From NCBI GenBank assembly GCA_964428315.1, contig CAYRXT010000007.1, positions 5,407-69,406 of the forward strand: a stretch of DNA of 64,000 nucleotides. The letters are read 5' to 3'. Source of the DNA: an uncultured Planctomycetales bacterium. Lineage in GTDB: Bacteria > Omnitrophota > Gorgyraeia > Zapsychrales > CAYRXT01. A program made the position numbers and the translations under genes. Below are positions 1 through 64,000 of the stretch, in pieces (the stretch's first letter is position 1; each line of letters opens with the position of its first letter). The notes beneath the pieces were generated by a model, which worked only from the letters and a program-made list of their open reading frames with translations, had not been told where the DNA came from and made no database searches.

Positions 1-500
1 TCGAGCCAGTTGACGCCGGCCGTCGTCAGTTCGGCCAGGTTGTCCCAGTTGATCGTCTCGTCCCAGTTGACGCCGGCGCCGCTCATGTAGGCGATGTCGT
101 ACCAGTTCACACCGGCCTCGCTCATGAACTCCAGGTCCTCCCAGTTAATGCCGCTGTCGCTCAGGACATCCAGGTCCGCCCAGTTGACGCCGGCGTCGGA
201 CATCACGTCGATGTCCAGCCAGTTGATCCCGGCATCGGAGAGGTCATTGATGCTGGTCCAGTTGATACCCTTGTCCGAGAGGATGTCGATATCCGCCCAG
301 TTGATGCCGGCGTCCGACATGTCGTTGACCGCGGTCCAGTTGATGCCCTTGTCGAACATGATGTCCAGGTCCGCCCAGTTCACGCCCGCGTCGCTCATGA
401 TGTCGATATCGAGCCAGTTGATGCCCGCCTCGGTGAGCTCGTAGATATCGTCCCAGTTGATCCCGGCCGCGGTCATGTCCGCGAGATCGCTCCAGGTGAC
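1..500 (-). repeat. Tandem 39-bp coding repeats encoding at least 12 copies of a 13-residue motif [S/T][D/E]AG[I/V]NW.D[I/L]D[I/V][M/L]. The array continues past the window edge. More degenerate NW units extend to about 720.
   Basis: The plus strand shows a periodic (c)cagttga(t/c)gccggc core every 39 nt. Translation reads ...TAAGINWDDIYELTEAGINWLDIDIMSDAGVNWADLDIMFDKGINWTAVNDMSDAGINWADIDILSDKGINWTSINDLSDAGINWLDIDVMSDAGVNWADLDVLSDSGINWEDLEFMSEAGVNWYDIAYMSGAGVNWDETINWDNLAELTTAGVNWL. Confidence 0.65.
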
Positions 501-3500
501 GTTGGCCTTGCTCAGCACCTCGATATCGTCCCAGTTGACGGGATCCATCTTGTCGGTGGTGGTCTTGATGCTGTCGGTGGTCGACTGGATGACCCCGACC
601 TGGTCCCAGTTGATGGTGTCGGTCACCGCCTTGATGGCGTCCACATTGGTGTCTATGGTATCGATCTTGGAATCGATCGTCGATATATCGCTCCAGTCGA
701 TGGTGTCGGTCTTGGCCTTGATGTCCGCCAGCTGGGAGGCGGTGACCGCGTAGAGCAGGCACTTGTCGTAGGTGGACCCGCCGTAGGAGATCTCCACGCA
801 GACCGAATACTCGTCGTCCAGGTCCGAGGGTGTCCAGCCGGTATAACTCTCGTAATCGAAATCGTCGCCGTCCGTCTTGGTCATCTCAAGCGAATCGCAG
901 TCACCGGGACACCCCGTATCCACCGCCCCGCTCCCCTGGTAGATGGTCAGGGTCCCGCTGGCCGCCTCCAGGTCCGCGACATAGCCGCCGTCATCGGAGA
1001 GCATGGCGCGGACCTCCCAGTTGTCGGCCGACTCGTCGTAGATGACGACGACATCGGCCACAGTCCCGCCCCCTCCGCTGCTGCCGCCGGTATTCGCGAT
1101 ATCCCGGACATTGTAGACCGCGTTGGAGGTGTAAGAGACCGCGCCGTTGCCGTCGTCGTAGGAAATGGTCACCACACCGTAGTAGATGTCGCTGGAATCC
1201 AAAGGCATCCAGCTGCCGTAACTGAAGATGTCATTCGCGTCCGGGTTGCCGATATCCGCCACCGTTGCGAGTTCCTCGGTCCCGTCGGGCTCATAAATCG
1301 TCAGTGAACAGGTGTCGTCGTTGTCCACGTCCACCACGTCCTGGTGGCCCTGCAGCCAGCATTTGACATAATAGGTCGACGCGGAATCGTCGTAAACGAC
1401 CTCGGACTTGACCTCCGTCGAAGGCAGGATGTCGAAGGCGCTGGAGGTCGCTGATGAGAGCCCCCCCGATGTGGCCGAAAGGTCGTAGTCGTTGCCGGCC
1501 CGGGTGATCCGCAGGTCGTTGAACGTGGCCACGCCGCTGGAAACGGTCTGCGTCAACGTCCCCAATAAAACACCGCTGGACGGGTTGGTGTTGATGGCGA
1601 CCGTGACGTTCGTCGAGTTGTCCTGCGCGATCACGGCGTTGTTGGAATCCCTCACCTGCACCTGCGGAAAATCCTGCAGGACGTCGAACTGGTAGGAATC
1701 TCCGGGGGACGTGCTGAAGTTCAGATTGTTGGGCCCCAGGAGCGTGGTCGTGCCCGATATGGCCACGGAACCCGAGGTGCTGACTGTCCCGGAGCTGAGG
1801 GTCACATCCGAGGGGGGATCATTGATGGATATCTCCACGGTCTCGCTGTCCGAGGCGCTGGAGGTCACATCCAGGACCGCGTAAACGCACAGGGCCTGCG
1901 TGGAAGAAATCTCGACCGAATCCGAAAAGGCCGAGGTCCCGTTGGCCGCGCTGAACCCGTCGGTATCGGTCGATCCGTACTGGGACTCGCCGCCGCCGTA
2001 GCTTTCCGAGGCGCAGTCATACGGCGAGGAGGTGTCCAGGTCGTAGTACAGCTTGATATTGTCCAGCCCGGTGGAGGCGTCCACGGTACCGCCTTCGGTG
2101 ATGGTGATGCCGGTAACGTTGCGCGCGGCGCTGTTTTCGGTGATCGTGAAGGCGCCGCCGATGTACTCGTTGACGTCGGGGATCTGCAGGCTGGCGGTCT
2201 GGGAGCCCGAAGTGCTGACCTCGGTCACTGCGAAAAACTCATCCGCGCCGATATCCGGCTGGGAGCTATCACGGCTGTCACCGTCGATGTCATCGGTAAT
2301 GGCAAGGTTGGAGTCTTCATCGAGGTCAGCCCCGTAGCTCCCCCATAAGGAATTAGAGTCATTTTTTAGGTGAAAATCTTCTGACCCTGCGGTTACGCTC
2401 TGAAAATAATCCGAATACGATGTCTGTTCCGTTACTCCATTAGCAAGGCTTGCTGAACTTGCCGATGTATCTGACGATACATTATTGGTAGAACCGGAAC
2501 CCCACGCCTGACCATCAAAATCAGAATTTGAATTATTGAGACAGACGTTGTTTTTTGCATAAAGCGTCGTCGTAGTCCCTCCAATATCCAAACCGTCATA
2601 GCTATCATAAACCGTGTTGTTATATATATAGGCCGTAGCCGTCCCCGTCACCCAAATACCCGCCCCCGAAGTAATTCCACGCAAGTAAACGATATTATTC
2701 CATATCTTCGCGACAACATCAGAATCTCCAAAAGAAATTCCCGTTGCAGAATTCGAAAAACTATTCGCATAAAGGATATTGTTAGAAACACGCAAATCAT
2801 TATTTGCAGAAATAGACTGATCACAAATTAAATAAGGATTGGAATATGTATCGTTGGACACTTTGATCTGTAACCCGTCAACACGCACATAATCATCGCG
2901 TATCCTAAAAATACGTTCATCATCTCCCGCTAAAGTCCTCTCTATACGATAGGCATCAGTATCATCCCACACACCCGCATGACGCTGACTGGTTCCCACC
3001 TCAGAAGTCTCTGTAGGCGTGTAAACATGAATATAATTAGCGGGACCTGTTGTATACCCATCGATATTGACCGTATTCGTATCCGCCCCGTCCCCATAAC
3101 AGGGCCAGTGCAGGACATATCCTTCCGTCAAGTCAGACGTATTCAAATAACTCGCGTCATCAGAATCATCCTCGGCACCGTCACCACCGCCGAGCGAATT
3201 AAACGCGCGTGAGATGGAATTGACGGTTACATCGGTCACGTCCGACGGCGTGTGTCCGGTAGCCGTGATGACGCTGTAGACGGTAGCGCTGGTGCGGCCC
3301 GAAATATAGGCGATCTTGTTGTCCGTATCATAGTCGATCTCATCGCCGACGCCCACATTATCGGCCTGGTCTTCGTCAAAGGTCGCCGTGCCGTCGGAAA
3401 TCGTCACCGTTAAGGTATCGGCGGTGGTCTTGAGATCTGAGGTGGACGTCCCCACCGAATAATACACGTTGACCACGTTCTCGTAAGACGAGCTGTATTC

Positions 3501-5633
3501 GTCGGCGCCGATGTCCGGGGCCGAGCTGTCGCGGGACTCGCCGTCGATGTCATCGGTCACGGCCAGGTTCGCATCCTCATCCAAGTCGGTCCCGTTGCCG
3601 CCCCACAGATTACTCGCCGTATCCCTCAGGTGCAGGTCCTCAAGCCCGTCGACGGTGATCCAGAAATAGTCCGTGTAACTCGACTGGCTGTCCACACTGC
3701 CGGTGCCGTCGGCGGTGGTGTCAGAGGCAACGTTGTAGGACTGGGTCATGGTGCCATCATAGCAATACTCATAGCTATTAGTCGAATCAACGTCGCCGAC
3801 ATAATTATTTGTGGCGGTTAACGTCCCCGCAGTAGCCCGCTGAATACCTCGTGCATTACCGCCTGTCGCTCCGCTTTGTTTAATATCGAACACCGTATTG
3901 TTGTAAAAATACGCGTTCAGAGTATTTCCAGCTTCATACACCATGAGCGCCGAAACATATGAATCACTATGTGCCGACACATTGGTCAGACTATAAATAA
4001 GCGTATTGCTCACTTTGAATGTTCCGCTTGTCCCGTATACCCCGCGGACACGGCTCTGATCCGTGTCATCAACCGTCGAATTGGTCAGGTCATGCACAAT
4101 ACAATGGGTCACCCGGACATCACTGGAAGCACTGGTACTGCCAACATAAATACCATTGAGCCCCTCGGCATTCGTAATACTGCTTCCGTCAATCTCTATC
4201 CCTTCAAACCGAACATAGTCCTCGTGATTCAGAATTATGTGATGGAAAGCACGGTCCGGACTGCTGGTTTCCTGCTGTATCCGAAATCCGGTACCGGCAA
4301 TACCGGTATGCCTCTGGCTCGCACCTACCTCAGAGGTGCCGTCAGGCGCGTATAATCGGATATATGTTTTGGGACCTGTCGTATACCCGTCGATGGTAAC
4401 CTGGTCATCAAGAGCCCCGTCGTTGTAACAGGGCCAGTGCAGGCGGTAATCGTTGGCCTGCAGGTCGGTGAGATTGAGATAACTCGCGTCGTCAGAGTCA
4501 TCTTCGGCGTCGGTCAGCGTGGTGAAAGTGCGGGTTATGGAGTTGACTGTGGCATCGGTCACATCCGAAGGCACGGCACCCGTGGCAGTAGTCACGGTAT
4601 AGACGGTGGAGCTGGTGCGGCCCGAGATATAGGCGTAGTTCGAGGTGTTGTAGGTGATCTTGTCACCCACCCCGACGTTATCGGCCTGGGCCTCGTCAAA
4701 GGTGGCCGTGCCGTCGGAGATCGTCACCGTTAAAGTGTCGGCGGTGGTCTTGAGATCCGATTCGTCCGTCCCCACCGAATAGTACACGTCCTTGACGACC
4801 AGGCCGTTGTCGTAGATATCCTTGATCTCATCGGCGCTGAGCGCCCGGTCAAAAATACCGACTTCGTCGATCAGCCCGTCGAAATACATCAGTTCATTCC
4901 AGCCGCCTTTACCGATCAAAAAACTGCGGCTGGAATTGTTGATGCCGCCGGAATAGGTCTGTGGATTATCCGATCCGTTGGAGTCAAGTTCCCCATCGAC
5001 ATAGATGCGGATGTCGGTCCCGTTATAGACCCCGGCAACATGATACCATGTCCCGGTCGAAAGGGTTGTCCCTCCGCTGGCGGTCGTGGTCGCGCTGCCG
5101 TCAGATGATAACGTCATACGCACATCCAAACCGCTTTCCACAAAAAACATGTAGGCCTTTTCATTGCCGGATGTCAAATATTTGTTAACAATAAACTGGT
5201 CGCTTCCGGTGTCGCTCTCCAACCGTATCCAGGCGCATATAGTCATACTGCCGGTAATGTCCAGTCCGGTCTGGCTCCCGTCTGTTATCTCCAGGTATTC
5301 GGTGTCTCCGGCCTCAAAATCAGCGCTGTAATTTCCCTGCTGGTAGGTGGAGGAGCGATCGATGGTGCCGGAGGTCTCTGAGAGGTCATTATCATTAGAG
5401 GTCTCATCATAGCGGGTGCCGGTCTCCTCGAAGAGCCAGATGCCCTGGGCGTTGTCGTCGTCGGCGTAGTTGGTGGCGAAGGCGTGTCCCGAGAGGCCGA
5501 GCACGGCCGCGGCGGCCAGCGCGGACACAAGAAGGCCCCGTGTCCATGCGTTGCCACGGCACGAAATCCTTTCGGACCTTGTCTTTCCTGATTGAAGACA
5601 AATAGTTTTTATTAATTTAAATAAAGAATCCAA
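1..5633 (-). CDS. Giant secreted multidomain surface (adhesin/S-layer-like) protein, partial because the C-terminus runs off the window start. Domains N-to-C: signal peptide; LamG/ConA-like lectin domain; two tandem ~420-aa parallel beta-helix modules; Ig-like region; 13-aa NW tandem repeats.
   Basis: Continuous minus-strand reading frame (codons on plus positions 3k..3k+2) with no stop between 5637 and position 1, hand-translated at both ends and through the middle. The other two minus frames and all plus frames show only short ORFs in the track. N-terminus ...RGLLVSALAAAAVLGLSGHAFA is a signal peptide with AXA cleavage. The first in-frame start is TTG at 5631-5633, after a TAA at 5637-5639; the start codon is uncertain. 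LamG motif ...TGTWYHVAGVYNGTDIRIYVDGEL...FDGLIDEVGIFDRALSADEI. Beta-helix PbH1-type turns NNTVFD, NNIVY, NNTVYD, NNVCLNNS. Both modules end ...DIDG(E/D)SRDSS.PDIGADE. Confidence 0.6.
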   Translation of the reverse strand, partial: MDSLFKLIKTICLQSGKTRSERISCRGNAWTRGLLVSALAAAAVLGLSGHAFATNYADDDNAQGIWLFEETGTRYDETSNDNDLSETSGTIDRSSTYQQGNYSADFEAGDTEYLEITDGSQTGLDITGSMTICAWIRLESDTGSDQFIVNKYLTSGNEKAYMFFVESGLDVRMTLSSDGSATTTASGGTTLSTGTWYHVAGVYNGTDIRIYVDGELDSNGSDNPQTYSGGINNSSRSFLIGKGGWNELMYFDGLIDEVGIFDRALSADEIKDIYDNGLVVKDVYYSVGTDESDLKTTADTLTVTISDGTATFDEAQADNVGVGDKITYNTSNYAYISGRTSSTVYTVTTATGAVPSDVTDATVNSITRTFTTLTDAEDDSDDASYLNLTDLQANDYRLHWPCYNDGALDDQVTIDGYTTGPKTYIRLYAPDGTSEVGASQRHTGIAGTGFRIQQETSSPDRAFHHIILNHEDYVRFEGIEIDGSSITNAEGLNGIYVGSTSASSDVRVTHCIVHDLTNSTVDDTDQSRVRGVYGTSGTFKVSNTLIYSLTNVSAHSDSYVSALMVYEAGNTLNAYFYNNTVFDIKQSGATGGNARGIQRATAGTLTATNNYVGDVDSTNSYEYCYDGTMTQSYNVASDTTADGTGSVDSQSSYTDYFWITVDGLEDLHLRDTASNLWGGNGTDLDEDANLAVTDDIDGESRDSSAPDIGADEYSSSYENVVNVYYSVGTSTSDLKTTADTLTVTISDGTATFDEDQADNVGVGDEIDYDTDNKIAYISGRTSATVYSVITATGHTPSDVTDVTVNSISRAFNSLGGGDGAEDDSDDASYLNTSDLTEGYVLHWPCYGDGADTNTVNIDGYTTGPANYIHVYTPTETSEVGTSQRHAGVWDDTDAYRIERTLAGDDERIFRIRDDYVRVDGLQIKVSNDTYSNPYLICDQSISANNDLRVSNNILYANSFSNSATGISFGDSDVVAKIWNNIVYLRGITSGAGIWVTGTATAYIYNNTVYDSYDGLDIGGTTTTLYAKNNVCLNNSNSDFDGQAWGSGSTNNVSSDTSASSASLANGVTEQTSYSDYFQSVTAGSEDFHLKNDSNSLWGSYGADLDEDSNLAITDDIDGDSRDSSQPDIGADEFFAVTEVSTSGSQTASLQIPDVNEYIGGAFTITENSAARNVTGITITEGGTVDASTGLDNIKLYYDLDTSSPYDCASESYGGGESQYGSTDTDGFSAANGTSAFSDSVEISSTQALCVYAVLDVTSSASDSETVEISINDPPSDVTLSSGTVSTSGSVAISGTTTLLGPNNLNFSTSPGDSYQFDVLQDFPQVQVRDSNNAVIAQDNSTNVTVAINTNPSSGVLLGTLTQTVSSGVATFNDLRITRAGNDYDLSATSGGLSSATSSAFDILPSTEVKSEVVYDDSASTYYVKCWLQGHQDVVDVDNDDTCSLTIYEPDGTEELATVADIGNPDANDIFSYGSWMPLDSSDIYYGVVTISYDDGNGAVSYTSNAVYNVRDIANTGGSSGGGGTVADVVVIYDESADNWEVRAMLSDDGGYVADLEAASGTLTIYQGSGAVDTGCPGDCDSLEMTKTDGDDFDYESYTGWTPSDLDDEYSVCVEISYGGSTYDKCLLYAVTASQLADIKAKTDTIDWSDISTIDSKIDTIDTNVDAIKAVTDTINWDQVGVIQSTTDSIKTTTDKMDPVNWDDIEVLSKANVTWSDLADMTAAGINWDDIYELTEAGINWLDIDIMSDAGVNWADLDIMFDKGINWTAVNDMSDAGINWADIDILSDKGINWTSINDLSDAGINWLDIDVMSDAGVNWADLDVLSDSGINWEDLEFMSEAGVNWYDIAYMSGAGVNWDETINWDNLAELTTAGVNWL
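2232..4790 (-). repeat. Intragenic tandem duplication: two ~1.29-kb copies (about 2232..3496 and 3497..4790), each encoding one beta-helix module of the giant protein.
   Basis: Near-identical DNA blocks, for example 3330-3440 vs 4640-4750 (…tcggcctgg.c.tcgtcaaaggt.gccgtgccgtcgga.atcgtcaccgttaa.gt.tcggcggtggtcttgagatc…). Both protein copies begin VYYSVGT..SDLKTTADTLTVTISDGTATFDE and end PDIGADE. Confidence 0.55.
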
Positions 5634-5989
5634 CGGTTACAGAACCCCTCGGTTCAGGCGGCCGGGCAGAAACCGCCGGCGGCCGGTCCGTTAACGTGTG
5701 TTTTATCCTGAAGGCGGGTTTGAGGTGAGCTGCAAAACTCGAAAGACAATATTAAGAAATAAGGAAAAAAATAATGCCGGTTTGCGTCCAAAGAAAGAAC
5801 AACCGCGCAGGCTCGGGTTTTGTCTCTCACTCTTCGCCCAATCCGTTAACATCAAGGTGTTGTCAACGTAAAAAATATAGCATCGATTGTTGAATGGGCA
5901 ATGCCCGGAACACAGAAATTCCCATTGAAAAGAAAGCGTTTTTATCTTTTTTACGGCTCCAAACCAATTGAAAACAAAGCCTTATACGA

Positions 5990-6024
5990 AAAACCGGTTC
6001 CACCTACGAGGTGGAACCGGTTTT
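5990..6024. repeat. REP-like hairpin, left flank of the RAYT.
   Basis: aaaaccggttccacc-tacga-ggtggaaccggtttt: a 15-bp perfect inverted repeat with a 5-nt loop. Confidence 0.8.
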
Positions 6025-6700
6025 ACTCCAAAATCGCCTTTTTGATCCTTGACAGCTCCCGCTGGTAACCGACCTGGTCTTCGACGAACGTCTTGTACGC
6101 ACCCGGATTTATATCAACGATATGGTCAAACTGACATAAAGAATCCGGGCGGTCCCGTTCAATATACTCCCGGTACGAGGAATAACGCCATTCCTCCGGA
6201 TAGTCGACCAGATGCGCGGTCACGGGATTCAGGTGGATATAGCGCGTCACATGCAAAAGGACCTCGTCTGTATCCACCAGGACTTTGCGCGTGCGCCCCT
6301 GCCACAGCGGCCCCTGCCGTTTATGCCGGAGGTTGAAATACCGGGAATAACTGTTGAGCACATCGCTCGTGTACCGTGGCAGGCTCTCCTCTTTGGTTTC
6401 CTCGACCAGAAGATGGAAATGCGTCGGCATAAGGCAATAGGCGATAAGACGGATACGCCTGCTCCGGTGGTTCCGCGGCGGGGAGGCCCCGCCCTTTGCG
6501 GGTCCGGTCCTGCGCCCCGGTGAGACGGGATGCATCCGGCGATAAAGAGAAAATTTCTGAGGCGGCTTTTTCAGCTGATAATAGTCCAGGGCATCGGTCA
6601 TGCGCATGTATTCGGCGTTGTTATTGAAGATCTTGTACCGGGCGATGCTCCGGTTAAAGACATGATAGACGGCGTTCATGGGAAGTTTTTTACGTTCCAC
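6023..6700 (-). CDS. REP-associated tyrosine transposase (RAYT) / IS200-like Y1 HUH transposase.
   Basis: Motifs YHVFNRS...IF, HUH motif LIAYCLMPTHFHLLVEE, GPLWQGRTRKVLVDTDEVLLHVTRYIHLNPV (catalytic Tyr region) and EEWRYSSYREY. The track start is GTG at 6700; ATG at 6679 (MNAVYHVFNRS) is the more likely start. The stop overlaps the left hairpin. Confidence 0.75.
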   Translation of the reverse strand: MERKKLPMNAVYHVFNRSIARYKIFNNNAEYMRMTDALDYYQLKKPPQKFSLYRRMHPVSPGRRTGPAKGGASPPRNHRSRRIRLIAYCLMPTHFHLLVEETKEESLPRYTSDVLNSYSRYFNLRHKRQGPLWQGRTRKVLVDTDEVLLHVTRYIHLNPVTAHLVDYPEEWRYSSYREYIERDRPDSLCQFDHIVDINPGAYKTFVEDQVGYQRELSRIKKAILE

Positions 6701-6714
6701 CTACAAGGTGGAAC
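6694..6714. repeat. REP-like hairpin, right flank of the RAYT.
   Basis: gttccacc-tacaa-ggtggaac: an 8-bp inverted repeat with a 5-nt loop. It shares its core with the left hairpin and overlaps the track's GTG start. Confidence 0.75.
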
Positions 6715-6750
6715 CGGCATCAGGACGGAAAGGCATAACACAGCCGCGGC

Positions 6751-7965
6751 TCATTCCGTCAAAAACGGCGCGTTAATGATCACCGCCTTTTCCTCATCCA
6801 GCTCTTTCTCGGTCGGCGAATCGATCATGGACCGCATCTCCAGTTTCGCCTCCAGGATCTTCTCCTTGACCAGGTCGACATCGCCGGCGTTGGGCCTGAG
6901 ATAGAGATATTCCTGGTAATGCTTCAACGCCGTTTCCGTGTCCCCCAAAAATTCCCCGCTGACGAACGCCAGATTGTAATGCGCGGCCGCGTCATTGGGC
7001 ATGATCTCCAGGACCTTTTTATACTCGACCACGGACCGGCCGTAATCGCCGCGTTCATAGAAGAGATTCGCCAGGTTATAATGCAGGCGCGCCGAGTCCG
7101 CCCGCAGTTCCTGGTTTTCCGCGTTAAGCTGGCGGATCTTCTCCGCCGCGGTCTTGACGTCATCGCTCATGTCCTCAAAGGTGGTCTGGACTTCCTCCTC
7201 GAGCTTGTCCAGCAGTTCCAGCGACTCCCGGCGGAGTTCCTGGTTTTCCTCTTTAAGCGCCGCGATTCTCCGGTCGGTTTCGCGCTGGACGGTCTCCTGT
7301 TTTTCGATGGCGGCGGCACGCAGACGCTCGTTTTCTTCACTCAAAAAACTGATCCTCTCGGCGGCCATCTTCAGCCTGTCATCGGTTGCCTCCATGTCTC
7401 CGGGGTCCCAGAAGAGTCCCATCTGTTTAATCTTCTCTTTTTCCTTCTGCAGGGCACTCAGCTCGGCGATCTTATCATCCAGTTCCTTTTCCAGGCCCGC
7501 CATCCGGGCGTTGAGAGCCTCCAGCTCTTTGCCTGTCGACTCCCGGCTGTCGTCGAGCGCGTCGATCTCGGCCTGGAGGTCATCCCTCTGCCGGATGAGG
7601 TTGTTGATACGGTTTCGCCGGATGGTGCTCTGGCCGCGCAGTTCCTTCAGCTCGCTCTCAAGGGTCTTGCGCTCGTCGATCAGCTGTTTGTTCTCCTCCA
7701 GGGCGTTCCTGAGGCTCTGGTTGATGATCACCATCTGCTTTTCGTTGAGATCGAGTGCGGGGACATCCTCTCCAGCCGCCGGAAGCGCGTCATCATCCCC
7801 CACCGCCGTCTCGTCATCGACAGAAGGGGCGATCTGCTCGATCTGGATCTCCGTCTCAACCACCGCCCTCTCCTGGGCCAGCACGCACGGAACAATCAGC
7901 AGGCCAAGCGAAATACCAACACCCGTGCGGACCGCGGACCGCAAACCTTCACGCATTAAATCCAT
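6751..7965 (-). CDS. Secreted or membrane-anchored coiled-coil protein with C-terminal TPR repeats. It may be an MshN-like partner of the secretin.
   Basis: Long heptad-rich E/K/L/R segment (…ELKELRGQ…LQAEIDALDD…LEKELDDKIAELSALQKEKEK…) followed by TPR-like GDYGRSVVEYKKVLEIMPNDAAAHYNLAFV…ALKHYQEYLYLRPNAG. The preferred start is ATG 7965 (MDLMREGLRSAVRTGVGISLGLLIVPCVLAQ, signal-like), with a GAGGAAGGG RBS 5 nt upstream. The track ORF extends to 8025. Confidence 0.5.
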   Translation of the reverse strand: MDLMREGLRSAVRTGVGISLGLLIVPCVLAQERAVVETEIQIEQIAPSVDDETAVGDDDALPAAGEDVPALDLNEKQMVIINQSLRNALEENKQLIDERKTLESELKELRGQSTIRRNRINNLIRQRDDLQAEIDALDDSRESTGKELEALNARMAGLEKELDDKIAELSALQKEKEKIKQMGLFWDPGDMEATDDRLKMAAERISFLSEENERLRAAAIEKQETVQRETDRRIAALKEENQELRRESLELLDKLEEEVQTTFEDMSDDVKTAAEKIRQLNAENQELRADSARLHYNLANLFYERGDYGRSVVEYKKVLEIMPNDAAAHYNLAFVSGEFLGDTETALKHYQEYLYLRPNAGDVDLVKEKILEAKLEMRSMIDSPTEKELDEEKAVIINAPFLTE

Positions 7966-8052
7966 TAGCCCTTCCTCTTGTTTGTCCTTTTTGCTTTCTC
8001 GTCCCGCTGACGGGGAGCGTTTCACCCGGCAGGGAGAAGTGGTTTTCGAGCC

Positions 8053-9705
8053 TCACATCTCCTTGAGTTCCTGCGGCTCCTCATAATCTTTGAACGGCTT
8101 GATCGTCCCCCGCCATTGTTTATACCGGTCGTCCGCCCTTACGACATGTGGCGTGATAAAGATAACGATCTCCGTCTTCGTTATGGTGTCGCTCTGGTTG
8201 CGGAACAAGGCGCCCAGCAACGGGATATCCATCAAAAGGGGGACGCCTTTTTCCACATGGCTCTTGTCGTCCTTTTTTAACCCGGCAAGGATGATGGTAT
8301 TCCCGTCCTTGACCATGACGGTCGTCTCCACCTCGGTCTTGTTGACCTGGGGGATCCCGCCGCCCTGTGATTCGATCTTGGCCGTGACCGTGGAGATCTC
8401 CGGCTTCAGGCTCATGGTGACAAATCCGTCGTCGTTGATGGTCGGCGTCACCAGCAGTTTCAACCCCACATCGACAAAACGCACGTCTTCGCTGGTGATC
8501 GCGTTGTCGCCCGTGCCCGATGTAGTGGAAATGATGTAGGGCACGGAGTCCCCTATATGGATCTTGGCCTCTTCATTGTTGGTCACCAGGAGCTTGGGAT
8601 TGGAGAGGATCTTCGTGTCGCTGACCTGCTGGAGCGCGCGCAGATTGATCTCAAACTGATCCGGCGTGATATCGCCGTAGCCGATCTTGCCGAATTCTGA
8701 ATAAAGGGCGTCGCTGCTGCTGAGGTTGTTTTCATCAAGAAAGATACTTCGGAAGCTGAGGTCTCTCAGACCGGAGTGTTCGCTGCGCTTGAAATCCGTC
8801 TCCCAGTCAATGCCGAAATCAAACTGGGGCTTAAATGTAATCTGGATGACCCTGGCTTCGATGAGGACTTCCTTCGTCTGGGCATCCAGCTCTTGAATCA
8901 GCTCCTCGACCTCCTTGCGCCGTCCGGGAAGCGCCCGGACGATCAGCTTGTTGGACCGCTCGTCTGGCGTGATGCTGCCGACCGCATTGGCGTCGATTCG
9001 CGCACGCAGCTTCTCGGCGACCACATCGGCCTTGGCGTACTGCAGGCTGAAGACCATCGACTCGACGGGCATGTCGATCCGGCGGATGGCCGCCATCATC
9101 TTCTCCAGGGTCTGCGGCGTGTCGATCATCGCCACGGTCCCGGTGTCTTCGTCAATGATAATCTTGCCCAAATTGCTCTTGATGGAATCCAGCGCGGCAA
9201 GGATATAGCTCGGCTTGGCGTAATGCAGGCGGACGATTTTTACCTCCTGCTTGTCGGAAAAGCGCCGGCCGTAAAGGGCGGAATATTCCGATTCCGTCAT
9301 GACATGGACGATGCCGTTCTTGACCTCGTAAGCCAGGTTGTTGGAAATCAGGATGATGTCCAGGGCGTCCCTGATGGAAACGCTCTTGAGGTACAGCGTC
9401 ACCCGGCCGGTCACGGTTGGATTGGTGACGACGTTAAACTCTCCCTTCAGCGCCAGAAACTTTATGACGTCCACCATGTTCATGTCGCGCACGTCGAGGG
9501 TGATCTTGCGGCCCAGCCCCTCAACGTCGTCCGGGCCGGTCTCCTCACTGAATTCCGAGCCTGCGTCGGTCCCGCTGACACCCGGTACCGGCATGGCATG
9601 CGCCTGCGGCGTGACGCCGGCAGGCTGAGCCTTCAGAGTCCCGGCAAAAACCGCGATGCCGAAAACCGTCGCCGCGATGATGACGCATCCTTTAACACTG
9701 CGCAT
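8053..9705 (-). CDS. Secretin of the GspD/PilQ/MshL family (type II secretion / type IV pilus outer-membrane channel).
   Basis: Signal peptide MRSVKGCVIIAATVFGIAVFAGTLKAQ. N-terminal secretin-N-like domains. C-terminal secretin domain …VETTVMVKDGNTIILAGLKKDDKSHVEKGVPLLMDIPLLGALFRNQSDTITKTEIVIFITPHVV. Confidence 0.8.
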   Translation of the reverse strand: MRSVKGCVIIAATVFGIAVFAGTLKAQPAGVTPQAHAMPVPGVSGTDAGSEFSEETGPDDVEGLGRKITLDVRDMNMVDVIKFLALKGEFNVVTNPTVTGRVTLYLKSVSIRDALDIILISNNLAYEVKNGIVHVMTESEYSALYGRRFSDKQEVKIVRLHYAKPSYILAALDSIKSNLGKIIIDEDTGTVAMIDTPQTLEKMMAAIRRIDMPVESMVFSLQYAKADVVAEKLRARIDANAVGSITPDERSNKLIVRALPGRRKEVEELIQELDAQTKEVLIEARVIQITFKPQFDFGIDWETDFKRSEHSGLRDLSFRSIFLDENNLSSSDALYSEFGKIGYGDITPDQFEINLRALQQVSDTKILSNPKLLVTNNEEAKIHIGDSVPYIISTTSGTGDNAITSEDVRFVDVGLKLLVTPTINDDGFVTMSLKPEISTVTAKIESQGGGIPQVNKTEVETTVMVKDGNTIILAGLKKDDKSHVEKGVPLLMDIPLLGALFRNQSDTITKTEIVIFITPHVVRADDRYKQWRGTIKPFKDYEEPQELKEM

Positions 9706-9733
9706 AAATTTCCATCCCCTAACTTCCCGGCTT

Positions 9734-10444
9734 TTAAAGATTCATCATCATCTCTTCGGATTTATAGCCCAGGATGACTTCGTCGCCGCGGATCGCCTTG
9801 ACCTTCAGGGCGTCGATGCTCTCTCCCACGGCCACGAAATGCGTAATGCCGTTTACCGTGTCCTCGATCATCGCGATGGGGGCCCCTTCGTCCTCCACGC
9901 TGGAAATCCCCACCAGCCTGAGATTCTTCGTGAGTGCCGTAATCTGCACGGCTTCGGGCGCTTCGTCAGGTGATTTTTCCACCACCTTCTTCTCGTAGGG
10001 CTGAAAAATATTCCTGTGTTCCAGCAGGCTCAGGTATAGGGAGACATCCGGCGAAGACGGTACCGCGATCTGCATCGACCCTTTGCTCCCCTCATCCCGA
10101 GAAACAGCGATCTCCTGCCTGGTGTAACGCAGTCCGTTTACAATATTCCAAACGAAAAGCAGGCATACAACCATAAGGGCGGCCAGGAGGAGATTGTTCA
10201 CTTCCCTCATCCCGAAGCTCGGCCGGCCAGAACCGCTGCGAAGGCCGGAAAAGAGTCCCTCCAGGGCCGGCGGCAGGTTCAGGCCCGGGAGGCCCAGTCC
10301 CTTGACTGAGGTAGCGACCGCCGCCGCCTCCATTTCCCCCGAGGCTTCTTCCTTTTCGGCCTCTACGGCCGGGGCATCACCTCCCTGCTCTTCAATCAGA
10401 CGCAGGAGTTTCTGCTCGCCTGTTTCTTTTTTTTTTGCTGACAT
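9734..10444 (-). CDS. Single-pass membrane protein, possibly a GspC/PilP-like secretin-interacting component.
   Basis: Charged N-terminus, one TM helix (LLLAALMVVCLLFVWNIV) and a periplasmic C-terminal beta-rich segment (…LRLVGISSVEDEGAPIAMIEDTVNGITHFVAVGESIDALKVKAIRGDEVILGY) resembling HR/PilP-type domains. A poly(A)10 tract covers codons 3-6. Confidence 0.35.
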   Translation of the reverse strand: MSAKKKETGEQKLLRLIEEQGGDAPAVEAEKEEASGEMEAAAVATSVKGLGLPGLNLPPALEGLFSGLRSGSGRPSFGMREVNNLLLAALMVVCLLFVWNIVNGLRYTRQEIAVSRDEGSKGSMQIAVPSSPDVSLYLSLLEHRNIFQPYEKKVVEKSPDEAPEAVQITALTKNLRLVGISSVEDEGAPIAMIEDTVNGITHFVAVGESIDALKVKAIRGDEVILGYKSEEMMMNL

Positions 10445-10453
10445 AGTGTGTCC

Positions 10454-10501
10454 AGGTCACCAGGTCACCAGGTCACATGTGACCTTGTGACTTTGTGACT
10501 T
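10454..10501. repeat. Triple tandem inverted-repeat array: (aggtcacc)x3 followed by (tgtgac[ct]t)x3. It is a 48-bp imperfect palindrome with a perfect 16-bp core, aggtcacatgtgacct.
   Basis: aggtcacc aggtcacc aggtcaca | tgtgacct tgtgactt tgtgactt lies in the 65-nt gap between the exeA-like stop (10510) and the downstream ATG (10444), ending 9 nt before that start codon. Confidence 0.7.
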
Positions 10502-10509
10502 CGCGCCGT

Positions 10510-11406
10510 TCACGCCAAATCCTCCGTCTTCTGATAAGCCGGCTTGCTGATCATCGTCTTGCGGTCCCATCCCGCCTGTCGCTCCTTATCCAGGACATCC
10601 CTCACGACAGACTTGTCGGCGACAGGCTTGTTCTGCATAACCATCTCCTTCAGGACGCGGTGGCAGAGCATCGTGATACTGCGGGGGTATCCACGCGAGT
10701 AATTGTATATCTCGCTGACGGCATCCGGAGAGAACAATTCCATCGCAGAGGCATACCCGGCCTTCCGGATCCGGTATTCTATCATTTCCTTTGTCTCTTT
10801 GGGGCCCAGCGGATTCAGCGTGTACTTAAAACTTATCCGGTCAATGAAATTGGACATGTTCGCTATCTTCGAATATAACTCCATCTGTCCAAGAAGCACA
10901 AGCTGTATAAGTTTGTATTCATTGGTTTCGAAATTCAGCAAAACCCGCAGGACCTCCAGCGTTGTGAGGTCCAGCTTCTGCGCCTCATCAATAATGAGGA
11001 TGACGGTCTTCTTCTCCTCGACACTCTTCTGGATCAGAAATCTTTCAACGGCGTCACGCAGATCCAGGATGCGTTCAATGGCCGGCATGTCCGACGGCTC
11101 CAGTTCGATATTAAAATTTCTTACCAGTGATATCAAAAACTGCTCTTCATTTTCAAAGGCCGGATTGAGTATCATGTGAAATATCAGATCGCCGCGCCTT
11201 CGCAGTTCTTGAACAAGCTTGCGCGACAGGCTCGTCTTCCCGGTCCCGATATCACCGAATATGACTGTGAGACCACGGCGCAAACGCAGTTCAATCAGGA
11301 TGTTGGTCAAGGCCATATCGTGTTCGCGCGTAAGATAGAAAAATTCCGGATCGGGGCTCGTTGAGAATGGTTCTTTTTTAAAACCAAGCAGACTGTGATA
11401 GGACAT
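10510..11406 (-). CDS. ExeA/GspA/MshM-like AAA ATPase (secretin assembly/piloting ATPase).
   Basis: N-terminus MSYHSLLGFKKEPF, Walker A GDIGTGKTSL and Walker B ILIIDEAQ, with ExeA-family architecture. An AT-rich promoter region lies upstream (11407-11528). Confidence 0.75.
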   Translation of the reverse strand: MSYHSLLGFKKEPFSTSPDPEFFYLTREHDMALTNILIELRLRRGLTVIFGDIGTGKTSLSRKLVQELRRRGDLIFHMILNPAFENEEQFLISLVRNFNIELEPSDMPAIERILDLRDAVERFLIQKSVEEKKTVILIIDEAQKLDLTTLEVLRVLLNFETNEYKLIQLVLLGQMELYSKIANMSNFIDRISFKYTLNPLGPKETKEMIEYRIRKAGYASAMELFSPDAVSEIYNYSRGYPRSITMLCHRVLKEMVMQNKPVADKSVVRDVLDKERQAGWDRKTMISKPAYQKTEDLA

Positions 11407-11528
11407 ATGCGTTCATTCTTGGGTTGGCAGGGAATATTCAGATATGCCGCGAAGTTTACACCATCGCGACATCATCATTCCTATGTGATAGATAACTATA
11501 TATTACGATATTTATATTTAATTTAATT

Positions 11529-12569
11529 TTAACAAAGTCGAGTTGATTGAGAAGACTTTTTTGACTTTTTTTTCGACGAGTGGCACAACATGAGATTCCA
11601 AATACCGACGATAAATCCATAGGTCCGCGTGAAAGACCTCAGGAACATGACGGCGCACAAATAAAGTCTTTCAGTCCAGAACGCGCACATCCGGAAAGAA
11701 TAGGCGGTTTCCGTAATGCCTAATAACACTGTTCCGGTTAAAACAGTTATTCCGCCACCGGTTACACCCAGGGCCCACATTGCAGTTCCGGCCGCGATCA
11801 CACAGACTAAAACAGGTTCCATCATGTCTTTCACAAATGTATAGTCGTCCCCCCGACTCATGCCGGGATGATCCCTGTACATCTTGGCCCTCCAGAATCC
11901 GTGGCGCGCCTGTTCCCGCAAATACAAAACCAGGTTTTCCGGAAACACATGGTTCACTTCGACTTTTTTCGCGAACCTTATTGCGTATCCGGCCTTAAAG
12001 ATCCTGTAACTTAAGTCATTATCCTCACCGCTGGCAGATCTATATGTCTCATCAAAACCGCCGACCTCCATCATCACATTTCTTCTGACACAAAAGTTAT
12101 AACTTCCGAACGACTTAGGATAATCGGGCATTAACGTGCGATGGCGAAAGATGATCTCACGGTAAATGCATCTCGCCAGAAGGCTATCATTATTCTTAAT
12201 TCCGTAACTGCCTGATACTACAGCTACTTTTGTTTCTGCCAAATATCCGAGCATGGTTTTGATCCATGTCTCTTTCGGCTCGCAATCCGCATCTGTAAAA
12301 AAGACAACCTCTCCGGTGCTGATCTTCCAGCCCCTGTTTCGAGCGGTCGCCGGTCCGGCGTTGTCTTGATAAAAATATTGGACTTGGGGGAAGCCTTTCA
12401 CAACCTCTCTCGTGGCATCCGTAGATCCGTCATCAACGACAATGATTTCCTTTTCTCCAGGATAATTCTGACACAACAGGGCCTTTATAGTTTCCCTAAG
12501 AGAAACCGCGCTGTTGTAGGCGGGGATAACAATGCTGACACGAGAATTCTTAGAGTAGCCGTCCGTCAT
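11529..12569 (-). CDS. Family-2 glycosyltransferase with C-terminal TM helices (GtrB/ArnC-like polyprenyl-phosphate sugar transferase type).
   Basis: VSIVIPAYNSAVSLRETIKAL…IIVVDDGSTDAT…FFTDADCEP (DXD). Hydrophobic C-terminal helices. Confidence 0.75.
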   Translation of the reverse strand: MTDGYSKNSRVSIVIPAYNSAVSLRETIKALLCQNYPGEKEIIVVDDGSTDATREVVKGFPQVQYFYQDNAGPATARNRGWKISTGEVVFFTDADCEPKETWIKTMLGYLAETKVAVVSGSYGIKNNDSLLARCIYREIIFRHRTLMPDYPKSFGSYNFCVRRNVMMEVGGFDETYRSASGEDNDLSYRIFKAGYAIRFAKKVEVNHVFPENLVLYLREQARHGFWRAKMYRDHPGMSRGDDYTFVKDMMEPVLVCVIAAGTAMWALGVTGGGITVLTGTVLLGITETAYSFRMCAFWTERLYLCAVMFLRSFTRTYGFIVGIWNLMLCHSSKKKSKKSSQSTRLC

Positions 12570-13225
12570 CTTTTTTGAGCGACAACATACAGGATCATTC
12601 CAAAAAGCCTTCCGGCCATCTTGTCCGGTGATAATCGAAGCGGAAACGTATTGAGCCCCCCCTCCCGTACTGCGCGAAGACCGTTTCGTTCATGCAGCCG
12701 GCGCAAAGCGGACAAGGTGAAAGGGCGTTCGTCGATTCCCGGCATGTAGAAGGGGCGTATGATCTCCCAGGGCGACCAACGGTTGGGGACGAAAGTCGCG
12801 ATCACGCCGTTCTCTCCAAGGACAGAAACAAAATTGCGCAGGATCCTGTCCTGATCTTGCGCAACAAAATGTTCGAACAACCCGTCCGAAAAAATCAGAT
12901 CAAACCGTCCCGCCGTCTTTTTAGACAGCTCCTCCTTGAGCAGATCGGCCTGCAGAAGATCCGCCCTGCCATCGGTCATGTGCCTGGTCATGGCCAGGGA
13001 CTGATCGGCAAAATCAACAGCGGCCGTGCGCATGCCCCTGTCGCAAAAAAACCTTGAAAAAAAACCGCTGCCGCATCCCGCGTCCAGGGCCCGTCTTCCA
13101 GAAACGGTCAGCGGATCAAGGACGCGCATAATCCGCCGCTTGGACCAGCTGACGTTTTCCGCACTCCTTTTCTGTCTCCGCCAGAATTGATCCCAATTCC
13201 GTGATGTGGGCGTATCGAGTTCCAT
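12566..13225 (-). CDS. Class I SAM-dependent methyltransferase.
   Basis: Motif I LDAGCGSGFFSRFF and acidic loop AVDFAD. The stop overlaps the GT2 start by 4 nt. Confidence 0.7.
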   Translation of the reverse strand: MELDTPTSRNWDQFWRRQKRSAENVSWSKRRIMRVLDPLTVSGRRALDAGCGSGFFSRFFCDRGMRTAAVDFADQSLAMTRHMTDGRADLLQADLLKEELSKKTAGRFDLIFSDGLFEHFVAQDQDRILRNFVSVLGENGVIATFVPNRWSPWEIIRPFYMPGIDERPFTLSALRRLHERNGLRAVREGGLNTFPLRLSPDKMAGRLFGMILYVVAQKR

Positions 13226-13275
13226 AAAATATTCTTACCGGTCAGGCGCCGGTTCCAAGGCAACAGCCGGGGTTT

Positions 13276-13635
13276 TTATTTTGCATCCCCCACCCTCTCC
13301 CTGAGCTGCTCAATTTCAAGTTCCAGCATGCCGATGCGCTGCGCCATGACGGCGTTGCGGCCGTCTTGCTGGCAGATGAACGTTGTCAACAAAAGGCTCA
13401 GAAACACAAAGAAAGCCAGCAGCGTAAAAAAGATAAAATTGCTGGGCAATTCGAAACCCGCCCACCGGGCCAGGCCAAAAAGCCAGTCATCAAAAATGAT
13501 AAACACGATGCCGGCAACAGAAAGGATGATCCAGCCGACGGCGTATTTAAAGGTGAGCTTTCCCCGGCGGATCAATTCAATGACGATCATCAAAAACATC
13601 AGCGGCATCAAAAAGGCGAAGAGCTTAAGGTCCAT
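13276..13635 (-). CDS. DUF2304-type small 4-TM membrane protein (GtrA-like partner of GT2 enzymes).
   Basis: 119 aa with four predicted TM helices and a C-terminal amphipathic tail. This family typically neighbours GT2 genes. Confidence 0.5.
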   Translation of the reverse strand: MDLKLFAFLMPLMFLMIVIELIRRGKLTFKYAVGWIILSVAGIVFIIFDDWLFGLARWAGFELPSNFIFFTLLAFFVFLSLLLTTFICQQDGRNAVMAQRIGMLELEIEQLRERVGDAK

Positions 13636-13636
13636 A

Positions 13637-14353
13637 TCACGTCCCCTTCTTTCTCGTTCTTAACATGTTGATAAGGATAGCGGTTGTCACCTTGAGCATG
13701 TAGTACAGAGCGACAAGAAAGCGTATAGAAGAATGTCCTTCCCGGCGGGCACGCATCCTGACGGGGACCTCGGCGATACGCAGCCGGGACCGCCGCGCTA
13801 TAACAATCGCTTCGGGCTCGGGAAAATCCTGGGGATATTCACCGGCGAACTCTTCAACCGCTTTTCGGTTATAAGCGAAAAAGCCGGACGTCGGATCCGT
13901 CACCTTCATGCCGATAAGCCATCCGATCAGACGCGAAAAAAAGTTTATGCCGAAGCGTCTCAGACGAGATGACCGGAAACCCCGGTGCGGCGGTAAAAAG
14001 CGGCTCCCGATCACGACGTCCGCCATGTCCTTGTGCAGCAGGTCAAGGAGATTCCCGGCACAGGCCGGATCATGCTGCCCGTCACCGTCGACACGGACAA
14101 TTTGATCGAAATCCTGCCGCAGGGCGTATTTCAATCCCGTCTGCACGGCGCCGCCCACCCCTACGTTAAAAGGCAGGGAAATCACGGACACGCCCTTCTC
14201 CCTGGCCGTGACGGCCGTCTCATCATCTGAACCGTCATTGACCACCAGGATCTCTGCCTCGAGGGGCAATCCCTTGATTTCATCGATGAGACCTCCGATA
14301 TTTCCGGATTCATTGTAGGCAGGCACTATGAAAAGAAGCTTTGCCTTATTCAT
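13637..14353 (-). CDS. Family-2 glycosyltransferase, Dpm1/GtrB catalytic-domain type (polyprenol-phosphate hexose synthase-like).
   Basis: LLFIVPAYNESGNIGGLIDEI…ILVVNDGSDDET…RVDGDGQHDP…SGFFAYNRK. The track ORF extends to 14494, but the homologous start is MNKAKLLF at 14353. Confidence 0.75.
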   Translation of the reverse strand: MNKAKLLFIVPAYNESGNIGGLIDEIKGLPLEAEILVVNDGSDDETAVTAREKGVSVISLPFNVGVGGAVQTGLKYALRQDFDQIVRVDGDGQHDPACAGNLLDLLHKDMADVVIGSRFLPPHRGFRSSRLRRFGINFFSRLIGWLIGMKVTDPTSGFFAYNRKAVEEFAGEYPQDFPEPEAIVIARRSRLRIAEVPVRMRARREGHSSIRFLVALYYMLKVTTAILINMLRTRKKGT

Positions 14354-14439
14354 AGAACGCTTGTCTTTCCGAGGGAGCGAGAAAAACGTTATACGCAAGT
14401 GGAGCCGGGAAAACCCGGCAGGGTAACCGCAGCAGCGAG

Positions 14440-14808
14440 TTATCGGACAATCCCGCCTTCTTTTAAGCGGCCCATGAGACTGCAATCGATGCAAAAAGAT
14501 TCGGCCTTGATCACGATGCCGCCTTTCAGCCTCTTATCGATACACTCTTTGATCCCGACGGACGGGCCCCATTTGCGCCGCACGAGCCGCTGTATTGCCC
14601 GAAGGTTAACCGTCTTGATCGTCTTATGCGTAATGACCGTCACCTCATCGGGAGAATCCGCACCTTCCCCCAGTCTTAAGACATCAAGCCGTTTAAGCGC
14701 GGATTCGACAAGAATGTTGTCCAGCATCTTTTTCAGAACGAAGACAATAATGATGGCTATGCCGATCTGGACAAGGATAATCTTCAGCAAGACAGCGGCC
14801 GCGTCCAT
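14440..14808 (-). CDS. Hypothetical small membrane-anchored protein, apparently translationally coupled to the upstream peptidase gene.
   Basis: Its start lies 1 nt after the ctpA-like stop. N-terminal TM helix AAVLLKIILVQIGIAIIIVFVL. No recognisable domain. The overlapping long plus-strand ORF is antisense to ctpA and is rejected. Confidence 0.3.
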   Translation of the reverse strand: MDAAAVLLKIILVQIGIAIIIVFVLKKMLDNILVESALKRLDVLRLGEGADSPDEVTVITHKTIKTVNLRAIQRLVRRKWGPSVGIKECIDKRLKGGIVIKAESFCIDCSLMGRLKEGGIVR

Positions 14809-14809
14809 G

Positions 14810-16114
14810 TCACGGAACCTTCTTTGTGTGGCTCTTTATATAACGGGCCGCATAGGCGATCAGCCGGTCACCCTCTTCCTTCCGTCTCTTGTCGGGCCTG
14901 ACCCCCTCAAAAGGGAACACGGATCCGTCGGGGAAATACCCGCGGGCGGTCACCAGCGCCACCATCGACCCGTCCTCGAAATGGAACATGCTTTTGAGCA
15001 GGACCCGTCCGGCCGTGGAGACGCCCATCAAGATCGCCCGTCCCCTGCGCTGCAGGACACCGGAAAAAAGTTCCGACGCGCTTCCGCTTTTCTCATTAAC
15101 CAGTATAACGACCGGCCCTTCGTACCGGAACCGTTCGGGGATCTCGGGAACGACCAGCGAGGACTTCGGTTGATCCCTTTTCTTAAAATAGGCAAATTCC
15201 TGGTTCGGCTCAAGGAAAAAAGAAGAGATCTCCCAGGCCGCCAGCGGCGGCCCGCCCGGATTACCCCGAAGGTCAAGGATGAGGCCCGCATGGTCCTTGC
15301 GCCCGATGAGTTCAAGGTACCGGAACAAATCGTCCGACGTCTTGCGGTTAAACCTCGTGATCTCCAGGCAATAGACATCCTCGACGGGAGTGGGAACCAT
15401 AAAAACCGTCTGTTTGTAGTACTGCTGGCTGACGAGTTCGAGGGTCTTGACCCGGCCGTCCTCGGGGTCAATGTACCGCACCATTGTCTCTGTCCCTTTC
15501 AACGGCGTAAGCAATTCCTGGATCTCGGATTCCGTGAGCCCGCCGATGTCCTGACCGTTGACGGCCTTGACCAGCGCCTCGGGACGAAGGCCCTTTCGAT
15601 AGGCGTCCGATCGCGGCTCCACATGTCCGACACGAAAACCTTCCGCCGTCAACCGGCCTTCAATCCCAAGATCAATCTTTTCACCGAGCACCTTGCGCTG
15701 AAAGTCATCCGCGACCTGCGGAGGAAGGAACGCCGAAAAATCATCGCGGGGATCTTTCATAAAGTCGACCAGATAGGCCGCCGAACGCCATGTGATGTAC
15801 TCGCTTCGTTTGCCCTCACCTTTCAGTTGGGGGTAGATCTTTTTGTCAAAGGTCTTGAGGAACCGTTTGAAATCCTTCCTTTGCACGGGCTGAAAATAAT
15901 TCTCGTCCATCGTGCGGTAGACCTCTTCAAAAAAATCAATATATTCCCGGTATGACCCGTCCTGCCCGCCTGAGACAGCGTAAACGGCGCCCGCCGAAAG
16001 AATGGACACAGACAACAGAATACCGGCACAGCCCAGCGACGTCATGTTAACGATGGGAAAACGCATTAAGAAATATCTTAAGGACATAGTTGCATTATAA
16101 CACACGCGGTTCAT
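14810..16114 (-). CDS. S41 family C-terminal processing peptidase (CtpA/Prc-like).
   Basis: LILDLRGNPGG, VVILVNEKSGSASELFSG, PDZ-like region and a signal peptide. Confidence 0.8.
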   Translation of the reverse strand: MNRVCYNATMSLRYFLMRFPIVNMTSLGCAGILLSVSILSAGAVYAVSGGQDGSYREYIDFFEEVYRTMDENYFQPVQRKDFKRFLKTFDKKIYPQLKGEGKRSEYITWRSAAYLVDFMKDPRDDFSAFLPPQVADDFQRKVLGEKIDLGIEGRLTAEGFRVGHVEPRSDAYRKGLRPEALVKAVNGQDIGGLTESEIQELLTPLKGTETMVRYIDPEDGRVKTLELVSQQYYKQTVFMVPTPVEDVYCLEITRFNRKTSDDLFRYLELIGRKDHAGLILDLRGNPGGPPLAAWEISSFFLEPNQEFAYFKKRDQPKSSLVVPEIPERFRYEGPVVILVNEKSGSASELFSGVLQRRGRAILMGVSTAGRVLLKSMFHFEDGSMVALVTARGYFPDGSVFPFEGVRPDKRRKEEGDRLIAYAARYIKSHTKKVP

Positions 16115-16178
16115 GATTGCCCGCCGATTCCCATCAGGTGAACAGGTCTCCTCTCCGGCCCTCCGTTAGATCAAGACC

Positions 16179-16219
16179 AAAAAAATCCCCCGCTCCAAAC
16201 AATCTGCCGCAAGCGGGGG
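16179..16219 (-). terminator. Rho-independent terminator downstream of the EF-hand gene.
   Basis: Minus-strand CCCCCGC…GCGGGGG stem followed by ATTTTTTTGG, 31 nt after the stop at 16250. Confidence 0.55.
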
Positions 16220-16249
16220 CATTCCCTCTCAAGACAAAACCAAGCAGTT

Positions 16250-16642
16250 TTAGCGGACATGCTTCTTGATCGCCTCCGCCTCCTCCCGGGATATCACGCC
16301 GTCATCGTTGTCATCGTACTCCTTGAGGATATCGGAATGGACCGCAATGCCGCCTCGTCCATCGATATCGTCAACCACGTCGCGCAAAAATATCTTCGTC
16401 TCGGCGAGCTGAAGGTAACCGTCGCGGTTGACGTCATAGCGCCGCTCGTCGCTGTTGTTTACCATGGGAAGCGTCGACACCCACTGGGGCAACTCCTTCT
16501 TCATTTCTTCCTTCTTTTCCTTATTGGCCCGTTCCAGCGCCCGGCGGCGCCGGTTCCAGTCGATAAGCTGGGCGTGCGCCTGGCATGTCGATAAAAAGAA
16601 GACGGCCGTCATGACAATAAGAGAACCTGTTTTTTTAATCAT
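16250..16642 (-). CDS. Secreted two-EF-hand calcium-binding protein.
   Basis: Signal peptide MIKKTGSLIVMTAVFFLSTCQAHA. Two canonical DxNxDGxIxxxE loops: DVNRDGYLQLAE and DDNDDGVISREE. The preferred start is 16642; the track extends to 16705. Confidence 0.6.
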   Translation of the reverse strand: MIKKTGSLIVMTAVFFLSTCQAHAQLIDWNRRRRALERANKEKKEEMKKELPQWVSTLPMVNNSDERRYDVNRDGYLQLAETKIFLRDVVDDIDGRGGIAVHSDILKEYDDNDDGVISREEAEAIKKHVR

Positions 16643-16701
16643 CGGCTCCTCCTTATTCCGGTTCCAATTATTAAAAGTATATACTCTTTGGATGCCACAT
16701 G

Positions 16702-17430
16702 TCAATTGCCATCAGACAGCATTTCTTCCTCGCGCCGGATCCGGCTTCTGTCAAGCCCGTCCTTTTCGTCCGCAGTGAGTTCGTCGGCCCATATCAACGG
16801 CGTGAAGACGGAAGCGACGGCCTTTTTGACGCTCCCGGCACACAGAGGAAGGTTACCCAGAAAATCTCGGTGCGCACGCCCGCGACGGTAATCGGGGATA
16901 TCTTCCGGAACGGCAAGATAACGTTCGATCTTCTCCAGATCGAAATTGTACAGAACCGTGCCGTGGTGCAGGATATAACGGCGTCCGCGTTTCTGCGCGT
17001 TGCCGGATATCTTGCGTTCGTCCGGCCCCATCGCCAGATCACAGACGGGACGGAAAAAAACCTCGCGGCCGGCCGCCTTCCCCAAGACCGACAACTTTTC
17101 AAGGATGTACCGGTAGGATCGCCTGATATCATGCAGGGCGGGATGGCGCGCCTTGTCCAGTATCAGAGTGTAATTCAAGCATCCTCTTCCCTGTAGCACT
17201 GTCCCGCCGCCTGAACACCGGCGCAAAACCGGGATCCCGTCCCTCCCTGCCTCCTCCATGCGCACATCCCTGCGCGCATCGGCGATACGGCCGAGCACAA
17301 TAAAAGGCTTCTGTGATTCCCAAAACCGCAAGGCCTCTCCTCCCTTACCCTGCTCGGCCATATTCAAAAGGACTTCATCAAAATGGATATTGTCCGCAGG
17401 CGAAGAAAAGGAGATATCTTTTGCGATCAT
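16702..17430 (-). CDS. Lipoate-protein ligase / octanoyltransferase family protein (BPL/LPL catalytic domain), last gene of the gcv operon.
   Basis: …RRCSGGGTVLQGRGCLNYTLIL…KISGNAQKRGRRYILHHGTVLYN. The homologous start is MIAKDISF at 17430; the track ORF runs on to 17784, overlapping the gcvPB 3' end. Confidence 0.7.
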   Translation of the reverse strand: MIAKDISFSSPADNIHFDEVLLNMAEQGKGGEALRFWESQKPFIVLGRIADARRDVRMEEAGRDGIPVLRRCSGGGTVLQGRGCLNYTLILDKARHPALHDIRRSYRYILEKLSVLGKAAGREVFFRPVCDLAMGPDERKISGNAQKRGRRYILHHGTVLYNFDLEKIERYLAVPEDIPDYRRGRAHRDFLGNLPLCAGSVKKAVASVFTPLIWADELTADEKDGLDRSRIRREEEMLSDGN

Positions 17431-17459
17431 GGATAGCCGCCTTATCCGCGCTTTTGACG

Positions 17460-18908
17460 CTATTGAAAAAAATTGCAGTTGAGTTCTCTCGCGGCCCTGA
17501 CCTCGTCGGGTCTGTAGACGGGCGTGGTCATTGGCTTTTTCTGAAAATAGGCGGGATCCGCCTCGGTCTTCCGGGCGGCCTCGATCATGGCGTCGATAAA
17601 AGAGTCCATGGTCTCTTTGGATTCCGTCTCCGTCGGTTCGATCATGATGGCCTCCTTGACGATCAGGGGGAAATAGACCGTCGGCGGATGCATATTGCCG
17701 TCGATGAGGAACTTGGCGATATCCTGGGCGTGGACTCCCGATTTGGCCTGCCGGGAAGCCGAAAGAACGCACTCGTGCATGCACCGACGGTCAAAGGCGG
17801 GGGGGAAATCTTGTTTCAGTTTGGCCAATATATAATTCGCATTCAGGACGGCATGACCGGCGGTATCGCACAGCCCTTCTTTGCCCAAGAGCAGGATGTA
17901 GGCGAAGGCCCTGAGGATGACGCCGAAATTGCCGTAAAAAGAGGCGATGTAACCGACCGACTGTGGATAATCATAATTCAGGTAATACGTCCCGTCATCC
18001 CTTTTAACGACGCGCGAAACGGGCAGGAAAGGAGATAGGTTTTTTTTAACGCCCACCGGGCCGGCGCCCGGGCCACCCCCCCCGTGCGGGGTGGCGAAGG
18101 TCTTATGCAGATTGACGTGGACGATATCGAAACCGATATCCCCCGGACGGCACCGTCCCAGGATAGCATTGAGATTGGCCCCGTCGTAATACATCAGACC
18201 GTCAACGTCATGCACCGCCCGGGCAACGAGATCGATCTCGGAATTAAAGATACCGAGGGTGTTCGGACAGGTGAGCATCACTCCGGCCAGTTCGCCGGTG
18301 ATCTTTTCTTTCAAACGGGAAAGATCCATGACACCGCGATCATCGGTCGGCACGCAAACGATATCATAGCCCGCGATCGCCGCCGAGGCGGGGTTCGTGC
18401 CGTGCGCCGAATCAGGCACGATGATGAATTTCTTCCTGTTATTTTTCGATTGGTGGTAGGCCGCCATCAGCATCACGCCGGTCAGTTCCCCGTGGGCGCC
18501 GGCCAGAGGCTGCATCGTGAAATCGTCCATGCCGCAGATCTCGCAAAGCAGACGGTCCATGGCATAGAGAACCTCCAGGGCGCCCTGGGTGAATCTTTCT
18601 CCCGACTTCAGCTGGGGCAGCAACGGGTGCAGGTCGCAAAAACCCGTCATCGCCGCGGCCTTTTCGGCCATGCGCGGGTTGTATTTCATTGTGCATGAGC
18701 CCAGCGGGTAAAACTGGGTGTCCACCGAATAGTTAAGCTGGGATAAACGGGTGAAATGGCGTACGGCATCAAGTTCCGTCAACCTCGGCCAGCGGCAGGC
18801 TTCTTGACGTTCCAGATCCTTGGGAACCTTCGCCCGGACCGGCACATCGGATTTCGGCAGTTTTAAACCCCGTCGCAGCGGGGTGTCTTGTTCGAATATT
18901 AATTGCAT
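17460..18908 (-). CDS. gcvPB: Glycine dehydrogenase (decarboxylating) subunit 2.
   Basis: Full-length GcvPB similarity (…SCTMKYNP…HVNLHKTFATPHGGGGPG…). Confidence 0.9.
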   Translation of the reverse strand: MQLIFEQDTPLRRGLKLPKSDVPVRAKVPKDLERQEACRWPRLTELDAVRHFTRLSQLNYSVDTQFYPLGSCTMKYNPRMAEKAAAMTGFCDLHPLLPQLKSGERFTQGALEVLYAMDRLLCEICGMDDFTMQPLAGAHGELTGVMLMAAYHQSKNNRKKFIIVPDSAHGTNPASAAIAGYDIVCVPTDDRGVMDLSRLKEKITGELAGVMLTCPNTLGIFNSEIDLVARAVHDVDGLMYYDGANLNAILGRCRPGDIGFDIVHVNLHKTFATPHGGGGPGAGPVGVKKNLSPFLPVSRVVKRDDGTYYLNYDYPQSVGYIASFYGNFGVILRAFAYILLLGKEGLCDTAGHAVLNANYILAKLKQDFPPAFDRRCMHECVLSASRQAKSGVHAQDIAKFLIDGNMHPPTVYFPLIVKEAIMIEPTETESKETMDSFIDAMIEAARKTEADPAYFQKKPMTTPVYRPDEVRAARELNCNFFQ

Positions 18909-19035
18909 TGTTAGTATACTCTGCGTTTTAAGTCTTCAGTGTTGAGTGATAAATTATGAATGGCGCCAAACCGTCATCTTCTTTCTTTGCTCCTTGACTC
19001 TTGTTCACTTAACACTCGACATCTGACACTGACAG

Positions 19036-20382
19036 TTAACACGTCTTCTGCAAGACTTCTCTCAAACATCCCGCGTACCCGTCGATCTCTTCTTTCGTAC
19101 GTTTTTCCGTCACGGCGACCAGGAGATACCGTTCCATTCCCTTATAATAACGGCCCAGGGGAAAGCCCGCCGCAAATCCCTTGTCGATCATGGCCTCGGC
19201 CACGCGCGAGGCGTCCGCGGGCAGGGACAGAGTGAACTCGTTGAACGTCGGGGAACTGCGTTTGACTTCCACGCCCTCGATCTTCTCGATGATCTGCCGG
19301 GCATATTCGGCCTTGTCGAGATTCAACTGGGCGAGCTCCCTTAATCCGTCCTGCCCGATAAGGGACATGAACATGAGCGAACGAATGGCGCACAGAGAGA
19401 CATTGGTACAGATATTGGACGTGGCCTTTTCGCGACGGATATGCTGTTCTCTCGCCTGGAGGGTGTTCACAAAACACTGCCGTCCGAGCCGGTCAACGGT
19501 CTTCCCGACGATACGGCCAGGCATCTTGCGGACAAATTTTTCCCGGGACGCCATGAGTCCGAGATACGGACCCCCGAAACTGAGCGAAAGGCCCAGGCTC
19601 TGCCCCTCTCCGGTAACGATATCCGCGCCCATCTCGCCCGGCGTCTTAATCAACCCGAGGGATACAGGATATACGCTCATGATCGCCAGGATCCCCAGGC
19701 TATGGGCCCTGGCGATGATGTCGCTGTGATCGTCGATCACGCCGAAAAAGTTCGGATTCTGCAGGATGACGGCGGCCGTCTTTTCATCCATTTGTTCATA
19801 CAGCCGTTCCCGGTCGCAACGGCCGTGGACGACCTCCGTTTCGGCAAATTGGATCTTGAGATTGCTCGTGTAGGTCTTGAGGATCTTCCGGTAGATGGGG
19901 CTGACACCCCCGTCCATGAGGACCGAGTCTCTGCCGGTCAGCCGGATTGCCATCATCATGGCTTCATAAAGCGCCGCGCCTCCGTCGTAAAGGGACGCGT
20001 TGGCGACCTCCATGCCGGTCAGCGTGCATATCGCGCTTTGATATTCATAGAGGGCCTGGAGGGTGCCCTGGGCACATTCAGGCTGATAAGGTGTATAGGC
20101 TGTGAGGTATTCTCCCCGGGCGATCAGGGCCTCGACGGCTGCGGGGACGTAATGGTCGTAATAGCCGCCTCCTATAAACAGCTTAAGACGGGAGGCGTTT
20201 TTCCCGGCGAGCGCGCGCAGTCGTTCCAGGACCTCGAATTCGCTCAATCCCTCAGGAAGCGCGAAGGACCGCGGTTTGTGCCGGTCAAGGATATCGGCGA
20301 AAAGGTCATCGACAGTCCTGGCGCCGATGACATCAAGCATCTCTTGAATGTCCTGGGGAGTATTGGCTATGTAAGGATTCAA
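19036..20382 (-). CDS. gcvPA: Glycine dehydrogenase (decarboxylating) subunit 1.
   Basis: Full-length GcvPA similarity (MNPYIANTPQDIQEMLDVIG…). Confidence 0.9.
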   Translation of the reverse strand: MNPYIANTPQDIQEMLDVIGARTVDDLFADILDRHKPRSFALPEGLSEFEVLERLRALAGKNASRLKLFIGGGYYDHYVPAAVEALIARGEYLTAYTPYQPECAQGTLQALYEYQSAICTLTGMEVANASLYDGGAALYEAMMMAIRLTGRDSVLMDGGVSPIYRKILKTYTSNLKIQFAETEVVHGRCDRERLYEQMDEKTAAVILQNPNFFGVIDDHSDIIARAHSLGILAIMSVYPVSLGLIKTPGEMGADIVTGEGQSLGLSLSFGGPYLGLMASREKFVRKMPGRIVGKTVDRLGRQCFVNTLQAREQHIRREKATSNICTNVSLCAIRSLMFMSLIGQDGLRELAQLNLDKAEYARQIIEKIEGVEVKRSSPTFNEFTLSLPADASRVAEAMIDKGFAAGFPLGRYYKGMERYLLVAVTEKRTKEEIDGYAGCLREVLQKTC

Positions 20383-20425
20383 TCCGAGTTCCTGTTATTC
20401 TGATAGGAATGGAAAAAGGCGGCGC

Positions 20426-20839
20426 TTATTCGTCCTCCGGATTTTTATCTCCGGAATCAAGGCTTTCGAGAAAACGCTCGTACTCTTCGGAGGTCATCAG
20501 GCTGGACCGCTCCTCCAAATCGTCGACTTCAAGCTTGGCGATCCATCCGTTATCGTAGGGTGACTGATTGATCAGTTCCGGCGAAGTCTCCAGATCCCCG
20601 TTGATCTCGGTGATCTTGCCGGATAAAGGCGAGTAGATGTCGCTGGCCGCTTTAACCGATTCAACGGAAGCGATCTGTTCGAACTGATCCAGCTCCGTTC
20701 CTGGAGACGGGAGATCGATGTACGTGATATCGCCGAGCGACTGCTGGGCGTAGTCCGTTATGCCTATGGTCGCTTTGTTCCCTTCCACGCGGACCCATTC
20801 GTGTTCCTTGGTGTAAAGTAAATCGCCTAATACTTCCAT
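20426..20839 (-). CDS. gcvH: Glycine cleavage system H protein.
   Basis: Lipoyl-lysine motif VESVKAASD. Start ATG 20839 has an AAGGAG RBS 7 nt upstream; the track start at 20872 is less likely. Confidence 0.85.
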   Translation of the reverse strand: MEVLGDLLYTKEHEWVRVEGNKATIGITDYAQQSLGDITYIDLPSPGTELDQFEQIASVESVKAASDIYSPLSGKITEINGDLETSPELINQSPYDNGWIAKLEVDDLEERSSLMTSEEYERFLESLDSGDKNPEDE

Positions 20840-20950
20840 GCTGACTCCTTGCGGTGCTTTTTTCACAAACATGCCTGCCGCTCATTGACCGGCATTAAAC
20901 CTTAGAGTTCAAATCCCTGCAGATTACTTTAATCAAAATCATTCCATTCG

Positions 20951-22054
20951 TCAATATCTCAATGAACCTTTTGAATAAACCGGCCGCTTCACAATCTCGG
21001 CCGCAACGGTCCTTTCGGGTGTTCCGAAATAGAACGTCTTCTTTTGTGCCGTATAATCTTTCCGGATACGACCCAGCCCCATCCCCCGTCTGCTGTGGGG
21101 AGAAAATCCGCCGCTGGTGACCACCCCGACAACCCGTTTTTCCTCATCCAGAAGATTCTGCCCGTGTCGCGGAGACTGGCGTGTACGCGAAATAAAACAA
21201 ACAGAACGATAAGGCACGCCGTTCTGCTTTTGTCTCACCAGGGCGTCCCTGCCGAGCACGTCTTTTTCAAGGTCCACAAACTTGGAAAGACCTGTCTCAA
21301 AAGGCGTCGTTGTTTCATCCATATCGTTCCCGTAAAGCGGATAACCCATTTCCAGACGAAGGGCGTCCCGGGCGCCCAGCCCGGCGGGTTCGACCGGATC
21401 CAACCTCAGGCAGTCGTTCCAAAGTCGGTCGACGCATTGAGAGGAACAAAAAAGCTCATACCCCAGCTCGCCGGTATACCCCGTCCGGCTGACGAGAATT
21501 TTTTCACCCCTATATTCAAAGTCATCAAACGTATAATAACCCAGTTTCCCGATCCCGGGCATCAAGCGTTCCAGCACCGAGCGCGCCAGCGGCCCCTGGA
21601 GGTCGATCTTGCCCAGCCGGCCTGTCGCATTCTCCAGCGCCGAAGGATTCGCAAGATTCCTGCGGAGATGTGCTTCGTCCTTCTCGATTGTCCCCCCGTT
21701 GGCTACGATCAACCATTCCTCGTGATCCCGCCGAAAAACAATGCAATCGTCGACGACACCTCCCTGTTCGTTAAGCATCATGCCGTATCGGCATGTCTTC
21801 AAAGGCATATCGTTGAGCCGGCAGGTCACGACCCGGTCAAGTCCGCTGCCCCCGGAATCCCCCCTGACGATGAACTCGCTCATATGGCAGGTATCGAAAA
21901 GTGAGGCGCAACGCCTTGTATGGTCATATTCGGCGATGATGCCCCTGTATTGCACAGGCATAAGCCAACCGCCGAAAGCGATCATACGCGCCCCCAGTGC
22001 TAGGTGCTGGTCATAAAGCGGCGTCTTCCTCAATTGTGCGGCTGTCTTTGTCAT
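20951..22054 (-). CDS. gcvT: Aminomethyltransferase (glycine cleavage T protein).
   Basis: GcvT similarity throughout. ATG 22054 is preferred over the TTG at 22066. Confidence 0.9.
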   Translation of the reverse strand: MTKTAAQLRKTPLYDQHLALGARMIAFGGWLMPVQYRGIIAEYDHTRRCASLFDTCHMSEFIVRGDSGGSGLDRVVTCRLNDMPLKTCRYGMMLNEQGGVVDDCIVFRRDHEEWLIVANGGTIEKDEAHLRRNLANPSALENATGRLGKIDLQGPLARSVLERLMPGIGKLGYYTFDDFEYRGEKILVSRTGYTGELGYELFCSSQCVDRLWNDCLRLDPVEPAGLGARDALRLEMGYPLYGNDMDETTTPFETGLSKFVDLEKDVLGRDALVRQKQNGVPYRSVCFISRTRQSPRHGQNLLDEEKRVVGVVTSGGFSPHSRRGMGLGRIRKDYTAQKKTFYFGTPERTVAAEIVKRPVYSKGSLRY

Positions 22055-22096
22055 TCGTGCAGTCAACTCCTGATCGTTTCGGCCATATATTATATA

Positions 22097-22125
22097 AAGC
22101 CTCCTGTGTTGTAAAGCAAATTATC
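22097..22125 (-). promoter_or_regulatory. Sigma70-type promoter of the gcv operon.
   Basis: Minus-strand TTTACA-17 nt-TAATAT, about 40 nt upstream of gcvT. Confidence 0.5.
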
Positions 22126-22146
22126 GCAAAGAAGCTCTCTTTTGGA

Positions 22147-24294
22147 TTATTCTTGCGGCCGGGGCAATTGCACCCGGTAAAAGTGTTCGTTGTCCGCCCT
22201 CCCCGTGCGATAAACCGTCACAAAATAATAGCCCGTGTCCAGTTTCAAAGGCGGTTCAAAGACAAATTGCACCCGGCCTCCTTTTGCCTCCGGAGACAGG
22301 GATGCGCTTTCAAGCGGCAGGGAGCGGTAATGGTCTCCGGCGGGAGTCCAGGCCGGGTCTTCGGCCGTGGCGTTGAAGACGTAGGCGACAAGAGAATCTT
22401 GGGGTTGACCGACTTTGGCGATATGCAAGGGGACGGAATAAAGACGGCGCCCCTCCTTCAGCGGAAGTAAATTGCCCCGGTAAAGATAACGCCGATGGAT
22501 GGTGCCGATATTCCTGAGGCCTTCCCTCGCAGGTTTCAGCATCTCTTCGCCTGGGGCATTGGCATGGCGGTCCGCGAAGAGCTTCCGGGCATCCAGGACA
22601 TGAACCTTCGTCCCATCCGGCGATTCATGGTCAAACTGGCCGAGGATAAGCTTCCGGTAGGAAAGGATCTCTTCCTCATGCATCCAGTAACGGCTCGAGA
22701 CGAGGGTCTTGAAAGAGGCCCGCGCGTAACCGCCTATTAAATTGTCGGCGACAAGCGCGTTGAGATAAACGTCTTCGTCAAAAGGCGCATAATCACTTGT
22801 GGCGGCAATATAAATCGAATTGCCTGAAACCGGCGGCAACAGAATGTGGCCGTCCCTCACCTCATAGACATGGCGGATGGTCTTGAACCTAATGCCTTCC
22901 GACGTCTTCGGATTAAGATATTGCGTGAAATAGGTCTTGTGGGGATGATTCGTGTGCACATAAAGCGTGTCGATACCTCTCTCTTCCAGAAAACGCGAGA
23001 GATAGGTCGTGGCCATCCGGCAGGGCATAATGTCCGTGAGAAAGATGAAAAGATTGCCGGCGCCATGGACCATGATGAAAAAGACAAGCAGGCCGATAAA
23101 AACGCGACGCGTCCATTGAGAGAGAGCCGCTCCATACTCCCGGCCGAAGTCATGCAGACCATACGCGATCAGAAGTATCATCCCAACAAGCGAAGGGAAA
23201 TAATTTCCGCCGTACTGGGCGACCTGCCGCAGTTCGGCCAGCAGGGGCGGCGAAAGGCTCAGGAGAATCATTCCCGCGGTGATCAGGCCCTGGACCGTTT
23301 TCCATTGGAAACGTTTCAGGGTTTTGATGATAAGATAAAAAAACGCCAGTCCATAAAGGGGAAAAACGACGGGCGTGATCAATCGAAAGTAGCGGATAAT
23401 CCATAATGCGCCCCCGCGCGCCCGAGAAGGGGTCTCCAGCCATTCCTGGAGCACGGGCTGATTGTAATAGAAGTGATTATAACGGCTGCTGATTTCGATA
23501 TATTCAAAAAAGCGGCGGATGTTTGAACCGATATCCGGATAGGTCAGATAAACCACCGGAATAACCGCACCCGCCAGGACGCATACCATGCCCCCTGCGG
23601 CCCTGCCGGCCAAGACTGAAATTCTCTTTTGGTCGGCCGAGCCTGCGTAGACGCTGATTCCGAAGGCCGCCACCCACAGCGGAATATAAAGCGCCGAGAC
23701 CGTGGAAGAAAACAACGCGCCGCCCAGGGCTAAACCGGAAAGAAAACAGAATAAAGCAAAGGGCCACGGCTTCTGCCCGGGGGTGCCCGCCCTTTGGGTC
23801 AGATAAACAGCCGCCAAAGACAGGAATAGCCCGAGCGGCTGATGTTTGGCAAACAATATATAGAGGTAGGGCCAAAAGGAAAAGGCAAAAAGACTAAAAC
23901 TGACCCATCCGATGAGCCTGCCCCAGTACCGGCTTGTGATCAAAAAGACGAGAACAGCTGACAAGGCCGTCGATATCAGGTCAAGGAGCAGGAACGGCCG
24001 CAGGGTCCTCGTGTCATGGATCAACCTCTGCATCCATGACGCAAAGAGAATGAACATTTCCTTGCCGTGCAGCCACCGGACCTTGTCCTGATCGAGCAGA
24101 GAATGCATCTCGGAGACATAACGGAAAGAGGGCAAACGCACCGCGACGTCAAAGAGGTAGACCTTCGTGTCGGTCGGCCAGAAATTGATATCCCAGGACG
24201 CCATCCCGATTAGGATGACTATCAGAAAGGATATGACCGCAATAATCATAAGATCTTGCTGAAAGACGGGACAAGGGGATGACGTCTTGCGCAT
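22147..24294 (-). CDS. Large polytopic membrane protein of GT-C glycosyltransferase architecture (ArnT/PMT/GT39-83-like), with a ~300-aa C-terminal periplasmic domain.
   Basis: About 12 predicted TM helices in the first 470 aa, then a soluble C-terminal domain. The track start at 24510 overlaps the tRNA-Arg, so the start is trimmed to ATG 24294 (MRKTSS…); ATG 24249 is an alternative. Confidence 0.45.
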   Translation of the reverse strand: MRKTSSPCPVFQQDLMIIAVISFLIVILIGMASWDINFWPTDTKVYLFDVAVRLPSFRYVSEMHSLLDQDKVRWLHGKEMFILFASWMQRLIHDTRTLRPFLLLDLISTALSAVLVFLITSRYWGRLIGWVSFSLFAFSFWPYLYILFAKHQPLGLFLSLAAVYLTQRAGTPGQKPWPFALFCFLSGLALGGALFSSTVSALYIPLWVAAFGISVYAGSADQKRISVLAGRAAGGMVCVLAGAVIPVVYLTYPDIGSNIRRFFEYIEISSRYNHFYYNQPVLQEWLETPSRARGGALWIIRYFRLITPVVFPLYGLAFFYLIIKTLKRFQWKTVQGLITAGMILLSLSPPLLAELRQVAQYGGNYFPSLVGMILLIAYGLHDFGREYGAALSQWTRRVFIGLLVFFIMVHGAGNLFIFLTDIMPCRMATTYLSRFLEERGIDTLYVHTNHPHKTYFTQYLNPKTSEGIRFKTIRHVYEVRDGHILLPPVSGNSIYIAATSDYAPFDEDVYLNALVADNLIGGYARASFKTLVSSRYWMHEEEILSYRKLILGQFDHESPDGTKVHVLDARKLFADRHANAPGEEMLKPAREGLRNIGTIHRRYLYRGNLLPLKEGRRLYSVPLHIAKVGQPQDSLVAYVFNATAEDPAWTPAGDHYRSLPLESASLSPEAKGGRVQFVFEPPLKLDTGYYFVTVYRTGRADNEHFYRVQLPRPQE

Positions 24295-24451
24295 AGCCGT
24301 TTGCGTGTGCCGTTTTGCCCGGTCCGGGAGGCCTCGCCCCCAGCACTTTTTTATGTCAAGAAATGTCAAAAGGCTTCCTTGATTGTGGCCGGGATTTCGC
24401 CTCTCCAGTTCTTTTTTAAGCCGGACGGCAGGATCCGTCCGCGGTGAACTG

Positions 24452-24525
24452 CCCGCCCGGCACGACTCGAACGTGCAACACCTAGGTCCGAAGCCTAGTG
24501 CTCTATCCAATTGAGCTACGGGCGG
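24452..24525 (-). tRNA. tRNA-Arg (anticodon TCG).
   Basis: Cloverleaf read by eye: acceptor CCGCCCG/CGGGCGG, D-arm GCTC-AATTGGATA-GAGC, anticodon arm CTAGG-CTTCGGA-CCTAG (U33, anticodon UCG, G37), variable loop GTGTT, T-arm GCACG-TTCGAGT-CGTGC, discriminator G. CCA is not encoded. Confidence 0.7.
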
Positions 24526-24834
24526 TCAAATTCAATCTGACATGAGATTATTCTTATCGGGCCGACAAAAATCGTAACAGGCCGGCCCGGGCTATCCCCA
24601 TGATCTGCGGACGGTTTGATATCCAAAATCGAACGTCCGCTGGTCAGCTGTCCCGCCGCGCCGCTTTCGGAGGCGCACCGGAACCCCGCAAAGATTATAA
24701 CAACAGCACCTTATTTATCAAGCGCCGACTTGAGGCTGTTTCAGCCTTTTTCAGATAAACTCATAAAAGCAGTTGTCCATACAGGCGTCTTTGTTTACAA
24801 TAATTTTAATACCAGAAAAACAGGAGGATTGATT

Positions 24835-25176
24835 ATGGCGTTTAATGAAGTCATGGCCAAAATCCGTTACATGGATAACAAGATGGCCAAATGGATGCTG
24901 CGGCATTTTTACATTCTCTTTTTTGAGATCTTTCTTGTCTTTATCTTTTTTCTTCTATTCGTCAACACCCTCAAAGTCATTGATGTCTTTTCCGCCGCGA
25001 CTCACGGGTCGGTCGTCGAGAAGCTTCTGCTGACAATCAGTTTCAGCTGTCTGCTTCTCGTGCTTCTCTTTATAATGAACTCATTCTGGATGCTTTTTGT
25101 CTTCAATTCGATCCTGCGCATGCGGTCTCTCATGCGTGAAATGAATTTCAATATCCTTAAACGCCGGAAGGCGTGA
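24835..25176 (+). CDS. Small two-TM membrane protein, one of the few plus-strand genes, convergent with ftsA.
   Basis: AGGAGG 8 nt upstream of ATG 24835. 113 aa with two hydrophobic helices. An AT-rich putative promoter lies upstream. Confidence 0.5.
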   Translation: MAFNEVMAKIRYMDNKMAKWMLRHFYILFFEIFLVFIFFLLFVNTLKVIDVFSAATHGSVVEKLLLTISFSCLLLVLLFIMNSFWMLFVFNSILRMRSLMREMNFNILKRRKA

Positions 25177-25221
25177 GGGCCCGGCGCGATCAATGCCTGG
25201 CGTCCCTCCCGGTGAACGTCC

Positions 25222-26448
25222 TTAAAAATATTCCTGGTAAAGCTCCTGTACGCGTTCGAGGATCTTCCGGGATAAGGCGAGTTTATTTGAGCCCCCTCCG
25301 CCGATGACATCTGAATCCCGGCAGGCCGCCTGGGCCAGTCCCACCGCCGCCGCGTAAACGGCGGGTCTGTTCAGCCGGTTCAATTCGATATTGACCTTGC
25401 CAAGCCGGACTTCAAAGGGAAACCTCTCCTCGATATATTCTATGAAACCCGGCAGCAGGCAACTGCCTCCGGATACCACCATCCCCGCATTGAGCATGCG
25501 CAGAAGCGATGGATCCTCCAGCGCCTTCTGTATACGGTCGACCAGCGCGCTGACCTGCGGGCGTATAGCCCGGTTGATGACTGTCCTGGATAGAGGTTTA
25601 TACGTCTTCTCCTGTTTGACCAGAATGTCTTCATGCCGCTCTTCCCCGTGATCCTTCGCTTCCCCGTACGACTGCTTGATGTCCTCGGCAAGATCAAAAG
25701 GAAGTCCCAATTCCTTTACGATCGCTTCGGTGATGTGATCCCCGCCCATCGGAAGGATGACCGCCCGGCGAAGTCGTTCATCCTTATAAACGATCAGAGA
25801 AGTTACAGATGCGCCGATATCGACAAACACACATCCCGCCATCCGGTTTTTTTCCGAAAGTGAGGCCTCGGCCGCCGCATAGCTTGAGAAAAAGACATGC
25901 TCAGCCTCAAAACCCGCCTGATTGACCGCCTTAATAAAATTCTTTTTAAGATTGGACTTAACCAGTACCATCAAACATTGGGTCTCGAGCCGCCGGCCGT
26001 GCAAGCCGACGGGGTGGATCGCCTCGGTCGTATCGTCGATCAAATAATACTGCGGAAAGGCGTGCAGGACGTCCTCATCCGTCTTTAGTCCCAGAAGACA
26101 CGTCTGTTTATGGATACGCCGGACATCGCCGGTTGTGATCACTTTCGAGCCCCGGTCAAGGAGAGGGATGATCGTTCCGCTCACCCGCGTTTGCACCAAA
26201 GGTCCGGCCATGCCGAGTTGGACATCCTTAATCTTGCGTCCGATCTTCTTGGAAAGACTTTTCAACGTCTGATGGATATTGTCGGAAAAGTCATTCAGAT
26301 CGCGTATGGCGTTGTCCTCCAGGCAGACGCCGGGGGATTCATGGACTCCAATCAGTTGCGGGCCGCCTCGTTTTTTCTGCACTACGGCACCGGCCTTGAT
26401 CTTCCGGGAACCGATATCCAGCCCAACGTGAATGCGTTCACCGATCAT
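25222..26448 (-). CDS. ftsA: Cell division protein FtsA.
   Basis: Actin-like ATPase motifs (HVGLDIGS…, …DIGASVTSLIV…). Confidence 0.9.
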   Translation of the reverse strand: MIGERIHVGLDIGSRKIKAGAVVQKKRGGPQLIGVHESPGVCLEDNAIRDLNDFSDNIHQTLKSLSKKIGRKIKDVQLGMAGPLVQTRVSGTIIPLLDRGSKVITTGDVRRIHKQTCLLGLKTDEDVLHAFPQYYLIDDTTEAIHPVGLHGRRLETQCLMVLVKSNLKKNFIKAVNQAGFEAEHVFFSSYAAAEASLSEKNRMAGCVFVDIGASVTSLIVYKDERLRRAVILPMGGDHITEAIVKELGLPFDLAEDIKQSYGEAKDHGEERHEDILVKQEKTYKPLSRTVINRAIRPQVSALVDRIQKALEDPSLLRMLNAGMVVSGGSCLLPGFIEYIEERFPFEVRLGKVNIELNRLNRPAVYAAAVGLAQAACRDSDVIGGGGSNKLALSRKILERVQELYQEYF

Positions 26449-27238
26449 TTTTTTTGCCTATGGGTTGATTAAAGCGCAGATCGATGGATTCTATTTCCCC
26501 GGCATCCACCCTGGCACGCGAAAGGACCTGCCCCAATTTATTCAGTTTGTCCGGTATACTTTCCGCATCCAGCAACACCTTCAAACCGTTGGAAAGAAAA
26601 AGCCGGATCTGAGAAAGCCGGGACATGTCGAGTTCGAGGATCCGGTAATCAGACAAAAGCGGTTCCCTGGCAAACGCCCGGATAAGATGCACGGCAACAC
26701 GCAAAGGTCCGTTGGAAACTCTTCTGCCTTTCTCAACGGGGATCCGTCCGATATCCAATCCGGTCACCAGAGGCAGAGACGAATCCGTAGCGGCCGATGT
26801 ATCCAGTGCCACCATTTCCGCATCCATTGTGATATGGTATCCCCTGATCCTGGCTTGGAGGAAAGGTTTCCTCTCTTTTGCCTGGATCCATAATGTGTCC
26901 GGAAATTGCTTTATCACCTGCAACTGGAAGAGCTGGGGATGCCCGGATTTCAACTGTTGACGGACGGCCTTCACGTCAATGGAAAAGAGGCTCTTGCCCT
27001 TAAGCCCTTCCAGTCTCTCGATATGCCGTGGAGAAATAGATGCCGGATAGATAATTCTTTTAGCGGTGAAATAATCCGACTCTTTCATGCCCGCGACCAA
27101 CTTCTCAATGGTCAAAAAGAGCGCAAAAAAAACGAAGAGAAACAGCACGGCATTCCTTATCCATTTTACGGATATCCGTGATGTGTTGCGGGCAGAGGTC
27201 CTAGAAGACCCTTTGCGCGTATTTTTCTTTTTTGCCAT
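26438..27238 (-). CDS. ftsQ: Cell division protein FtsQ/DivIB (POTRA).
   Basis: Cytoplasmic basic tail, one TM, POTRA and FtsQ-type domains. Confidence 0.75.
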   Translation of the reverse strand: MAKKKNTRKGSSRTSARNTSRISVKWIRNAVLFLFVFFALFLTIEKLVAGMKESDYFTAKRIIYPASISPRHIERLEGLKGKSLFSIDVKAVRQQLKSGHPQLFQLQVIKQFPDTLWIQAKERKPFLQARIRGYHITMDAEMVALDTSAATDSSLPLVTGLDIGRIPVEKGRRVSNGPLRVAVHLIRAFAREPLLSDYRILELDMSRLSQIRLFLSNGLKVLLDAESIPDKLNKLGQVLSRARVDAGEIESIDLRFNQPIGKKNDR

Positions 27239-28175
27239 AAGCTAATCCTACTAATTGCATGCAAAGTTCGGGAAAACTGATATCCGCCGCCGCTGCCGCC
27301 ATGGGCAGCAGGCTCGTGGCCGTAAAGCCTGGAACGGTGTTAATCTCCATGACAAAGGGGTGATCCTGACGATCAAGCATGAGGTCGACACGAGCATAAT
27401 CCGAACATCCCAGGCTCATAAAGGCCTTTTGAGCGGTATCTTGAACCAACCGGGTAACGTCCTTCGCCATCGGTGCGGGCACCAAGTATTCGGTCATTCC
27501 CTTTTCGTATTTGGCGGCAAAATCGAAAAAGGCGTTTCCCGGCCGGATTTCGACCACAGGCAAAGGCTGTCCGTCCAGGATACCGACCGTGAGCTCCCTT
27601 CCCTTTATATATTGCTCCACAAGGACGCGCTCATCATAGCCGAAGGCCACGTCGCAGGCGGAGGGCAGGCCTGTTTTGTCCCGCACGATAGTGACGCCGA
27701 TACTGGATCCTTCCCGGGCCGGTTTGACGACCACGGGAAAGAGGTCATGTCTTTGCATGGTGATCTCCCCGGCCTTTGCGGCGTCCTTTTCCAGGACAAA
27801 AAAATCGGCGACAGGGATGCCTTGGTCCCGGAATCTCGTCTGCGCGGCAATCTTGTCGATGGCCAGACGGCTGGCTTCGATTCCAGATCCCGTGTAGGGG
27901 ATCTTCCATTTTTCCAAAAGGGCCTGTATGCGGCCGTCCTCGCCGAAACGGCCGTGCAGGGCGATAAAAGCGACCTCACAGCCTCCCCCTGTAAGAAGGG
28001 CATAGAGCTCGTCCGAATCCTGCGAGGCTAGAATGATCTCGCGCGTGCAGCATCCGGCATCAGTTAGGGCCTGCGCGACCGCATGCCCCGACTTCAGGGA
28101 GATATCCCGCTCGGAAGAATCGCCGCCCATAATTACGCCGATGCGACCCAGTTCTTTTGCCCTCGCCGCCTTCAT
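27201..28175 (-). CDS. ddl: D-alanine--D-alanine ligase.
   Basis: ATP-grasp Ddl motifs throughout. Confidence 0.9.
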   Translation of the reverse strand: MKAARAKELGRIGVIMGGDSSERDISLKSGHAVAQALTDAGCCTREIILASQDSDELYALLTGGGCEVAFIALHGRFGEDGRIQALLEKWKIPYTGSGIEASRLAIDKIAAQTRFRDQGIPVADFFVLEKDAAKAGEITMQRHDLFPVVVKPAREGSSIGVTIVRDKTGLPSACDVAFGYDERVLVEQYIKGRELTVGILDGQPLPVVEIRPGNAFFDFAAKYEKGMTEYLVPAPMAKDVTRLVQDTAQKAFMSLGCSDYARVDLMLDRQDHPFVMEINTVPGFTATSLLPMAAAAADISFPELCMQLVGLAYGKKEKYAQRVF

Positions 28176-29569
28176 CGTTGTCCCTCACCCGACGGGCTCT
28201 TTTTGACAAGACTATCCTTGAGCTTCGCCTGCAGTTCTTCGCCGACCTGAACGATATCCCCGGCGCCTAAAGTTAAAACCAGATCACCCTGTCGAATAAC
28301 CTTCATCAGTCTGTCCACGATCCCTTCTTTCTTCACGTACTCAACGGGAAAACCGTTCCTGGCCTTAATGGCCTTGCACAGCGCCTCAACGCTAAGACCG
28401 CCTATAGGTTCCTCGTTGGCCGCGTAGATATCCGTTACAATAAGATAATCAATTCCTTCAAAACATCCGGGAAACATGTCGAAAAGAAATTTTGTCCGGG
28501 AATAACGGTGTGGCTGAAATACCGCGACAACCCTTCCGTGACCCAACGATTGGGCAGCCTTAAGCGTCTCCCGGATCTCATTAGGATGGTGGGCGTAGTC
28601 GTCCACGATCATGATCCCCCCGACCTCTCCCTTTTGTTGAAAACGCCGCTCGACCCCCATGTACGTCCTAAGGCTTTCCTTAATCAGATCAAAATCGATC
28701 TCCAGGGCCAGGCCTACCCCGACCGCGGCCAGGGCGTTGAGGACATTATGCCGTCCCGGCATCTGTAAGACGATCTCACCACAAGGTTTACCTTCAAGAA
28801 AACAGCGGAACCGGCTTCCGAAACCCTCGAGAAGGACATCTCCGGCGGACAAATGACATTGTCGGGAGAATCCGTACGTAAAAACCTCTCTGCGCACCCC
28901 TTTAGCCAGTTCTACCAGCCGCGCGTCTTCACCGCAAACGATTAAACGTCCGTGCGCTTTGGTATTCTTCATGAACCGGCCGTAGGCCGACAGTATATTA
29001 TCCCAGTTGCGGAAATAATCAACATGTTCGTAATCGATATTGGTGATCACCGCGTAAGTAGGCTCAAACAACAAAAAAGAACCGTCGCTCTCATCCAATT
29101 CAGCGATGAAATACTTGCCTGCGCCCATTCGCGCGTGATAGGTGTCATCCTTGACGATCCCCCCGACCAAGGCGGTCGGATCCAAACCGCCGGCGATCAA
29201 AACGCGGGCTATCATCGAAGACGTTGTGGTTTTGCCGTGCGCACCGGCCACCGTGACGCCGGTCTCGCGATTCAAGAGTCCGGCCAGGACCTCGGCCCTC
29301 TTTTTGACCGGGATGCCTTTTTCTCCGGCGGCCACCAGCTCGGGATTATCGGGCGGTATGGCCGATGAACAGACGACGCAATCGGCCGAACCGACATTCC
29401 TCCCCTTATGGCCGATGCAAACCGTCGCGCCGCGCCCAGCCAGGAATCTGGTAAAAAAGCCTTCTTTGATGTCGGAACCGCTGACCGTCATCCCTTTGTC
29501 CATCAGGAGAGAGGCGATGGTTCCCATGCCCATCCCGCCGATACCGACAAAATGATAATGCGTTTTCAT
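28172..29569 (-). CDS. murC: UDP-N-acetylmuramate--L-alanine ligase.
   Basis: Mur ligase with GAHGKTTT. The preferred start is MKTHYHFVGIGG at 29569. Confidence 0.9.
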   Translation of the reverse strand: MKTHYHFVGIGGMGMGTIASLLMDKGMTVSGSDIKEGFFTRFLAGRGATVCIGHKGRNVGSADCVVCSSAIPPDNPELVAAGEKGIPVKKRAEVLAGLLNRETGVTVAGAHGKTTTSSMIARVLIAGGLDPTALVGGIVKDDTYHARMGAGKYFIAELDESDGSFLLFEPTYAVITNIDYEHVDYFRNWDNILSAYGRFMKNTKAHGRLIVCGEDARLVELAKGVRREVFTYGFSRQCHLSAGDVLLEGFGSRFRCFLEGKPCGEIVLQMPGRHNVLNALAAVGVGLALEIDFDLIKESLRTYMGVERRFQQKGEVGGIMIVDDYAHHPNEIRETLKAAQSLGHGRVVAVFQPHRYSRTKFLFDMFPGCFEGIDYLIVTDIYAANEEPIGGLSVEALCKAIKARNGFPVEYVKKEGIVDRLMKVIRQGDLVLTLGAGDIVQVGEELQAKLKDSLVKKSPSGEGQR

Positions 29570-29589
29570 GAAAGACCCGCCGTGAGGCA

Positions 29590-30375
29590 TCAATTGCGTT
29601 TCAAATACTCGATCCAGGCGCTGTTTAGATCTTCAAGGTCCTCGAAACGGTAATACGCTGAGTAGACGGCGCCGTCCAAGGACAAGCCTTCTTTTAGGTT
29701 TCTGCAGAGCTTGACAAATTTGTATTTTCCGTGTTCGGTAATCAGATAATACACTATGCTGGCAGCCTCGGCATAAAAAAGGTTCACCTTTTCCCGGGGT
29801 GTACGGCGTGTCAAACGCACATGGCTAAGCTCGCTCAGAGGGATGAAGGACCCATCCTCAATGGCGGCCTTCACGATCTTGTTGGCGCCCCACCGCTTGG
29901 CCTTTTCCTGGTACATCGCCACGCCCTCATCCAGCCACAGGGGGCTGCTGGCTCGGAAACCAATAAATTCACGGAAGACGATGTGGCCCAGTTCATGAGG
30001 CAGGGTTGTATCAAAGAACCCGTGCATGGTCGGATAGGTCCTTATGAGCTTGTCCGCCGCCGAAGCGACCCCGGACGACCAGCGCGCCTGTTTCGCGGAT
30101 TCATAATAATCCTCGTCATCATCGTAGATATAGATCTTCGCGCGTTCATCCCATGACCAGGCGTTCGTCCGGCTGAACCCAAGATTGTTCGTCACCTGCT
30201 GGTAATAGTACTCGGCGGTCTCTTCCACCGTCTTGACAAAATCTTCCGGGACATCCTTGTAATAAATGAGAAAATGGGATCCCCTGTATTCTTTCCATTC
30301 CTCCTGCGCCCGGGCCAAAACACTGGACAATATAAGTAAAACACCTATGATAAGTATCCGTCGACGGGTTCTCAT
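29590..30375 (-). CDS. Secreted Peptidase_MA_2-like (HEXXH gluzincin-like) protein embedded in the dcw operon where murB normally sits.
   Basis: Signal peptide MRTRRRILIIGVLLILSSVLARAQ; HELGH…LWLDEGVAMYQE. The stop overlaps the murC region and the start overlaps the murG stop by 4 nt. Confidence 0.55.
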   Translation of the reverse strand: MRTRRRILIIGVLLILSSVLARAQEEWKEYRGSHFLIYYKDVPEDFVKTVEETAEYYYQQVTNNLGFSRTNAWSWDERAKIYIYDDDEDYYESAKQARWSSGVASAADKLIRTYPTMHGFFDTTLPHELGHIVFREFIGFRASSPLWLDEGVAMYQEKAKRWGANKIVKAAIEDGSFIPLSELSHVRLTRRTPREKVNLFYAEAASIVYYLITEHGKYKFVKLCRNLKEGLSLDGAVYSAYYRFEDLEDLNSAWIEYLKRN

Positions 30376-31451
30376 TCTTTTTTTCGCGTTATCTCGCTAG
30401 CCAGCCGCAGCGTTGCGTCCGAAAGAAATGTGCGTACGGACTTATGTACCCCCGGCTTTGCGGGCATTCCTCCCTTAAAAAGTATATCGACAATCTCCTC
30501 TTTAAGCAAACGAGGATTGGTCTGATTTTGTTCCAGGATGCGGACGATTCCGGTCTCCTTCAATAATTGGGCATTCTCCATTTGATGCCCCCCTGCAAAA
30601 GGATAGGGGATCAAAATGGCGGGCGTGCGGAAGCAAGACAGTTCGCTGACCGTCAAGGCGCCAGCACGGGAAACAACCAGATCCGCCAAGGCATAGGCCT
30701 CTTCCATGGCCTCCAGGAAACTGAACAGACAGCAATGGATCCCGGCTTTCGTATATGCCTCTGTCAACGACACGAAGTCGACGCTTCCGCAGATATGGAT
30801 CACCCCAAAATCGTGATGCTCCTTCAGAATCTTAACGGCCTCGAAAAATTGCCGGTTGATAAACTGCGCGCCCTGGCTGCCGCCGAATACGAGAATAACT
30901 GGGATATTGTCCCTGATTCCATATTTCCTGCGCAATTCGGACGGGCTCACATCGATACCGCGCAGATGGATGGGGCATCCGGTCAGGACAGTTTTCTTCT
31001 CCGTGAAATACCGCCGCGTCCGGCTAAAACTGATGGCGATCTTGTCGACCCGGCCGGCCAGGATACGGTTGGCGCGTCCCGGCACAACGTTCTGTTCATG
31101 GATGACAGTCGCAATCCCCATCCTCTGGGCCGCCAAAACGACCGGGAACGAGGCATAACTCCCGAAACCCACCACAACATCAGGATTGAATCTATGCAAT
31201 TCTTCTCGGGCTCGGCGGTAACCGGCGACCATCTTAGCGCAAAATGGAAGCAACGTCCACGGCCGGACAACCGCTAAACCACTGACCCGCACTCCGACAA
31301 CCTCATGTCCGTAACGCCGGACCAGCCGCTCGCCTTCGCCTGCCGAGGCAAAAAAAAGGATCCCGTGACGCTCCTTTTGAAGTGCGCTGGCGACACTCAG
31401 GGCCGGAAAGATATGGCCTCCCGATCCTCCCGTCGCCAGTACTATGCGCAT
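30372..31451 (-). CDS. murG: UDP-GlcNAc:undecaprenyl-PP-MurNAc-pentapeptide GlcNAc transferase.
   Basis: MurG N-terminus GGSGGHIFPAL. Confidence 0.9.
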   Translation of the reverse strand: MRIVLATGGSGGHIFPALSVASALQKERHGILFFASAGEGERLVRRYGHEVVGVRVSGLAVVRPWTLLPFCAKMVAGYRRAREELHRFNPDVVVGFGSYASFPVVLAAQRMGIATVIHEQNVVPGRANRILAGRVDKIAISFSRTRRYFTEKKTVLTGCPIHLRGIDVSPSELRRKYGIRDNIPVILVFGGSQGAQFINRQFFEAVKILKEHHDFGVIHICGSVDFVSLTEAYTKAGIHCCLFSFLEAMEEAYALADLVVSRAGALTVSELSCFRTPAILIPYPFAGGHQMENAQLLKETGIVRILEQNQTNPRLLKEEIVDILFKGGMPAKPGVHKSVRTFLSDATLRLASEITRKKE

Positions 31452-31465
31452 GTCTCTTCTCCCTT

Positions 31466-32554
31466 TTATACCTCTTCCATCCGGGAGATATTCAGCAATA
31501 ACCCCACGGCGATAAGATTAAAGACCAAGGCCGAGCCCCCGTAGCTGATAAAGGGCAGGGGCAGGCCCTTTGTCGGCAAAGCGCCGATGCTCACCCCGAT
31601 ATTAATGGCGGCCTGAAGACCGATCATCAGGATCAGGCCGGTGCTCAGATAATAGCCGAAAGGATCGCTGACCCTTTTGGCTATGCGGGCCCCCTGCCAA
31701 ATAAAAAGACTGAACAAGAATACGATAGAAAGCGTGCCCCATAATCCCAGTTCTTCGCCGACGATCGAAAGGATAAAATCCGTATGCGCGGCCGGCAAAT
31801 AGAACAGTTTCTGCATGCCCTTGCCCAGTCCCACGCCCCATACGCCGCCCGAACCAAGGGCGATCTGGGACTGCGTCAGCTGGAACCCGGCGCCGAGAGG
31901 ATCGCTCCAAGGATCGAGAAACGTCACGATCCTGGCCAGACGGTAAGAGGCTTCCAATATCAAGAAATAAAAGGCCGGTATCACCGAGGCCGCGATGAGC
32001 GCCAGATGACTTAACCGCGCACCGGCTATAAAGATCATAAGAAAATATATGATGGCGATATAAACGGTCGTCCCCATGTCCGGCTGCCGGAGAATCAAAA
32101 GGCTGAAAACTCCCAAAACAATCATCACCGGCAGGAACCCCCTGCGGAAATAGCGTATGCGGTCACGCTTGCGGCACAGGTAGTCCGCCAAGTAAATAAT
32201 CATGGCCATTTTCGCGAATTCCGATGGCTGAAAACTTAAACCTCCTGCTTTGAACCATCGCTGGGCACCGCCGATCTCCGCGCCGATACCGGGAACAAGC
32301 ACGAGGACAAGCATAGCAAAAGCGGCGGTCAAAAGCGGTTTCGCGAAATTCTGAAGTCTGCGGTAATCAAAACTCATGGCACCCAACATCAGGAAAAAAC
32401 CCGCCGTTAAAAAAAGCAGATGCCGCCTCAAATAATAACTGCTTTGGCCATGCTCCTCCAGGGCGTAAATCCCGCTCGAGGAGAATATCATCATCACTCC
32501 CGCACACATCAGGATCGAAACGATCACGGCAAGGGATATTCTTAGATCACGCAT
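31466..32554 (-). CDS. ftsW: SEDS family peptidoglycan glycosyltransferase FtsW.
   Basis: FtsW/RodA family, 10 TM helices, …GALPTKGLPLPFISYGGSAL. Confidence 0.85.
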   Translation of the reverse strand: MRDLRISLAVIVSILMCAGVMMIFSSSGIYALEEHGQSSYYLRRHLLFLTAGFFLMLGAMSFDYRRLQNFAKPLLTAAFAMLVLVLVPGIGAEIGGAQRWFKAGGLSFQPSEFAKMAMIIYLADYLCRKRDRIRYFRRGFLPVMIVLGVFSLLILRQPDMGTTVYIAIIYFLMIFIAGARLSHLALIAASVIPAFYFLILEASYRLARIVTFLDPWSDPLGAGFQLTQSQIALGSGGVWGVGLGKGMQKLFYLPAAHTDFILSIVGEELGLWGTLSIVFLFSLFIWQGARIAKRVSDPFGYYLSTGLILMIGLQAAINIGVSIGALPTKGLPLPFISYGGSALVFNLIAVGLLLNISRMEEV

Positions 32555-33837
32555 TATGTCAACCGATTAACGAGGTCCTTGAAAACGCGCCCCCGATCTT
32601 CGTAATCTTTAAACATGTCGAAACTCGCGCACATCGGACAAAGCAGAATGCAGTCGCCGGTATCGGCCAGGGCCCGGGCCCGATTGACCGCCTCCGGCAG
32701 TGTTGCGCTCTCCTCGATAGGCACTGCGCCCTTCCACGCCTTTGCCATCTTCCGACGTGCCTCACCGATCAGGACAAGGTGTTTGACCCGCGCGGCGACC
32801 ATTTCTTTGAGCTCTGTAAAATCGCTGTTCTTATCCCTGCCGCCGCTGATCATCACAATAGGTCTCTCCAGGGATTGAAGAGCCCAGCGGCCGGATTCGA
32901 CTGTCGTGGCCTTCGAATCGTTGACATATTCCACGCCGTCCAATCGGCGCACGCGTTCCAGCCGATGTTCAACGCCTTTAAAATCAAGGCACGTCTGCAG
33001 GGCCGAATCTTTCCGTATGCCCAGGATCTCCGCCACGCGGACCGCCGCCAGAAAATTAGGATTATCCGTGCCGACATCTTCTTTCTGCTGAGGGTCTGCG
33101 AAAAAGGCCACCCGGGCCTTGAGCTCTCCTTTCAAGGCGCGCAGACGTTCTTCCCCGAAATTCAAAACAGCAAAATCCTCAGCGGTCTGATTGAGAAAAA
33201 TAGTCTTTTTTGCCGCAAAATATTCGTCCATATCCGCATGCCGGTCCATATGGTTCGGGCTGAAATTCAGCCAAAGGGCTACGCGGGGGCGAAAAGACTG
33301 AATCGTTTCCAACTGAAAAGAGCTGATCTCGACGACCGCCCAGGTGTCTTTGTTCATCTTTTCCACAAAGGCGCTGAGAGGACGGCCGATGTTACCGCAC
33401 AGGCAGACCTCTTGACCTGCCGCCTCGAGAATCCGGGCAATTAACGTGGAAACGGTCGTCTTGCCGTTACTCCCGGTCACCCCGATGACCTTGCCCGGGC
33501 AAAACTGCCAGGCCAATTCCAACTCGCCGATAACAGGGATGCCTTCGCTTCTGGCCCACGCGATCACGGGAGCATTCCGGGGGACGCCCGGGCTCACAAC
33601 AACCATATAGCTGCCTCGAATAAATTGTTCGCGATGTCCTCCGAACTCAACGGCCACCCTGTGCCTCTCCGGCCATTCCCGAAAGGCGGCATGGATTGTC
33701 TGATCATCTTTCTGCTCGGAGATTTTTACGCGTCCGCCCTCGCGCAGGACCAGGGATGCCGCCGCCTGTCCGCTGCGGGCGAACCCCACAACCGTCACTA
33801 TCTTGTCTTCTAACAGTACGTTCGAAAAGGACCGCAT
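32554..33837 (-). CDS. murD: UDP-N-acetylmuramoylalanine--D-glutamate ligase.
   Basis: GVTGSNGKTT; MurD architecture. Confidence 0.9.
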   Translation of the reverse strand: MRSFSNVLLEDKIVTVVGFARSGQAAASLVLREGGRVKISEQKDDQTIHAAFREWPERHRVAVEFGGHREQFIRGSYMVVVSPGVPRNAPVIAWARSEGIPVIGELELAWQFCPGKVIGVTGSNGKTTVSTLIARILEAAGQEVCLCGNIGRPLSAFVEKMNKDTWAVVEISSFQLETIQSFRPRVALWLNFSPNHMDRHADMDEYFAAKKTIFLNQTAEDFAVLNFGEERLRALKGELKARVAFFADPQQKEDVGTDNPNFLAAVRVAEILGIRKDSALQTCLDFKGVEHRLERVRRLDGVEYVNDSKATTVESGRWALQSLERPIVMISGGRDKNSDFTELKEMVAARVKHLVLIGEARRKMAKAWKGAVPIEESATLPEAVNRARALADTGDCILLCPMCASFDMFKDYEDRGRVFKDLVNRLT

Positions 33838-33869
33838 GACACCTTGTTTTCAACAGACCGGGACCGGCC

Positions 33870-34976
33870 TCAACGGATTTTCAGCGTCGTGAGCGTGATC
33901 AACGCCAGTATTATGGCCGATATCCAGAAACGGATGATAATCTTGGATTCATCCCATCCCGAAAGCTGCAGATGATGATGCAGGGGAGAAACCTTAAACA
34001 GCCGTTTCCTTCGTGTTTTAAATGAGACAACCTGTAAAATAACCGACAAGGCCTCGACAACAAAAATCCCGCCCGCGAGGACAAGCAACATCTCTTTTTT
34101 GATAAAAATGGCGATCACCCCGATCGTACCGCCAAGCGACAAAGATCCAACATCCCCCATGAAAATCGTGGCGGGGTAACAGTTGAACCACAAAAATCCC
34201 AGACTGGCCCCGAGCATGGCGGCGCAGATCACGGTCAATTCACCTGCGCCGGGCAGAAAAGGAATGAAAAGGTACTGGCTGAATGTCATATGGCCGCTGA
34301 TATAGCATAAGATGCTGAAAGTCATGGAGACAATCAGGACACACCCTATGGCCAAACCATCAAGACCATCCGTCAGGTTGACCGCATTGGATGATCCCAC
34401 AATGACCAGAATGGCAAAAAGGACATAAAATATGCCGAGATTCAGGACCAGGGCCTTGAAGAAGGGGATCTCCAGCGTCGGCGCGATAGCTGGATTCGTG
34501 TAGGCGAACCATCCGATAACCAGCCCCAGGGCGCATTGCCAAAACAGTTTCGTGCGGGCGCCCAGACCTCTTTTCATTTTCAGCGAACCGGCACCTTTTT
34601 TCTGGCGCAGCTTGATAGTATCATCCACGCATCCCAGTACGGCCAACGCGATCATGGTTAACAGCGTCATCTGGACATATTGATTGCCAAGATCTGCCCA
34701 CAATAAAACGGATAAGACAATGCTCCCTATGATAAACAGGCCTCCCATCGTAGGTGTGCCCTTCTTCTTCCCGTGAAAGGTGTCCAGCTGAGGGCAATCT
34801 TTGCGTTGGACGTCTTCATGAATACTGCGCTCTTTGAACTTCCGGATAAAAAGGGGACCGAAGATAACGCACAGCACAAAGGTCGTGATCGCGGCCATCC
34901 CCGAACGGAAGGTGATGTACCTGAAAATGTTGAAAGCAAAGAAGAGATCCCGGAAACCCGATAAGTAGTAAAACAT
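33870..34976 (-). CDS. mraY: Phospho-N-acetylmuramoyl-pentapeptide transferase.
   Basis: MraY motifs (…NAVNLTDGLDGLA…, …DVGSLSLGG…). Confidence 0.9.
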   Translation of the reverse strand: MFYYLSGFRDLFFAFNIFRYITFRSGMAAITTFVLCVIFGPLFIRKFKERSIHEDVQRKDCPQLDTFHGKKKGTPTMGGLFIIGSIVLSVLLWADLGNQYVQMTLLTMIALAVLGCVDDTIKLRQKKGAGSLKMKRGLGARTKLFWQCALGLVIGWFAYTNPAIAPTLEIPFFKALVLNLGIFYVLFAILVIVGSSNAVNLTDGLDGLAIGCVLIVSMTFSILCYISGHMTFSQYLFIPFLPGAGELTVICAAMLGASLGFLWFNCYPATIFMGDVGSLSLGGTIGVIAIFIKKEMLLVLAGGIFVVEALSVILQVVSFKTRRKRLFKVSPLHHHLQLSGWDESKIIIRFWISAIILALITLTTLKIR

Positions 34977-35081
34977 ATCTCACCTCATAGATAAGAAGTG
35001 CCTGGTATAGAATGTTTTTTGCACTGCACCCTTTGCTCCCGCTTCTTCACAAAGGCCTGATGAGTCACAACTATTTCAGCC

Positions 35082-36452
35082 TCATAAAGCCAGAGGCTTT
35101 TTCAATAACTCGACAACGTCTTCGAGCTTAATCCGGCGCGACCCCTTTACCAGCACGGCGTCCCCTCGATTCAGACACGTCTTCAAAAACCGCATCAGGG
35201 TGCCTTTATTATGAAAGTGCCTGGCCTCAAGCGCGGGATTGCGTCCTTTTGCGGTCTGAGATACGATACGTGCCTCCCGGCCGATTGTCAACACCAGATC
35301 AATATCGCAAGATGCGATTTGTGCGCCCAGGCGGCGATGCCAATGGGACGAACGCGGGCCCAGCTCCAGCATATCACCGCACACGAGCACCTTCCGGCCG
35401 CGGACATTGCGTTCAGATAGGGTCTTCACGGCACTGGAAAAGGAGAGCGGGTTGGCATTGTAGGTATCATCAATGACCGTAAGACCATGAAGGCAAAAAG
35501 TCCTCTGCCGGCCGGGCGGAAACACAAAATCCTTCAAGGCATCCTGCATGGTTCTTACAGGAATCTTAAGGATGCGGCCGCATAGAATACTGGCCGCGGC
35601 ATTGACCGCATTGTGCGTAACCGAGCTTTTCAACCGAAAGCGCCTCCTCAAAAAGGAAAAATGAAGAAACCGGTTCTCCTCAACCCGTATCCCGCTGATT
35701 GAAAACCTGCCTTCGCCGTTTTGGCCAAAACCGTAAAGTCGTTGGGACGAGACGCGCGTTTCGACCTTCCTCACAAACGGATCATCGCGATTATAAATCA
35801 CGGTTCCCCCTGGCCTCATGAAACGGACCAAATCAAATTTTTCCTCGAATACTCGTGAAGGCGATTTCAGAAACTCCAGATGGGCCGCACCGACATTCAG
35901 CAAGACAGCGACCGTCGGCTCACAGATCTTCGTCAAATAACGGATCTCTCCGAAATGGTTTGTGCCCAGTTCCACGACGCAAATGTCATGGCGAGGGCTC
36001 AACCGCAATAACGTCAGGGGGACACCGATATCGTTATTCTGTGTTCCTGCGTTCTTCAAAACCGTATATTTCCTCCGCAATATGGCGGCAGTCATTTCTT
36101 TGGTTGTTGTCTTGCCGGAACTGCCGGTCACCGCGATGACCGGTCCAGCAAAACGTCTTCTGACAAAGCGGGCGAGGTCTCCCAACGCCAGCCGCGTATC
36201 CCTGACGCAGATCACGCTGACCCCCGCGGGGCATCTGATCTTTCCGCGCTGTACAACAACAACCCTCACACCCTTTCCAACGACCTGAGGCAAAAATTCA
36301 TGCCCGTCGAAGCGTTTTCCCCGAAGGGCGACAAAAGCCTCCCCCCGCGTTATCTTCCGCGAGTCGATCGAAACCCCGCGGCATGTTCCTCCGGCAGGTC
36401 CTTTGACCAGCTCACCCCCTGTCGCCTCCACTATATCACTGATCTTCATCAT
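35082..36452 (-). CDS. murF: UDP-MurNAc-tripeptide--D-Ala-D-Ala ligase.
   Basis: AVTGSSGKTTTKEM; Mur ligase. Confidence 0.85.
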   Translation of the reverse strand: MMKISDIVEATGGELVKGPAGGTCRGVSIDSRKITRGEAFVALRGKRFDGHEFLPQVVGKGVRVVVVQRGKIRCPAGVSVICVRDTRLALGDLARFVRRRFAGPVIAVTGSSGKTTTKEMTAAILRRKYTVLKNAGTQNNDIGVPLTLLRLSPRHDICVVELGTNHFGEIRYLTKICEPTVAVLLNVGAAHLEFLKSPSRVFEEKFDLVRFMRPGGTVIYNRDDPFVRKVETRVSSQRLYGFGQNGEGRFSISGIRVEENRFLHFSFLRRRFRLKSSVTHNAVNAAASILCGRILKIPVRTMQDALKDFVFPPGRQRTFCLHGLTVIDDTYNANPLSFSSAVKTLSERNVRGRKVLVCGDMLELGPRSSHWHRRLGAQIASCDIDLVLTIGREARIVSQTAKGRNPALEARHFHNKGTLMRFLKTCLNRGDAVLVKGSRRIKLEDVVELLKKPLAL

Positions 36453-37903
36453 CCCAGGATCTTTCGGATTTCTTCACGGTCATCGAAATGCTGTCTGGTC
36501 TTGCCGAATATCTGATAATCTTCGTGCCCTTTTCCCGCGACAAGGACGATGTCACCGGCCGCGGCCGACCCGATGGCCCTTCGGATAGCCTCGGCCCTGT
36601 CGGGGATCTCTTCACAAGGTGTTCGACGGATGCCGGAACGTATCTGGCGAATAATGCCCATGGCATCCTCTCCCCGCGGATTGTCATTCGTCAAAAATAT
36701 TCGGCTGCACCAATTGTCGGCCACAGCCCCCATTTTCGGCCGTTTCTCTTTGTCCCTGTCTCCGCCGCAGCCGAAGACGAGCAAGACAGGGCGATCAGCG
36801 ATTGTCTTCAAATTGGAAAGGACGTTCTCCAAAGCGTCTTCGGTATGCGCGTAATCCACAAAAACATGGAAACCCGCATCAGCGGATATATGTTCCAGAC
36901 GTCCCGGGACACCCTGCAGGCCCTCGATCCCATTTTTGATCAGTTTGAGATCAAAGCCTTCGCTCTTCGCCCAGGCAGCGGACGCCAGGATATTGTACAC
37001 ATTATGCCGGCCAATCAGGCTGGTCCGGATAGCCTGCTCCCCTCCGTCCTTTGTCTTAATGACTAAACACGTCCCCCCAAGGTCCAAATGGATATCTTCT
37101 GCCCAGACATCACATCCGCTCAGGCAGCCGTAAGTCACCGCGGTCTTCCCGGACAAAGAGAGAATCCTTTGACCGTAAGGATCATCCCGGTTGATAACGG
37201 CCGTTCCTTCCGGAACCAATATATCAAACAAATGCTTCTTGGCACGGAAATAGTCCTCCATGGTCGTATGATAATCCAGATGGTCCTGCGTCAGGTTGGT
37301 AAAAACCGCCGACCGAAAGGCAATCGCATCCACACGTCCCTGATGCAGTGCATGGGAAGACACTTCCATAAAACAGTAGTCGGTGCGCCGCAGAGCCATC
37401 TCGGCCAGATACTCCTGGCTGTCGATCAATCCGGGTGTCGTATTGCGGCAGGGGAACATCTCCGTGCCGATACGGTAATTCACGGTTCCGATCACGCCGC
37501 AGGATCTCTTCGCCCGGCCGGCAATTGATTCGCACAGATAGGTAATGGTAGTTTTGCCGTTGGTTCCGGTAATCCCGACGACCTTAACCCGCCGGCTGGG
37601 ATGACCGAAAAACCGCTGTGCGACAACGGCCAGGGCATCACCGGGAAAGGCAACCTTCCAGTGAAAAACACCGGGGTCAGGGATATCGGGATATCCCGGG
37701 GCCGTGACGATGACGGCCGCGCCTTTGGCAACGGCCTCGGGGATATAATCCTCGCCGTTGACCTCGGGCCCTTTCAGGGCAAAGAAGACCGCCCCCGGAC
37801 GTATTCGTCGGGAATCTGACGCGACCTGCGTGATGTCTTTTTCGAGCCATTCTGACGGGACGGTCTCTTCCCCGATTCCCTCAATGAGGGCCTTCAGACG
37901 CAT
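36449..37903 (-). CDS. murE: UDP-MurNAc-L-Ala-D-Glu--2,6-diaminopimelate ligase.
   Basis: GITGTNGKTT…DNPR. The preferred start is MRLKALIEG at 37903. Confidence 0.9.
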   Translation of the reverse strand: MRLKALIEGIGEETVPSEWLEKDITQVASDSRRIRPGAVFFALKGPEVNGEDYIPEAVAKGAAVIVTAPGYPDIPDPGVFHWKVAFPGDALAVVAQRFFGHPSRRVKVVGITGTNGKTTITYLCESIAGRAKRSCGVIGTVNYRIGTEMFPCRNTTPGLIDSQEYLAEMALRRTDYCFMEVSSHALHQGRVDAIAFRSAVFTNLTQDHLDYHTTMEDYFRAKKHLFDILVPEGTAVINRDDPYGQRILSLSGKTAVTYGCLSGCDVWAEDIHLDLGGTCLVIKTKDGGEQAIRTSLIGRHNVYNILASAAWAKSEGFDLKLIKNGIEGLQGVPGRLEHISADAGFHVFVDYAHTEDALENVLSNLKTIADRPVLLVFGCGGDRDKEKRPKMGAVADNWCSRIFLTNDNPRGEDAMGIIRQIRSGIRRTPCEEIPDRAEAIRRAIGSAAAGDIVLVAGKGHEDYQIFGKTRQHFDDREEIRKILG

Positions 37904-39581
37904 AGGCCTCCTCCGGCAAAGTGTCAAGATATCTTATGACATCCCCCGCCACTTTCCGAAAGACCGGAGCCGCCACAGTGCCCCCGAAGTGATCCGGGTG
38001 CGGTTCGTCGAAAAGGACCACCATGGCGATCTGCGGATCCTCGACAGGCGCAAATCCGATAAATGTGGCATAAAACTTGGAGTGAGAATAAACGCCATCG
38101 ACCACTTTTTGGGCCGTGCCGGTTTTACCGGCCACGGGGATATCATCGATAGCTGCCCGGCGACCGGTTCCCTGCTTAACGACTCTTTGGAGTATCTTTT
38201 TCATACGCAGAGCCGTCGCCCGGCTGATCACCCTTCCTCGTTCACGTGGCTCATATGTTCTTATGACCTCACCCCGCTGATCTTGAATGTATTTTACCAC
38301 AAAAGGTTTCATGGAGAGGCCGTCATTGGCAACCGAGGCGACAGCGCAAACCAACTGAAGTGCCGTAACGGTGACCTCATGTCCGATGGGAACGGCTGCG
38401 ATCGAGACCCTGGACCAGCGCGACGGCGGCTTGACCACGCCTTCGACTTCACCCAGAAGGTCAATACCGGTTTGCTGGCCAAAGCGGAAAAACCTCGCGT
38501 ATTTATAGACCACATCACTTCCGAGGGCCTGAGCGATCTTTGTCACACCGATATTGCTGGACTGTTCAAACACCTCGCTGAAGGTCAGGGTGCCATGCGG
38601 CCTGTGATCATGCAGGATATGCGGTCCGACCCTGTAAGATCCTTGTTCGCAATAAAAGGTGTCTTCCTCGGTGAATTTCCCTTCCTCGAGAGCGGCAGCC
38701 ATTGCGACGATCTTGAAAACCGATCCGGGTTCATACATATCATGGATAGCGCGGTTGCGGCGGACATCCGCCTCGCTATTGCGCACATCTTCCAGATCAT
38801 AGGTCGGCCGGCTCGCCATGGCCAAAATCTCACCGGTCTTCGGGGCGATCATGACAAGCGCTGCCCCTTTGGCGTTATGTTGTTCAAAGGCTTCGTCTAA
38901 AGCACGCTCGGCCAAATACTGGATGGTCTCATCGATCGTAAGGACCAGATCCATTCCGTCTTTGGGCGGAAGAAAATCCTTTTCTATCATCAGTTCGCGA
39001 TGACGCGCATCTTTCAGAATACGCGTGAAGCCGGCGTTGCCTTTCAAGTAGCTGTTATACTGTTTCTCCAACCCCTCAAGGCCTTCGTTCTCCAGACCGG
39101 CAAATCCTATCACGTGCGCCGCCAGACTCTTGTTGGGATAATACCTTTTGCTCTCTTTTCTGAATCCCAGCCCCCGCAATTTTAAATGTTCAATCTCTTT
39201 GGCTTTCTGTGGGTTGAGTTTTCTTTTAAGCCATATGAAATATTTGTCCCGGTCAAGCCGCTCGCGCAGGTATGTTCCGCTTACATCCAGGACCTCCGGC
39301 AAACTCTCGATCACCTCCTCTTTATCCTGATGACGCATCGTCTTCGGCTGGGCGTAAAGGGAATAGGCCGCCACGTTCAAGGCCATGGGTTTTCCGTTCC
39401 GGTCGTAAATGGTTCCCCGTTTGGGCTCCAGCTGGATAAAAAAGTTGTGCTGTCTTTGCGCCAACTTCGCCAGATGCTCCGAACGGAAGACCTGGATCAA
39501 AACCAGACGGACGCCAAAATAAAAAAGACAGAAGATAAGGCATAAAAATACGAGGATAAACCGTAAAGAGCGTTTATTCAT
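37881..39581 (-). CDS. ftsI: Penicillin-binding protein (transpeptidase) FtsI/PBP3-like.
   Basis: SVFK (SXXK), SSN and KTGT motifs; N-terminal TM. Confidence 0.85.
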   Translation of the reverse strand: MNKRSLRFILVFLCLIFCLFYFGVRLVLIQVFRSEHLAKLAQRQHNFFIQLEPKRGTIYDRNGKPMALNVAAYSLYAQPKTMRHQDKEEVIESLPEVLDVSGTYLRERLDRDKYFIWLKRKLNPQKAKEIEHLKLRGLGFRKESKRYYPNKSLAAHVIGFAGLENEGLEGLEKQYNSYLKGNAGFTRILKDARHRELMIEKDFLPPKDGMDLVLTIDETIQYLAERALDEAFEQHNAKGAALVMIAPKTGEILAMASRPTYDLEDVRNSEADVRRNRAIHDMYEPGSVFKIVAMAAALEEGKFTEEDTFYCEQGSYRVGPHILHDHRPHGTLTFSEVFEQSSNIGVTKIAQALGSDVVYKYARFFRFGQQTGIDLLGEVEGVVKPPSRWSRVSIAAVPIGHEVTVTALQLVCAVASVANDGLSMKPFVVKYIQDQRGEVIRTYEPRERGRVISRATALRMKKILQRVVKQGTGRRAAIDDIPVAGKTGTAQKVVDGVYSHSKFYATFIGFAPVEDPQIAMVVLFDEPHPDHFGGTVAAPVFRKVAGDVIRYLDTLPEEAYASEGPH

Positions 39582-39660
39582 GGATGGAGGCCAAGGACTG
39601 TACTCAGGATCACTTTTGACTCAAAAATCGGAATGCCTGATGGAATAATGGACGATCGGA

Positions 39661-40047
39661 CTATTTGCGAACGGTCCGGGCTTCAGCCTGAGCCTTCAGG
39701 GAGAACAAGTTCGAGAGAAATGCCAGTCCCCGATTCCTTTGACGGGAGAAGGCCAACGCCTTCTGTTCTGTTTCTTTCGCGGGTGTTGTGACCAAAACGA
39801 TTTGCGTCCTTTCCATGAACTGCATTTCCGAATCTTCGTTCAACAGCTTTACGCCGAGATGGTTCGCTGATTTCAACGCGCAGATGTTATACATGACATC
39901 ACCGTTGTCGTCTTTTAACCGCTGAATGATTTTTTCCCTTTGTTTCCCCTGATAGGCGAGATGGAAGATCTGGACCTGAAGCTGGATATAAACCAAGGCC
40001 GTTAACGTGATCCCTATCATAAAAATAAGAAATTTGGATAATCTCAT
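39661..40047 (-). CDS. ftsL: FtsL-like cell division protein.
   Basis: 128 aa with one N-terminal TM and a coiled coil; sits between rsmH and ftsI. Confidence 0.6.
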   Translation of the reverse strand: MRLSKFLIFMIGITLTALVYIQLQVQIFHLAYQGKQREKIIQRLKDDNGDVMYNICALKSANHLGVKLLNEDSEMQFMERTQIVLVTTPAKETEQKALAFSRQRNRGLAFLSNLFSLKAQAEARTVRK

Positions 40048-40949
40048 GATATCCTTTCTGCGGCACGAAAGCGTGCACTTCTTGAACGTGGGTTGCTTTG
40101 CAATTCTCGGGGATCGGGTCGCAAAGGCTTCTTCGTTATCGTCCTTAACGTTCCCTGCTGGATCAAGTGGCGGAATCTCTGCTTCACCATCCTGTCTTCC
40201 AGGGAATGAAAGGCGATCACCCCAATCCTCCCCCCTTCTTTGAGAAGTGCGACGGCCTTGTCCAGCCCCAGATCCAACGCCTCTAATTCGCGGTTGACGG
40301 CAATCCGGAAAGCCTGGAATGTCCTTGTCGCAGGATGAATGCGTGACCGCTGATAACGCTGGGGAATGGCCTGAAGAACGATTTCCGTCAAATCATGCGT
40401 TGATTCAATGGGACGCCTCTCTCTGTGCCGAACAATGTAATGCGCAATACGATGATGCCAGCGTTCTTCCCCGTAATTCTTCAAGATATAGACTATCTCC
40501 CGTTCGGAAAGCGAATTGACCAAATCGAAGGCCGTGATGAATCCGTCCTGGTCCATGCGCATGTCCAGGGGGCCCTGTTCACGCAGACTGAATCCTCTGT
40601 CGGGCCTGTCAAGCTGAAAACTGGAAAGGCCAAGATCAAACAGGATAACATCGACTTTTTTGTATCCGGCCCTGGCCACGATTACGTCGATATCACGAAA
40701 ATCTCCTTTGAACAGTTTGACAGGCACAGACAATGCCTTCAGCCGTTTCTCGGCCAGATGCAGCGATCGTCCGTCTCGGTCCAGGCCGATGATCTGTCCC
40801 CGTGACGACAGCCGGCCGGCAATGGCGCGGGCGTGACCTCCTGTGCCGAGCGTGCAATCCACAACGCAATCCCCCGGCCGCGGATCCAGACACCGCAGGA
40901 CCTCGTCGACCATGACGGGAATATGGATTGTCTCCTCTTCCATGGACAA
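40044..40949 (-). CDS. rsmH: 16S rRNA (cytosine1402-N4)-methyltransferase.
   Basis: RsmH/MraW motifs (…VDCTLGTGGH…). Confidence 0.9.
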   Translation of the reverse strand: MSMEEETIHIPVMVDEVLRCLDPRPGDCVVDCTLGTGGHARAIAGRLSSRGQIIGLDRDGRSLHLAEKRLKALSVPVKLFKGDFRDIDVIVARAGYKKVDVILFDLGLSSFQLDRPDRGFSLREQGPLDMRMDQDGFITAFDLVNSLSEREIVYILKNYGEERWHHRIAHYIVRHRERRPIESTHDLTEIVLQAIPQRYQRSRIHPATRTFQAFRIAVNRELEALDLGLDKAVALLKEGGRIGVIAFHSLEDRMVKQRFRHLIQQGTLRTITKKPLRPDPRELQSNPRSRSARFRAAERIS

Positions 40950-41005
40950 GATATGAATCTTCTCCCCCTTGTCTATTACGAAAACAGGATGAATACGGAA
41001 CCGGC

Positions 41006-41446
41006 TTACTCGCTTTCGAAGATCTTCTCGGCAATCTCTTCAAACACGGCGGCTGAATTCGTATACATAGACCGCCAGGCGTCCGTATCCCAGATCTCGA
41101 TGCGGTTGGAAAGACCGATGAGCGTAGTCTCCTTCTTGATGCCCGCGAATTCCTTCAAGAATGTCGGGATAATGAAACGCCCCTGCCTGTCAGGAACCAC
41201 ATCGGCCGCGCCGGAGAAAAACATCCGGTGAAACGTTCTGGTTTGCTGTTTAGTAAACGAAAGGTTTTTGAACTTCTGTTCCTGAAGACGCCATTCGTCT
41301 TCGGTGAACATGAAGACGCATTTATCCAGACCGCGGGTGAGAAAAAATCGTTCTATGCCGTATTCTTTGGCAGAATCCCGAAAGCGGGCCGGCAGAATTA
41401 AGCGGCCCTTTCGGTCGAGATGATGCGAATATTCTCCATAAAACAT
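41006..41446 (-). CDS. mraZ: Transcriptional regulator MraZ.
   Basis: Two DXXXR-like MraZ repeats; MFYGEYSHHLDRKGRLILP. Confidence 0.9.
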   Translation of the reverse strand: MFYGEYSHHLDRKGRLILPARFRDSAKEYGIERFFLTRGLDKCVFMFTEDEWRLQEQKFKNLSFTKQQTRTFHRMFFSGAADVVPDRQGRFIIPTFLKEFAGIKKETTLIGLSNRIEIWDTDAWRSMYTNSAAVFEEIAEKIFESE

Positions 41447-41464
41447 GACGGTCCCAAGATGTTA

Positions 41465-41490
41465 AACCACTTTCCACCACTTTACCCCAC
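41465..41490 (-). promoter_or_regulatory. Putative MraZ operator: three direct GTGG[GT] repeats at 10-bp spacing.
   Basis: Minus strand aGTGGGgtaaaGTGGTggaaaGTGGTtt, immediately downstream of the -10 box and upstream of the mraZ ATG. The arrangement matches the E. coli Pmra/MraZ box layout. Confidence 0.55.
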
Positions 41491-41498
41491 TCTATGGG

Positions 41499-41527
41499 CA
41501 GTATAGTGAACCCCTCTCCTTTTGTCA
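41499..41527 (-). promoter_or_regulatory. Sigma70 promoter of the dcw (mra) operon.
   Basis: Minus strand TTGACA-17 nt-TATACT. Confidence 0.6.
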
Positions 41528-41633
41528 ATCTGCAAATGGCATATTTTGACGGAAGGACAAAAAGTAAAAAAACCAGTGTAACGTTCAATGAAGGTTAACT
41601 AAAGGGGGAAATCTGAAAGGGGGTTTCTATAAC

Positions 41634-42590
41634 TTAAGCATTATTAATAAGATGGATCAATTTACATTCTTTGACACATCGCTTGACTTTGCGGATATCC
41701 CGTTCAATCTGCCGTATGAGAGAGTTTTCATTTTGGAAGACTCTTTCCTCTCTGATCTTCTTATAAAAAAGGACCTCTATCCATTGTTGGTATAAGCTAT
41801 CCTGAAGATCAAAGATATGCACTTCCACTACGGGCCGGGCACCACGCCGGCTAAACGACGGGCGAGATCCGACATTCGCGATACCCCATAACTTGCTTTT
41901 TTTCCATATCACCGAAACACAATAGACGCCAAAAGGCGGCAATATCTCTTCGGTCGGCACGAGGTTTGCCGTCGGAAAGCCTAACCGGGTTCCCCGGCGT
42001 TCTCCTCTTTCAACCCGACCCCAGATGGACGGCGGCCGGCCCAAGAGGGATCCCGCCTGTCCGAGTTTTCCTTCAGCGATCAACCTCCTTATCTTGCTGC
42101 TACTGATCACCGCGCGGCCTTTGCGGACGGGGCTCATGCTGTTAACCGTAATTCCGGCCGCCTCAAGGCGTTGCTTCAACATGGAGATATCGCCACGGCG
42201 TTCCCGTCCGAAACGAAAGTCATATCCCACATAGATTGAGTGCGGATTAAGCCTTCGCATCACATGCTCAATAAATCGCTCCGCCGTGAGCCGGGAAAAA
42301 GACTTGGTGAACCTCATAACAAGACACACGTCCACTCCCAGATAGGCAATCAGTTGAAGTCTGTGCGCAAGCGAAACGATCAGCGGCGGGGACTGGCGGG
42401 GACACACTACGGTCAAAGGATGCGGATAAAAAGTCATAACGACGGCCTGTCGGCCGCTCCGGCGCGCCCGTCGCCGCATAGTCCTGATGATGTGTTGATG
42501 GCCGACGTGAACACCGTCGAAAACACCGATGGCCAGACACGGCCTGTTCAGTCTTACCTTAGTGAGAGAATTGCCGTAAATGACTTTCAT
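41634..42590 (-). CDS. ribF: Bifunctional riboflavin kinase / FAD synthetase.
   Basis: IGVFDGVHVGHQ…; C-terminal riboflavin kinase domain. The start is trimmed from the track (42761) to MKVIYG at 42590, overlapping the truB 3' end. Confidence 0.8.
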   Translation of the reverse strand: MKVIYGNSLTKVRLNRPCLAIGVFDGVHVGHQHIIRTMRRRARRSGRQAVVMTFYPHPLTVVCPRQSPPLIVSLAHRLQLIAYLGVDVCLVMRFTKSFSRLTAERFIEHVMRRLNPHSIYVGYDFRFGRERRGDISMLKQRLEAAGITVNSMSPVRKGRAVISSSKIRRLIAEGKLGQAGSLLGRPPSIWGRVERGERRGTRLGFPTANLVPTEEILPPFGVYCVSVIWKKSKLWGIANVGSRPSFSRRGARPVVEVHIFDLQDSLYQQWIEVLFYKKIREERVFQNENSLIRQIERDIRKVKRCVKECKLIHLINNA

Positions 42591-43221
42591 TGACATTGTC
42601 CAAAGAAACAGCGTCCTTGAGAGTGTAGGGACCAACACGGGTGCGTTTGATTTGGACAATGCATCCTCCGCATCCGCACATCTCCCCCGCATCTTCGGCA
42701 ATCTTGCGGACATAGGTCCCCTTTGAGCATTCAAGGATAAAGCGGACGTCCGGCGGGACAAAGTCCAGCACCCTCAAGCTGTGGATACGGACCCGCCGTG
42801 GGGCGCGCTTCACCTCGATGCCCTTCCGGGCCAGCTTGTAGAGACGTTGTCCCTGAATTTTAACGGCCGAATACATCGGCGGAACCTGCTCGATCTCACC
42901 GGTCATGTCTTTAAATATTTTTTCGATTTGTTCCCGGCCGACATGGGCATAGGACGCCGTACGGGTCACCTTCCCGTTAATGTCTGCCGAATCGGTGGTC
43001 ATCCCCAGACGCAATACGGCCTCATAGGCCTTATCCATATTCACGAACCGTCCGAAAAGTTTTGTCGATTGGCCAACGAGAACAATGAGGATGCCGGTCG
43101 CTAAGGGGTCAAGGGTCCCGGCATGACCCACCCGGCGCATTTTAAATTTCCTGCGAACTCGGTCGACGACGTCATGCGACGTCAACCGGATCGGTTTGTC
43201 CACAACGAGAATCCCTTCCAT
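42559..43221 (-). CDS. truB: tRNA pseudouridine(55) synthase.
   Basis: …HAGTLDPLATG… catalytic Asp motif. Confidence 0.9.
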   Translation of the reverse strand: MEGILVVDKPIRLTSHDVVDRVRRKFKMRRVGHAGTLDPLATGILIVLVGQSTKLFGRFVNMDKAYEAVLRLGMTTDSADINGKVTRTASYAHVGREQIEKIFKDMTGEIEQVPPMYSAVKIQGQRLYKLARKGIEVKRAPRRVRIHSLRVLDFVPPDVRFILECSKGTYVRKIAEDAGEMCGCGGCIVQIKRTRVGPYTLKDAVSLDNVNESHLRQFSH

Positions 43222-44193
43222 CTATTTCTCCAGTATCTTGTCAAGCTTACGGTGAACGCGCGCCTTGGCCTCGGGAAGCGTGGTCTGCAGGGAACAACCG
43301 CTGGCCCTTTTGTGGCCGCCGCCGCCGAAAAAAGCCGCCAGCCGGGCCACATCAACCTTCTGTTGAGAACGGAAATTCACCCTCGTGAAGCGCCTCTCTT
43401 CCTCAGTAAAGATGATAATGACTTCAATGCCTTTTATGGCGCGCAGAAAGGTAAAAATCCTGTCACGCAGGTCAAAATGGGAGGAAAACTTGTCAATGTC
43501 TTTCTGTTGAAGGACAACCGTCACCGCCCGTCCGCGATGGCTGATCTCGAAAGAATTGACAAGTTTTGAAAAAACCCGGAAGTCCTCCAGCGGGATGCGT
43601 TCGTAGATTTGGTGGTATATGCTCTGAACCGAAAATCTGAATTGCATGAGTTCGCTGACAACTCGGTGCGTCTGGGCCGTCGTACTGTCGTATCGAAAAG
43701 AACCGGTATCGGTCATGATACCCATATAAAGCTGTTTGGCGATTGTGGCGTTTATCCTGAAGCCCGCTTTCTTCAAAAGAAGGTGCACGACTTCAGCCGT
43801 CGAAGACGCCCCTTGCTCAACCAGATTAATATGTCCGAATCCCGTGTTGGTCAGATGATGGTCAATATTGACCACGGGGACGTTTTCGTCAATCAGTTGT
43901 CTGACACGGCCAATCCGGTTCAAGTCCCCGCAATCCACAATCACCGCCGCATCAAAAGGGGCCATCCGTCTTGGCCGGTAAGTCCGAATGGCGCGGATAC
44001 CGGGTATAAAATCATACATCCCTTCATTACGTTCCTCATTGACAATAACAGCCGTCTTGTGCATTGAGCGCAAAAAAGCCGCCATGACAAGTTCGGAACT
44101 CAAGGCGTCGATATCGGGGCGCACGTGTGAACTGATGAGGAACCTGCGGTATTTCGGGTCACGCAACATCCTGATAGCCCCGGACATGCTCAT
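43222..44193 (-). CDS. nrnA: DHH/DHHA1 phosphoesterase (NrnA-like bifunctional oligoribonuclease / pAp phosphatase).
   Basis: …HVRPDIDALSS…DHH…GGGGH. Confidence 0.75.
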   Translation of the reverse strand: MSMSGAIRMLRDPKYRRFLISSHVRPDIDALSSELVMAAFLRSMHKTAVIVNEERNEGMYDFIPGIRAIRTYRPRRMAPFDAAVIVDCGDLNRIGRVRQLIDENVPVVNIDHHLTNTGFGHINLVEQGASSTAEVVHLLLKKAGFRINATIAKQLYMGIMTDTGSFRYDSTTAQTHRVVSELMQFRFSVQSIYHQIYERIPLEDFRVFSKLVNSFEISHRGRAVTVVLQQKDIDKFSSHFDLRDRIFTFLRAIKGIEVIIIFTEEERRFTRVNFRSQQKVDVARLAAFFGGGGHKRASGCSLQTTLPEAKARVHRKLDKILEK

Positions 44194-44564
44194 CCTGCCT
44201 CTCCCTTCGAACTGCCGCCTTCATCTTGGTGTTGACGGATGTCCTGCATCACCTTTTCCAAACGCAAGCGGTCTTCAAGAGATTGATCAAAAATGAAATT
44301 CAGCTGCGGGATATACCTCAAACGAACCCGCTGTCCCACCAAGCGGCGGATATATCCGCTGGCCCTGCTCAGCCCCTTCTGCGTTTCTTTGATCTGAGAC
44401 TCTTGTCCCAAGACGGTAAAAAACACCTTGGCGTGTTGAAGGTCTTTGCTCACCTCGACGCGCGTGATGGTGACGAAACCCAGGCGGGGATCCCGCACCT
44501 CCGTCTGCACGATATCAGAAAGTTCCTTTTTTACTGTTTGATTAACCCGTTCAATCCTGCTCAT
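44190..44564 (-). CDS. rbfA: Ribosome-binding factor A.
   Basis: RbfA KH-like domain. Confidence 0.9.
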   Translation of the reverse strand: MSRIERVNQTVKKELSDIVQTEVRDPRLGFVTITRVEVSKDLQHAKVFFTVLGQESQIKETQKGLSRASGYIRRLVGQRVRLRYIPQLNFIFDQSLEDRLRLEKVMQDIRQHQDEGGSSKGEAG

Positions 44565-44574
44565 GGTCGTTCCT

Positions 44575-45849
44575 TCACCGTTCGTGAATTAACTGTCTGG
44601 CAAGCTGCCTTTCTTCCCTTTTTGTGGCAATCTTCCCGTTTAGGCGCGCATGGAGAACAATCTTCAGGATCTCTCCGATTTTCTTTCCGGGATAAACACC
44701 CATGGCCTGGATATCCCGGCCGTCAAGTTTGAGAGTTATGCGCCTGTCCTGAATCAGGTATCGGTCAATGAGCCGTTTCACTTTTCGTTCAACTGCCATG
44801 ACCCTGAAATAGATGACCGTTTCCAATCCGTAGGGTCCCAGGATCTCGAAGACCTCGCTCGGTTTTATCCGGCGGACCTTCAATTTCCGATAGACGTCCT
44901 CGGCCTTGAAGCTCGTTATCACATTTTGGCATTCCCGGCGGTTAAGCTGTAAGCGACGGGCCAGAGACTCAGCGGCGCGTACAGGTAGTTTTCTCAGAAG
45001 GATCATCAGATAGACCTGCCAGAACGCCATCTGCTCTTTAAACCGGGGATCACCCCGCAGGCGTCCGAGACAAAGCTCGGCCTTCCGGAGCGCCCGGAGG
45101 TCGGAAGCGTTCATTGTATAACGCTCATGGATAAATTTCAAGGCCCGCAACATGTGTAGCCGTTTGATACACTTTGAAGGCCGAGGTTCCGTCAGGATTT
45201 TTCTGAATTCATGAAAATACCTCGCCGGCTTGACATTGAGGTAGAGACGCCTGCGCACGGCCGACTTCAGGCATCCCAAGGTAAATGGTTCAATCAAGAA
45301 ATCGAAGCGTTGTTCAAAGCGTACGGCGCGCAGGATACGGGTAGGGTCGTCTTCGAAACTTCGCCTGTGCAAAATCCGAATCCGTCCCGCCTTAACGTCT
45401 TGGAGTCCCCCGAAGGCATCGATAATATGTCCGTATCGGCCTGGAGAAATATCCATGGCCAAGCCATTGATCGTAAAATCCCGGCGGAAGAGATCATCGC
45501 GAAGGGAGCCCGGGCTGACCACAGGGAGAGCCCCGGGGTGAGGATATGCCTCCTTGCGGGCCGAAGCCAGATCGATCCGCAGTCCCCGAGGGGTTTGCAA
45601 TGTTGCCGTTCCGAATTGACGGTGACAGAGAAGTTCCGCCTTCATTTCCCGACTCAAGGTCCAGGCCACCTTTGTAGCGTCGTCTTCAACGACGATGTCC
45701 ACGTCGACATTAGAGCGTCCCAGCAGAAGATCCCGGACGATCCCTCCCACCAGGAATGCACGGATACCCTCCCGGGCGGTGAGACGTCCGATCCTTTTGA
45801 TCACATCCTCAATTCGCGCATCGAGACATCCGGGGTGTGTTTTCTTCAT
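44575..45849 (-). CDS. cca: CCA tRNA nucleotidyltransferase / poly(A) polymerase family protein.
   Basis: GGIVRDLLLGR…DVDIVV head-domain motifs. Confidence 0.75.
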   Translation of the reverse strand: MKKTHPGCLDARIEDVIKRIGRLTAREGIRAFLVGGIVRDLLLGRSNVDVDIVVEDDATKVAWTLSREMKAELLCHRQFGTATLQTPRGLRIDLASARKEAYPHPGALPVVSPGSLRDDLFRRDFTINGLAMDISPGRYGHIIDAFGGLQDVKAGRIRILHRRSFEDDPTRILRAVRFEQRFDFLIEPFTLGCLKSAVRRRLYLNVKPARYFHEFRKILTEPRPSKCIKRLHMLRALKFIHERYTMNASDLRALRKAELCLGRLRGDPRFKEQMAFWQVYLMILLRKLPVRAAESLARRLQLNRRECQNVITSFKAEDVYRKLKVRRIKPSEVFEILGPYGLETVIYFRVMAVERKVKRLIDRYLIQDRRITLKLDGRDIQAMGVYPGKKIGEILKIVLHARLNGKIATKREERQLARQLIHER

Positions 45850-45850
45850 A

Positions 45851-46738
45851 TCACGGGCGGGGATGAAATTTCTGGTGGATGGATTTCAACCGTTCCCTGT
45901 CCACATGCGTGTAAATCTGGGTCGTCGCAATGTCGGCGTGACCGAGCATCTCCTGCACAGAACGCAAATCCGCGCCGTGCTCCAAAAGATGGGTCGCAAA
46001 GGAATGCCTCAGCGTATGAGGCTTGATGACTTTTTTGACCCTCGCCCGGCGGGCATAATATTTAATGATCTTCCAGACACTTTGACGGCTGATCTTCTTC
46101 CCCAGACGGCTCACAAATAAGGCGTTGGTGAGCGTGTTCCTCGCCAGCCTCTTTCGCGCGTCCGAGAGATAACGTCTTAAAGCGCGGCAGGCCTTTTTGC
46201 CGATGGGCACAATCCTTTCCTTTCGGCCCTTTCCGATACAACGGACATACCCTATATCCAGATTAACGCTCTCCACTTTTAAATCCACCAGCTCCGAGAC
46301 CCTCATCCCGCTGGCATAAAGCATTTCAAGAATCGCGTGGTCACGGACTTGCTTCCAGCGTCTTCCATGAGCGGCTCCGATCATGGATTCTACTTCGGAA
46401 GACGTCAAAACATCCGGAACGCGCCTCCACATTTTCGGGGTCTCCACCAGGCTTGAGACATCCTCCTTCACCAGACGCTCCCTGGCAAGAAAACGGTGAA
46501 AGGTCTTAATCGCGGCCAGGGCCCGGTTAATGGTGGCAACCGCCCGCCCCTTTTCCTTCTGATTCTGCATGAACTCAACGATATCCTGTCTCTTGACGGG
46601 ATCCGCCTTTTCCATACCGCGACCCGCCAAAAACCGCGCGTACTTTTCCAGATCACGCCGGTAAGCCAACAGGGTGTTATTGGAAAGCCCCCGCTCGATG
46701 GAAAGGTAATCGAGAAACTGCTGGATAAGCTCTTTCAT
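45851..46738 (-). CDS. xerD: Tyrosine site-specific recombinase XerD/XerC.
   Basis: R…HxxR…Y catalytic residues (…LRHSFATHLLEHG…TQIYTHV). Confidence 0.8.
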   Translation of the reverse strand: MKELIQQFLDYLSIERGLSNNTLLAYRRDLEKYARFLAGRGMEKADPVKRQDIVEFMQNQKEKGRAVATINRALAAIKTFHRFLARERLVKEDVSSLVETPKMWRRVPDVLTSSEVESMIGAAHGRRWKQVRDHAILEMLYASGMRVSELVDLKVESVNLDIGYVRCIGKGRKERIVPIGKKACRALRRYLSDARKRLARNTLTNALFVSRLGKKISRQSVWKIIKYYARRARVKKVIKPHTLRHSFATHLLEHGADLRSVQEMLGHADIATTQIYTHVDRERLKSIHQKFHPRP

Positions 46739-46741
46739 GGA

Positions 46742-50016
<3,275 letters not shown>

Positions 50017-50034
50017 TCACTCCACCGTGTGATT

Positions 50035-50304
50035 TTAAAACGTAATCTTGAACTCCTGATGCCTGTCCGAGGACTTTTCGAATCGGACGTCTTTGGACCG
50101 GATATAGCCATCAAAATGGTCCTCGATGTCCCGAATTGCCTGTTCGACCTTCTCCTGCGGGCCTTCCGCCACCATCTCCACCCTCCCGTCGGAAAGATTG
50201 CGAACCCATCCGGTCAGGCCGGATTCCTTCGCCACCTGACGGACGGTATAACGGAATCCAATTCCCTGAACCGTTCCTGAAAAAAATATGTGCGCCTGTA
50301 TCAT
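50035..50304 (-). CDS. acyP: Acylphosphatase.
   Basis: …SGTVQGIGFRYTVRQ…GWVRNLSDGRVE. The preferred start is MIQAHIFF at 50304. Confidence 0.75.
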   Translation of the reverse strand: MIQAHIFFSGTVQGIGFRYTVRQVAKESGLTGWVRNLSDGRVEMVAEGPQEKVEQAIRDIEDHFDGYIRSKDVRFEKSSDRHQEFKITF

Positions 50305-50535
50305 GGGAAATTCGGATTGTCTATCGGTATTACGATCACGCAAGCAGGGTGCCAAGCTGGGAAGAAATAAATTTCTTTAAGCGGCTTTGATGCCGAAAAA
50401 ACTTGAGGCATGAACGCCGGATTATGTGCCGTCGTTTAGGTAAGTGATTCTCCGTCAAAAACTATCGCCCCGGCCCCGAAAGCAACTCTTACTATTACCG
50501 GAAGGCAGACCGGCCGGCATGGACCTTATCATATT

Positions 50536-50613
50536 TGGTCGGGGAGATGGGATTTGAACCCATGACCTCAACGTCCCGAACGTTGCGCGCTAGCCAAGCT
50601 GCGCTACTCCCCG
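50536..50613 (-). tRNA. tRNA-Pro (anticodon CGG), with CCA encoded.
   Basis: CGGGGAG-TA-GCGC-AGCTTGGCTA-GCGC-G-CAACG-TTCGGGA-CGTTG-AGGTC-ATGGG-TTCAAAT-CCCAT-CTCCCCG-A-CCA. C1:G72 and A73 are typical of bacterial tRNA-Pro. Confidence 0.8.
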
Positions 50614-50693
50614 AATCATATTATTAAATTGTGTACCAGACCAAAGGAAAGCTTAGTTTATCATCTCCCGTAGTGCTCGTCAATTTCCGGAGA

Positions 50694-51131
50694 TCATTCA
50701 ATCTCCTTAACGCTAAAAACCACTTGCCCTTCGCACACGGTTTTTTCTCCCACAGTGGCCTTTGTCGTGATAATCCCCGTCCTGGCCATAAACTTGACAT
50801 GTCCGACTTCGATCCGCAGTTGATCACCGGGGACAACGGGCGCGGAGAACTTCGCCGTAACCTTGCCCAGATAATAGATCAGCTTCTTGCCGACAAGATT
50901 TTTTGAATAATAAAAATATATGCACCCCGCCTGGGCCATGGCCTCGACGATAAGCACGCCGGGCATCACTTTTTCTCCGGGGAAATGGCCTTCAAAAAAG
51001 TGTTCGTTCGCCGACACGTTCTTGACCGCGACCAGCCTTTCATTGGGCACAACCTCTTCAACGCGGTCAATAAGGATGAAGGGGAACCGGTGCGGTATAA
51101 TTTTTTGAATTTCGAGAATATCTAATGGCAT
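50694..51131 (-). CDS. fabZ: 3-hydroxyacyl-ACP dehydratase.
   Basis: …EHFFEGHFPGEKVMPGVLIVEAMAQ. Confidence 0.9.
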   Translation of the reverse strand: MPLDILEIQKIIPHRFPFILIDRVEEVVPNERLVAVKNVSANEHFFEGHFPGEKVMPGVLIVEAMAQAGCIYFYYSKNLVGKKLIYYLGKVTAKFSAPVVPGDQLRIEVGHVKFMARTGIITTKATVGEKTVCEGQVVFSVKEIE

Positions 51132-51145
51132 GCCATGTCCTTTCT

Positions 51146-51901
51146 TTACCGTAACGACAGCCCTCCGTCAACCCGGAGGACCTCACCGTGAATATACTGT
51201 CCCCCTGGCCCCAACAAGAACCGGATACAGGCCGCGACATCCCGAGGCGTACCCAGCCGGCCCAAAGGGATCGTCTCACGCAGGGCCCTTTTCTTTGAAT
51301 CGGATATCACGTCGAGCATGGGGGTGTCGACATATCCGGGGGCGACGGCGTTCACCCTAACTCCATAACCTCCGACCTCCTTGGCCAGGGCCTTGGTGAA
51401 GGCGATAATAGCGCCTTTTGAAGCGCTGTAGTTCGTCTGGCGCGGCAGGCCGGTTATACCTGCCACGGAACTCATATTGATAATAATCCCGCTTTTTTGC
51501 TTCAGAAAGCCCACAATGCACGAGCGGGTGGCATTATATATTCCGTCCAGATTTGTCGCCATCACCTTTCTCCAATCCTCCTGTGTCATTAGCATCAGGG
51601 CCTTGTCCCGAATTATCCCGGCATTATTGATAAGGATATCGATCCTGCCGAATTCCTTAACTACGTTTTTGCACCATTGATTCACCGCGTCAAATTCTGT
51701 TATGTCCACGCCATATCCCCGGCAGCGCCCCCCTGACGCCTTCACCTCTTTTTCCAGGGTACGCGCTTCGCCGGCATGCCTGAAAAAATTGAAAGCCACC
51801 GTGCATCCTTCCTGGGCGATCATCGCGACGATCTCCCGTCCGATACCGCGGGAACCGCCGGTGACGACAGCGACCTTCCCCTCTAACACTTTAGTCCTCA
51901 T
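51146..51901 (-). CDS. fabG: 3-oxoacyl-ACP reductase (SDR).
   Basis: TGGSRGIG…NAG…S…YSASK. Confidence 0.85.
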   Translation of the reverse strand: MRTKVLEGKVAVVTGGSRGIGREIVAMIAQEGCTVAFNFFRHAGEARTLEKEVKASGGRCRGYGVDITEFDAVNQWCKNVVKEFGRIDILINNAGIIRDKALMLMTQEDWRKVMATNLDGIYNATRSCIVGFLKQKSGIIINMSSVAGITGLPRQTNYSASKGAIIAFTKALAKEVGGYGVRVNAVAPGYVDTPMLDVISDSKKRALRETIPLGRLGTPRDVAACIRFLLGPGGQYIHGEVLRVDGGLSLR

Positions 51902-53136
51902 GCTTTATACCTCTTGAGCATGATGCACGAATTGGCGCCGTTTGGCCCGAAGGTAATAATCAGGACCGTGTTGACTTTTGCCTTTCGCGATTGATTCGGG
52001 ACGTAATCCAGATCGCAATCCGGGTCCCTCTCCCGATAATTCACTGTCGGCGGTATAAAATCCTTGTTAAGGACGCCGAGACCGGCCGCTGTCATGAATG
52101 ATCCGGTCACGCTAAAACATTCGCCCGTCATGGATTTTACCGCACTCACCGGAATTTTGTAAGCCCTTTGGCCAAAAATCTCCTTAATGGCATCTGTCTC
52201 GATCTTATCGGCAGCCTTGGTCGAGTTGGCGTTAGCACAGATATAATCCACATCACTGGTCATACAGCCCGCGTCTTCAAGGGTGGCGCGTATCGCCTCT
52301 TTGAGCCCCGTCCCACGGGGATTATACTTGTTTATCCGGAATGGATCAAAGGAATATCCGAAGCCGGCGATTTCCCCGAGGACGGAGGCCCGGCGGTGTT
52401 TGGCATGGTCCAGATCCTCCAGGGCCATCAGGCACGCCCCTTCCCCGAACGTGATACCGTTGCGTCTGGCGTCGAACGGGCAGTTGATGAATCCCTGCCC
52501 TTCGATGGAACCGGAAAGAAACTTCAGTATATGAAAACCAAAAAAGGTCTGCTTACACATCTCTTCGACGCCTCCGGCATAAACAACGCTGGCGCGGTCT
52601 ATTTTTATGAAGTCGTAGGCGTAATGGATAGCATCGATGCTGGCGGTAAAGCCCGTGGATATCGTCGTGTTGAATCCCTGAATGTTGTTCCAGATGGAGA
52701 CCTGGCTGGCCGGCGAATTGATGACGGTATTGGGAAAAAGCGCGGGGTTCGTAAAGCGCGGGCCTTCGCGGAGAGTCACCTCGTCAAAGTCGCTGATGCT
52801 TTTGACACTGCCGAGCGTTGTCCCCACGCTCACTCCGACCCCGTTTGTGTTTTCTTCGGTGATGGCGAACCCGCTGTCGGCCACCGCCAGCTTGGAAGCG
52901 GAGACTAACAGCCTTGTGCTGCGGTCCAGGGACCGCAGGCCCTTTTTTCCCATATAAGGCTCGGGATCAAAATCGCTGATTTCCCCTCCTATATCAACGA
53001 GAAATTCATTTGTGTCGAAAAGTGTGAGCTTCCGGTATCCCACCGTTCCCTTTTCCAGGGCATCCCAGAATTCTTCCTTGCCCTTGCCGTTCGGCGCAAG
53101 TATGCCTAACCCCGTGATGACTACACGTCGTGCCAT
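51898..53136 (-). CDS. Beta-ketoacyl-ACP synthase II (FabF) homologue with all three catalytic residues substituted; a presumably inactive KS/CLF-like paralogue.
   Basis: Full-length KAS II fold. At the E. coli FabF C163 position it reads TISTGFTASIDAI (Cys to Phe). At H303 it reads ICANANSTKAADK (His to Asn). At H340 it reads KSMTGECFSVTG (His to Glu). All three were confirmed by re-translating DNA at 52560-52680, 52201-52260 and 52101-52160. Confidence 0.75.
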   Translation of the reverse strand: MARRVVITGLGILAPNGKGKEEFWDALEKGTVGYRKLTLFDTNEFLVDIGGEISDFDPEPYMGKKGLRSLDRSTRLLVSASKLAVADSGFAITEENTNGVGVSVGTTLGSVKSISDFDEVTLREGPRFTNPALFPNTVINSPASQVSIWNNIQGFNTTISTGFTASIDAIHYAYDFIKIDRASVVYAGGVEEMCKQTFFGFHILKFLSGSIEGQGFINCPFDARRNGITFGEGACLMALEDLDHAKHRRASVLGEIAGFGYSFDPFRINKYNPRGTGLKEAIRATLEDAGCMTSDVDYICANANSTKAADKIETDAIKEIFGQRAYKIPVSAVKSMTGECFSVTGSFMTAAGLGVLNKDFIPPTVNYRERDPDCDLDYVPNQSRKAKVNTVLIITFGPNGANSCIMLKRYKA

Positions 53137-53139
53137 TTC

Positions 53140-53754
53140 TTATCTCTTCTTTTTGACATTAAGCAAACCCATCTGCGCCAGACGCAGGATGTGCTTGGCG
53201 ATCAGGTCGGTTTCAATGTTCACCCTGTCGCCCTTTTCCTTGTATCCCAGCGTCGTCACGCTCAGCGTGTGGGGAATGATGTAGACCGAAAATTCCTTCC
53301 GTCCGATATCGCCGACGGTAAGGCTGATGCCATCTACGCTGACGGAGCCTTTTGTAACAAGCTGTACGAGCAAATCCCGCGGTGGTTCAATGCGGTATTC
53401 ACAGTAATGCCTTCGGGTTATCTTCTTACGAATCATGCCGATCCCGTCCACATGGCCCTGGACAAAATGTCCTCCCAGGGGGGCGCCCGCTTTAAGGGCC
53501 CTCTCGAGGTTGACCCGATATCCCTCAGCGCAAAAACCCAGTGTCGTCCTGGCTATGGTTTCTTTCATCAGATCAAAACAAAATGAATCTCTGCTTTTTT
53601 TCGTGACTGTCAAGCATACCCCTTCAACGGCGATGCTGTCACCGGTTTTTGTTCGCTTAAGCGTCTTTTGTGCGGCGATCGTCAAGGTGAGCAGGTTTTT
53701 TTTCCTGACGATGCGGCGCACCACACCCTTCTCTTCAACAATCCCGCTAAACAT
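53140..53754 (-). CDS. ribE: Riboflavin synthase.
   Basis: MFSGIVEEKG…; two lumazine-binding repeats. Confidence 0.85.
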   Translation of the reverse strand: MFSGIVEEKGVVRRIVRKKNLLTLTIAAQKTLKRTKTGDSIAVEGVCLTVTKKSRDSFCFDLMKETIARTTLGFCAEGYRVNLERALKAGAPLGGHFVQGHVDGIGMIRKKITRRHYCEYRIEPPRDLLVQLVTKGSVSVDGISLTVGDIGRKEFSVYIIPHTLSVTTLGYKEKGDRVNIETDLIAKHILRLAQMGLLNVKKKR

Positions 53755-54841
53755 ATTGCACATACCCCTCGATAAGGATATCCTCTGCGATCCGCCAGAA
53801 GTCCATGTCCCGCAGGAGGATCGTCTTGTTCACGTCTCCGGTCTTCAAGCCGATGATGGAACTCAAGGCCTTCTCGTCCCCCAGTATCTTCGGGGCGATA
53901 AAAATCATGGCCTTATCCGCGAGTTTTTCTCTGAAGAATTCTCCGATCACATGCGCGCCGCCTTCCACCAGAAGGCTTGTCACCTCTTTTTGGCCCAAAA
54001 GCTCCACTAGGCGAGACAATTGCAGGCGGCCGTTTTTAAGCGGACAGACTATCACATTATACCCTTTTTTCCTGAACCGTTCGACCTTTATGCGCGAAGC
54101 CCTGGAGGACACCGCCAGGATAACGTCCTGCGGCCGGCTTTTGTTCATAACCCTGGCACGGGCAGAAATGCGCAGGGCGCTGTCCAGGATAATTTTCTTA
54201 ATCCGTTTGGTCTTGTCCAAGGCATTCAGAAGAGGATCATCCTTCAAAATCGTCCTGATCCCGACAAGAATACCGTCGAAATCATTACGCAGGAATCGGG
54301 CATATGCGCGGGTCTTGGCCGAGGTAATCCACTTGGAGTTCCCGCCGGAGGTCGCAATCTTTCCGTCCAGCGTCTGGGCCGATTTGACAACGACAAACGG
54401 CTGTCCGCTTCGGATATATTTTATAAAAACTTCGTTAAGCCTTTTCAGCTCCTCTTCAAGCAGACCAGATTTAACGCGGATACCCGCCCGCGCAAGTTTT
54501 TTCAGAGAACGTCCGTTATTCAGCGGATTGGGGTCCTTCATCCCCACAACGACTTCCCGGATACCGGACTGGATGATCCGATCCGCACACGGAGGGGTAC
54601 GGCCGTAGTGGGAGCACGGTTCAAGGGTGACGTACATCTTGGCTCCGCGGGCCCGTGCACCGGCCTTCTTTAAGGCCATGACCTCGGCATGATCCTCTCC
54701 GCAGCGGCGATGATAGCCTCCAGCGATAATCCTCCCACCCTTCACGATCAAAGCCCCCACCATGGGGTTCGGAGAAGTCCTGCCCCTCCCCTTAAGGGCC
54801 AGATCCATGGCAAGCCGCATATAATCGGAGTCTTTCTTCAT
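53747..54841 (-). CDS. ribD: Bifunctional diaminohydroxyphosphoribosylaminopyrimidine deaminase / 5-amino-6-(5-phosphoribosylamino)uracil reductase.
   Basis: HAEVMAL…PCSHYGRTPPC deaminase motifs plus a C-terminal reductase domain. Confidence 0.9.
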   Translation of the reverse strand: MKKDSDYMRLAMDLALKGRGRTSPNPMVGALIVKGGRIIAGGYHRRCGEDHAEVMALKKAGARARGAKMYVTLEPCSHYGRTPPCADRIIQSGIREVVVGMKDPNPLNNGRSLKKLARAGIRVKSGLLEEELKRLNEVFIKYIRSGQPFVVVKSAQTLDGKIATSGGNSKWITSAKTRAYARFLRNDFDGILVGIRTILKDDPLLNALDKTKRIKKIILDSALRISARARVMNKSRPQDVILAVSSRASRIKVERFRKKGYNVIVCPLKNGRLQLSRLVELLGQKEVTSLLVEGGAHVIGEFFREKLADKAMIFIAPKILGDEKALSSIIGLKTGDVNKTILLRDMDFWRIAEDILIEGYVQYV

Positions 54842-55668
54842 CGCCGTTGGTCCAGACGTTCTTTCATTTTTTCTATCAATTCGTAGGGGATCTTCGCCTT
54901 GCCGATAAATGTGTTTCTCTTATACTCCCCGTGGGCATCCGATCCCCCCGTCATTAAGAGTCCGTAACGCCCGGCCAAATCCCGATAAAATTCTGTGACA
55001 GGCCTGGCGACATTCGGGTAGAAAACCTCGATCCCTTCAAGTCCTGAATCCACCAGAGAAGGTATCATATCATCTCTCCGCGTAACCATAGGATGCGCCA
55101 TAACGGCAATCCCACCGCCGGAGCGAATCATGGCTATGGCTTCAAAGGGTGTCTGCATGGGATAACAGACATAAGCCGGGCCGTCATCTCCTATGTACCG
55201 GTCAAAGGCCTCCTTGACCGTCGCACATTTTCCCTTTTTCACCAAGACCCGGGCCAGATGCGGCCGGCCCACATTACGGCTTCTGACTTCCTTCAAAACC
55301 TCATTTACCGTCAATTCGGTGATCCCATTCTCCCTAAGACGGTCAATCATGCGCGCCATGCGATGGATCCTCTTTTCCCGGATCACGGACAGGCCTTTCT
55401 GAAACGCCGGATCAGCGACATCCAAAAAATAACCAAGGATATGGATATCTCTTCCATCCCATGAGGACGACAATTCGATGCCGGGAATGACTTCCAGATG
55501 ATAATCTTCGGCCAGGGGGAGGGCCTCCAACACGCCATCAACGGTGTCGTGATCGCAGATGCTGAGACATGTCAGTCCGGCCCGGCTGCCGCCTTCCAGG
55601 ACATCCCGCGGAGACAATGATCCGTCGGAAAAAAAGGTGTGAATATGCAGATCGGCAAAATGTGTCAC
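54838..55668 (-). CDS. PHP-domain phosphoesterase.
   Basis: ADLHIHTFFSDGS…CDHDT. Confidence 0.7.
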   Translation of the reverse strand: MTHFADLHIHTFFSDGSLSPRDVLEGGSRAGLTCLSICDHDTVDGVLEALPLAEDYHLEVIPGIELSSSWDGRDIHILGYFLDVADPAFQKGLSVIREKRIHRMARMIDRLRENGITELTVNEVLKEVRSRNVGRPHLARVLVKKGKCATVKEAFDRYIGDDGPAYVCYPMQTPFEAIAMIRSGGGIAVMAHPMVTRRDDMIPSLVDSGLEGIEVFYPNVARPVTEFYRDLAGRYGLLMTGGSDAHGEYKRNTFIGKAKIPYELIEKMKERLDQRR

Positions 55669-55679
55669 GGCGTATGACG

Positions 55680-56093
55680 CTAGGATATAATCTCCGACTT
55701 ATGGATCTTGTCCAGGACGCCGTTGATGAATTTTCCTGAATCAATATCCCCATATTTCTTTGCCATCTCAACGGCCTCATTGATAGTGACCTTGGGGGGG
55801 ATATCGGGCATATATTTCAGTTCGCAGACGCCCAACCGGAGGATATTCCGATCCACGACCGCCATGCGGTTCAACTCCCAGTTGGCCGCATAGCGGCTTA
55901 TGCATTGGTCCAGATCGGTAAAGTTCTTCTCAACCATCGAGGTCAGCCTCATGCAGAATGCCCTGACCTCGGGTTTCTCGTCTGCCTCAACCGACAGGAA
56001 TTCGGACGCGGCCTCCAGAATGCCTTGACGCGTTATTTCAGCCTGATAAAGAATCTTTAGAACCCATTCCCGGGCTAATGTCCTCTTACGCAT
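55680..56093 (-). CDS. nusB: Transcription antitermination factor NusB.
   Basis: NusB fold; conserved neighbour of ribH. Confidence 0.85.
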
Positions 56094-56102
56094 AGCAAAT
56101 GT

Positions 56103-56567
56103 TCACATGCTCCTCATAAGATTGACCATGGATACAGCCGCCGAGGCCGCTTCCTGTCCTTTATTATTGCCGTCCTCACGTGAACGCTCATAAGCCTGAT
56201 TTACCGTATCCGCCGTCAACACGCCCAAGATGACCGGTTTCCCCGTCATCAGACCCGCCCGCACAATGCCCTGGGCCATGCCGTTTGACACGATCTCAAA
56301 ATGATAGGTCTCCCCGCGAATGACCGCTCCCAGGCAAATGACAGCGCCTATGTTCCTTTTCTTGGCCAGCTTGAGAGCGCAGACCGGGATCTCGAACGCG
56401 CCGGGGACCCAGACTACGTTGATGTCTTTTTCCTTGACCCCGCGTCGCCTCAATTCGCGCAAACATCCCTCCAGTAATCGCTGCGTGATAAATTCGTTGA
56501 AGCGCGATGCGACGACGGCGAATCTTCCGCCCTGGTTCTTTGGTTTCCGCGAAGTTACCGCCGCCAT
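56103..56567 (-). CDS. ribH: 6,7-dimethyl-8-ribityllumazine synthase.
   Basis: …FAVVASRFNEFIT…VPGAFEIP…. Confidence 0.9.
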   Translation of the reverse strand: MAAVTSRKPKNQGGRFAVVASRFNEFITQRLLEGCLRELRRRGVKEKDINVVWVPGAFEIPVCALKLAKKRNIGAVICLGAVIRGETYHFEIVSNGMAQGIVRAGLMTGKPVILGVLTADTVNQAYERSREDGNNKGQEAASAAVSMVNLMRSM

Positions 56568-56582
56568 GGTCGTCCTTCCAAA

Positions 56583-57782
56583 TCAGAAAAGGTGCCCAAG
56601 TTTGTTTTTTTTCGTGCGCAGGTATTGTTCATTGGTGGGTTTATGGGGGACCTTAAGGGAAACCCGCTCAACGACCGAGAGACCGTACCCTTCAAGGCCG
56701 ACGATCTTGCGCGGATTATTCGTCAAGAGACGAATCTGCTTAACGCCGAGATCAACCAGAATCTGGGCGCCGATTCCGTAGTCGCGCAGATCCGCAGGGA
56801 ATCCCAACGCCTCGTTGGCCTCCACGGTATCCATACCGCTGTCCTGCAAATGATAGGCCTTAATCTTGTTCAGCAGACCTATGCCCCGGCCTTCCTGGCG
56901 CATGTACAACAGGATCCCCGATCCGTTCATTTGTATGACCTTCAAGGAGGCCTCCAGCTGTTCCCCGCAGTCGCAACGATACGATTTGAAGACGTCCCCC
57001 GTCAGACATTCCGACTGGACACGGACCAGCTCGGGCACCGTTCCGTCCACTTTGCCCAGGACCAAAGCGATATGACAGATGCCGTCGACCATAGACTCAT
57101 ATCCGATCATCCGGAATTTACCCCAAGGCGTAGGCAAAACGGTTTCGACGACCCGTTTGATGAGCTTCTCATATTTCCGCCGATATTCGATAAGGCTGTC
57201 TATCGTACATATCTTGATCCCGTGTTTTCTGGCAAAATCAACAAGCTCCTGCGTTCTGGCCATGGTCCCGTTCTCATTCATAATCTCGCAGATTACGCCG
57301 GCGGGATACAAGCCCGCGATACGCATAAGATCGACGGAGGCCTCCGTGTGACCGGCTCTGACGAGAACCCCACCTTTTCTCGCCCGTAGAGGAAAAAGGT
57401 GACCCGGGGTCACCAGATCGCTCGGATTGGATTTCGGGTCGATCAAGACCTCCACCGTCTTGGCGCGGTCAAAGGCCGATATGCCCGTCGTTACGCCAAA
57501 TTTGGCATCCACCGACATGGCCCATGCCGTCGAACAATGATCGTGTTTTGTCGAATAATCGTCCCGCATAGGAAAAAGATGCAGCTGATCCAACCGCTCA
57601 CCTTCCATCGGAACGCAGATAAGACCTCTCGCCTCCCTGGCCATGAAATTAATGATGTCCGGCGTAATAAATTGAGCGGCCACCAGGATATCACCTTCAT
57701 TCTCACGGCCCTCATCATCCATCACGATGACCATTTTCCCGTTTTTGAGATCTTCGACAATTTCTGTTATGGAATTGAACAT
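56583..57782 (-). CDS. ribBA: Bifunctional 3,4-dihydroxy-2-butanone-4-phosphate synthase / GTP cyclohydrolase II.
   Basis: Start ATG 57782 has an AAGGAGAGG RBS; the track starts at 57815. DHBP synthase and GCHII domains. Confidence 0.9.
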   Translation of the reverse strand: MFNSITEIVEDLKNGKMVIVMDDEGRENEGDILVAAQFITPDIINFMAREARGLICVPMEGERLDQLHLFPMRDDYSTKHDHCSTAWAMSVDAKFGVTTGISAFDRAKTVEVLIDPKSNPSDLVTPGHLFPLRARKGGVLVRAGHTEASVDLMRIAGLYPAGVICEIMNENGTMARTQELVDFARKHGIKICTIDSLIEYRRKYEKLIKRVVETVLPTPWGKFRMIGYESMVDGICHIALVLGKVDGTVPELVRVQSECLTGDVFKSYRCDCGEQLEASLKVIQMNGSGILLYMRQEGRGIGLLNKIKAYHLQDSGMDTVEANEALGFPADLRDYGIGAQILVDLGVKQIRLLTNNPRKIVGLEGYGLSVVERVSLKVPHKPTNEQYLRTKKNKLGHLF

Positions 57783-57812
57783 ATGCGCACCTCTCCTTTT
57801 TTTCCAAAGGAA

Positions 57813-58078
57813 CAAAAAATCCCCGAATCATTCTCTCGGGGCCTGAACGCAGTCTTTACGTTAACTTTCTCCCCTCTAGGCTTTGGTTCCGCTCATCGCG
57901 GCCCCCCCTGCATAATAACAGGACTATTGGCTCAAGATTCCCTCATCCTCAAGGGTGAGGCCACTTGATCTGCTAACCTTAAGAACATTATCGCCGAATG
58001 CCCGCTGTTGTCCTTAAGTGCTCGTAGGCTTCCCCCGCAAACAGCGGAGATCACTACCAGCTGGGAATTTCACCCGAC
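57813..58078 (-). ncRNA. FMN riboswitch (RFN element) with an intrinsic-terminator expression platform, in the ribBA 5' leader.
   Basis: Minus strand begins …CTTTCGGGGTCGGGTGAAATTCCCAGCTGGTAG… (hallmark GGGTGAAATTCCC) and has …GGATGAGGGAATC… near the 3' part. It ends with hairpin CCCCGAGAGAATGATTCGGGG + ATTTTTTG (57813-57843), about 25 nt before the ribBA RBS. Confidence 0.6.
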
Positions 58079-58083
58079 CCCGA

Positions 58084-58112
58084 AAGTTTTTTGTAATATA
58101 TTCTAAATAACC
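58084..58112 (-). promoter_or_regulatory. Sigma70 promoter driving the FMN riboswitch and rib operon.
   Basis: Minus strand TTGACA-17 nt-TATATT, with +1 near the aptamer start. Confidence 0.55.
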
Positions 58113-58175
58113 AGACCTGTCAAGTTTTTTCGGATTGAAAAATATTGAAATCAAAGGGCTTATCCCACTCATCAC

Positions 58176-58204
58176 TTGCCAAACTGTTTTATTCTCTTTA
58201 TAAT
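58176..58204 (+). promoter_or_regulatory. Divergent sigma70 promoter for pncC-thpR.
   Basis: TTGCCA-17 nt-TATAAT, about 35 nt upstream of ATG 58240. Confidence 0.55.
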
Positions 58205-58239
58205 ATACGTCCATCGGAACCATTGAAGGCCTTTCTGCA

Positions 58240-58707
58240 ATGTCGCTTGAACGTATTATCGCCAAAACATTAAAAGACCTCCATTTGACCCTGGCAGTCG
58301 CCGAATCCTGTTCCGGAGGCCTCCTCGCCCATCGAATCACGAACATCCCGGGAAGTTCTATCTACATGAAAGGCGGGATCATTGCTTACGCTGACGAGAT
58401 CAAGATCCGACAGCTGGGTATCCCGAAGAAGACAATCAGGGAAAAAGGCGCTGTCAGCGGGATCGTGGCCCGTCTCATGGCCTCGCAGGTAAGAAAAATA
58501 TTCAAAGCGGATATTGGTGTCGGCATTACAGGTATTGCCGGACCGGGCGGCGGAAGTGCTCAAAAGCCCGCGGGCCTCACTTTCATTGCCATCGACTCAG
58601 CTCAAAGCAATAAGTGCTGGCGCACCGTTTTCTCGGGCAACCGTCTTGCCGTTAAAACGAAAGCCTGCTCAAAGGCGCTGGACCTCCTCAACAACATCCT
58701 GACATGA
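58240..58707 (+). CDS. pncC: CinA C-terminal domain protein / nicotinamide-nucleotide amidohydrolase PncC.
   Basis: …LAVAESCSGGLLA…GITGIAGP…. Confidence 0.8.
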   Translation: MSLERIIAKTLKDLHLTLAVAESCSGGLLAHRITNIPGSSIYMKGGIIAYADEIKIRQLGIPKKTIREKGAVSGIVARLMASQVRKIFKADIGVGITGIAGPGGGSAQKPAGLTFIAIDSAQSNKCWRTVFSGNRLAVKTKACSKALDLLNNILT

Positions 58708-59285
58708 TAGAAACTATACGCGCCTTTTTGGCACTGGAAATCACCGAGGAACTGCGAAAAGAAATCGGTCTGATTCAGGACCTTTTGAAAAAGACGGGGG
58801 CTGACGTGAAATGGGTTTTACCCAAAAACCTGCATCTGACACTGAAATTTCTCGGGGAAACTCCTCTGGATACTATCGAAGACATAACCTCCGGTCTGAA
58901 AAAGACGACCCGGGAAATCTCTTCTTTCACACTAAGTGTCGAGGAACTTGGGGCCTTCCCCGCCATCGGAAATCCACGGATTATCTGGATCGGGATCAAG
59001 GAGGGAAAGGATCAAACCATCGAACTGGCTGCCCGTCTGGAAGACGTCCTGGGCGGATTGGGTTTTGAAAAAGACAAGAGGCCGTTCAGTCATCATTTGA
59101 CCCTCGGCAGGAAAAAAAGCGGTCTCAATACGTATCATCTCGTAAAACAGCTGAAGACTTACCGGCCTTCTAAAAAAATGCTTCAGGAGGTCACGGCGCT
59201 TCATTTCATCAAAAGCACCCTGACACCTCAAGGGCCGGTATATGAAACGATCGACCGGTTTCCTTTTGCGAGAAAACCGAGGTAG
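58704..59285 (+). CDS. thpR: RNA 2',3'-cyclic phosphodiesterase (2H family, ThpR/LigT).
   Basis: Two H-x-T/S-x motifs (NLHLTLKFLG, SHHLTLGR). The start overlaps the pncC stop (ATGA). Confidence 0.8.
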   Translation: MIETIRAFLALEITEELRKEIGLIQDLLKKTGADVKWVLPKNLHLTLKFLGETPLDTIEDITSGLKKTTREISSFTLSVEELGAFPAIGNPRIIWIGIKEGKDQTIELAARLEDVLGGLGFEKDKRPFSHHLTLGRKKSGLNTYHLVKQLKTYRPSKKMLQEVTALHFIKSTLTPQGPVYETIDRFPFARKPR

Positions 59286-59287
59286 TA

Positions 59288-59479
59288 TTACTTAGGGAGG
59301 ACTTTCTTGATTTTGTATTTCAGATCGCGGAAGTATTGTTCAACGTTCTTCCAGTTCCAGCGGTATTCTTCTTTCTCCACGCCGAGTACGCGGTCATAAA
59401 CCGCCACTTTCTCCACGACTTGACTCTGCTGACCAATCAGCAGGACAAAGAATATAAGAACAAGAATGATCCGTTTCAA
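59288..59479 (-). CDS. Hypothetical small secreted/membrane peptide (doubtful).
   Basis: 63 aa, TTG start, no SD, hydrophobic N-terminus. Listed only because it is convergent with thpR and lies downstream of the AT-rich element. Confidence 0.2.
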   Translation of the reverse strand: MKRIILVLIFFVLLIGQQSQVVEKVAVYDRVLGVEKEEYRWNWKNVEQYFRDLKYKIKKVLPK

Positions 59480-59608
59480 TGTAATATTTGTATTAAAATG
59501 TTATTAATAATTATCATAAATATCATTAAGTAAATTTATGTAATTTTAGGTAAGTTTGAGTAATTTTAAGTATCTTTGATTAAATGTGCCTGGTCTGATT
59601 CATCATGT
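59480..59608. repeat. AT-rich (~80% AT) island with phased ~10-11-bp imperfect direct repeats (gtaaNtttNag).
   Basis: …gtaaatttatgtaattttaggtaagtttgagtaattttaagtatctttgattaaatg… in a ~53% GC context. Helical-phase A/T tracts suggest intrinsically bent DNA or a protein-binding array. Confidence 0.5.
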
Positions 59609-60391
59609 CTATCGCCGGTTGCCCATAATCTTTGCCAGAAGACGCAGGATCTCCAGGTACAACCATACCAGCGTGACCAGCAGAGCAAAGGCACCGTACC
59701 ACTCCATAAATTTGGGCGCGCCCATCTCTTCACCGTTCTCGATGAAATCAAAATCCATGACCAAATTCAGCGCGGCTATAATCACCACGAAGACGCTGAA
59801 ACCGATACCAATGGGCCCTGATTCATGGATGAAAGGCACGCGCACGCCGAACAAACCTAAAATGATCGTCACCACATAGATCAAAGCGATGCCGCCGGTT
59901 GCCGCAAAGACACCAAGTTTAAAATTCTCGGTTACTTTGATCAGACCGGATTTATAGGCCAAAAGCAGACTGAACAGTGTCCCGAACGTCAGGGCCACCG
60001 CCTGGATAACGATCCCCGGATACTGGAGTTCCATTGCCGCTGAAACTCCGCCGAGAAAGGCGCCCTCACATAACGCGTAAATCGGCGAGGTGACAGGAGA
60101 CCAATCGACCTTGAAGGCCGTGATGATGGCGATGACAAACCCCACGATCGCCCCTAAAGTGGCTATCCCCATCATGCGCGACTGAACTTGTGAAACGGCA
60201 GCAGCGGATTCCCAGGACGCCGGGACGCTCTGAAAAAACTGGGTCCAAACCCAGGAGGCCGAAATGAGCAACAAGAACATCAGGATCATACTTTTATTGA
60301 CCGTGCCCTGAATAGTCATTGTTCCCGCGCCTGTTGCCATGGATTTCTGAAAAACCGCCGACCTTAATGTCGGATTGGCCGAACGCATCAT
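59609..60391 (-). CDS. Bax inhibitor-1/YccA (TMBIM) family membrane protein.
   Basis: 7 predicted TM helices; C-terminal …FMEWYGAFALLVTLVWLYLEILRLLAKIMG is typical of BI-1/YccA. Confidence 0.55.
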   Translation of the reverse strand: MMRSANPTLRSAVFQKSMATGAGTMTIQGTVNKSMILMFLLLISASWVWTQFFQSVPASWESAAAVSQVQSRMMGIATLGAIVGFVIAIITAFKVDWSPVTSPIYALCEGAFLGGVSAAMELQYPGIVIQAVALTFGTLFSLLLAYKSGLIKVTENFKLGVFAATGGIALIYVVTIILGLFGVRVPFIHESGPIGIGFSVFVVIIAALNLVMDFDFIENGEEMGAPKFMEWYGAFALLVTLVWLYLEILRLLAKIMGNRR

Positions 60392-60419
60392 TGTCTTATC
60401 CTCCCTTTGTCTTAATTTC

Positions 60420-60902
60420 TCAAAACATGCCTGCCTTAAGAAATAAGGCCGCCTGCATCACAATATTAGCGTATAATCCCGCTACGACATCGTCAAGCAT
60501 AATTCCCCGGCCCCCCGCGGTGTTTTCCATCCGGTTGGCCGGGTATACCTTAAACATGTCAAAGGCCCGGAACAGAAAAAAGGCCGTAACCAAAACCGGA
60601 AAATCCGCCGGCAGGCCGATCAAAGTGATCATCATGCCTACGACCTCATCGATGACGACAACGGACGGATCCTTCTCTCCGAGACGGTCCTCCACAACAC
60701 GGGAGGCCCAAACACCGAAAAAGAACAAACACACAAGCGTGGCCCCGTAAATCATTACAGACAAGGGCGCTAAGACCAAATATAGGACAACACCGAGAAT
60801 GCTGGCAACGCTTCCCGAAGCGGGCCGGACATACCCCAGGAAACAACAGGTGGCCAAGATTCTTGCGCCTGCGGGCACCCTTCTCTTTTCCTTTGCTGTC
60901 AT
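60420..60902 (-). CDS. pgpA: Phosphatidylglycerophosphatase A.
   Basis: PgpA motifs …GSVASILGV…IDEVVGM…FRAFDMFKVYPA. Confidence 0.8.
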   Translation of the reverse strand: MTAKEKRRVPAGARILATCCFLGYVRPASGSVASILGVVLYLVLAPLSVMIYGATLVCLFFFGVWASRVVEDRLGEKDPSVVVIDEVVGMMITLIGLPADFPVLVTAFFLFRAFDMFKVYPANRMENTAGGRGIMLDDVVAGLYANIVMQAALFLKAGMF

Positions 60903-60906
60903 TTCA

Positions 60907-61482
60907 TTACATCCTGATAAGATTCTTATTGGTCCAGAGATAGGAGATTCCCGAAATCAATGTCAGGGCCACCGTGATCAGCATCAAGATATCGATCCCG
61001 ATCTCCCACCAGTTCTCAATGTTGAGAGACCACAGCCCCTTGGCGTCGAGAGCCTTTCGAATCATAATAAAAAGAAAGATGCTGATAACAGCCACAATCT
61101 GGGAAACCGTCTTGTGTTTCCCCGCTCTTTCCGCCGGTATCACCTTGCCTTTCGATAAGGCGAAAAGCCGGAGACTCGTGATCACAATCTCCCGGCCCAG
61201 TATAATGACAACCATCCAGACATCGACGACCTGCATGCGGACGAAGGCCAGGAAGGCAGCCAGGAGCAGAAACTTGTCGGCAAGAGGATCCATAAGTTTG
61301 CCGAAATCCGTTATCCAGTTGTTCCGCTTGGCCAGATACCCGTCATAAAAATCCGTCAGCGAGGCGACGCAGAATATCAGAAATGCCGTAATGATTGAGG
61401 CCAGGCTGTCTTTGGAAATAAAATAAATGAAAATAAAAGTCAGGATAACACGGGCCAGAGTCAGTTGGTTAGGCAGATTCAT
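60907..61482 (-). CDS. pgsA: CDP-diacylglycerol--glycerol-3-phosphate 3-phosphatidyltransferase.
   Basis: CDP-alcohol phosphatidyltransferase motif DFYDGYLAKR…G…DPLADK. Confidence 0.85.
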   Translation of the reverse strand: MNLPNQLTLARVILTFIFIYFISKDSLASIITAFLIFCVASLTDFYDGYLAKRNNWITDFGKLMDPLADKFLLLAAFLAFVRMQVVDVWMVVIILGREIVITSLRLFALSKGKVIPAERAGKHKTVSQIVAVISIFLFIMIRKALDAKGLWSLNIENWWEIGIDILMLITVALTLISGISYLWTNKNLIRM

Positions 61483-62819
61483 TTGTCTCGGTTTTCTTTA
61501 GTCCGCGCGACAAGATCATAAACCAAGGCATCGGCAATCTCGACTTCGCATAGATCGCCGGGTTCAAGGCCGTTTGCCGAATGGACATAAACCACCCCGT
61601 CCACCTCCGGGGCATCGTATTGAGTCCGGCCGATCATGATGTCCTCTTTCCCTTTTTGTTTCTCATCGATCAAGACGGGAAGAGTGCGGGCCACATAGCC
61701 GCTTAAAACGGATCGGGATATGAGTTGCTGCTCGCGCATAAGGATGTCCATGCGTCTTTTTTTAACCTCTGCCGGGACTTGGCCGGGCAATTCCTGTGCC
61801 GGGGTCCCCTCTTCTTTCGAATATTGGAAAGCCCCCATGCGATGAAACCGTGTCCGTCTTACAAAATCCACTAGCTCGCGGAAATCCTTTTCCGTCTCCC
61901 CCGGATAACCGACAATAAAGGTCGTGCGCAAAGCGATATCCGGAATTCGTCTTTTTATCTTCGCGATGAGGGCCGTAGTGCCTTCCTGAAACATCCCCCT
62001 GTTCATGCTCCGCAAGATGGGATCACTGATATGCTGCAGGGGAATGTCCAGATATTTGCATATCTTCGATTCTTCGGCGATAACATCGACCAAATCATCA
62101 GTCACGTGGGCCGGAAAGGCATAAAGCAGCCGTATCCAGCGGATATAGTTTGTCTGAGCGGCCATCTTTTTCAGTAGTGCGGCCAGGGCAAAAGACTTGT
62201 ATCTGTCGATGCCATAGGCGGTAATGTCTTGCCCCACAAGATTGATTTCTTTAACCCCTCGCTCGTCAAGATGACGGGTCTCCTCCAGAATGGATTCCAT
62301 TGGTCTTGACACAAAGCGCCCCTTGATGGAAGGGATCGCGCAAAAACTGCATCTGTTATAGCAACTCTCGCAAATCTTGACGTACGCGAAATGTCCCGGC
62401 GTCAAGGATACATCACGGACGAATGTGTCCTTATCCAGAGCAAGCGTTCCCACCAGGGCATCAATGCCCTTTAACTCCGGGATCAGCCGCTCACCGTATC
62501 GCTGGGCCAGGCATCCGGCCACGATCACTTTCTTGATCCGGCCCTGATGCTTAAGATCGATCAAATCTAGAATGATATCGATAGATTCGCGGCGCGCTTC
62601 TTCGATAAACGAACAGGTGTTGACGATAGCGATATCGGCACTCTGGAGATCGACAATGGGATGCCCCTTGTGCTTGAGTACGTCCAGGATAACCTGAGAA
62701 TCGACGAGATTCCGCGCACAACCCAGGTTAATCAGCGTCACTTTGGACGGCTGCGGGGCGCCGGAGCCAAGATAGCGCCTGGAAACAGTCCGGCTCTTCC
62801 TATGCGTTACGGTCTTCAT
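61479..62819 (-). CDS. rimO: Ribosomal protein S12 methylthiotransferase RimO (radical SAM MTTase).
   Basis: MTTase N-terminal Cys triad, radical-SAM CYNRCSFC and TRAM domain. Confidence 0.85.
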   Translation of the reverse strand: MKTVTHRKSRTVSRRYLGSGAPQPSKVTLINLGCARNLVDSQVILDVLKHKGHPIVDLQSADIAIVNTCSFIEEARRESIDIILDLIDLKHQGRIKKVIVAGCLAQRYGERLIPELKGIDALVGTLALDKDTFVRDVSLTPGHFAYVKICESCYNRCSFCAIPSIKGRFVSRPMESILEETRHLDERGVKEINLVGQDITAYGIDRYKSFALAALLKKMAAQTNYIRWIRLLYAFPAHVTDDLVDVIAEESKICKYLDIPLQHISDPILRSMNRGMFQEGTTALIAKIKRRIPDIALRTTFIVGYPGETEKDFRELVDFVRRTRFHRMGAFQYSKEEGTPAQELPGQVPAEVKKRRMDILMREQQLISRSVLSGYVARTLPVLIDEKQKGKEDIMIGRTQYDAPEVDGVVYVHSANGLEPGDLCEVEIADALVYDLVARTKENRDK

Positions 62820-62828
62820 GCGAAACGA

Positions 62829-63671
62829 TTATTGTTTGACGGAAAACCCGTTCTGGGTGAAGATGATTTTTTTGGCCCGCCGGTCGCGCCGCCCCAATGT
62901 GCCGATAACTTTTCCGTTCAGTTCAAATTCCAGCTCGCTGACATTCTTTCCGGACAATTCGATCTTTTCGTCAGCCGACCATGTCTCGACATTACCTTTG
63001 TTCAGGGCAGACTGAAAAACGACCCTCCCGTCGGCCTCAACCCGCAACCAGCTGTCCTTTCTCGCCTTAACGGTCACGGTTACGTTGTCCTGTCTGGCCG
63101 GAGGGGCGACGCCTTCTTGCCGGGCAACGGACGTCCGCTGACCTGTGGCCGTCTTTTCTCCTGGAGAAAAGTCGGGTGAAGATTCGGCGGTTTTCGTGGA
63201 TTTGGTTTGAGTCCGAACCGAGGAAGAATCCGGCTTAAGCGATGGGCCGGTTTCCGTTCTGGGGCGTGTCATTTTCGTCAAAAGACATCCGCCGATCTTA
63301 AAAAACAAGACGGCCAGAAAGATGATGAAAAAGCCCTTGACGATCCTTCGCATGACCTCGGGTGTTAACGCCGAATCGATCCTTTCGGTAAAGATGTTCT
63401 CGCGCCCCTCGCGTTTGGAGATCGGCTGGGGCAGCCTCTCAGGCTCATAATCCTTCAAGACCATTTTCAGGTCCACATCGAGATACTGGGCGTAGAGTTT
63501 AATGAATCCACGGTAATAAAAGGGGTTTAGTGTGCGTATGGTATACCCCTCCTCAATGGCACGAAGAGCGTCGAGAGGGATCTTGGTGGCCTCGTGAACC
63601 GTATTTATCTGTATCCCTTTGGATTCGCGGGTTTGTTTGAGGATCTGGCCCTGACGTGTTCTCTCTTCCAT
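62829..63671 (-). CDS. rodZ: RodZ-like cytoskeleton protein (HTH-XRE + TM + DUF4115).
   Basis: N-terminal HTH (LKQTRESKGIQINTVHEATKI), central TM, S/T/P-rich linker and C-terminal DUF4115-like …WLRVEADGRVVFQ…L.GKN. Confidence 0.6.
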   Translation of the reverse strand: MEERTRQGQILKQTRESKGIQINTVHEATKIPLDALRAIEEGYTIRTLNPFYYRGFIKLYAQYLDVDLKMVLKDYEPERLPQPISKREGRENIFTERIDSALTPEVMRRIVKGFFIIFLAVLFFKIGGCLLTKMTRPRTETGPSLKPDSSSVRTQTKSTKTAESSPDFSPGEKTATGQRTSVARQEGVAPPARQDNVTVTVKARKDSWLRVEADGRVVFQSALNKGNVETWSADEKIELSGKNVSELEFELNGKVIGTLGRRDRRAKKIIFTQNGFSVKQ

Positions 63672-63738
63672 AATTCTATCCTCCGGCCGGCAGACATATC
63701 GGCGCCGGGCCGCGGCGCGGTTTCACCTTCACTGCGAC

Positions 63739-64000
63739 TCATTCTTCCTCTGAAGTTTTCATATGATTCATAAGCCATTCTTCCCGATTGACAAGCAATT
63801 CCCGCGGTTTGCTCCCGCAGTAGGGTCCGACGATCCCTTCCTGTTCCATCATGTCGATCAAACGGGCCGCACGGGTATACCCCAAACGCATCCTTCTCTG
63901 CAAAATGGAAACGGAAGCCTGGTTTGTTTCAATAACCAACCGGACAGCCTCATCGAACAGTTCGTCTTTTTCATCCAGGGCGCCTGAGGCTAGAGAACTC
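63739..64000 (-). CDS. ftsK: DNA translocase FtsK, C-terminal (gamma, KOPS-binding winged-helix) end only. The gene continues past the window end.
   Basis: …[43 protein letters not shown]…. The frame stays open to position 64000. Confidence 0.75.

What the first reader, a model, noticed from the sequence alone, without database searches (positions are those of the whole stretch)
1..5633. Giant secreted LamG + 2x beta-helix + Ig-like + NW-repeat surface protein running off the window
There are at least 1875 codons of uninterrupted minus-strand ORF (partial). It carries a signal peptide, a LamG lectin domain, a tandem pair of ~420-aa parallel beta-helix modules (a recent 1.3-kb intragenic duplication), Ig-like segments and a C-terminal array of 13-aa repeats. 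This architecture is typical of the very large adhesin/S-layer-like proteins of uncultivated lineages. It sits directly beside an orphan secretin module and a lipid-linked glycosylation module, which suggests a dedicated surface-display system.
Basis: partly seen in the sequence, partly recalled or inferred. Interest (0 to 1): 0.7.

Follow-up and report, generated by a model that had tools for sequence, protein, structure and literature searches.

The report
Giant NW-repeat fibre protein of Omnitrophota
The window starts inside a gene for a very large secreted protein of an Omnitrophota bacterium: sugar-binding-type head domains on a stalk of 13-residue repeats. It belongs to an undescribed family that always sits between the pilus outer-membrane channel genes and an F-type ATPase operon, in the kind of locus proposed to serve attachment to host cells.

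Summary
The minus-strand frame is open for 1,878 codons (5636 to 3) and runs off the window. It encodes a Sec-type leader, a LamG domain (Pfam E=2e-32), two ~440-aa modules, three Ig-like beta-sandwiches and a 39-nt/13-aa "NW" repeat array.

Two claims fail. The duplication is not recent: the beta-helix cores are only 30% identical. The secretin is not orphan.

The organism is a Candidatus Omnitrophota bacterium. The conserved part of the protein is its C-terminal half, not its head. The Ig-like domains plus NW array define a rare family (259 hits among 1.84 billion representative proteins) absent from Pfam, NCBIfam and PDB.

In 16 of 16 loci with a visible 5' flank, the family gene lies downstream of ExeA-like ATPase, GspC-like, PilQ-type secretin and TPR genes. 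In 6 of 6 loci with a visible 3' flank, a membrane-anchored 430-aa protein and an F-type ATPase operon follow.

Heads vary between lineages. Arrays reach at least 596 units and routinely break assemblies.

Best reading: a secretin-linked adhesive fibre. Its function is inferred, not shown.

The parts
3..5633 (-). Partial ORF, 1,877 aa from TTG 5633 (frame open from 5636). It runs off the window at its 3' end. The product is very acidic: D+E 299 against K+R 77.
5475..5633 (-). N-terminal leader, aa 1-53. A long basic n-region is followed by the hydrophobic core LLVSALAAAAVLGL and A-F-A before TNY. The start codon is uncertain: TTG 5633, or the ATG at 5547-5545, which is one base out of frame.
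   Evidence: read directly from the sequence, no predictor run
4821..5306 (-). LamG / concanavalin-A-like lectin domain, aa 110-271.
   Evidence: PF13385, E=2.4e-32; PDB 4qvs S-layer-domain protein LamG, E=1e-10
3468..4793 (-). Module A, aa 281-722. An N-terminal ~95-aa beta-barrel is followed by a right-handed parallel beta-helix and a cap ending DIDGESRDSSAPDIGADE.
2154..3467 (-). Module B, aa 723-1160. Same architecture as module A, but its beta-helix core is shorter and only 29.6% identical.
1740..2153 (-). Unassigned segment, aa 1161-1298. No family match and no confident model.
   Evidence: (pLDDT below 36)
1428..1739 (-). Big/invasin-like Ig domain, aa 1299-1402. This is the first domain of the conserved family core.
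   Evidence: (pLDDT 80-94); hits to this stretch carry PF02369/PF18565/PF09134
1098..1427 (-). Beta-sandwich domain D1, aa 1403-1512 (VVYDDSASTYYVKCW...).
744..1067 (-). Beta-sandwich domain D2, aa 1523-1630.
549..743 (-). Transition region with KTDTI(D/N)W-type units of about 15 aa, aa 1631-1695.
3..548 (-). NW array: 14 units of 13 aa (consensus D-A-G-[IV]-N-W-x-D-[IL]-x-[VI]-[LM]-S). It includes the conserved landmark AGVNWYDIAYMSGAGVNWDETINWDNLAELTTAGVNW and is cut by the window edge.
6023..6700 (-). REP-associated tyrosine transposase-like gene (Y1_Tnp) between the TPR gene and the giant gene. No gene sits in this position in L001 or L012, the two loci with the same TPR-then-giant layout.
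   Evidence: 63 bits, cut-off 80
6751..8025 (-). Membrane-anchored coiled-coil plus TPR protein, with weak PilW/Tgl/PrsT-type matches.
8053..9705 (-). Secretin (STN + Secretin_N + Secretin). PilQ model 277 bits (cut-off 284); GspD model 254 bits (cut-off 351).
9734..10444 (-). GspC-like protein.
10510..11406 (-). ExeA/GspA-like AAA_22 ATPase. The closest model is the PEP-CTERM-associated ATPase TIGR03015, at 186 bits against a cut-off of 324.
11529..14494 (-). GT2, methyltransferase, DUF2304 and a polyprenyl-phosphate-type GT2 (PpgS/AglJ-like). This is a conserved part of the same syntenic block; its link to the giant protein is untested.

Best explanation
The ORF is the N-terminal 1,877 residues of a Sec-exported, very acidic, fibre-like surface protein of a Candidatus Omnitrophota bacterium.

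It is a long-headed member of a phylum-restricted, previously undescribed family. The conserved core of the family is a Big-like Ig domain, one or two beta-sandwich 'D' domains, an array of KTDTINW-type and 13-aa 'NW' repeats (tens to at least 596 units), and a ~150-260-aa hydrophilic, Ser/Thr-rich, probably helical C-terminal domain ending in VVxK[TA]W[FY]E. That C-terminal domain lies outside this window.

The family gene is a fixed component of the Omnitrophota locus that combines type-4a-pilus/T2SS-like genes with an F-type ATPase operon. It lies downstream of the ExeA-like ATPase, GspC-like, PilQ-type secretin and TPR genes. It lies upstream of a C-terminally membrane-anchored ~430-aa protein and the ATPase operon.

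Proposed mechanism (inferred, not shown): the protein crosses the inner membrane by Sec. Its conserved C-terminal part keeps it attached to the envelope machinery, either the membrane-anchored partner or the secretin complex. The NW array forms a long stalk that reaches or passes the outer membrane at the secretin. The lineage-variable N-terminal head contacts glycans on a host or prey cell surface. In this protein the head is a LamG lectin-type domain plus two pectin-lyase-fold beta-helix modules.

Shown here: the ORF, the domain identities and folds, the family, and the conserved gene order. Inferred: localisation, dependence on the secretin, orientation, and glycan binding.
For: The ORF is open and far beyond chance.

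Organism: the secretin is 100% identical to one unnamed database protein, and every named protein among the 120 listed homologs (58-71% identical) is from Omnitrophota.

Family core: the window aligns at 55% identity to P0001 over 576 aa, with an identical 30-residue landmark inside the array. The same core is present in P0241-P0244, P0249 and P0260.

Rarity: 259 hits at E<=1e-3 among 1.84 billion representatives. There are no Pfam, NCBIfam or PDB matches to the array or the C-terminal domain.

Synteny upstream: a secretin gene lies upstream in the window, L001-L009 and L012-L017 (L016's flank begins inside the secretin gene). Loci were found from both directions, by NW query and by secretin query.

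Synteny downstream: C-terminal domain, then the 430-aa TM protein, then F-ATPase beta in L001, L008, L019, L021 and L022. On L018/L020 the locus ends inside the TM-protein gene, so the ATPase is not seen there.

Variable head on a conserved stalk: short forms begin the Big-like domain 60-100 aa after the leader. P0341 has a LamG-like N-terminus read from its sequence. P0001, P0340 and L012 have a 520-aa N-domain plus one beta-helix module.

Sec-type leaders are present throughout the family. Arrays reach at least 596 units, and a 16,112-aa gene call occupies the same position in one genome.

Published context: type-4a pilus and 'symbiotic' F-type ATPase clusters are co-located in all Omnitrophota classes and proposed to serve attachment or motility on host cells (PMC10066038).
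Against: There is no experimental datum on localisation or function for any family member.

The conserved block also contains glycine-cleavage, lipoate-ligase and ATPase genes. Gene order in these small genomes is conservative in general, so adjacency need not mean functional coupling.

In this window a transposase-like gene separates the ORF from the TPR gene. In several other loci two FGE-sulfatase-domain genes do so.

The fold of the NW array is unresolved. AlphaFold gives helix-turn units at pLDDT 40-54, and the hydrophobic periodicity fits neither an alpha-helix nor a beta-strand clearly.

The true C-terminus of this particular gene is not in the window and the source contig could not be retrieved. 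I did not test whether the neighbouring F-type ATPase belongs to the published 'symbiotic' clade.
Confidence: 0.55

Rival explanations
1. Conserved neighbourhood without coupling. The protein is a generic Sec-exported envelope, S-layer-like or matrix protein. It merely sits in a slowly rearranging part of small Omnitrophota genomes and has no dependence on the secretin or the ATPase.
For: The syntenic block extends to unrelated housekeeping genes: GcvP, LplA and the ATPase operon. Other genes intervene between the TPR gene and the NW gene: RAYT here, FGE-sulfatase genes elsewhere. A promoter-like site lies upstream of the ORF, though such sites are no more frequent than chance.
Against: The order secretin module, NW gene, TM protein, ATPase holds while secretin identity falls to 44% and while the head of the protein is exchanged. 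The family is restricted to the lineage that has this locus type. No S-layer or cell-wall anchoring domain was found.
Confidence: 0.2
2. Secreted polysaccharide-degrading enzyme. The beta-helix modules would be catalytic lyases or hydrolases, as in PL6/PL9 lyases or phage depolymerases, exported through the T2SS-like secretin to digest host or prey envelope polymers. The rest of the protein would act as a tether.
For: The best structural neighbours are nearly all carbohydrate-active enzymes: PL6 alginate lyase, BT_1002, Pel9A and tailspike depolymerases. Pectate lyases are classic T2SS substrates (general knowledge). Invariant polar residues are present in all 23 aligned modules: D131, Q166-R167-H168 and R201. 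Cell-wall degradation has been proposed for other Omnitrophota giant proteins (10.1101/2023.11.21.568195).
Confidence: 0.12
3. The NW array is an anchor, not a stalk. Like choline-binding or other short aromatic cell-wall-binding repeats, the invariant Trp residues would bind an envelope glycopolymer made by the adjacent polyprenyl-phosphate GT2/DUF2304 module. This would hold the protein non-covalently on the producer's own surface.
For: Asn and Trp are invariant in 72 of 72 regular units of P0001. The glycosylation module is part of the conserved block. GT2b resembles PpgS/AglJ-type polyprenyl-phosphate glycosyltransferases.
Against: Arrays of 600 or more units far exceed what anchoring needs. 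There is no sequence or structural match to any known wall-binding repeat. The fold is unresolved.
Confidence: 0.08

Closest known systems
Type IV pilus-associated adhesins PilY1/PilC
   Same: Large, Sec-exported and encoded within pilus gene clusters. The logic is the same: a conserved C-terminal part that docks on the machine and a variable N-terminal adhesive part. Both depend on a PilQ-type secretin.
   Different: No PilY1/PilC beta-propeller domain was detected in this protein or in the complete relative P0001. The stalk here is a 13-aa repeat array that can reach thousands of residues, and the C-terminal domain is helical. The resemblance is functional analogy only.
Giant repeat adhesins of Gram-negative bacteria (LapA, SiiE, MpIBP; RTX/T1SS type)
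   Same: Very acidic, made of Ig-like domains plus a long repetitive extender, with lectin-type ligand-binding domains at one end.
   Different: This protein has an N-terminal Sec-type leader instead of a C-terminal T1SS signal. No RTX/HemolysinCabind repeats were found. The extender unit is 13 aa, not a ~100-aa Ig domain. The associated genes are a secretin module, not a T1SS.
Pectin-lyase-fold beta-helix proteins (PL6 alginate lyase 7dmk, BT_1002 5mqp, Pel9A 1ru4, phage tailspike depolymerases, adhesin PfbA 3zpp)
   Different: Sequence identity is 10-16%. There is no Pfam Beta_helix/PbH1 match in any of 23 module copies and no PDB sequence-profile match. Each module carries its own N-terminal beta-barrel and a DIDGxxR...DIGADE cap.
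Multi-module giant proteins of CPR bacteria and DPANN archaea (e.g. Moranbacteria LamG/CenC-annotated proteins, P0005-P0013)
   Same: They share the 440-aa module at 30-50% identity, often with LamG domains, in up to 6 tandem copies.
   Different: In the local alignments only the Omnitrophota-locus protein P0001 covered the D-domain/NW region of the query. A dedicated search found D-domain/NW relatives labelled Omnitrophota, plus one labelled Elusimicrobia; all other hits matched only the Ig-like domain.
Omnitrophota 'Archaeovorin' and dockerin-type giant proteins (West-Roberts et al. 2023 preprint)
   Same: Same phylum, very large, proposed to mediate adhesion to or digestion of a prey surface, and encoded near T2SS/T4P-like genes.
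   Different: Those proteins are at least 30,000 aa, with many transmembrane regions and, in most, SecA DEAD-like domains, or with dockerin/TSP3 repeats. They sit behind a Tad-like (rcpC) system of more than 10 genes. None of those domains matched the Pfam scan of this protein.
Mycoplasma mobile gliding machinery (Gli349/Gli521 surface 'legs' with a type-2/3 F1-like ATPase)
   Same: A very large surface protein gene sits next to an F-type ATPase operon of unusual gene order. The analogy for the ATPase was drawn by Seymour et al. (PMC10066038).
   Different: No sequence comparison with Gli proteins was made. The envelope here is diderm with a secretin. The clade of the ATPase next to the NW gene was not tested.

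Membership tests
Laminin_G_3 (Pfam PF13385), concanavalin-A-like lectin/glucanase | HMM score above the gathering threshold | tested here: met
   112.6 bits against 27.6, aa 110-271, full-length model match 3-151/151
Pfam Beta_helix (PF13229) / PbH1 repeats | Sequence match to the family HMM | tested here: not met
   No hit at E<=1 in the whole protein. None of 23 aligned module copies matched at E<=0.1. The PF13229 hits stored for relatives such as P0003 lie outside the aligned module copies (aa 305-452 against modules at 613-1918).
Pectin-lyase-like right-handed parallel beta-helix fold | Three-dimensional superposition on solved members | tested here: met
Polysaccharide lyase / glycoside hydrolase enzymes of the beta-helix fold (PL6, PL9, GH28 and others) | Conserved catalytic residues and, for lyases, the Ca2+ site in the groove | not tested
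   Only the fold was compared. Invariant D131, Q166-R167-H168 and R201 were not mapped onto the model.
Bacterial Ig-like domains (Big_1/invasin D3 type) | HMM match on the protein itself | tested here: not met
   No Big or invasin family hit at E<=1.
Bacterial Ig-like domains (Big_1/invasin D3 type) | Ig-like beta-sandwich fold, and homologs that carry the family domains | tested here: met
   aa 1299-1402 has pLDDT 80-94. Foldseek matches tandem Ig/FN3/MG domains at E=3e-8. Hits to this stretch carry PF02369, PF18565 and PF09134.
Omnitrophota NW-repeat fibre family (defined here) | Tandem 13-aa units with invariant Asn-Trp, preceded by KTDTINW-type units | tested here: met
   14 units in register at window 3-548. 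The consensus matches that of P0001.
Omnitrophota NW-repeat fibre family (defined here) | Conserved irregular landmark in the array (…NWxDIAYMSGAGVNWDETINWDNLAELTTAGVNW) | tested here: met
   Identical over 30 residues to P0001. Recognisable in P0241, P0242, P0244 and P0249.
Omnitrophota NW-repeat fibre family (defined here) | Big-like Ig domain plus D domain(s) directly before the repeats | tested here: met
Omnitrophota NW-repeat fibre family (defined here) | Gene located downstream of the ExeA-like, GspC-like, secretin and TPR genes | tested here: met
   Window genes at 6751-11406. The same order is seen in 15 other loci.
Omnitrophota NW-repeat fibre family (defined here) | C-terminal domain ending VVxK[TA]W[FY]E, followed by a ~430-aa TM-anchored protein and an F-type ATPase operon | not testable with these tools
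   The 3' end of the gene lies beyond the window and the source contig is not on record. The feature is seen in P0001, P0241, P0341, P0343 and P0391 and in loci L001, L008, L018, L019, L021 and L022.
PilY1/PilC pilus tip adhesins | C-terminal PilY1/PilC beta-propeller domain | tested here: not met
   No such Pfam hit in the window protein or in complete P0001.
RTX / T1SS giant adhesins | RTX nonapeptide repeats and a C-terminal T1SS signal, with no Sec leader | tested here: not met
   No HemolysinCabind hit. An N-terminal Sec-type leader is present here and in relatives.
S-layer proteins | SLH or another S-layer anchoring domain | tested here: not met
   None in Pfam or NCBIfam scans of the window protein or of complete relatives.
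Known C-terminal sorting signals (PEP-CTERM, LPXTG, T9SS CTD, autotransporter barrel) | Match to the corresponding models at the C-terminus | tested here: not met
   Tested on complete relatives only: no hit in P0001, P0241 or P0341. Their C-termini are hydrophilic and look helical when read directly.
Secretins (the neighbouring gene at 8053-9705) | Secretin and Secretin_N domains; subtype by NCBIfam | tested here: met
   PF00263 at 175 bits and PF03958 at 80 bits. The subtype is inconclusive: PilQ 277 bits against 284, GspD 254 against 351, MshL 189 against 250.
Omnitrophota Archaeovorin / dockerin-type giant proteins | Many TM regions with a SecA DEAD-like domain, or dockerin/TSP3 repeats | tested here: not met
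   No such domains in the Pfam scan of the 1,877 visible residues. TM helices were not predicted. The definition is taken from 10.1101/2023.11.21.568195.

The most novel reading that the evidence does not exclude
The NW-repeat protein would be a single-polypeptide filament made of hundreds to about a thousand 13-residue units. That would make it roughly 0.3-0.5 micrometre long, longer than the ultra-small cell that makes it. The length is my own estimate from the unit count and an assumed rise of about 5 A per unit.

The filament would be deployed through the PilQ-type secretin and mechanically coupled, through its conserved C-terminal domain and the membrane-anchored 430-aa partner, to the adjacent F-type ATPase. 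This would be a new kind of attachment or motility organelle, with exchangeable lectin/beta-helix heads that set host specificity. It would be analogous in principle to the Mycoplasma mobile leg/F1-ATPase machine but evolutionarily unrelated.
Probability: 0.13. Interest if true: 0.85.

Novelty: new variant of a known kind. Interest (0 to 1): 0.6.

Why it matters
Omnitrophota are widespread ultra-small bacteria thought to live attached to, or preying on, other cells. The co-located type-4a-pilus and F-type ATPase clusters have been put forward as their attachment or motility apparatus, but no adhesin has been assigned to that locus.

This finding points to a conserved, unannotated family sitting inside loci of that architecture. 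It has the properties expected of the missing surface component: a Sec leader, a conserved machine-proximal end, an extensible stalk, and lineage-variable glycan-binding heads.

There is also a practical consequence. The NW array is a systematic assembly breakpoint: contigs of 350 kb to 1.27 Mb end inside it. The gene is therefore truncated or missing in most metagenome-assembled genomes, and its size is underestimated (at least 7,992 codons in one contig; a 16,112-aa call in another).

The 440-aa beta-helix module is a widespread domain of giant proteins in CPR, DPANN and other lineages that currently has no Pfam model.

Tried and rejected
(1) Retrieving the source contig to find the true C-terminus. 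Exact-product look-ups for the secretin, the AAA_22 protein and the 100%-identical database protein P0121 found nothing. Neither the genome scan nor the metagenome scan returned the source contig.

(3) The fold of the NW array. AlphaFold2 with an 8-row alignment gave helix-turn units at pLDDT 40-54, which is not usable. A hydrophobicity harmonic analysis peaked at a period of 2.6 residues, fitting neither an alpha-helix nor a beta-strand. Gly is frequent at unit positions 8 and 10, which argues against a simple helix. An oligomeric beta-fibre, such as a triple beta-spiral, remains possible.

(4) N-glycosylation sequon idea. N-W-[ST] would be a sequon, but position 7 is S/T in only 61% of P0001 units and in 2 of 11 units in this window. 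Rejected as a defining feature.

(5) Recent duplication. Rejected, because the module cores are 29.6% identical while the flanks are 55-74% identical. The pattern suggests two old module subtypes with partly homogenised ends.

(6) Equating this protein with the published Omnitrophota giant proteins. Rejected, because the domain content and the associated secretion locus differ.

(7) PDB sequence searches with the NW region and with the C-terminal domain of P0001 gave no meaningful hits.

(8) A literature search for the motif strings AGINW, AGVNW and KTDTINW returned only noise.

(9) The promoter/terminator scan upstream of the ORF found one promoter-like site, no more than expected by chance.

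Full report
**1. Observation**

Of the three minus-strand frames over window 1-5702, only one is open. It has 1,878 sense codons from plus position 5636 down to 3 and continues past the window edge. From the base composition of the region about 74 stop codons would be expected, so P(no stop) is about 1e-33.

The in-frame start candidates are TTG 5633, GTG 5528 and GTG 5504. The only nearby ATG (5547-5545) is one base out of frame. Read in frame, it would give a textbook leader, M-TRGLLVSALAAAAVLGLSGHAFA|TNY. Either TTG 5633 is used, giving a 33-residue basic n-region before the same hydrophobic core, or the assembly carries a 1-nt indel there.

The product (1,877 aa from TTG 5633) is extremely acidic, with D+E 299 against K+R 77.

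**2. Domains**

*LamG.* Pfam finds one domain above threshold: Laminin_G_3 at aa 110-271 (112.6 bits, E=2.4e-32). NCBIfam finds nothing.

*The two modules.* They span aa ~281-722 and ~723-1160 and align at 48% identity over 447 columns (E=6e-106). Matching DNA direct repeats lie 1,320-1,332 nt apart. They match no Pfam model, either in this protein or in any of 23 aligned copies from this and other proteins. A profile of the alignment finds no PDB sequence.

His proposed HMM test fails, and the module is an unannotated domain family.

*The duplication is not recent.* The first 100 module residues are 74% identical between A and B, but the helix cores are only 29.6% identical. That is lower than the 46% between A's core and the single module of the relative P0001. 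These look like two old module subtypes with partly homogenised ends.

*The C-terminal part.* A second model (aa 1150-1877, 8-row alignment) is poor overall (pLDDT 56.8) but usable for three consecutive beta-sandwiches. These are aa 1299-1402 (pLDDT 80-94), 1403-1512 (70-81) and 1523-1630 (65-83). Foldseek matches them to tandem Ig/FN3/macroglobulin domains (E=3e-8). aa 1161-1298 remains unassigned.

*The repeat array.* The array has period 39 nt at window 3-548 and holds 14 units in register. The consensus is D-A-G-[IV]-N-W-x-D-[IL]-x-[VI]-[LM]-S. A short run of KTDTI(D/N)W-type units precedes it.

**3. Organism and relatives**

The neighbouring secretin is 100% identical to one unnamed database protein. 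The rest of the 120 listed homologs are 58-71% identical, and every one that carries a name is from Candidatus Omnitrophota.

A search with the whole protein returns 195 large proteins. Local alignment shows that nearly all share only the 440-aa module and/or LamG. The module occurs in up to 6 tandem copies in proteins of Moranbacteria and other CPR bacteria, DPANN archaea, Planctomycetota and others.

Only one hit, P0001, covers the C-terminal 570 residues. It is 2,809 aa, complete, and comes from JGI metagenome 3300037722. Identity to the window is 55% over that stretch, with a 30-residue identical landmark inside the array.

P0001 shows what lies beyond the window: about 73 NW units (aa ~1590-2545), followed by a 264-aa Ser/Thr-rich, hydrophilic domain ending ...VVMKTWFEAE. 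Read directly, that domain looks helical.

**4. A family with a conserved core and exchangeable heads**

Searching with the C-terminal region alone recovers NW-repeat relatives labelled Omnitrophota, plus one labelled Elusimicrobia. All other hits match only the Big/invasin-like Ig domain.

An exhaustive HMMER scan of 1.84 billion representative proteins finds only 259 hits at E<=1e-3, and 22 at E<=1e-30. Many are fragments.

Most members are 'short-headed': leader, about 60-100 residues, Big-like domain, one D domain, NW array. P0341 begins with a LamG-like sequence, read from its N-terminus. P0001, P0340 and the L012 gene carry a ~520-aa N-domain plus one beta-helix module. The window protein has LamG plus two modules.

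Complete C-termini share the motif VVxK[TA]W[FY]E at or near the last residue. It is seen in P0001, P0241, P0341 and P0391 and on contig Ga0209417_1000311; P0343 ends in a degenerate form, VVTAWME. P0391 is a more distant member with 15-aa KTDTINWADVTG units.

Pfam, NCBIfam and PDB sequence searches give no significant match to the array, the C-terminal domain or any known sorting signal. The motif strings do not occur in the searchable literature.

**5. Genomic context**

In the window the ORF is preceded on the same strand by these genes:
- a REP-associated-tyrosine-transposase-like gene (6023-6700)
- a membrane-anchored coiled-coil/TPR protein (6751-8025)
- a secretin (8053-9705; PilQ model 277 bits against a cut-off of 284, GspD 254 against 351)
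- a GspC-like protein (9734-10444)
- an ExeA/GspA-like AAA_22 ATPase (10510-11406)
- GT2, methyltransferase, DUF2304 and a PpgS/AglJ-like GT2 (11529-14494)

The rest of the window is housekeeping: an S41 peptidase, glycine cleavage genes, the dcw cluster, riboflavin genes and LigA. It holds no pilus or T2SS ATPase, platform or pilin genes.

Related loci were collected from both directions. The NW region served as query in one set (L001-L008, L014-L023) and the secretin in the other (L009-L013).

Every locus whose 5' flank is visible has the secretin upstream of the NW gene. That is the window plus L001-L009 and L012-L017, 16 of 16. All but L006 also show a TPR gene match. The AAA_22 gene is seen in 14 of the 16: it is absent from L008, and L016's flank begins inside the secretin gene. 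Secretin identity to the window ranges from 66% down to 44%. In at least three short-headed loci (L008, L009, L013) two FGE-sulfatase-domain genes lie between the TPR gene and the NW gene.

Every locus whose 3' flank is visible has the same continuation: NW C-terminal domain, then a ~430-aa protein with a C-terminal transmembrane helix and no family match. That is 6 of 6: L001, L008, L018/L020, L019, L021 and L022. An F-type ATPase beta gene follows in five of them; L018 ends inside the 430-aa gene. In L001 and L008 the ATPase operon is followed by PilZ/PilMN or T2SS-E/F/G genes.

This matches the co-location of type-4a pilus clusters with 'symbiotic' type-2/3 F-type ATPase clusters that Seymour et al. 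found in all Omnitrophota classes. They proposed that it serves attachment or motility on host cells (PMC10066038). That paper does not mention this gene. I did not test whether the ATPase next to the NW gene belongs to their 'symbiotic' clade.

The giant proteins of West-Roberts et al. are a different class: at least 30,000 aa, many TM regions, SecA-like domains in most, and Tad-like loci.

**6. Size**

The NW array ends contigs. In L002-L007, L009-L011 and L014-L017 the gene runs into the contig end. This includes contigs of 350-541 kb (L009-L011) and 1.27 Mb (L015). L013's gene stops a few hundred bases before the end of a 1.23-Mb contig, with a further open frame running on to the end. Contig ERZ761609 NODE-8 (300 kb) has NW repeats about 2.5 kb from its start.

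On JGI contig Ga0209417_1000311 (125 kb) the merged loci L020 and L018 show a frame open for at least 7,992 codons. It holds 596 NW motifs, 575 of them at 13-residue spacing. It is still open at the 5' end and ends ...DDIVVKTWFESD.

On a 3.36-Mb contig (ERZ21862645) the gene in this position is called at 16,112 aa. Its first 2,606 residues are a P0001-type head followed by NW units.

The window ORF is therefore probably the first part of a protein of at least ~2,900 aa, by analogy with P0001, and possibly much more.

**7. How it most likely works (inference)**

The combination points to a fibre-type surface adhesin that works with the secretin-containing pilus/T2SS-like machine. The elements are a Sec-type leader, a conserved C-terminal half, a variable N-terminal lectin/beta-helix head, and a fixed position between a PilQ-type secretin module and a membrane-anchored partner.

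On this reading the conserved C-terminal domain holds the protein at the envelope, the NW array is the extender, and the head binds (or perhaps cuts) glycans on a partner cell. PilY1-type pilus adhesins use the same logic, but no PilY1 domain is present.

The fold of the NW unit is unresolved. Any statement about fibre length is an estimate from the unit count.

Rivals:
- conserved synteny without coupling, since the block also holds glycine-cleavage genes and the ATPase
- a secreted polysaccharide-degrading enzyme, since the structural neighbours are mostly enzymes, although the identity is 10-16% and the modules are dispensable in most family members
- the NW array as a wall-polymer-binding anchor whose ligand is made by the adjacent glycosyltransferase module

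**8. Novelty and verdict**

The individual head domains are ordinary (LamG, beta-helix, Ig-like), and the general idea of a giant adhesin in an uncultivated lineage is known.

What is new is the NW-repeat family itself, which has no model in Pfam or NCBIfam, no PDB relative and no literature hit. Also new are its invariant place in a secretin/pilus/F-type ATPase locus of the type described for Omnitrophota, the conserved C-terminal motif, the head-swapping, and the realisation that the array systematically truncates this gene in assemblies.

I rate it a new variant of a known kind, with moderate-to-high interest. The functional model is still entirely inferential.

Noticed in passing
window 6023-6700 (-): A REP-associated tyrosine transposase-like gene (Pfam Y1_Tnp; NCBIfam 63 bits, cut-off 80) sits between the TPR gene and the giant gene. 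In L001 and L012, the two other loci with the TPR-then-giant layout, no gene is called in that gap. It looks like a lineage-specific insertion that may uncouple the giant gene from the upstream operon.
   Followed up: partly
window 5544-5547 (-): The only ATG near the leader is one base out of frame. In frame it would give the textbook leader MTRGLLVSALAAAAVLGLSGHAFA. This may be a 1-nt assembly indel; otherwise a TTG start 29 codons upstream is used.
   Followed up: partly
window 14440-14808 (-); also L009 5037-5411, L012 4718-5083, L013 5098-5466: A lone 122-aa ORF matches only the C-terminal part of ATP synthase delta/OSCP (E=5e-7). It is conserved between the S41 peptidase and the GT2 gene, far from the ATPase operon that lies beyond the NW gene.
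   Followed up: partly
L008 6796-9991, L009 12971-16490, L013 12850-16235: Two FGE-sulfatase-domain genes lie between the TPR gene and the NW gene in short-headed loci. In L009 only the second of the pair is annotated. They are absent where the NW protein carries a long LamG/beta-helix head (window, L001, L012). The pattern is reciprocal and suggests the head and these proteins may substitute for each other.
   Followed up: partly
L020+L018 (JGI Ga0209417_1000311, contig 6410-30816); L012 13859-21677: The NW genes here are enormous. One frame is open for at least 7,992 codons with 596 NW motifs, and a 16,112-aa gene call occupies the same position in a 3.36-Mb contig. Contigs of 350 kb to 1.27 Mb end inside or just after the array, so it is a systematic assembly breakpoint in Omnitrophota genomes.
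   Followed up: yes
L001 18502-19785; L008 12610-13917: A conserved ~430-aa protein follows directly after the NW gene. It has a C-terminal transmembrane helix and no Pfam or NCBIfam match. It appears to contain an internal duplication: two regions of it match the same stretch of L018. It is a candidate membrane partner of the fibre.
   Followed up: partly
L001 19859-25409; L008 13933-19336: The F-type ATPase operon has an unusual gene order (beta, epsilon, small ORF, c, small ORF, OSCP-like, gamma, alpha). No subunit-a gene is recognisable among the called genes. It is wedged between the NW gene and the pilus/T2SS E/F/G or PilZ/PilMN genes. Its clade was not determined.
   Followed up: no
window 22147-24510 (-) and tRNA-Arg 24451-24525 (-): A 787-codon ORF with no Pfam match at E<=1. 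Its 5' end overlaps the tRNA-Arg gene, so the real start must lie further downstream.
   Followed up: no
window 29590-30375 (-): A Peptidase_MA_2 gene is embedded in the dcw cluster between murC and murG, which is an unusual insertion in that cluster.
   Followed up: no
L002, L006 (record titles); P0260: These records are labelled Planctomycetales, Planctomycetia or Elusimicrobia but carry the Omnitrophota-type secretin/NW locus, with secretin 49-66% identical to the window. They are probably taxonomic mislabels of MAGs.
   Followed up: no
window 16250-16705 (-): A small EF-hand protein is conserved in the same syntenic block (also in L001, L009, L012). Given the extreme acidity of the giant protein (net charge about -220), a calcium link is conceivable. 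It was not examined.
   Followed up: no

What the first reader, a model, noticed from the sequence alone, without database searches (positions are those of the whole stretch)
1..720. Unrecognised 13-residue NW tandem repeat family (39-bp DNA period)
At least 12 consecutive copies of [S/T][D/E]AG[I/V]NW.D[I/L]D[I/V][M/L] are present, preceded by degenerate ..NW.. units. The invariant Asn-Trp and the alternating acidic and hydrophobic positions suggest a regular solenoid (beta-roll-like) or a cell-wall or S-layer binding array. I do not recognise it as RTX, choline-binding, SLH, YD or any other standard repeat. The array is truncated by the window, so the true copy number is higher.
Basis: seen in the sequence. 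Interest (0 to 1): 0.6.

Follow-up and report, generated by a model that had tools for sequence, protein, structure and literature searches.

The report
New 13-residue Asn-Trp repeat, Omnitrophota
The window's left edge holds the start of a long array of 13-amino-acid Asn-Trp units from a large secreted protein of an Omnitrophota-type bacterium; the repeat is in no domain or structure database, reaches hundreds of copies in relatives, and always sits between secretion/pilus genes and an unusual ATPase operon.

Summary
On the minus strand, an ORF of at least 1877 codons (about 5633 down to 3, cut by the window edge) ends in 13 units at exactly 13-aa spacing, a conserved half-unit "landmark", and the start of a second sub-array. 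Chance expectation is 0.00. Pfam, NCBIfam, PDB sequences, Foldseek and the searchable literature do not recognise the unit ([ST]-x-A-G-[IV]-N-W-x-D-[LIF]-x-x-[LM]).

The family is rare: 659 of 1.84 billion representative proteins. It is almost confined to Omnitrophota MAGs. Arrays run from about 25 to more than 500 units, which makes giant ORFs and breaks assemblies.

AlphaFold2 twice predicts one short helix per unit and no β-strand, at low confidence. The conserved residues fit helix-capping motifs. The β-roll idea is therefore not supported, but it is not excluded.

The array always ends in a conserved helical C-module of about 260 aa, which lies off this window. The gene sits in a fixed supercluster: AAA_22, T2SSC-like, secretin, TPR, NW protein, membrane protein, F-type ATPase, pilus genes.

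Best reading: the array is the length-variable shaft of a secreted surface fibre tied to the "symbiotic" ATPase/pilus locus. This is a new repeat family; its fold and function are unproven.

The parts
3..5633 (-). Partial CDS of a large secreted protein (at least 1877 aa). It runs off the window's left edge and the start codon is uncertain (TTG 5633 assumed; GTG 5528 possible).
   Evidence: The frame is open for 1878 codons. It is collinear with the complete 2809-aa homologue P0036 at 48-50% identity.
5475..5633 (-). Signal-peptide-like N-terminus (...RGLLVSALAAAAVLGLSGHAFA/TNY).
   Evidence: Read from the sequence. There is a hydrophobic segment at aa 29-53. Homologues P0036 and P0040 also start with a hydrophobic leader.
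4821..5306 (-). Laminin_G_3 / concanavalin-A-like lectin domain.
   Evidence: Pfam PF13385, E = 2.3e-32. PDB relatives are 4qvs_A and 5hon_A.
3495..4787 (-). Head module, copy 1 (VYYSVGT...PDIGADEY). About 430 aa, beta-helix-like.
   Evidence: Internal duplication: 48% identity to copy 2, E = 1e-106. Homologues carry PF13229 Beta_helix.
2235..3467 (-). Head module, copy 2 (VYYSVGT...PDIGADEF).
723..2234 (-). Middle region with no Pfam hit here. It contains 'VSSGVATFNDLRITRAG' and 'YYVKCWLQGHQDVVD' and is collinear with P0036.
   Evidence: BLASTP 48% identity, window aa 1269-1841 against P0036 aa 1200-1810. P0036 has a precomputed Ig_Rha78A_N hit.
552..722 (-). Lead-in: degenerate, longer NW-type units (IKAKTDTIDW..., TINW...), predicted as a long helical hairpin.
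   Evidence: Trp spacings of 29 and 25 residues. AlphaFold2 helices H10-36 and H39-59, pLDDT 85-93.
63..551 (-). Proximal sub-array: 13 units at exactly 13-aa (39-nt) spacing.
45..62 (-). Conserved 'landmark' half-unit DETINW (6-residue Trp spacing) that separates the proximal and distal sub-arrays.
   Evidence: The same motif is present in 11 homologues.
3..44 (-). First unit of the distal sub-array (DNLAELTTAGVNWL), cut by the window edge.
   Evidence: In complete homologues 9-64 units and a ~260-aa C-module follow.
6751..8025 (-). Upstream neighbour: coiled-coil/TPR protein. Conserved next to NW genes.
   Evidence: Pfam TPR. tblastn hits in 29 array-bearing blocks. Collinear in L126.
8053..9705 (-). 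Upstream neighbour: secretin (GspD/PilQ type).
   Evidence: Pfam Secretin 1.1e-51. Hits in 25 blocks, top hits 65-67% identity. 63% identity to the L126 secretin.
9734..10444 (-). Upstream neighbour: T2SSC-like protein.
   Evidence: Pfam PF11356. Collinear in L126.
10510..11406 (-). Upstream neighbour: AAA_22 ATPase.
   Evidence: Pfam. 67-70% identity in L126 and L069.

Best explanation
The region encodes the first part of a very long tandem array of a previously undescribed 13-residue repeat, [ST]-x-A-G-[IV]-N-W-x-D-[LIF]-x-x-[LM].

The array belongs to a Sec-exported giant protein of an Omnitrophota-type bacterium. The protein's layout is:
- a signal peptide;
- a carbohydrate-type 'head' (a LamG domain plus two beta-helix-like modules);
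- a helical lead-in;
- the NW array, made of a short proximal sub-array, a landmark half-unit and a long distal sub-array;
- by homology, a conserved helical/coiled-coil C-terminal module of about 260 aa ending in VVK[ST]WFE, which lies off this window.

Each unit most likely forms one short alpha-helix of 9-10 residues. Asn is the N-cap, Asp is the N3 capping-box residue, and Gly is the C' residue of a Schellman cap. The Ile/Val is shared as the staple residue of two neighbouring helices. Units pair into a 26-residue helix-corner-helix super-repeat, and these stack into an elongated rod.

The rod would act as a shaft or spacer whose length is set by copy number (about 25 to more than 500 units). 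It would hold the N-terminal head away from the cell. The conserved C-module would dock the fibre to the envelope machinery encoded around it: the secretin/T2SS-type genes upstream, and downstream a bitopic membrane protein, the 'symbiotic' non-respiratory F-type ATPase and pilus genes.

Shown here: the repeat, its family, its taxonomic restriction, the copy-number range, the protein architecture and the synteny.
Inferred: the helical fold, the rod shape, surface exposure, docking by the C-module, and any coupling to the ATPase or pilus.
For: Repeat and chance test.

No known family:
- Pfam and NCBIfam give nothing on the array.
- PDB sequence searches give nothing.
- Foldseek against the PDB returns only designed helical toroids at TM ~0.3 for model 1 and nothing for model 2.

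Family size and distribution:
- 35 hits in 5.8 billion proteins.
- 659 hits at E <= 1e-3 in 1.84 billion representatives.
- A degenerate DNA signature hits at least 119 blocks of species-representative genomes. They are labelled almost entirely Omnitrophota/Omnitrophica, or 'uncultured Planctomycetales/Planctomycetia' or 'uncultured bacterium' MAGs.

Architecture: P0036, P0038 and P0039 have head + array + C-module.

Giant arrays: one uninterrupted ORF in OY759724.1 carries 304 units and then the C-module. Another whole 8-kb block of that chromosome holds 205 more units.

Helix per unit:
- Two AlphaFold2 runs place the helix start at the Trp and the loop at (A)G[IV]N.
- The logo of 7105 unique units has G/N at position 4, N96% at 6, D75% at 9, and hydrophobic residues at 5, 10 and 13. 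These are the spacings of the hydrophobic-staple, capping-box and Schellman motifs (established knowledge).
- Gly-less lead-in units are predicted as continuous helices at pLDDT ~90.
- A 2-unit super-period appears in Tandem Repeats Finder (78 nt) and in unit autocorrelation.

Synteny:
- Of 27 loci with at least 4 kb downstream of the array, 26 have the C-module, 24 the membrane-protein gene and 23 the ATPase beta gene.
- Upstream, the secretin, TPR and AAA_22 genes recur.
- The complete locus L126 is collinear with the window over 10 genes.

Literature context:
- Symbiotic F-type ATPase/type-4a pilus loci in all Omnitrophota classes (PMC10066038).
- T2SS-like loci next to Omnitrophota giant genes (bioRxiv 10.1101/2023.11.21.568195).
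Against: - Fold confidence is low: pLDDT 56-66 and pTM ~0.3. The tertiary packing is therefore unknown.
- The model-free hydrophobic periodicity peaks at 138 degrees, which is neither clearly alpha nor beta.
- Positions 11-12 are rich in G/D/N and Val, which are poor helix formers.
- The flanking coiled-coil-like segments suggest an oligomer, which a monomer prediction cannot model.
- There is no experimental or expression evidence for localisation.
- The C-module and the ATPase cluster are not in this window. They are inferred from collinear homologues.
- The source contig could not be found.
- Synteny does not prove functional coupling.
Confidence: 0.5

Rival explanations
1. The units form a beta-type fibre rather than helices. 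One option is a beta-solenoid with 26 residues (two units) per coil, stabilised by an Asn ladder and a Trp stack. The other is an obligate trimeric beta-spiral or triple beta-helix shaft, like viral fibre shafts, nucleated by the coiled-coil-like segments on both sides.
For: - Hydrophobic residues alternate: I5/W7 and L10/V12.
- The strongest hydrophobic harmonics are at 138 and 166 degrees.
- Asn and Gly are invariant, as in many beta-solenoids.
- There is a 2-unit super-period.
- Low AlphaFold2 confidence is what one expects for an obligate oligomer modelled as a monomer.
- A confident helical hairpin precedes the array and a coiled-coil-like C-module follows it.
Against: - Neither AlphaFold2 run predicts a single strand in the array.
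- In my experience AlphaFold2 usually recognises beta-solenoids readily.
- The conserved residues fit helix-capping motifs with exact spacing.
- There are no Pfam hits to any beta-helix, RTX or fibre-shaft family.
Confidence: 0.2
2. The array is mainly a multivalent ligand-binding surface, not a passive shaft. Each unit would present Trp/Asn/Asp to bind a repeating polymer on prey or host cells (cell-wall glycan, S-layer or capsule), in the manner of choline-binding or cell-wall-binding repeats.
For: - Trp, Asn and Asp are the invariant residues and are typical sugar-binding residues. Trp is the one conserved residue with no capping role.
- The head domains are carbohydrate-type: LamG, with beta-helix in homologues.
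- Omnitrophota giant proteins are proposed adhesins or cell-wall degraders.
Against: - There is no similarity to any known binding repeat.
- Copy numbers of several hundred exceed what avidity needs.
- Nothing tested here bears on binding.
- It is compatible with the shaft model rather than exclusive of it.
Confidence: 0.2
3. The units are degenerate EF-hand/dockerin-like calcium loops (D-x-[LM]-S-D-A-G-I-N-W-x-D followed by a helix). Extracellular Ca2+ would rigidify the array, or the units would mediate cohesin-like docking, as in the 'Dockerin-type' Omnitrophota giants.
For: - Positions 1, 5, 8, 9 and 12 of the canonical 12-residue loop are matched in the acidic units of this window (sequence reading).
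- Dockerin/EF-hand/TSP3-rich giants exist in the phylum.
- Low AlphaFold2 confidence could reflect a missing ion.
Against: - There is no dockerin or EF-hand Pfam hit even at E <= 10, on real or idealised arrays.
- Loop position 3 is a conserved Leu/Met.
- The acidic positions 2 and 11 are not conserved across the family.
- A 13-residue period is too short for a helix-loop-helix EF-hand.
Confidence: 0.1
4. The array is a meaningless low-complexity expansion or an assembly artefact.
For: Arrays sit at contig ends and scaffold gaps and cause truncated or mis-called ORFs. Frame changes occur in some long arrays.
Against: - The frame stays open for hundreds of units.
- Asn-Trp is invariant in 158-204 consecutive units while nucleotide identity between units is only ~0.6-0.8.
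- The family is conserved across many species with fixed flanking modules and synteny.
Confidence: 0.02

Closest known systems
Alpha-solenoid tandem repeats (HEAT/ARM/TPR/TALE/mTERF; designed helical-repeat toroids such as PDB 5byo and 8v2d)
   Same: Tandem short helices are predicted to stack into an elongated or curved solenoid. These are the only Foldseek matches to the model. There is a two-helix (26-aa) super-period.
   Different: The period is 13 residues with one helix per unit, against 30-45 residues and 2-3 helices. There is no sequence or profile similarity. TM-scores are ~0.3 only, and the array-only model matches nothing.
Extender (shaft) repeats of giant bacterial adhesins (e.g. 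the BIg domains of SiiE and the Marinomonas ice-binding adhesin; own knowledge)
   Same: A long, copy-number-variable tandem array forms most of a giant secreted protein, between an anchoring or secretion module and ligand-binding domains. This is the proposed working analogy.
   Different: Those are ~100-aa beta-sandwich domains in T1SS substrates. Here the unit is a 13-aa, probably helical, repeat in a protein with a Sec signal peptide and T2SS/pilus-type neighbours.
Dockerin / EF-hand calcium loops, and the 'Dockerin-type' Omnitrophota giant proteins (bioRxiv 10.1101/2023.11.21.568195)
   Same: A D-x-x-x-D-x-G-I-N-x-x-D loop is followed by a helix. Both occur in the same phylum in giant repetitive extracellular proteins that break assemblies.
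   Different: No Pfam dockerin or EF-hand match. Loop position 3 is hydrophobic, the acidic ligand positions are not conserved family-wide, and the period is 13.
Short-period beta-solenoids (RTX nonapeptide beta-roll; 12-residue Tenebrio antifreeze helix; Asn-ladder beta-helices)
   Same: A very short, strictly regular period with invariant Gly and Asn.
   Different: There is no GGxGxD motif and no Pfam hit. There are four bulky hydrophobic residues per 13. All predictions are helical.
Surface proteins genetically or functionally tied to F1-like ATPases in Mycoplasma (gliding machinery of M. mobile; type 2/3 F1-like clusters), to which Seymour et al. compare the Omnitrophota 'symbiotic' ATPase
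   Same: A huge surface-type protein gene lies next to a non-respiratory F-type ATPase cluster that is itself next to pilus genes (PMC10066038).
   Different: There is no sequence relationship. The Omnitrophota cluster includes c and b/delta subunits. The link is purely positional here.

Membership tests
RTX / HemolysinCabind beta-roll | Nonapeptide GGxGxDxUx repeats; Pfam PF00353 match. | tested here: not met
   No hit at E <= 1 or E <= 10. The period is 13 and there is no GGxGxD motif.
Choline-binding / CW_binding_1, SLH, YD/RHS repeats | Match to the respective Pfam repeat models; periods of ~20 aa (CW), ~55 aa (SLH) or the YD motif. | tested here: not met
   None listed in Pfam scans of the whole protein, the 269-aa tail, a 650-aa homologue array or an idealised array.
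Dockerin / EF-hand | A 12-residue Ca2+ loop with ligands at positions 1, 3, 5 and 12 plus Gly6; Pfam PF00404 or the EF-hand models. | tested here: not met
   No hit at E <= 10. Position 3 is Leu/Met, and positions 1 and 5 are variable across 7105 units.
BNR / Asp-box | The S-x-D-x-G-x-T-W hairpin, spaced at blade intervals of a beta-propeller; domain score above the cut-off. | tested here: not met
   Only summed partial matches with 0 independent stretches. The window scores 17.2 bits against a cut-off of 27. The motif is one residue shorter and recurs every 13 residues.
Ntox33 (PF15533) | A full-length match to the 65-position toxin domain above the gathering score. | tested here: not met
   The window scores 20-22 bits, below 28.4. 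Only profile positions 8-38 are matched. The homologue array reaches 39 bits only by summing repeats, with no independent domain.
Lysostaphin_N (PF25533) | A match above 60 bits to the propeptide repeat region. | tested here: not met
   29.5 bits on the P0036 array. I take it as an artefact of a shared 13-residue period, which I recall for the lysostaphin propeptide. A tandem Myc-tag construct with 13-residue units is the analogous top PDB hit.
Alpha-solenoid structural class | Tandem helices. | tested here: met
   One helix per unit in two AlphaFold2 runs. Confidence is low (pLDDT 56-66).
Alpha-solenoid structural class | Regular superhelical stacking of the repeats. | tested here: inconclusive
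   pTM 0.27-0.30. Foldseek gives designed toroids at TM ~0.3 or no hit.
   The window has VNWYDIAYMSGAGVNWDETINWDNLAELTTAGVNW, identical in pattern to 11 homologues.
   It lies beyond the window edge, and the source contig was not found. It is present in 26 of 27 loci with enough downstream DNA.
'Symbiotic' F-type ATPase / type-4a pilus locus (Seymour et al. 2023, PMC10066038) | A non-respiratory F-type ATPase operon within ~10 kb of type-IV-pilus/T2SS genes. | tested here: inconclusive
   It is met in homologue loci L001-L004, L124 and L126, and in 23 of 27 blocks. In the window only the upstream half is visible (AAA_22, T2SSC-like, secretin, TPR). The ATPase side is off-window. The ATPase phylogeny was not tested.

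The most novel reading that the evidence does not exclude
The NW array is the shaft of a previously unrecognised extracellular filament, tens to several hundred nanometres long and built from a new one-helix-per-13-residue solenoid fold. Its conserved C-module and the adjacent bitopic membrane protein couple it mechanically to the non-respiratory F-type ATPase and the pilus/T2SS-type apparatus. Together these would form a new ATP-driven attachment, prey-capture or surface-motility machine of ultra-small Omnitrophota, loosely analogous to the ATPase-driven legs of Mycoplasma mobile.
Probability: 0.12. Interest if true: 0.9.

Novelty: new variant of a known kind. Interest (0 to 1): 0.66.

Why it matters
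Omnitrophota are widespread, ultra-small and uncultured, and are thought to be predators or parasites. Their giant genes and their "symbiotic" ATPase/pilus loci are two of the phylum's main unexplained genomic features.

This finding links the two. One class of giant ORFs consists almost entirely of a single undescribed 13-residue unit, and these genes occupy a fixed position between the secretin/T2SS-type genes and the ATPase/pilus genes.

- It gives a simple sequence signature for finding these genes.
- It explains why they fragment assemblies and are annotated as short "hypothetical, partial" proteins.
- It supplies concrete, testable components for the proposed attachment apparatus: the array, the C-module and the membrane partner.
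- If the unit is a single capped helix, it would be the shortest-period natural alpha-solenoid that I know of. That is of interest for repeat-protein structure and design.

Tried and rejected
1. Recovering the missing 3' part of the gene failed. Exact look-ups of two neighbouring proteins and exact 60-mer scans of genome and metagenome contigs found nothing.

2. I first inferred that the window edge was near the end of the array, because the 'AYMSGAGVNW' motif resembles the terminal motif of short homologues. I rejected this once P0036-P0040 showed the same motif as an internal landmark followed by many more units.

3. I took the 380-415-aa homologues to be stand-alone proteins without signal peptides. 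I rejected this because their frames stay open upstream, with more NW units, as far as a contig end or a run of Ns.

I replaced it with a degenerate DNA signature scan.

5. A deeper in-register alignment (46 rows) did not raise AlphaFold2 confidence: pLDDT was 56 against 66.

6. The Fourier analysis of hydrophobicity was ambiguous, peaking at 138 degrees.

7. The dockerin/EF-hand, BNR and Ntox33 leads were tested and not met.

9. The N-terminal head could not be used for taxonomy. It is shared with CPR bacteria, Planctomycetota and DPANN archaea proteins.
Full report
**Observation.**
The repeat is real, but it lies on the minus strand. The + strand motif CCAGTT is the reverse complement of AAC-TGG (Asn-Trp). 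One minus-strand frame is open for 1878 codons, from 5636 to the left edge of the window.

In that frame Trp recurs at exactly 13-residue spacing through 13 units (nt 63-551). A 6-residue step follows (DETINW, nt 45-62), and then another unit that the edge cuts (nt 3-44). Longer, degenerate TIDW/TINW units precede the array (nt 552-722).

- G[IVL]NW occurs 12 times in this frame and in no other frame of the 64 kb.
- Three NW codon pairs at 39-nt spacing match 9 times, against 0.00 expected in shuffles.
- Tandem Repeats Finder reports periods of 39 and 78 nt.
- Units are only 62.5% identical at the DNA level on average, so the array is old and conserved as protein.

**The protein in the window.**
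Reading from the N-terminus, the protein has the following parts.
- A signal-peptide-like leader.
- A Laminin_G_3 domain, Pfam E = 2.3e-32, with PDB relatives 4qvs_A and 5hon_A.
- A ~430-aa module present twice, at 48% identity and E = 1e-106. Homologues of this module carry the Beta_helix family.
- A middle region with no Pfam hit.
- The helical lead-in.
- The array.

The head is a widely shuffled extracellular module. It is found in large proteins of CPR bacteria, Planctomycetota, Omnitrophota and DPANN archaea.

**The family.**
The repeat region finds only 35 proteins among 5.8 billion, none with an informative name. An exhaustive HMMER search with a family profile finds 659 of 1.84 billion representatives at E <= 1e-3, and 59 at E <= 1e-30. 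Every named hit is a 'hypothetical protein' of Candidatus Omnitrophota/Omnitrophica, and many are marked partial.

I scanned the species-representative genomes with a degenerate DNA signature: two G-[IV]-N-W-x-D units in register plus a third NW, about 57 bits.
- The labels are almost all Omnitrophota, including the genera Aceula and Zapsychrus, or 'uncultured Planctomycetales/Planctomycetia' or 'uncultured bacterium' MAGs.
- A few short contigs sit in Gallionellaceae, Gastranaerophilales and Woeseiaceae bins. These are probably mis-binned.
- Most blocks are the first or last block of their contig, so the array breaks assemblies.

The apparent 380-415-aa 'stand-alone' homologues are artefacts of this. 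Upstream of them the frame remains open, with further NW units, up to a contig end or a run of Ns.

**Copy number.**
Complete homologues share the window's layout.
- P0036 (2809 aa) is collinear with the window protein at 48-50% identity and has 74 in-register units.
- The sequence at the window edge, VNWYDIAYMSGAGVNWDETINWDNLAELTTAGVNW, is a landmark conserved in 11 homologues.
- This landmark separates a proximal sub-array of 3-16 units from a distal one.
- The distal sub-array has 9, 29 and 64 units in the three complete proteins. A C-module of 255-271 residues follows it, ending in VVK[ST]WFE.

The window therefore holds the proximal sub-array and only the first distal unit.

Arrays can be enormous.
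- In the complete chromosome OY759724.1, one uninterrupted ORF carries 304 units and then the C-module.
- Another entire 8-kb block of that chromosome is open, with 205 more units.
- The array continues across the record origin with a 1-nt frame offset.
- A second genome shows at least 280 units.

In these arrays Asn6 and Trp7 are invariant in 158-204 consecutive units. Nucleotide identity between units is about 0.6-0.8. There is an even/odd (26-aa) alternation, plus higher-order repeats of 6, 12 or 18 units.

**What the unit is.**
The logo from 7105 unique units is: S/T(1) x A(3) G80%/N7%(4) I/V(5) N96%(6) W(7) x D75%(9) L/I/F(10) x V(12) L/M(13). Pro is below 0.7% at every position. Trp is invariant by construction, because units were selected on it.

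AlphaFold2 was run twice.
- One run used 15 whole homologues and the other used 46 in-register blocks.
- Both predict one 8-10-residue helix per unit, starting at the Trp, with (A)G[IV]N loops and no strand.
- Confidence is low: pLDDT 66 and 56, pTM ~0.3.
- The Gly-less lead-in forms a helical hairpin at pLDDT 85-93.

Independently, the conserved residues fit textbook helix-capping motifs with exact spacing (my own knowledge of the capping-box, hydrophobic-staple and Schellman motifs).
- N-terminal cap: I5 (N'), N6 (N-cap), D9 (N3) and L10 (N4).
- C-terminal cap: L13 (C3), G/N4 (C', left-handed conformation) and I5 (C'').

On this reading only the Trp lacks a capping role.

Two points weigh against this. 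A Fourier analysis of hydrophobicity peaks at 138 degrees, which is ambiguous. Positions 11-12 are poor helix formers. I therefore rate a helical unit as likely, at about 0.6. A beta-solenoid, or a trimeric beta-spiral nucleated by the flanking coiled-coil-like segments, remains a live rival.

**Comparison with known families.**
- Pfam and NCBIfam give nothing on the array.
- At E <= 10, on real and idealised arrays, there is still no RTX, CW_binding, SLH, RHS, dockerin or EF-hand hit.
- What does appear is summed partial matches with no independent domain: BNR_6, Ntox33 and Lysostaphin_N.
- PDB sequence searches return only coiled-coil-type chains for the C-module. For the array they return a tandem Myc-tag construct, another 13-residue-period artefact.
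- Foldseek gives designed helical toroids at TM ~0.3 for model 1 and no hit for model 2.
- The three Omnitrophota giant-gene papers read here describe Archaeovorin, Dockerin-type and other repeat classes, but not this unit. A phrase search found nothing.

**Context.**
The NW gene occupies a fixed position.

Downstream:
- In three independent contigs it is followed by an unannotated gene.
- An F-type ATPase operon comes next (beta, epsilon, c, b/delta-OSCP, gamma, alpha), and then T2SSE/T2SSF/pilin or PilZ/PilM/PilN genes.
- Among 27 species-representative loci with at least 4 kb of downstream DNA, 26 have the C-module, 24 the unannotated gene and 23 the beta gene.
- The unannotated product has a signal peptide or N-terminal TM segment and a C-terminal TM anchor, and no Pfam family.

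Upstream:
- The window's secretin, TPR/coiled-coil and AAA_22 genes recur next to arrays. The secretin's top hits are 65-67% identical, across 25 blocks.

Reference locus:
- The complete locus L126, which holds P0036, is collinear with the window over ten genes at 36-70% identity and the same GC content.
- The window's gene is therefore very probably followed by the same membrane-protein/ATPase/pilus genes.

This neighbourhood matches the 'symbiotic' non-respiratory F-type ATPase/type-4a pilus loci reported in all Omnitrophota classes (PMC10066038). It also matches the T2SS-like loci reported beside Omnitrophota giant genes (bioRxiv 10.1101/2023.11.21.568195).

**Mechanism (inference).**
The most economical reading has four steps.
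- The protein is exported by the Sec system.
- The NW array forms a long rod whose length is set by copy number.
- The variable carbohydrate-type head is the working end.
- The invariant C-module is the docking end, addressing the fibre to the machinery encoded on both sides of the gene.

The wide copy-number range, about 25 to more than 500 units, is typical of spacer arrays in giant adhesins. Ligand binding by the exposed Trp/Asn/Asp, or Ca2+-dependent stiffening, could coexist with this role. None of this has been tested experimentally.

**Verdict.**
'Beta-roll-like' is not supported. This is a new repeat family: a new variant within the known kind of solenoid shafts of giant surface proteins. 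It is restricted to Omnitrophota-type genomes, and its conserved genomic address makes it more interesting than the repeat alone.

Noticed in passing
window 6023-6700 (-): An IS200-like Y1 transposase-family gene (Pfam Y1_Tnp, E = 7e-6) lies between the TPR gene and the giant NW gene. The collinear locus L126 has only a 102-nt gap at that position, so this looks like an insertion into the conserved cluster.
   Followed up: partly
L126 18502-25409; L003 5301-11936; L001 1545-7554; L124 1418-8431: The ATPase operon next to NW genes has the order beta, epsilon, c, b/delta (OSCP), gamma, alpha. No called gene in it matches subunit a. It is always preceded by one or two unannotated bitopic membrane proteins. 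L126 also has 54-aa and 71-aa ORFs flanking the c gene.
   Followed up: partly
L124 1-213; L125 3594-3863; L003 3806-4036: Short 'complete' NW proteins in databases (P0042, P0163, P0002) are truncations at contig ends or scaffold gaps inside the array. A spurious opposite-strand ORF is even called over the array in L124 (3-200). In the window, the ORFs 94-444 (+), 457-753 (+) and 244-762 (-) are the same kind of artefact.
   Followed up: yes
OY759724.1: L080 (1-8000), L116 (3360001-3360633), L009 and L077 (3336001-3352000): The giant NW gene spans the numbering origin of this 'complete' chromosome. There is a 1-nt frame offset at the junction, which is either a circularisation error or a real break. 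The block 3352001-3360000 was not returned, so the total count (probably more than 700 units) is not directly verified.
   Followed up: partly
L072 and L096 (JBFWOS010000001.1, 352001-368000): About 400 NW units are spread over several reading frames. These are either frameshift errors in the assembly or an array broken into pieces.
   Followed up: no
L080, L009, L092: The giant arrays contain higher-order repeats. Unit identity is higher at even lags and peaks at lags of 6, 12 or 18 units (up to 0.84 against a background of 0.61). This could reflect block duplication or a structural super-period.
   Followed up: partly
P0003 and P0020 (database proteins): NW units are fused in frame to a pyrroline-5-carboxylate reductase C-terminal fragment (P0003) and to a TPR domain (P0020). 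These may be chimeric ORF calls on short contigs or real alternative architectures.
   Followed up: no
P0025, P0028, P0031, P0033 (database proteins): Small signal-peptide proteins (~310-370 aa) carry dispersed GINW-type units, not strictly tandem, separated by other sequence. They may be a distant, non-array branch of the family.
   Followed up: no
window 2235-4787 (-): The head contains a tandem duplication of a ~430-aa module (48% identity). Each copy ends in the motif DDIDG(E/D)SRDSS.PDIGADE(Y/F). Pfam does not recognise the module in this protein, although homologues carry Beta_helix.
   Followed up: partly

Follow-up and report, generated by a model that had tools for sequence, protein, structure and literature searches.

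Positions 6751 to 11406 of the window (the whole 64-kb stretch analyzed here, from a Candidatus Omnitrophota bacterium) carry four genes on the minus strand. They encode an AAA+ ATPase of the MshM/GspA (ExeA) type (10510 to 11406; 298 aa), a single-pass HR-domain protein of the GspC/GspB/PilP type (9734 to 10444; 236 aa), an outer-membrane secretin of the GspD/PilQ class (8053 to 9705; 550 aa), and a periplasmic coiled-coil/TPR protein (6751 to 8025; 424 aa). The intergenic gaps in this module are 65, 28, and 27 nt, and no terminator-like sites were found between the four genes on the coding strand. Upstream, on the same strand, Pfam and NCBIfam identified genes for a GT2 glycosyltransferase (11529 to 12569), a SAM methyltransferase (12566 to 13225), a DUF2304 protein (13276 to 13635; 119 aa), and a second GT2 of the polyprenyl-phosphate sugar synthase type (13637 to 14494). 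Downstream, the minus strand carries a RAYT/IS200-like Y1 transposase-like gene (6023 to 6700) and the 5′ part of a gene encoding a large secreted protein (1 to 5633). Pfam and NCBIfam searches confirmed the four module genes and the identities given to them in an earlier sequence-only reading, including the analogies to MshM/ExeA, GspC/PilP, and MshN.

The secretin consists of a signal peptide, an N0 domain (Pfam STN), two ring-building N domains (Secretin_N), and a secretin barrel (Secretin, 1.1e-51), and no AMIN domain was detected by Pfam. None of the secretin, the HR protein, or the ATPase reached an NCBIfam equivalog cut-off; for the secretin, scores were 277 for PilQ (cut-off 284), 254 for GspD (351), and 189 for MshL (250). 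A profile search of the PDB placed it in the GspD/PilQ class, with 162 bits for GspD and 160 for PilQ, far above pIV (81), RcpA (65), and InvG (48). The AF2 model (pLDDT 70) has domains at approximately residues 67-145, 154-210, 215-273, and 279-522, and its best Foldseek matches were PulD, ExeD, and GspD. A role as the DNA-uptake channel of a competence pseudopilus, of the HofQ/PilQ type, is very improbable. The secretin scored 199 and 161 bits against the two HofQ models of NCBIfam, far under their cut-offs of 554 and 598, and the loci read had no ComEA, ComEC, or DprA gene nearby. A CinA gene is present at 58240 to 58707, but it is 48 kb distant, and CinA is not competence-specific.

The ATPase (Pfam AAA_22, 1.2e-19) has Walker A (GTGKTS) and Walker B (IIDEAQ) motifs and lacks both a transmembrane segment and a peptidoglycan-binding domain. 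Its sole match among PDB sequences was ORC5 (E = 0.0036), and its top NCBIfam match was TIGR03015, the ExeA/MshM-like PEP-CTERM ATPase, at 186 bits with a cut-off of 324.5. Of the 73 related loci with sequence at its position, 43 encode it and 30 do not; it is an accessory component, dispensable in about 40% of species. The HR protein, with one transmembrane helix, matched Pfam T2SSC at 32.2 bits (gathering score 27) and the GspC_delta and GspC models of NCBIfam below cut-off. A profile of 19 orthologues had a single PDB match, GspC chain 7oio_A, which fell at the HR domain with an E value of 0.38; on these scores the HR assignment is weak, and the protein is presumed to be the connector to the secretin N0 domain. 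Its conserved motifs are KETAEQKLL on the cytoplasmic side, RNIFxPYE, and LKLVGISW...MIED..TYFL..GE...V.VKTIYAD, and it was present in 78 of 80 related loci.

The TPR protein begins with a signal peptide or anchor, followed by a coiled coil (approximately residues 90-300) and by TPRs at 300-390 (Pfam TPR_11, 4e-12, plus coiled-coil-type matches). Orthologues of 164 to 640 aa, all with a hydrophobic N-terminus, were found in 78 of 80 loci; the length of the coiled coil differs among species, and the C-terminal TPR module is conserved. The gene occupies the same position as those for MshN/PilF/PilW/Tgl, proteins that are thought to support secretin assembly or spacing, and its product may likewise assemble or stabilize the secretin or serve as a periplasmic spacer. 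NCBIfam gave only weak matches in the TPR region, to PrsT, Tgl, and PilW. The XrtA/PEP-CTERM EPS loci also combine an ExeA-like ATPase with a TPR protein, and the module could by analogy export a polysaccharide or glycoconjugate synthesized by the neighboring glycosyltransferases, which are always found upstream. This reading is disfavored and has very little probability: the TIGR03015 match, the only strong NCBIfam match of the ATPase, and that to PrsT (28 bits; cut-off 312) fall far short of their cut-offs, Pfam scans of the long ORFs of the window revealed no Wza/Wzc, flippase, polymerase, or exosortase, many species lack the ATPase, and no secretin is known to export polysaccharide.

The large secreted protein is encoded by a stop-free frame of at least 1877 codons that runs from a TTG at 5633 to beyond position 1 of the window and is missing from the list of ORFs because it continues past the window start. 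In order, it comprises a signal peptide ending AFA|T, a LamG domain (Laminin_G_3), two modules of about 430 aa whose homologues bear Pfam Beta_helix, further domains, and an array of a 13-residue repeat, xSDAGINWxDIxV (INW repeat), that extends past the window edge; tandem 39/78-bp repeats occupy positions 61 to 428. The closest complete orthologue is 2809 aa long.

We compared the locus with 80 loci from 80 assemblies, representing 80 other Omnitrophota species, with secretin orthologues 55-71% identical to that of the window. The block GT2-DUF2304-(MT)-GT2-(ATPase)-HR protein-secretin-TPR was collinear on one strand in all 80, and a large INW-repeat ORF followed the module in all 27 loci whose downstream sequence extends 6 kb or more. 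Twenty-four of these 27 ORFs reach at least 1000 aa, and 23 are broken off by the end of the sequence. Contigs ended less than 10 kb from the secretin downstream in 62 of 80 loci and upstream in 24. The linkage of giant gene, secretin, and glycosyltransferases noted in the sequence-only reading is therefore conserved across Omnitrophota, and that of the giant gene to the secretin is not coincidental. GT2-DUF2304-MT-GT2 are invariant upstream neighbors and may be functionally tied to the module, for example through protein glycosylation; in relatives, the supercluster ends on its far side with an STT3 oligosaccharyltransferase gene. Part of the synteny may be general genome backbone rather than functional coupling, since it also takes in unrelated housekeeping genes (gcv, lipB, an S41 protease, and the ATPase operon).

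The same reading had found no prepilin, GspE/F, or platform genes in the window, and this held. Elsewhere in the window, Pfam scans of the long ORFs judged to be genes (at least 150 aa, plus the 119-aa DUF2304 ORF) turned up housekeeping genes alone, such as the dcw cluster, gcv, lipB, riboflavin and fatty-acid genes, and DNA ligase, with no pilin, GspE/F, or PilMNO genes. Searching the window by tblastn with GspE, F, G, K, PilMN, PilO, STT3, and Atp proteins of a relative matched only a Peptidase_MA_2 paralogue. A prepilin-motif scan that recovers the pseudopilins in the loci of relatives had no match.

These components do occur in relatives. In four readable relatives, the giant gene is followed by a gene for a membrane-anchored protein of about 430 aa, an F-type ATPase-like operon, and a cluster in the order GspE (MshEN-PilZ), GspF, GspG, two N_methyl minor pseudopilins, a GspK-like protein, a PilM-PilN fusion, a PilO/GspM-like protein, and a TPR protein. 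On JBDRMG010000018.1 (secretin 71% identical), some 15 kb separate the secretin from the start of GspE, which lies downstream and on the same strand; on CAYXGG010000001.1 they are about 32 kb apart. The cluster is likewise downstream on the same strand in chromosome OY759724.1. L001/L002/L004 come from a species whose second half is carried by another contig (L088/L091). Upstream sequence of 7.5 kb or more is available for 36 PilMN loci, of which 32 have GspE, 33 GspF, 35 GspG, and 35 GspK, and 27 have F-ATPase genes upstream. No secretin lies within 10 kb on either side of PilMN in any of 85 PilMN-centered loci. The major pseudopilin of L086 passes the NCBIfam GspG equivalog (155; cut-off 89), and its other second-half proteins had GspE, GspF, GspI, GspK, and GspM as top matches, all below cut-off; the gene after PilMN matched PilO and T2SSM_b. 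No prepilin peptidase was noticed in the loci of relatives. The proposal that the module is an orphan, minimal export device is thus not supported, and its orphan appearance is probably a window-edge effect, because the inner-membrane cluster of relatives sits beyond the giant gene. The accompanying caveat that the remaining T2SS/T4P genes may lie elsewhere fits these clusters. A complete T2SS/T4P operon elsewhere that pairs with this secretin, named in advance as evidence against an orphan module, is closely approached by a cluster in relatives that has neither a secretin nor a GspC of its own.

We consider it probable (about 0.7) that the module is the outer-membrane and periplasmic half of a split machine of the type IV filament superfamily, found throughout Omnitrophota and closest to the T2SS. 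The secretin would form the outer-membrane channel, and the HR protein, as a GspC/GspB/PilP analogue, would bind its N0 domain and join it to the inner-membrane platform. The cytoplasmic ATPase would be an accessory partner of the HR protein in secretin assembly, and the coiled-coil/TPR protein would aid assembly or spacing. The HR domain of GspB binds the secretin N0 domain and acts with the GspA ATPase or a pilotin (PMC9239104; PMC4098917). GspE, GspF, GspG, the pseudopilins, the GspK-like protein, the GspL-like PilM-PilN fusion, the PilO/GspM-like protein, and the second TPR protein would form the inner-membrane half, with the INW-repeat giant protein, the 430-aa protein, and the F-type ATPase-like operon encoded between the halves. 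The two halves would work together; a point against this pairing is that Tad RcpA has been reported in many Omnitrophota (PMC10066038). The second half was read in relatives only, because the DNA past the giant gene lies outside the window, and the window genome is expected to have it beyond the window start. The giant protein, presumably exported by Sec, is a tentative candidate for the cargo or a surface fiber of the machine, at even odds or a little less. Novelty is modest, since Omnitrophota T4aP clusters adjoining non-respiratory F-type ATPases (PMC10066038) and giant genes adjoining T2SS-like loci (10.1101/2023.11.21.568195) have been published.

Instead, the machine could be an attachment or motility pilus, type IVa or MSHA-like, with the giant gene and the operon of the F-type ATPase belonging to the conserved genome backbone and the giant protein not handled by the secretin. 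Seymour et al. classed such clusters as T4aP with TXSScan and reported T4aP expression in V. archaeovorus (PMC10066038). PilQ gave the best NCBIfam score for the secretin, PilM and PilN are fused in the platform protein, and an MshEN domain is part of GspE. The trio of secretin, ATPase, and TPR protein parallels MshL-MshM-MshN, and the synteny spans the plainly unrelated gcv, lipB, and S41 genes. However, the major pilin is a GspG by its equivalog cut-off, the minor pilins resemble GspI and GspK, no PilT was found in the loci read, and the secretin lacks AMIN and most resembles T2SS secretins in Foldseek. The giant gene also lies between the halves on the same strand wherever this could be read, which is unusual for unrelated genes. 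We regard a pilus as unlikely, though it is the strongest competitor of a T2SS-like machine.

A reduced, pilus-less device, in which the four module proteins export or anchor the giant protein without GspE/F and pseudopilins, keeps some room because one lineage, L083/L084, whose giant protein is the best match to that of the window, no longer has the ATPase core of GspE or the genes from GspF through GspK at this locus; the two halves are therefore not strictly co-inherited. What remains of GspE is an MshEN-PilZ remnant that matches GspE residues 6-61 at its N-terminus and 546-738 at its C-terminus. That lineage keeps intact the secretin module, the giant gene, and the F-ATPase operon, as well as the PilMN, PilO-like, and TPR genes, and PilMN/PilO and the F-type ATPase-like complex might be partners of such a device; the window itself has no GspE/F or pilin genes. 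Against this, the loss affects one of five linked relatives, GspE is kept in 32 of the 36 PilMN loci, GspE/F could be elsewhere in the L083 genome, and, judged by the identity of shared proteins, L083 is no nearer to the window than are relatives with the full set. No secretin is known to export protein in the absence of a motor for filament assembly or another inner-membrane motor, and we consider the reduced device improbable.

The RAYT gene between the giant gene and the secretin module (Pfam Y1_Tnp, 26.6 bits; NCBIfam REP_Tyr_transpos, 63 bits with a cut-off of 80) had no tblastn match in 82 related loci and is a lineage-specific insertion outside the machine. Its position is occupied in most relatives by two secreted FGE-sulfatase-fold paralogues (A/B) of about 550 aa each, which are absent from the window by tblastn.

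Examination of open reading frames, Pfam matches, and NCBIfam matches confirmed that the four genes proposed at window positions 6751-11406 by the sequence-only reading are all real. Like the other window genes under discussion, they lie on the minus strand. They encode a soluble 298-aa P-loop ATPase (10510-11406; Pfam AAA_22, 1.2e-19), a 236-aa protein with one transmembrane (TM) helix and a C-terminal region resembling Pfam T2SSC (9734-10444; 32.2 bits, gathering score 27), a 550-aa secretin (8053-9705; Secretin 1.1e-51, two Secretin_N domains, and STN/N0), and a 424-aa protein in which a hydrophobic N-terminus precedes a long coiled coil and C-terminal TPRs (6751-8025). The second of these is hereafter called the homology-region (HR) protein. 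The genes are separated by 65, 28, and 27 nt, and the terminator scan gave no terminator-like sites between them; promoter and terminator counts from such scans did not exceed shuffled expectation.

The secretin, for which the sequence-only reading had named GspD, PilQ, MshL, and Tad RcpA as candidate families, is of the GspD/PilQ class as judged from profile searches, and it reached the cut-off of no NCBIfam model. It fell just short of the PilQ subfamily TIGR02515 (277 bits, cut-off 284.35) and further below the GspD equivalog TIGR02517 (254.3 bits, cut-off 351.35); its score with the MshL equivalog TIGR02519 (189.4 bits, cut-off 250.2) was lower than either. In a PDB profile search GspD (162 bits) and PilQ (160 bits) were nearly equal, while RcpA reached 65 bits and pIV and InvG were also far lower. 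The RcpA score thus places the secretin outside the Tad/Flp group, and no Tad genes were found in the window or the related loci. An AF2 model (pLDDT 70) comprised N0, two N domains, and the barrel, with PulD, ExeD, and GspD as the best Foldseek matches; no AMIN domain was found by Pfam or in the model. All relatives of the secretin at 57-71% identity come from Candidatus Omnitrophota.

The HR protein scored below the NCBIfam cut-offs for GspC_delta (24 bits, cut-off 150) and GspC (21 bits, cut-off 101.6), and a profile built from 19 orthologues had the GspC HR domain as its sole PDB match, a weak one (E=0.38). It carries neither a PDZ nor a coiled-coil C-terminal domain and has no Pfam T2SSB match at E<=0.01. 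With its N-terminus inside, a single TM helix, and an HR-like domain at the C-terminus, it has a topology that fits GspB, whose HR domain binds the secretin N0 domain and which works with GspA or a pilotin (PMC9239104; PMC4098917). A P-loop ATPase beside a single-pass HR protein recalls the GspA-GspB pair. ExeA, however, consists of an ATPase, a TM segment, and a periplasmic peptidoglycan-binding domain, whereas the ATPase described here has neither a TM segment nor a PG_binding domain, shows only AAA_22-type matches, and resembles the shorter MshM type, which is likewise without these parts.

The sole strong NCBIfam match of the ATPase was to TIGR03015 ("PEP-CTERM-associated ATPase", an ExeA/MshM-like family), which scored 186 bits where the cut-off is 324.5, and a PDB search returned nothing beyond a marginal ORC5 match. 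The TPR protein scored 28 bits with the PEP-CTERM TPR model (PrsT; cut-off 312). These two scores place the module outside the XrtA/PEP-CTERM exopolysaccharide systems, and Pfam scans of the window revealed no exosortase or Wza/Wzc-type genes. No MshM- or MshN-specific models were among the matches. Orthologues of the TPR protein range from 164 to 640 aa; the coiled coil accounts for this range and the TPR end is conserved. The protein has no clear lipobox.

The absence of other T2SS/T4P genes from the window, already remarked on from the sequence, was upheld: no GspE/F, platform protein, PilMNO, or prepilin gene was found, tblastn of the window with a relative's GspE, F, G, K, PilMN, PilO, STT3, and Atp proteins gave no match apart from a Peptidase_MA_2 paralogue, and a class-III signal-peptide scan that does detect the relatives' pseudopilins detected none here. 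By Pfam scans, the rest of the window is housekeeping (GT2-DUF2304-methyltransferase-GT2, S41 protease, EF-hand protein, LipB, GcvP/T, dcw cluster, riboflavin, fatty-acid, LigA, and other genes). No long ORF had been listed at 762-6023, and an rRNA operon or pseudogene in this region was rejected, as Rfam matched only two tRNAs, both elsewhere. A six-frame check identified there a 1878-codon open frame leaving the window.

This frame is the 5' part of a giant secreted-protein gene, which starts at a TTG at 5633 and runs on the minus strand beyond position 1, with at least 1877 codons visible. Its product has a signal peptide ending AFA|T, then LamG, two copies of a ~430-aa module whose homologues have Pfam Beta_helix, and an array of 13-residue repeats (unit SDAGINWxDIxV) that appear as 39/78-bp tandem repeats at 61-428. 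A single-sequence AF2 model of the repeat region was unusable (pLDDT 45); at most it suggests, with low confidence, one short helix in each repeat. Homology searches with the giant protein returned mostly proteins of other phyla, 1,000-3,200 aa long and many with LamG or Beta_helix; the only true positional orthologue among them, and the closest complete one, is P0121 (2809 aa).

We scanned species-representative genomes with an alignment of the secretin and compared the resulting 80 loci, from 80 assemblies, with the window proteins by tblastn. The same collinear, one-strand block was present in 80 of 80: GcvT-GcvP1-GcvP2-LipB-(EF-hand)-S41-GT2-DUF2304-(MT)-GT2-(ATPase)-HR protein-secretin-TPR protein. 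Of these loci, 78 have the HR protein, and 78 have the TPR protein. The ATPase was present in 43 and absent from 30 of the 73 loci spanning its position, the GT2 gene adjoining the HR-protein gene where it is absent, which makes the ATPase an accessory component. Downstream of the TPR gene, most species have two secreted paralogues of ~550 aa with an FGE-sulfatase fold, followed by a very long ORF on the same strand; in other species, as in the window, the long ORF follows without them. Their place is taken in the window by a gene for a RAYT / IS200-like Y1 transposase-like protein (6023-6700), which separates the giant gene from the TPR gene and has a homologue at the locus in none of 82 related loci.

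Every one of the 27 loci with 6 kb or more of downstream sequence has an ORF with xNW repeats (at least 10 motifs, usually ~100). The suspected link between the giant gene and the secretin is not coincidental in gene order. The synteny also spans unrelated housekeeping genes, so functional coupling is not proven by gene order alone. These ORFs exceed 1000 aa in 24 of the 27 loci, are cut by the sequence end in 23, and are homologous to each other and to that of the window through the repeat array and partly through the N-terminal modules. A contig end lies within 10 kb downstream of the secretin in 62 of the 80 loci, compared with 24 of 80 upstream, indicating that assemblies break in the repetitive giant gene. 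Coordinates imply a giant gene of ~20 kb on CAYXGG010000001.1 and allow one of up to ~70 kb on chromosome OY759724.1, assuming a circular record.

The block is bordered on both sides by genes with predicted roles in glycan transfer. A GT2 of the polyprenyl-phosphate sugar synthase type, DUF2304, a methyltransferase, and a second GT2 (11529-14494, minus strand) always precede the module, and a gene for an STT3-family oligosaccharyltransferase, on the opposite strand, ends the far side of the supercluster (related loci L084-L088 and many of L089-L168; also L083). Together, the GT2s and STT3 may form a protein-glycosylation route for pilins or for the repeat protein. Some repeats read N-W-S/T, but glycosylation at such sequons is no more than speculation: the third position is variable, and S/T is absent from most repeats of the window.

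To follow the locus beyond the giant gene, we used homologues of a PilM-PilN fusion (PilMN) encoded there in relatives, together with two loci, L083 and L084, that extend into this region. The region was read in four further genomes: OY759724.1 (a complete chromosome, from the same genome as L039), CAYXGG010000001.1 (the contig that carries L014), JBDRMG010000018.1 (the contig that carries L003, whose secretin is the most similar of any relative's, at 71%), and the species of L001/L002/L004. In all four, an F-type ATPase-like operon is followed by genes for an MshEN-T2SSE-PilZ protein (~740 aa), T2SSF, Peptidase_MA_2, a T2SSG pseudopilin, two further N_methyl proteins, a T2SSK-like protein, PilM-PilN, a PilO/GspM-like protein, and a TPR protein. 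Neither a secretin nor GspC is encoded in these clusters. The secretin and GspE genes lie on one strand, ~15 kb apart on JBDRMG010000018.1 and ~32 kb apart on CAYXGG010000001.1. The relatives' pseudopilin exceeded the NCBIfam GspG equivalog cut-off (155 vs 89 bits). Top matches for the other genes were all below cut-off: GspE 579/630 (with PilB similar, 571/676), GspF 373/424, GspI 29/44, GspK 79/130, and GspM 33/60 (score/cut-off). No PilT was seen in the loci read, and no GspO/PilD prepilin peptidase was annotated in them.

The F-type ATPase-like operon between the giant gene and this cluster (L084 3810-9360; upstream parts in L085-L088) has an unusual order: a 516-aa catalytic-type subunit, epsilon, c, a b/delta-like OSCP protein, gamma, and a second catalytic subunit. 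The second catalytic subunit of L086 scored above the atpD (beta) cut-off, and it matched the Mycoplasma gliding model MMOB1670 at 422 bits, below cut-off. The locus gene lists contain no match to ATP-synt_A (the a-subunit).

A metagenome scan with a single PilMN protein gave no confirmed matches. A wider survey with a PilMN alignment yielded 85 PilMN-centred loci, none with a secretin within 10 kb on either side. Among the 36 with at least 7.5 kb upstream, GspE was found in 32, GspF in 33, GspG in 35, and GspK in 35, with F-ATPase genes further upstream in 27. The module had been read as an orphan and, speculatively, as a minimal export or anchoring device for the giant protein. The orphan reading is not supported, given that relatives carry a secretin-less GspE-to-GspM cluster past the giant gene; the orphan appearance most probably reflects a window that ends inside the giant gene. 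Judging from these relatives, we put the probability that the window's own genome has such a cluster at roughly 0.85-0.9. On the reading we favor, the module supplies the outer-membrane half of a split machine, a T2SS-like member of the type IV filament superfamily, whose inner-membrane half is encoded past the giant gene and the F-type ATPase-like operon. The repeat protein might be the cargo of this machine or a fibre, given where it lies between the halves, its Sec signal peptide, and partner genes of T2SS-like character.

A minority reading takes the module for a reduced device that has no pseudopilus. While the surveyed PilMN loci mostly encode GspE, GspF, GspG, and GspK, L083 and L084 speak for this reading. 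There, the giant gene is followed by a gene for a 427-aa protein, the F-type ATPase-like operon, a 206-aa PilZ protein, PilM-PilN, a PilO/T2SSM_b-like protein, and a TPR protein. The 206-aa protein (L083 25427-26047; L084 9378-9998) is a GspE remnant that has lost the ATPase core; what is left is the MshEN N-terminus and, at the C-terminus, PilZ, and its ends align to GspE residues 6-61 and 546-738. GspF through GspK are missing as well, but this lineage has kept its secretin module and giant gene along with the F-ATPase, PilMN, and PilO. The 427-aa protein (L083 18502-19785), directly 3' of the giant gene, has a signal peptide, a coiled-coil-rich body, and a C-terminal TM/anchor, with no Pfam match; ORFs of 437-462 aa occupy the same position in L003 and L052.

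The proposed split machine shares with T2SSs a secretin with N0 and ring-building N domains, structurally closest to PulD, ExeD, and GspD, and a single-pass protein with an HR-like domain beside an ExeA-type P-loop ATPase. In relatives, it also shares a GspG pseudopilin and a large secreted protein encoded within the cluster. In a similar way, pulA adjoins the pul genes and sslE/yghJ lies within the E. coli T2SS-beta operon. In contrast to T2SSs, the halves are here 15 to ~75 kb apart, split by the giant gene and the F-type ATPase-like operon. Relatives have a PilM-PilN fusion instead of GspL and a GspE with C-terminal PilZ, only GspG reaches an equivalog cut-off, and the loci encode no GspS-type pilotin and no GspO. 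The candidate cargo would measure 2,800 to perhaps ~20,000 aa; to our knowledge, T2SS substrates are far smaller.

The analogy to the Vibrio MSHA system drawn in the sequence-only reading holds for the adjacency of secretin, MshM-like AAA ATPase, and TPR protein, and the relatives' assembly ATPase carries MshEN. In MSHA too, PilM- and PilN-type parts are fused, in MshI, while MshJ is the counterpart of PilO and MshK that of PilP. Unlike in MSHA, the secretin falls below the MshL equivalog, the gene order is ATPase, HR protein, secretin, TPR protein, the relatives' pilins are GspG/I/K-like, and the giant gene splits the locus. With T4aP (PilMNOPQ), the locus has in common a secretin just under the PilQ cut-off, PilM/N/O homologues in the partner cluster, and an adjoining TPR protein. 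It differs in the lack of AMIN, in the absence of PilT from the loci read, and in an HR protein that is TM-anchored, PilP being a lipoprotein. The TPR protein also differs from the T4aP TPR pilotins (PilF/PilW/Tgl) in its long coiled coil and the lack of a clear lipobox.

Comparable loci have been described in this phylum. According to Seymour et al. 2023 (PMC10066038), nearly all Omnitrophota have T4aP clusters, often less than 10 kb from a non-respiratory type 2/3 F-type ATPase, and giant ORFs are handled separately from T4aP. That description fits the GspE-to-GspM half, which in relatives lies next to an F-type ATPase-like operon. West-Roberts et al. 2023 (10.1101/2023.11.21.568195) report a T2SS/T4P-like locus of more than 10 subunits, including gspD/E/F, rcpC, and a Rotamase_2 PPIase, upstream of giants of TM-rich "Archaeovorin" or dockerin types, and a 2026 preprint (10.64898/2026.06.07.730766) reports that 13 of 14 giants are flanked by genes for secretion or pili. 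In both papers, as here, the neighbors of a large or giant secreted protein include secretion or pilus genes. The West-Roberts locus is not the same locus, as no rcpC or PPIase gene lies within 10 kb; the upstream part here has three or four genes and no GspE/F, rcpC, or PPIase. The protein here also belongs to a Sec-signal INW-repeat family, and a dockerin-type giant was ruled out, there being no dockerin or TSP3 Pfam match. Term searches of the three sources gave no passage on the INW-repeat family or on the order secretin half, INW-repeat protein, F-ATPase, GspE-to-GspM half. The general association is thus already published.

We also considered, as an unlikely but consequential extension, that the whole supercluster encodes a single attachment or predation organelle, in which the giant repeat protein would be a non-pilin fibre threaded through or held in the secretin and deployed or moved by the pseudopilus and/or an F-type ATPase-like motor. 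Its parts may be the secretin, HR, and TPR proteins, the FGE-fold pair, the INW giant as fibre, the ~430-aa anchor, an F1-like ATPase without an obvious a-subunit, the GspE-to-GspM half, and the GT2s with STT3. Such an organelle would be a diderm analogue of the gliding machinery of Mycoplasma mobile, which combines giant surface legs with an F1-like motor. The L083 lineage, in which only the GspE core, GspF, and the pseudopilins are missing, hints that the part comprising secretin and fibre can work without a pseudopilus. Omnitrophota are ultra-small, uncultured, and probably predatory or parasitic, and the locus may bear on their host attachment and on the roles of giant proteins.

The phylum-wide collinear block is a testable candidate for the export route or surface organelle of one giant-protein family. 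It also corrects an annotation error, as the secretin seems an orphan in many MAGs because assemblies or windows break in the repetitive giant gene. As a mosaic of T2SS, MSHA, and T4aP features, with a GspA-like ATPase variably present and one lineage with a gutted GspE, the locus is useful for the study of machine reduction or repurposing.

Several neighboring genes were recorded in passing. The dcw cluster has a Peptidase_MA_2 gene (29590-30375, minus strand) as an insertion between murC and murG, and most of the relatives' secretion clusters (L085-L088) have a paralogue of 35% identity between GspF and GspG. Within 22147-25222, FtsQ-FtsA closes the dcw cluster; in place of an FtsZ gene come a tRNA (24452-24525), a 186-aa plus-strand ORF, and a 787-aa ORF without a Pfam match. 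Few related loci extend that far upstream, and the 787-aa ORF had a tblastn match in L059 alone. The S41 C-terminal processing peptidase with PDZ (14810-16705, minus strand), upstream of the GT2 genes, had tblastn matches in 62 of the 80 loci, and the small EF-hand protein adjoining it occurs in about half of the related loci.
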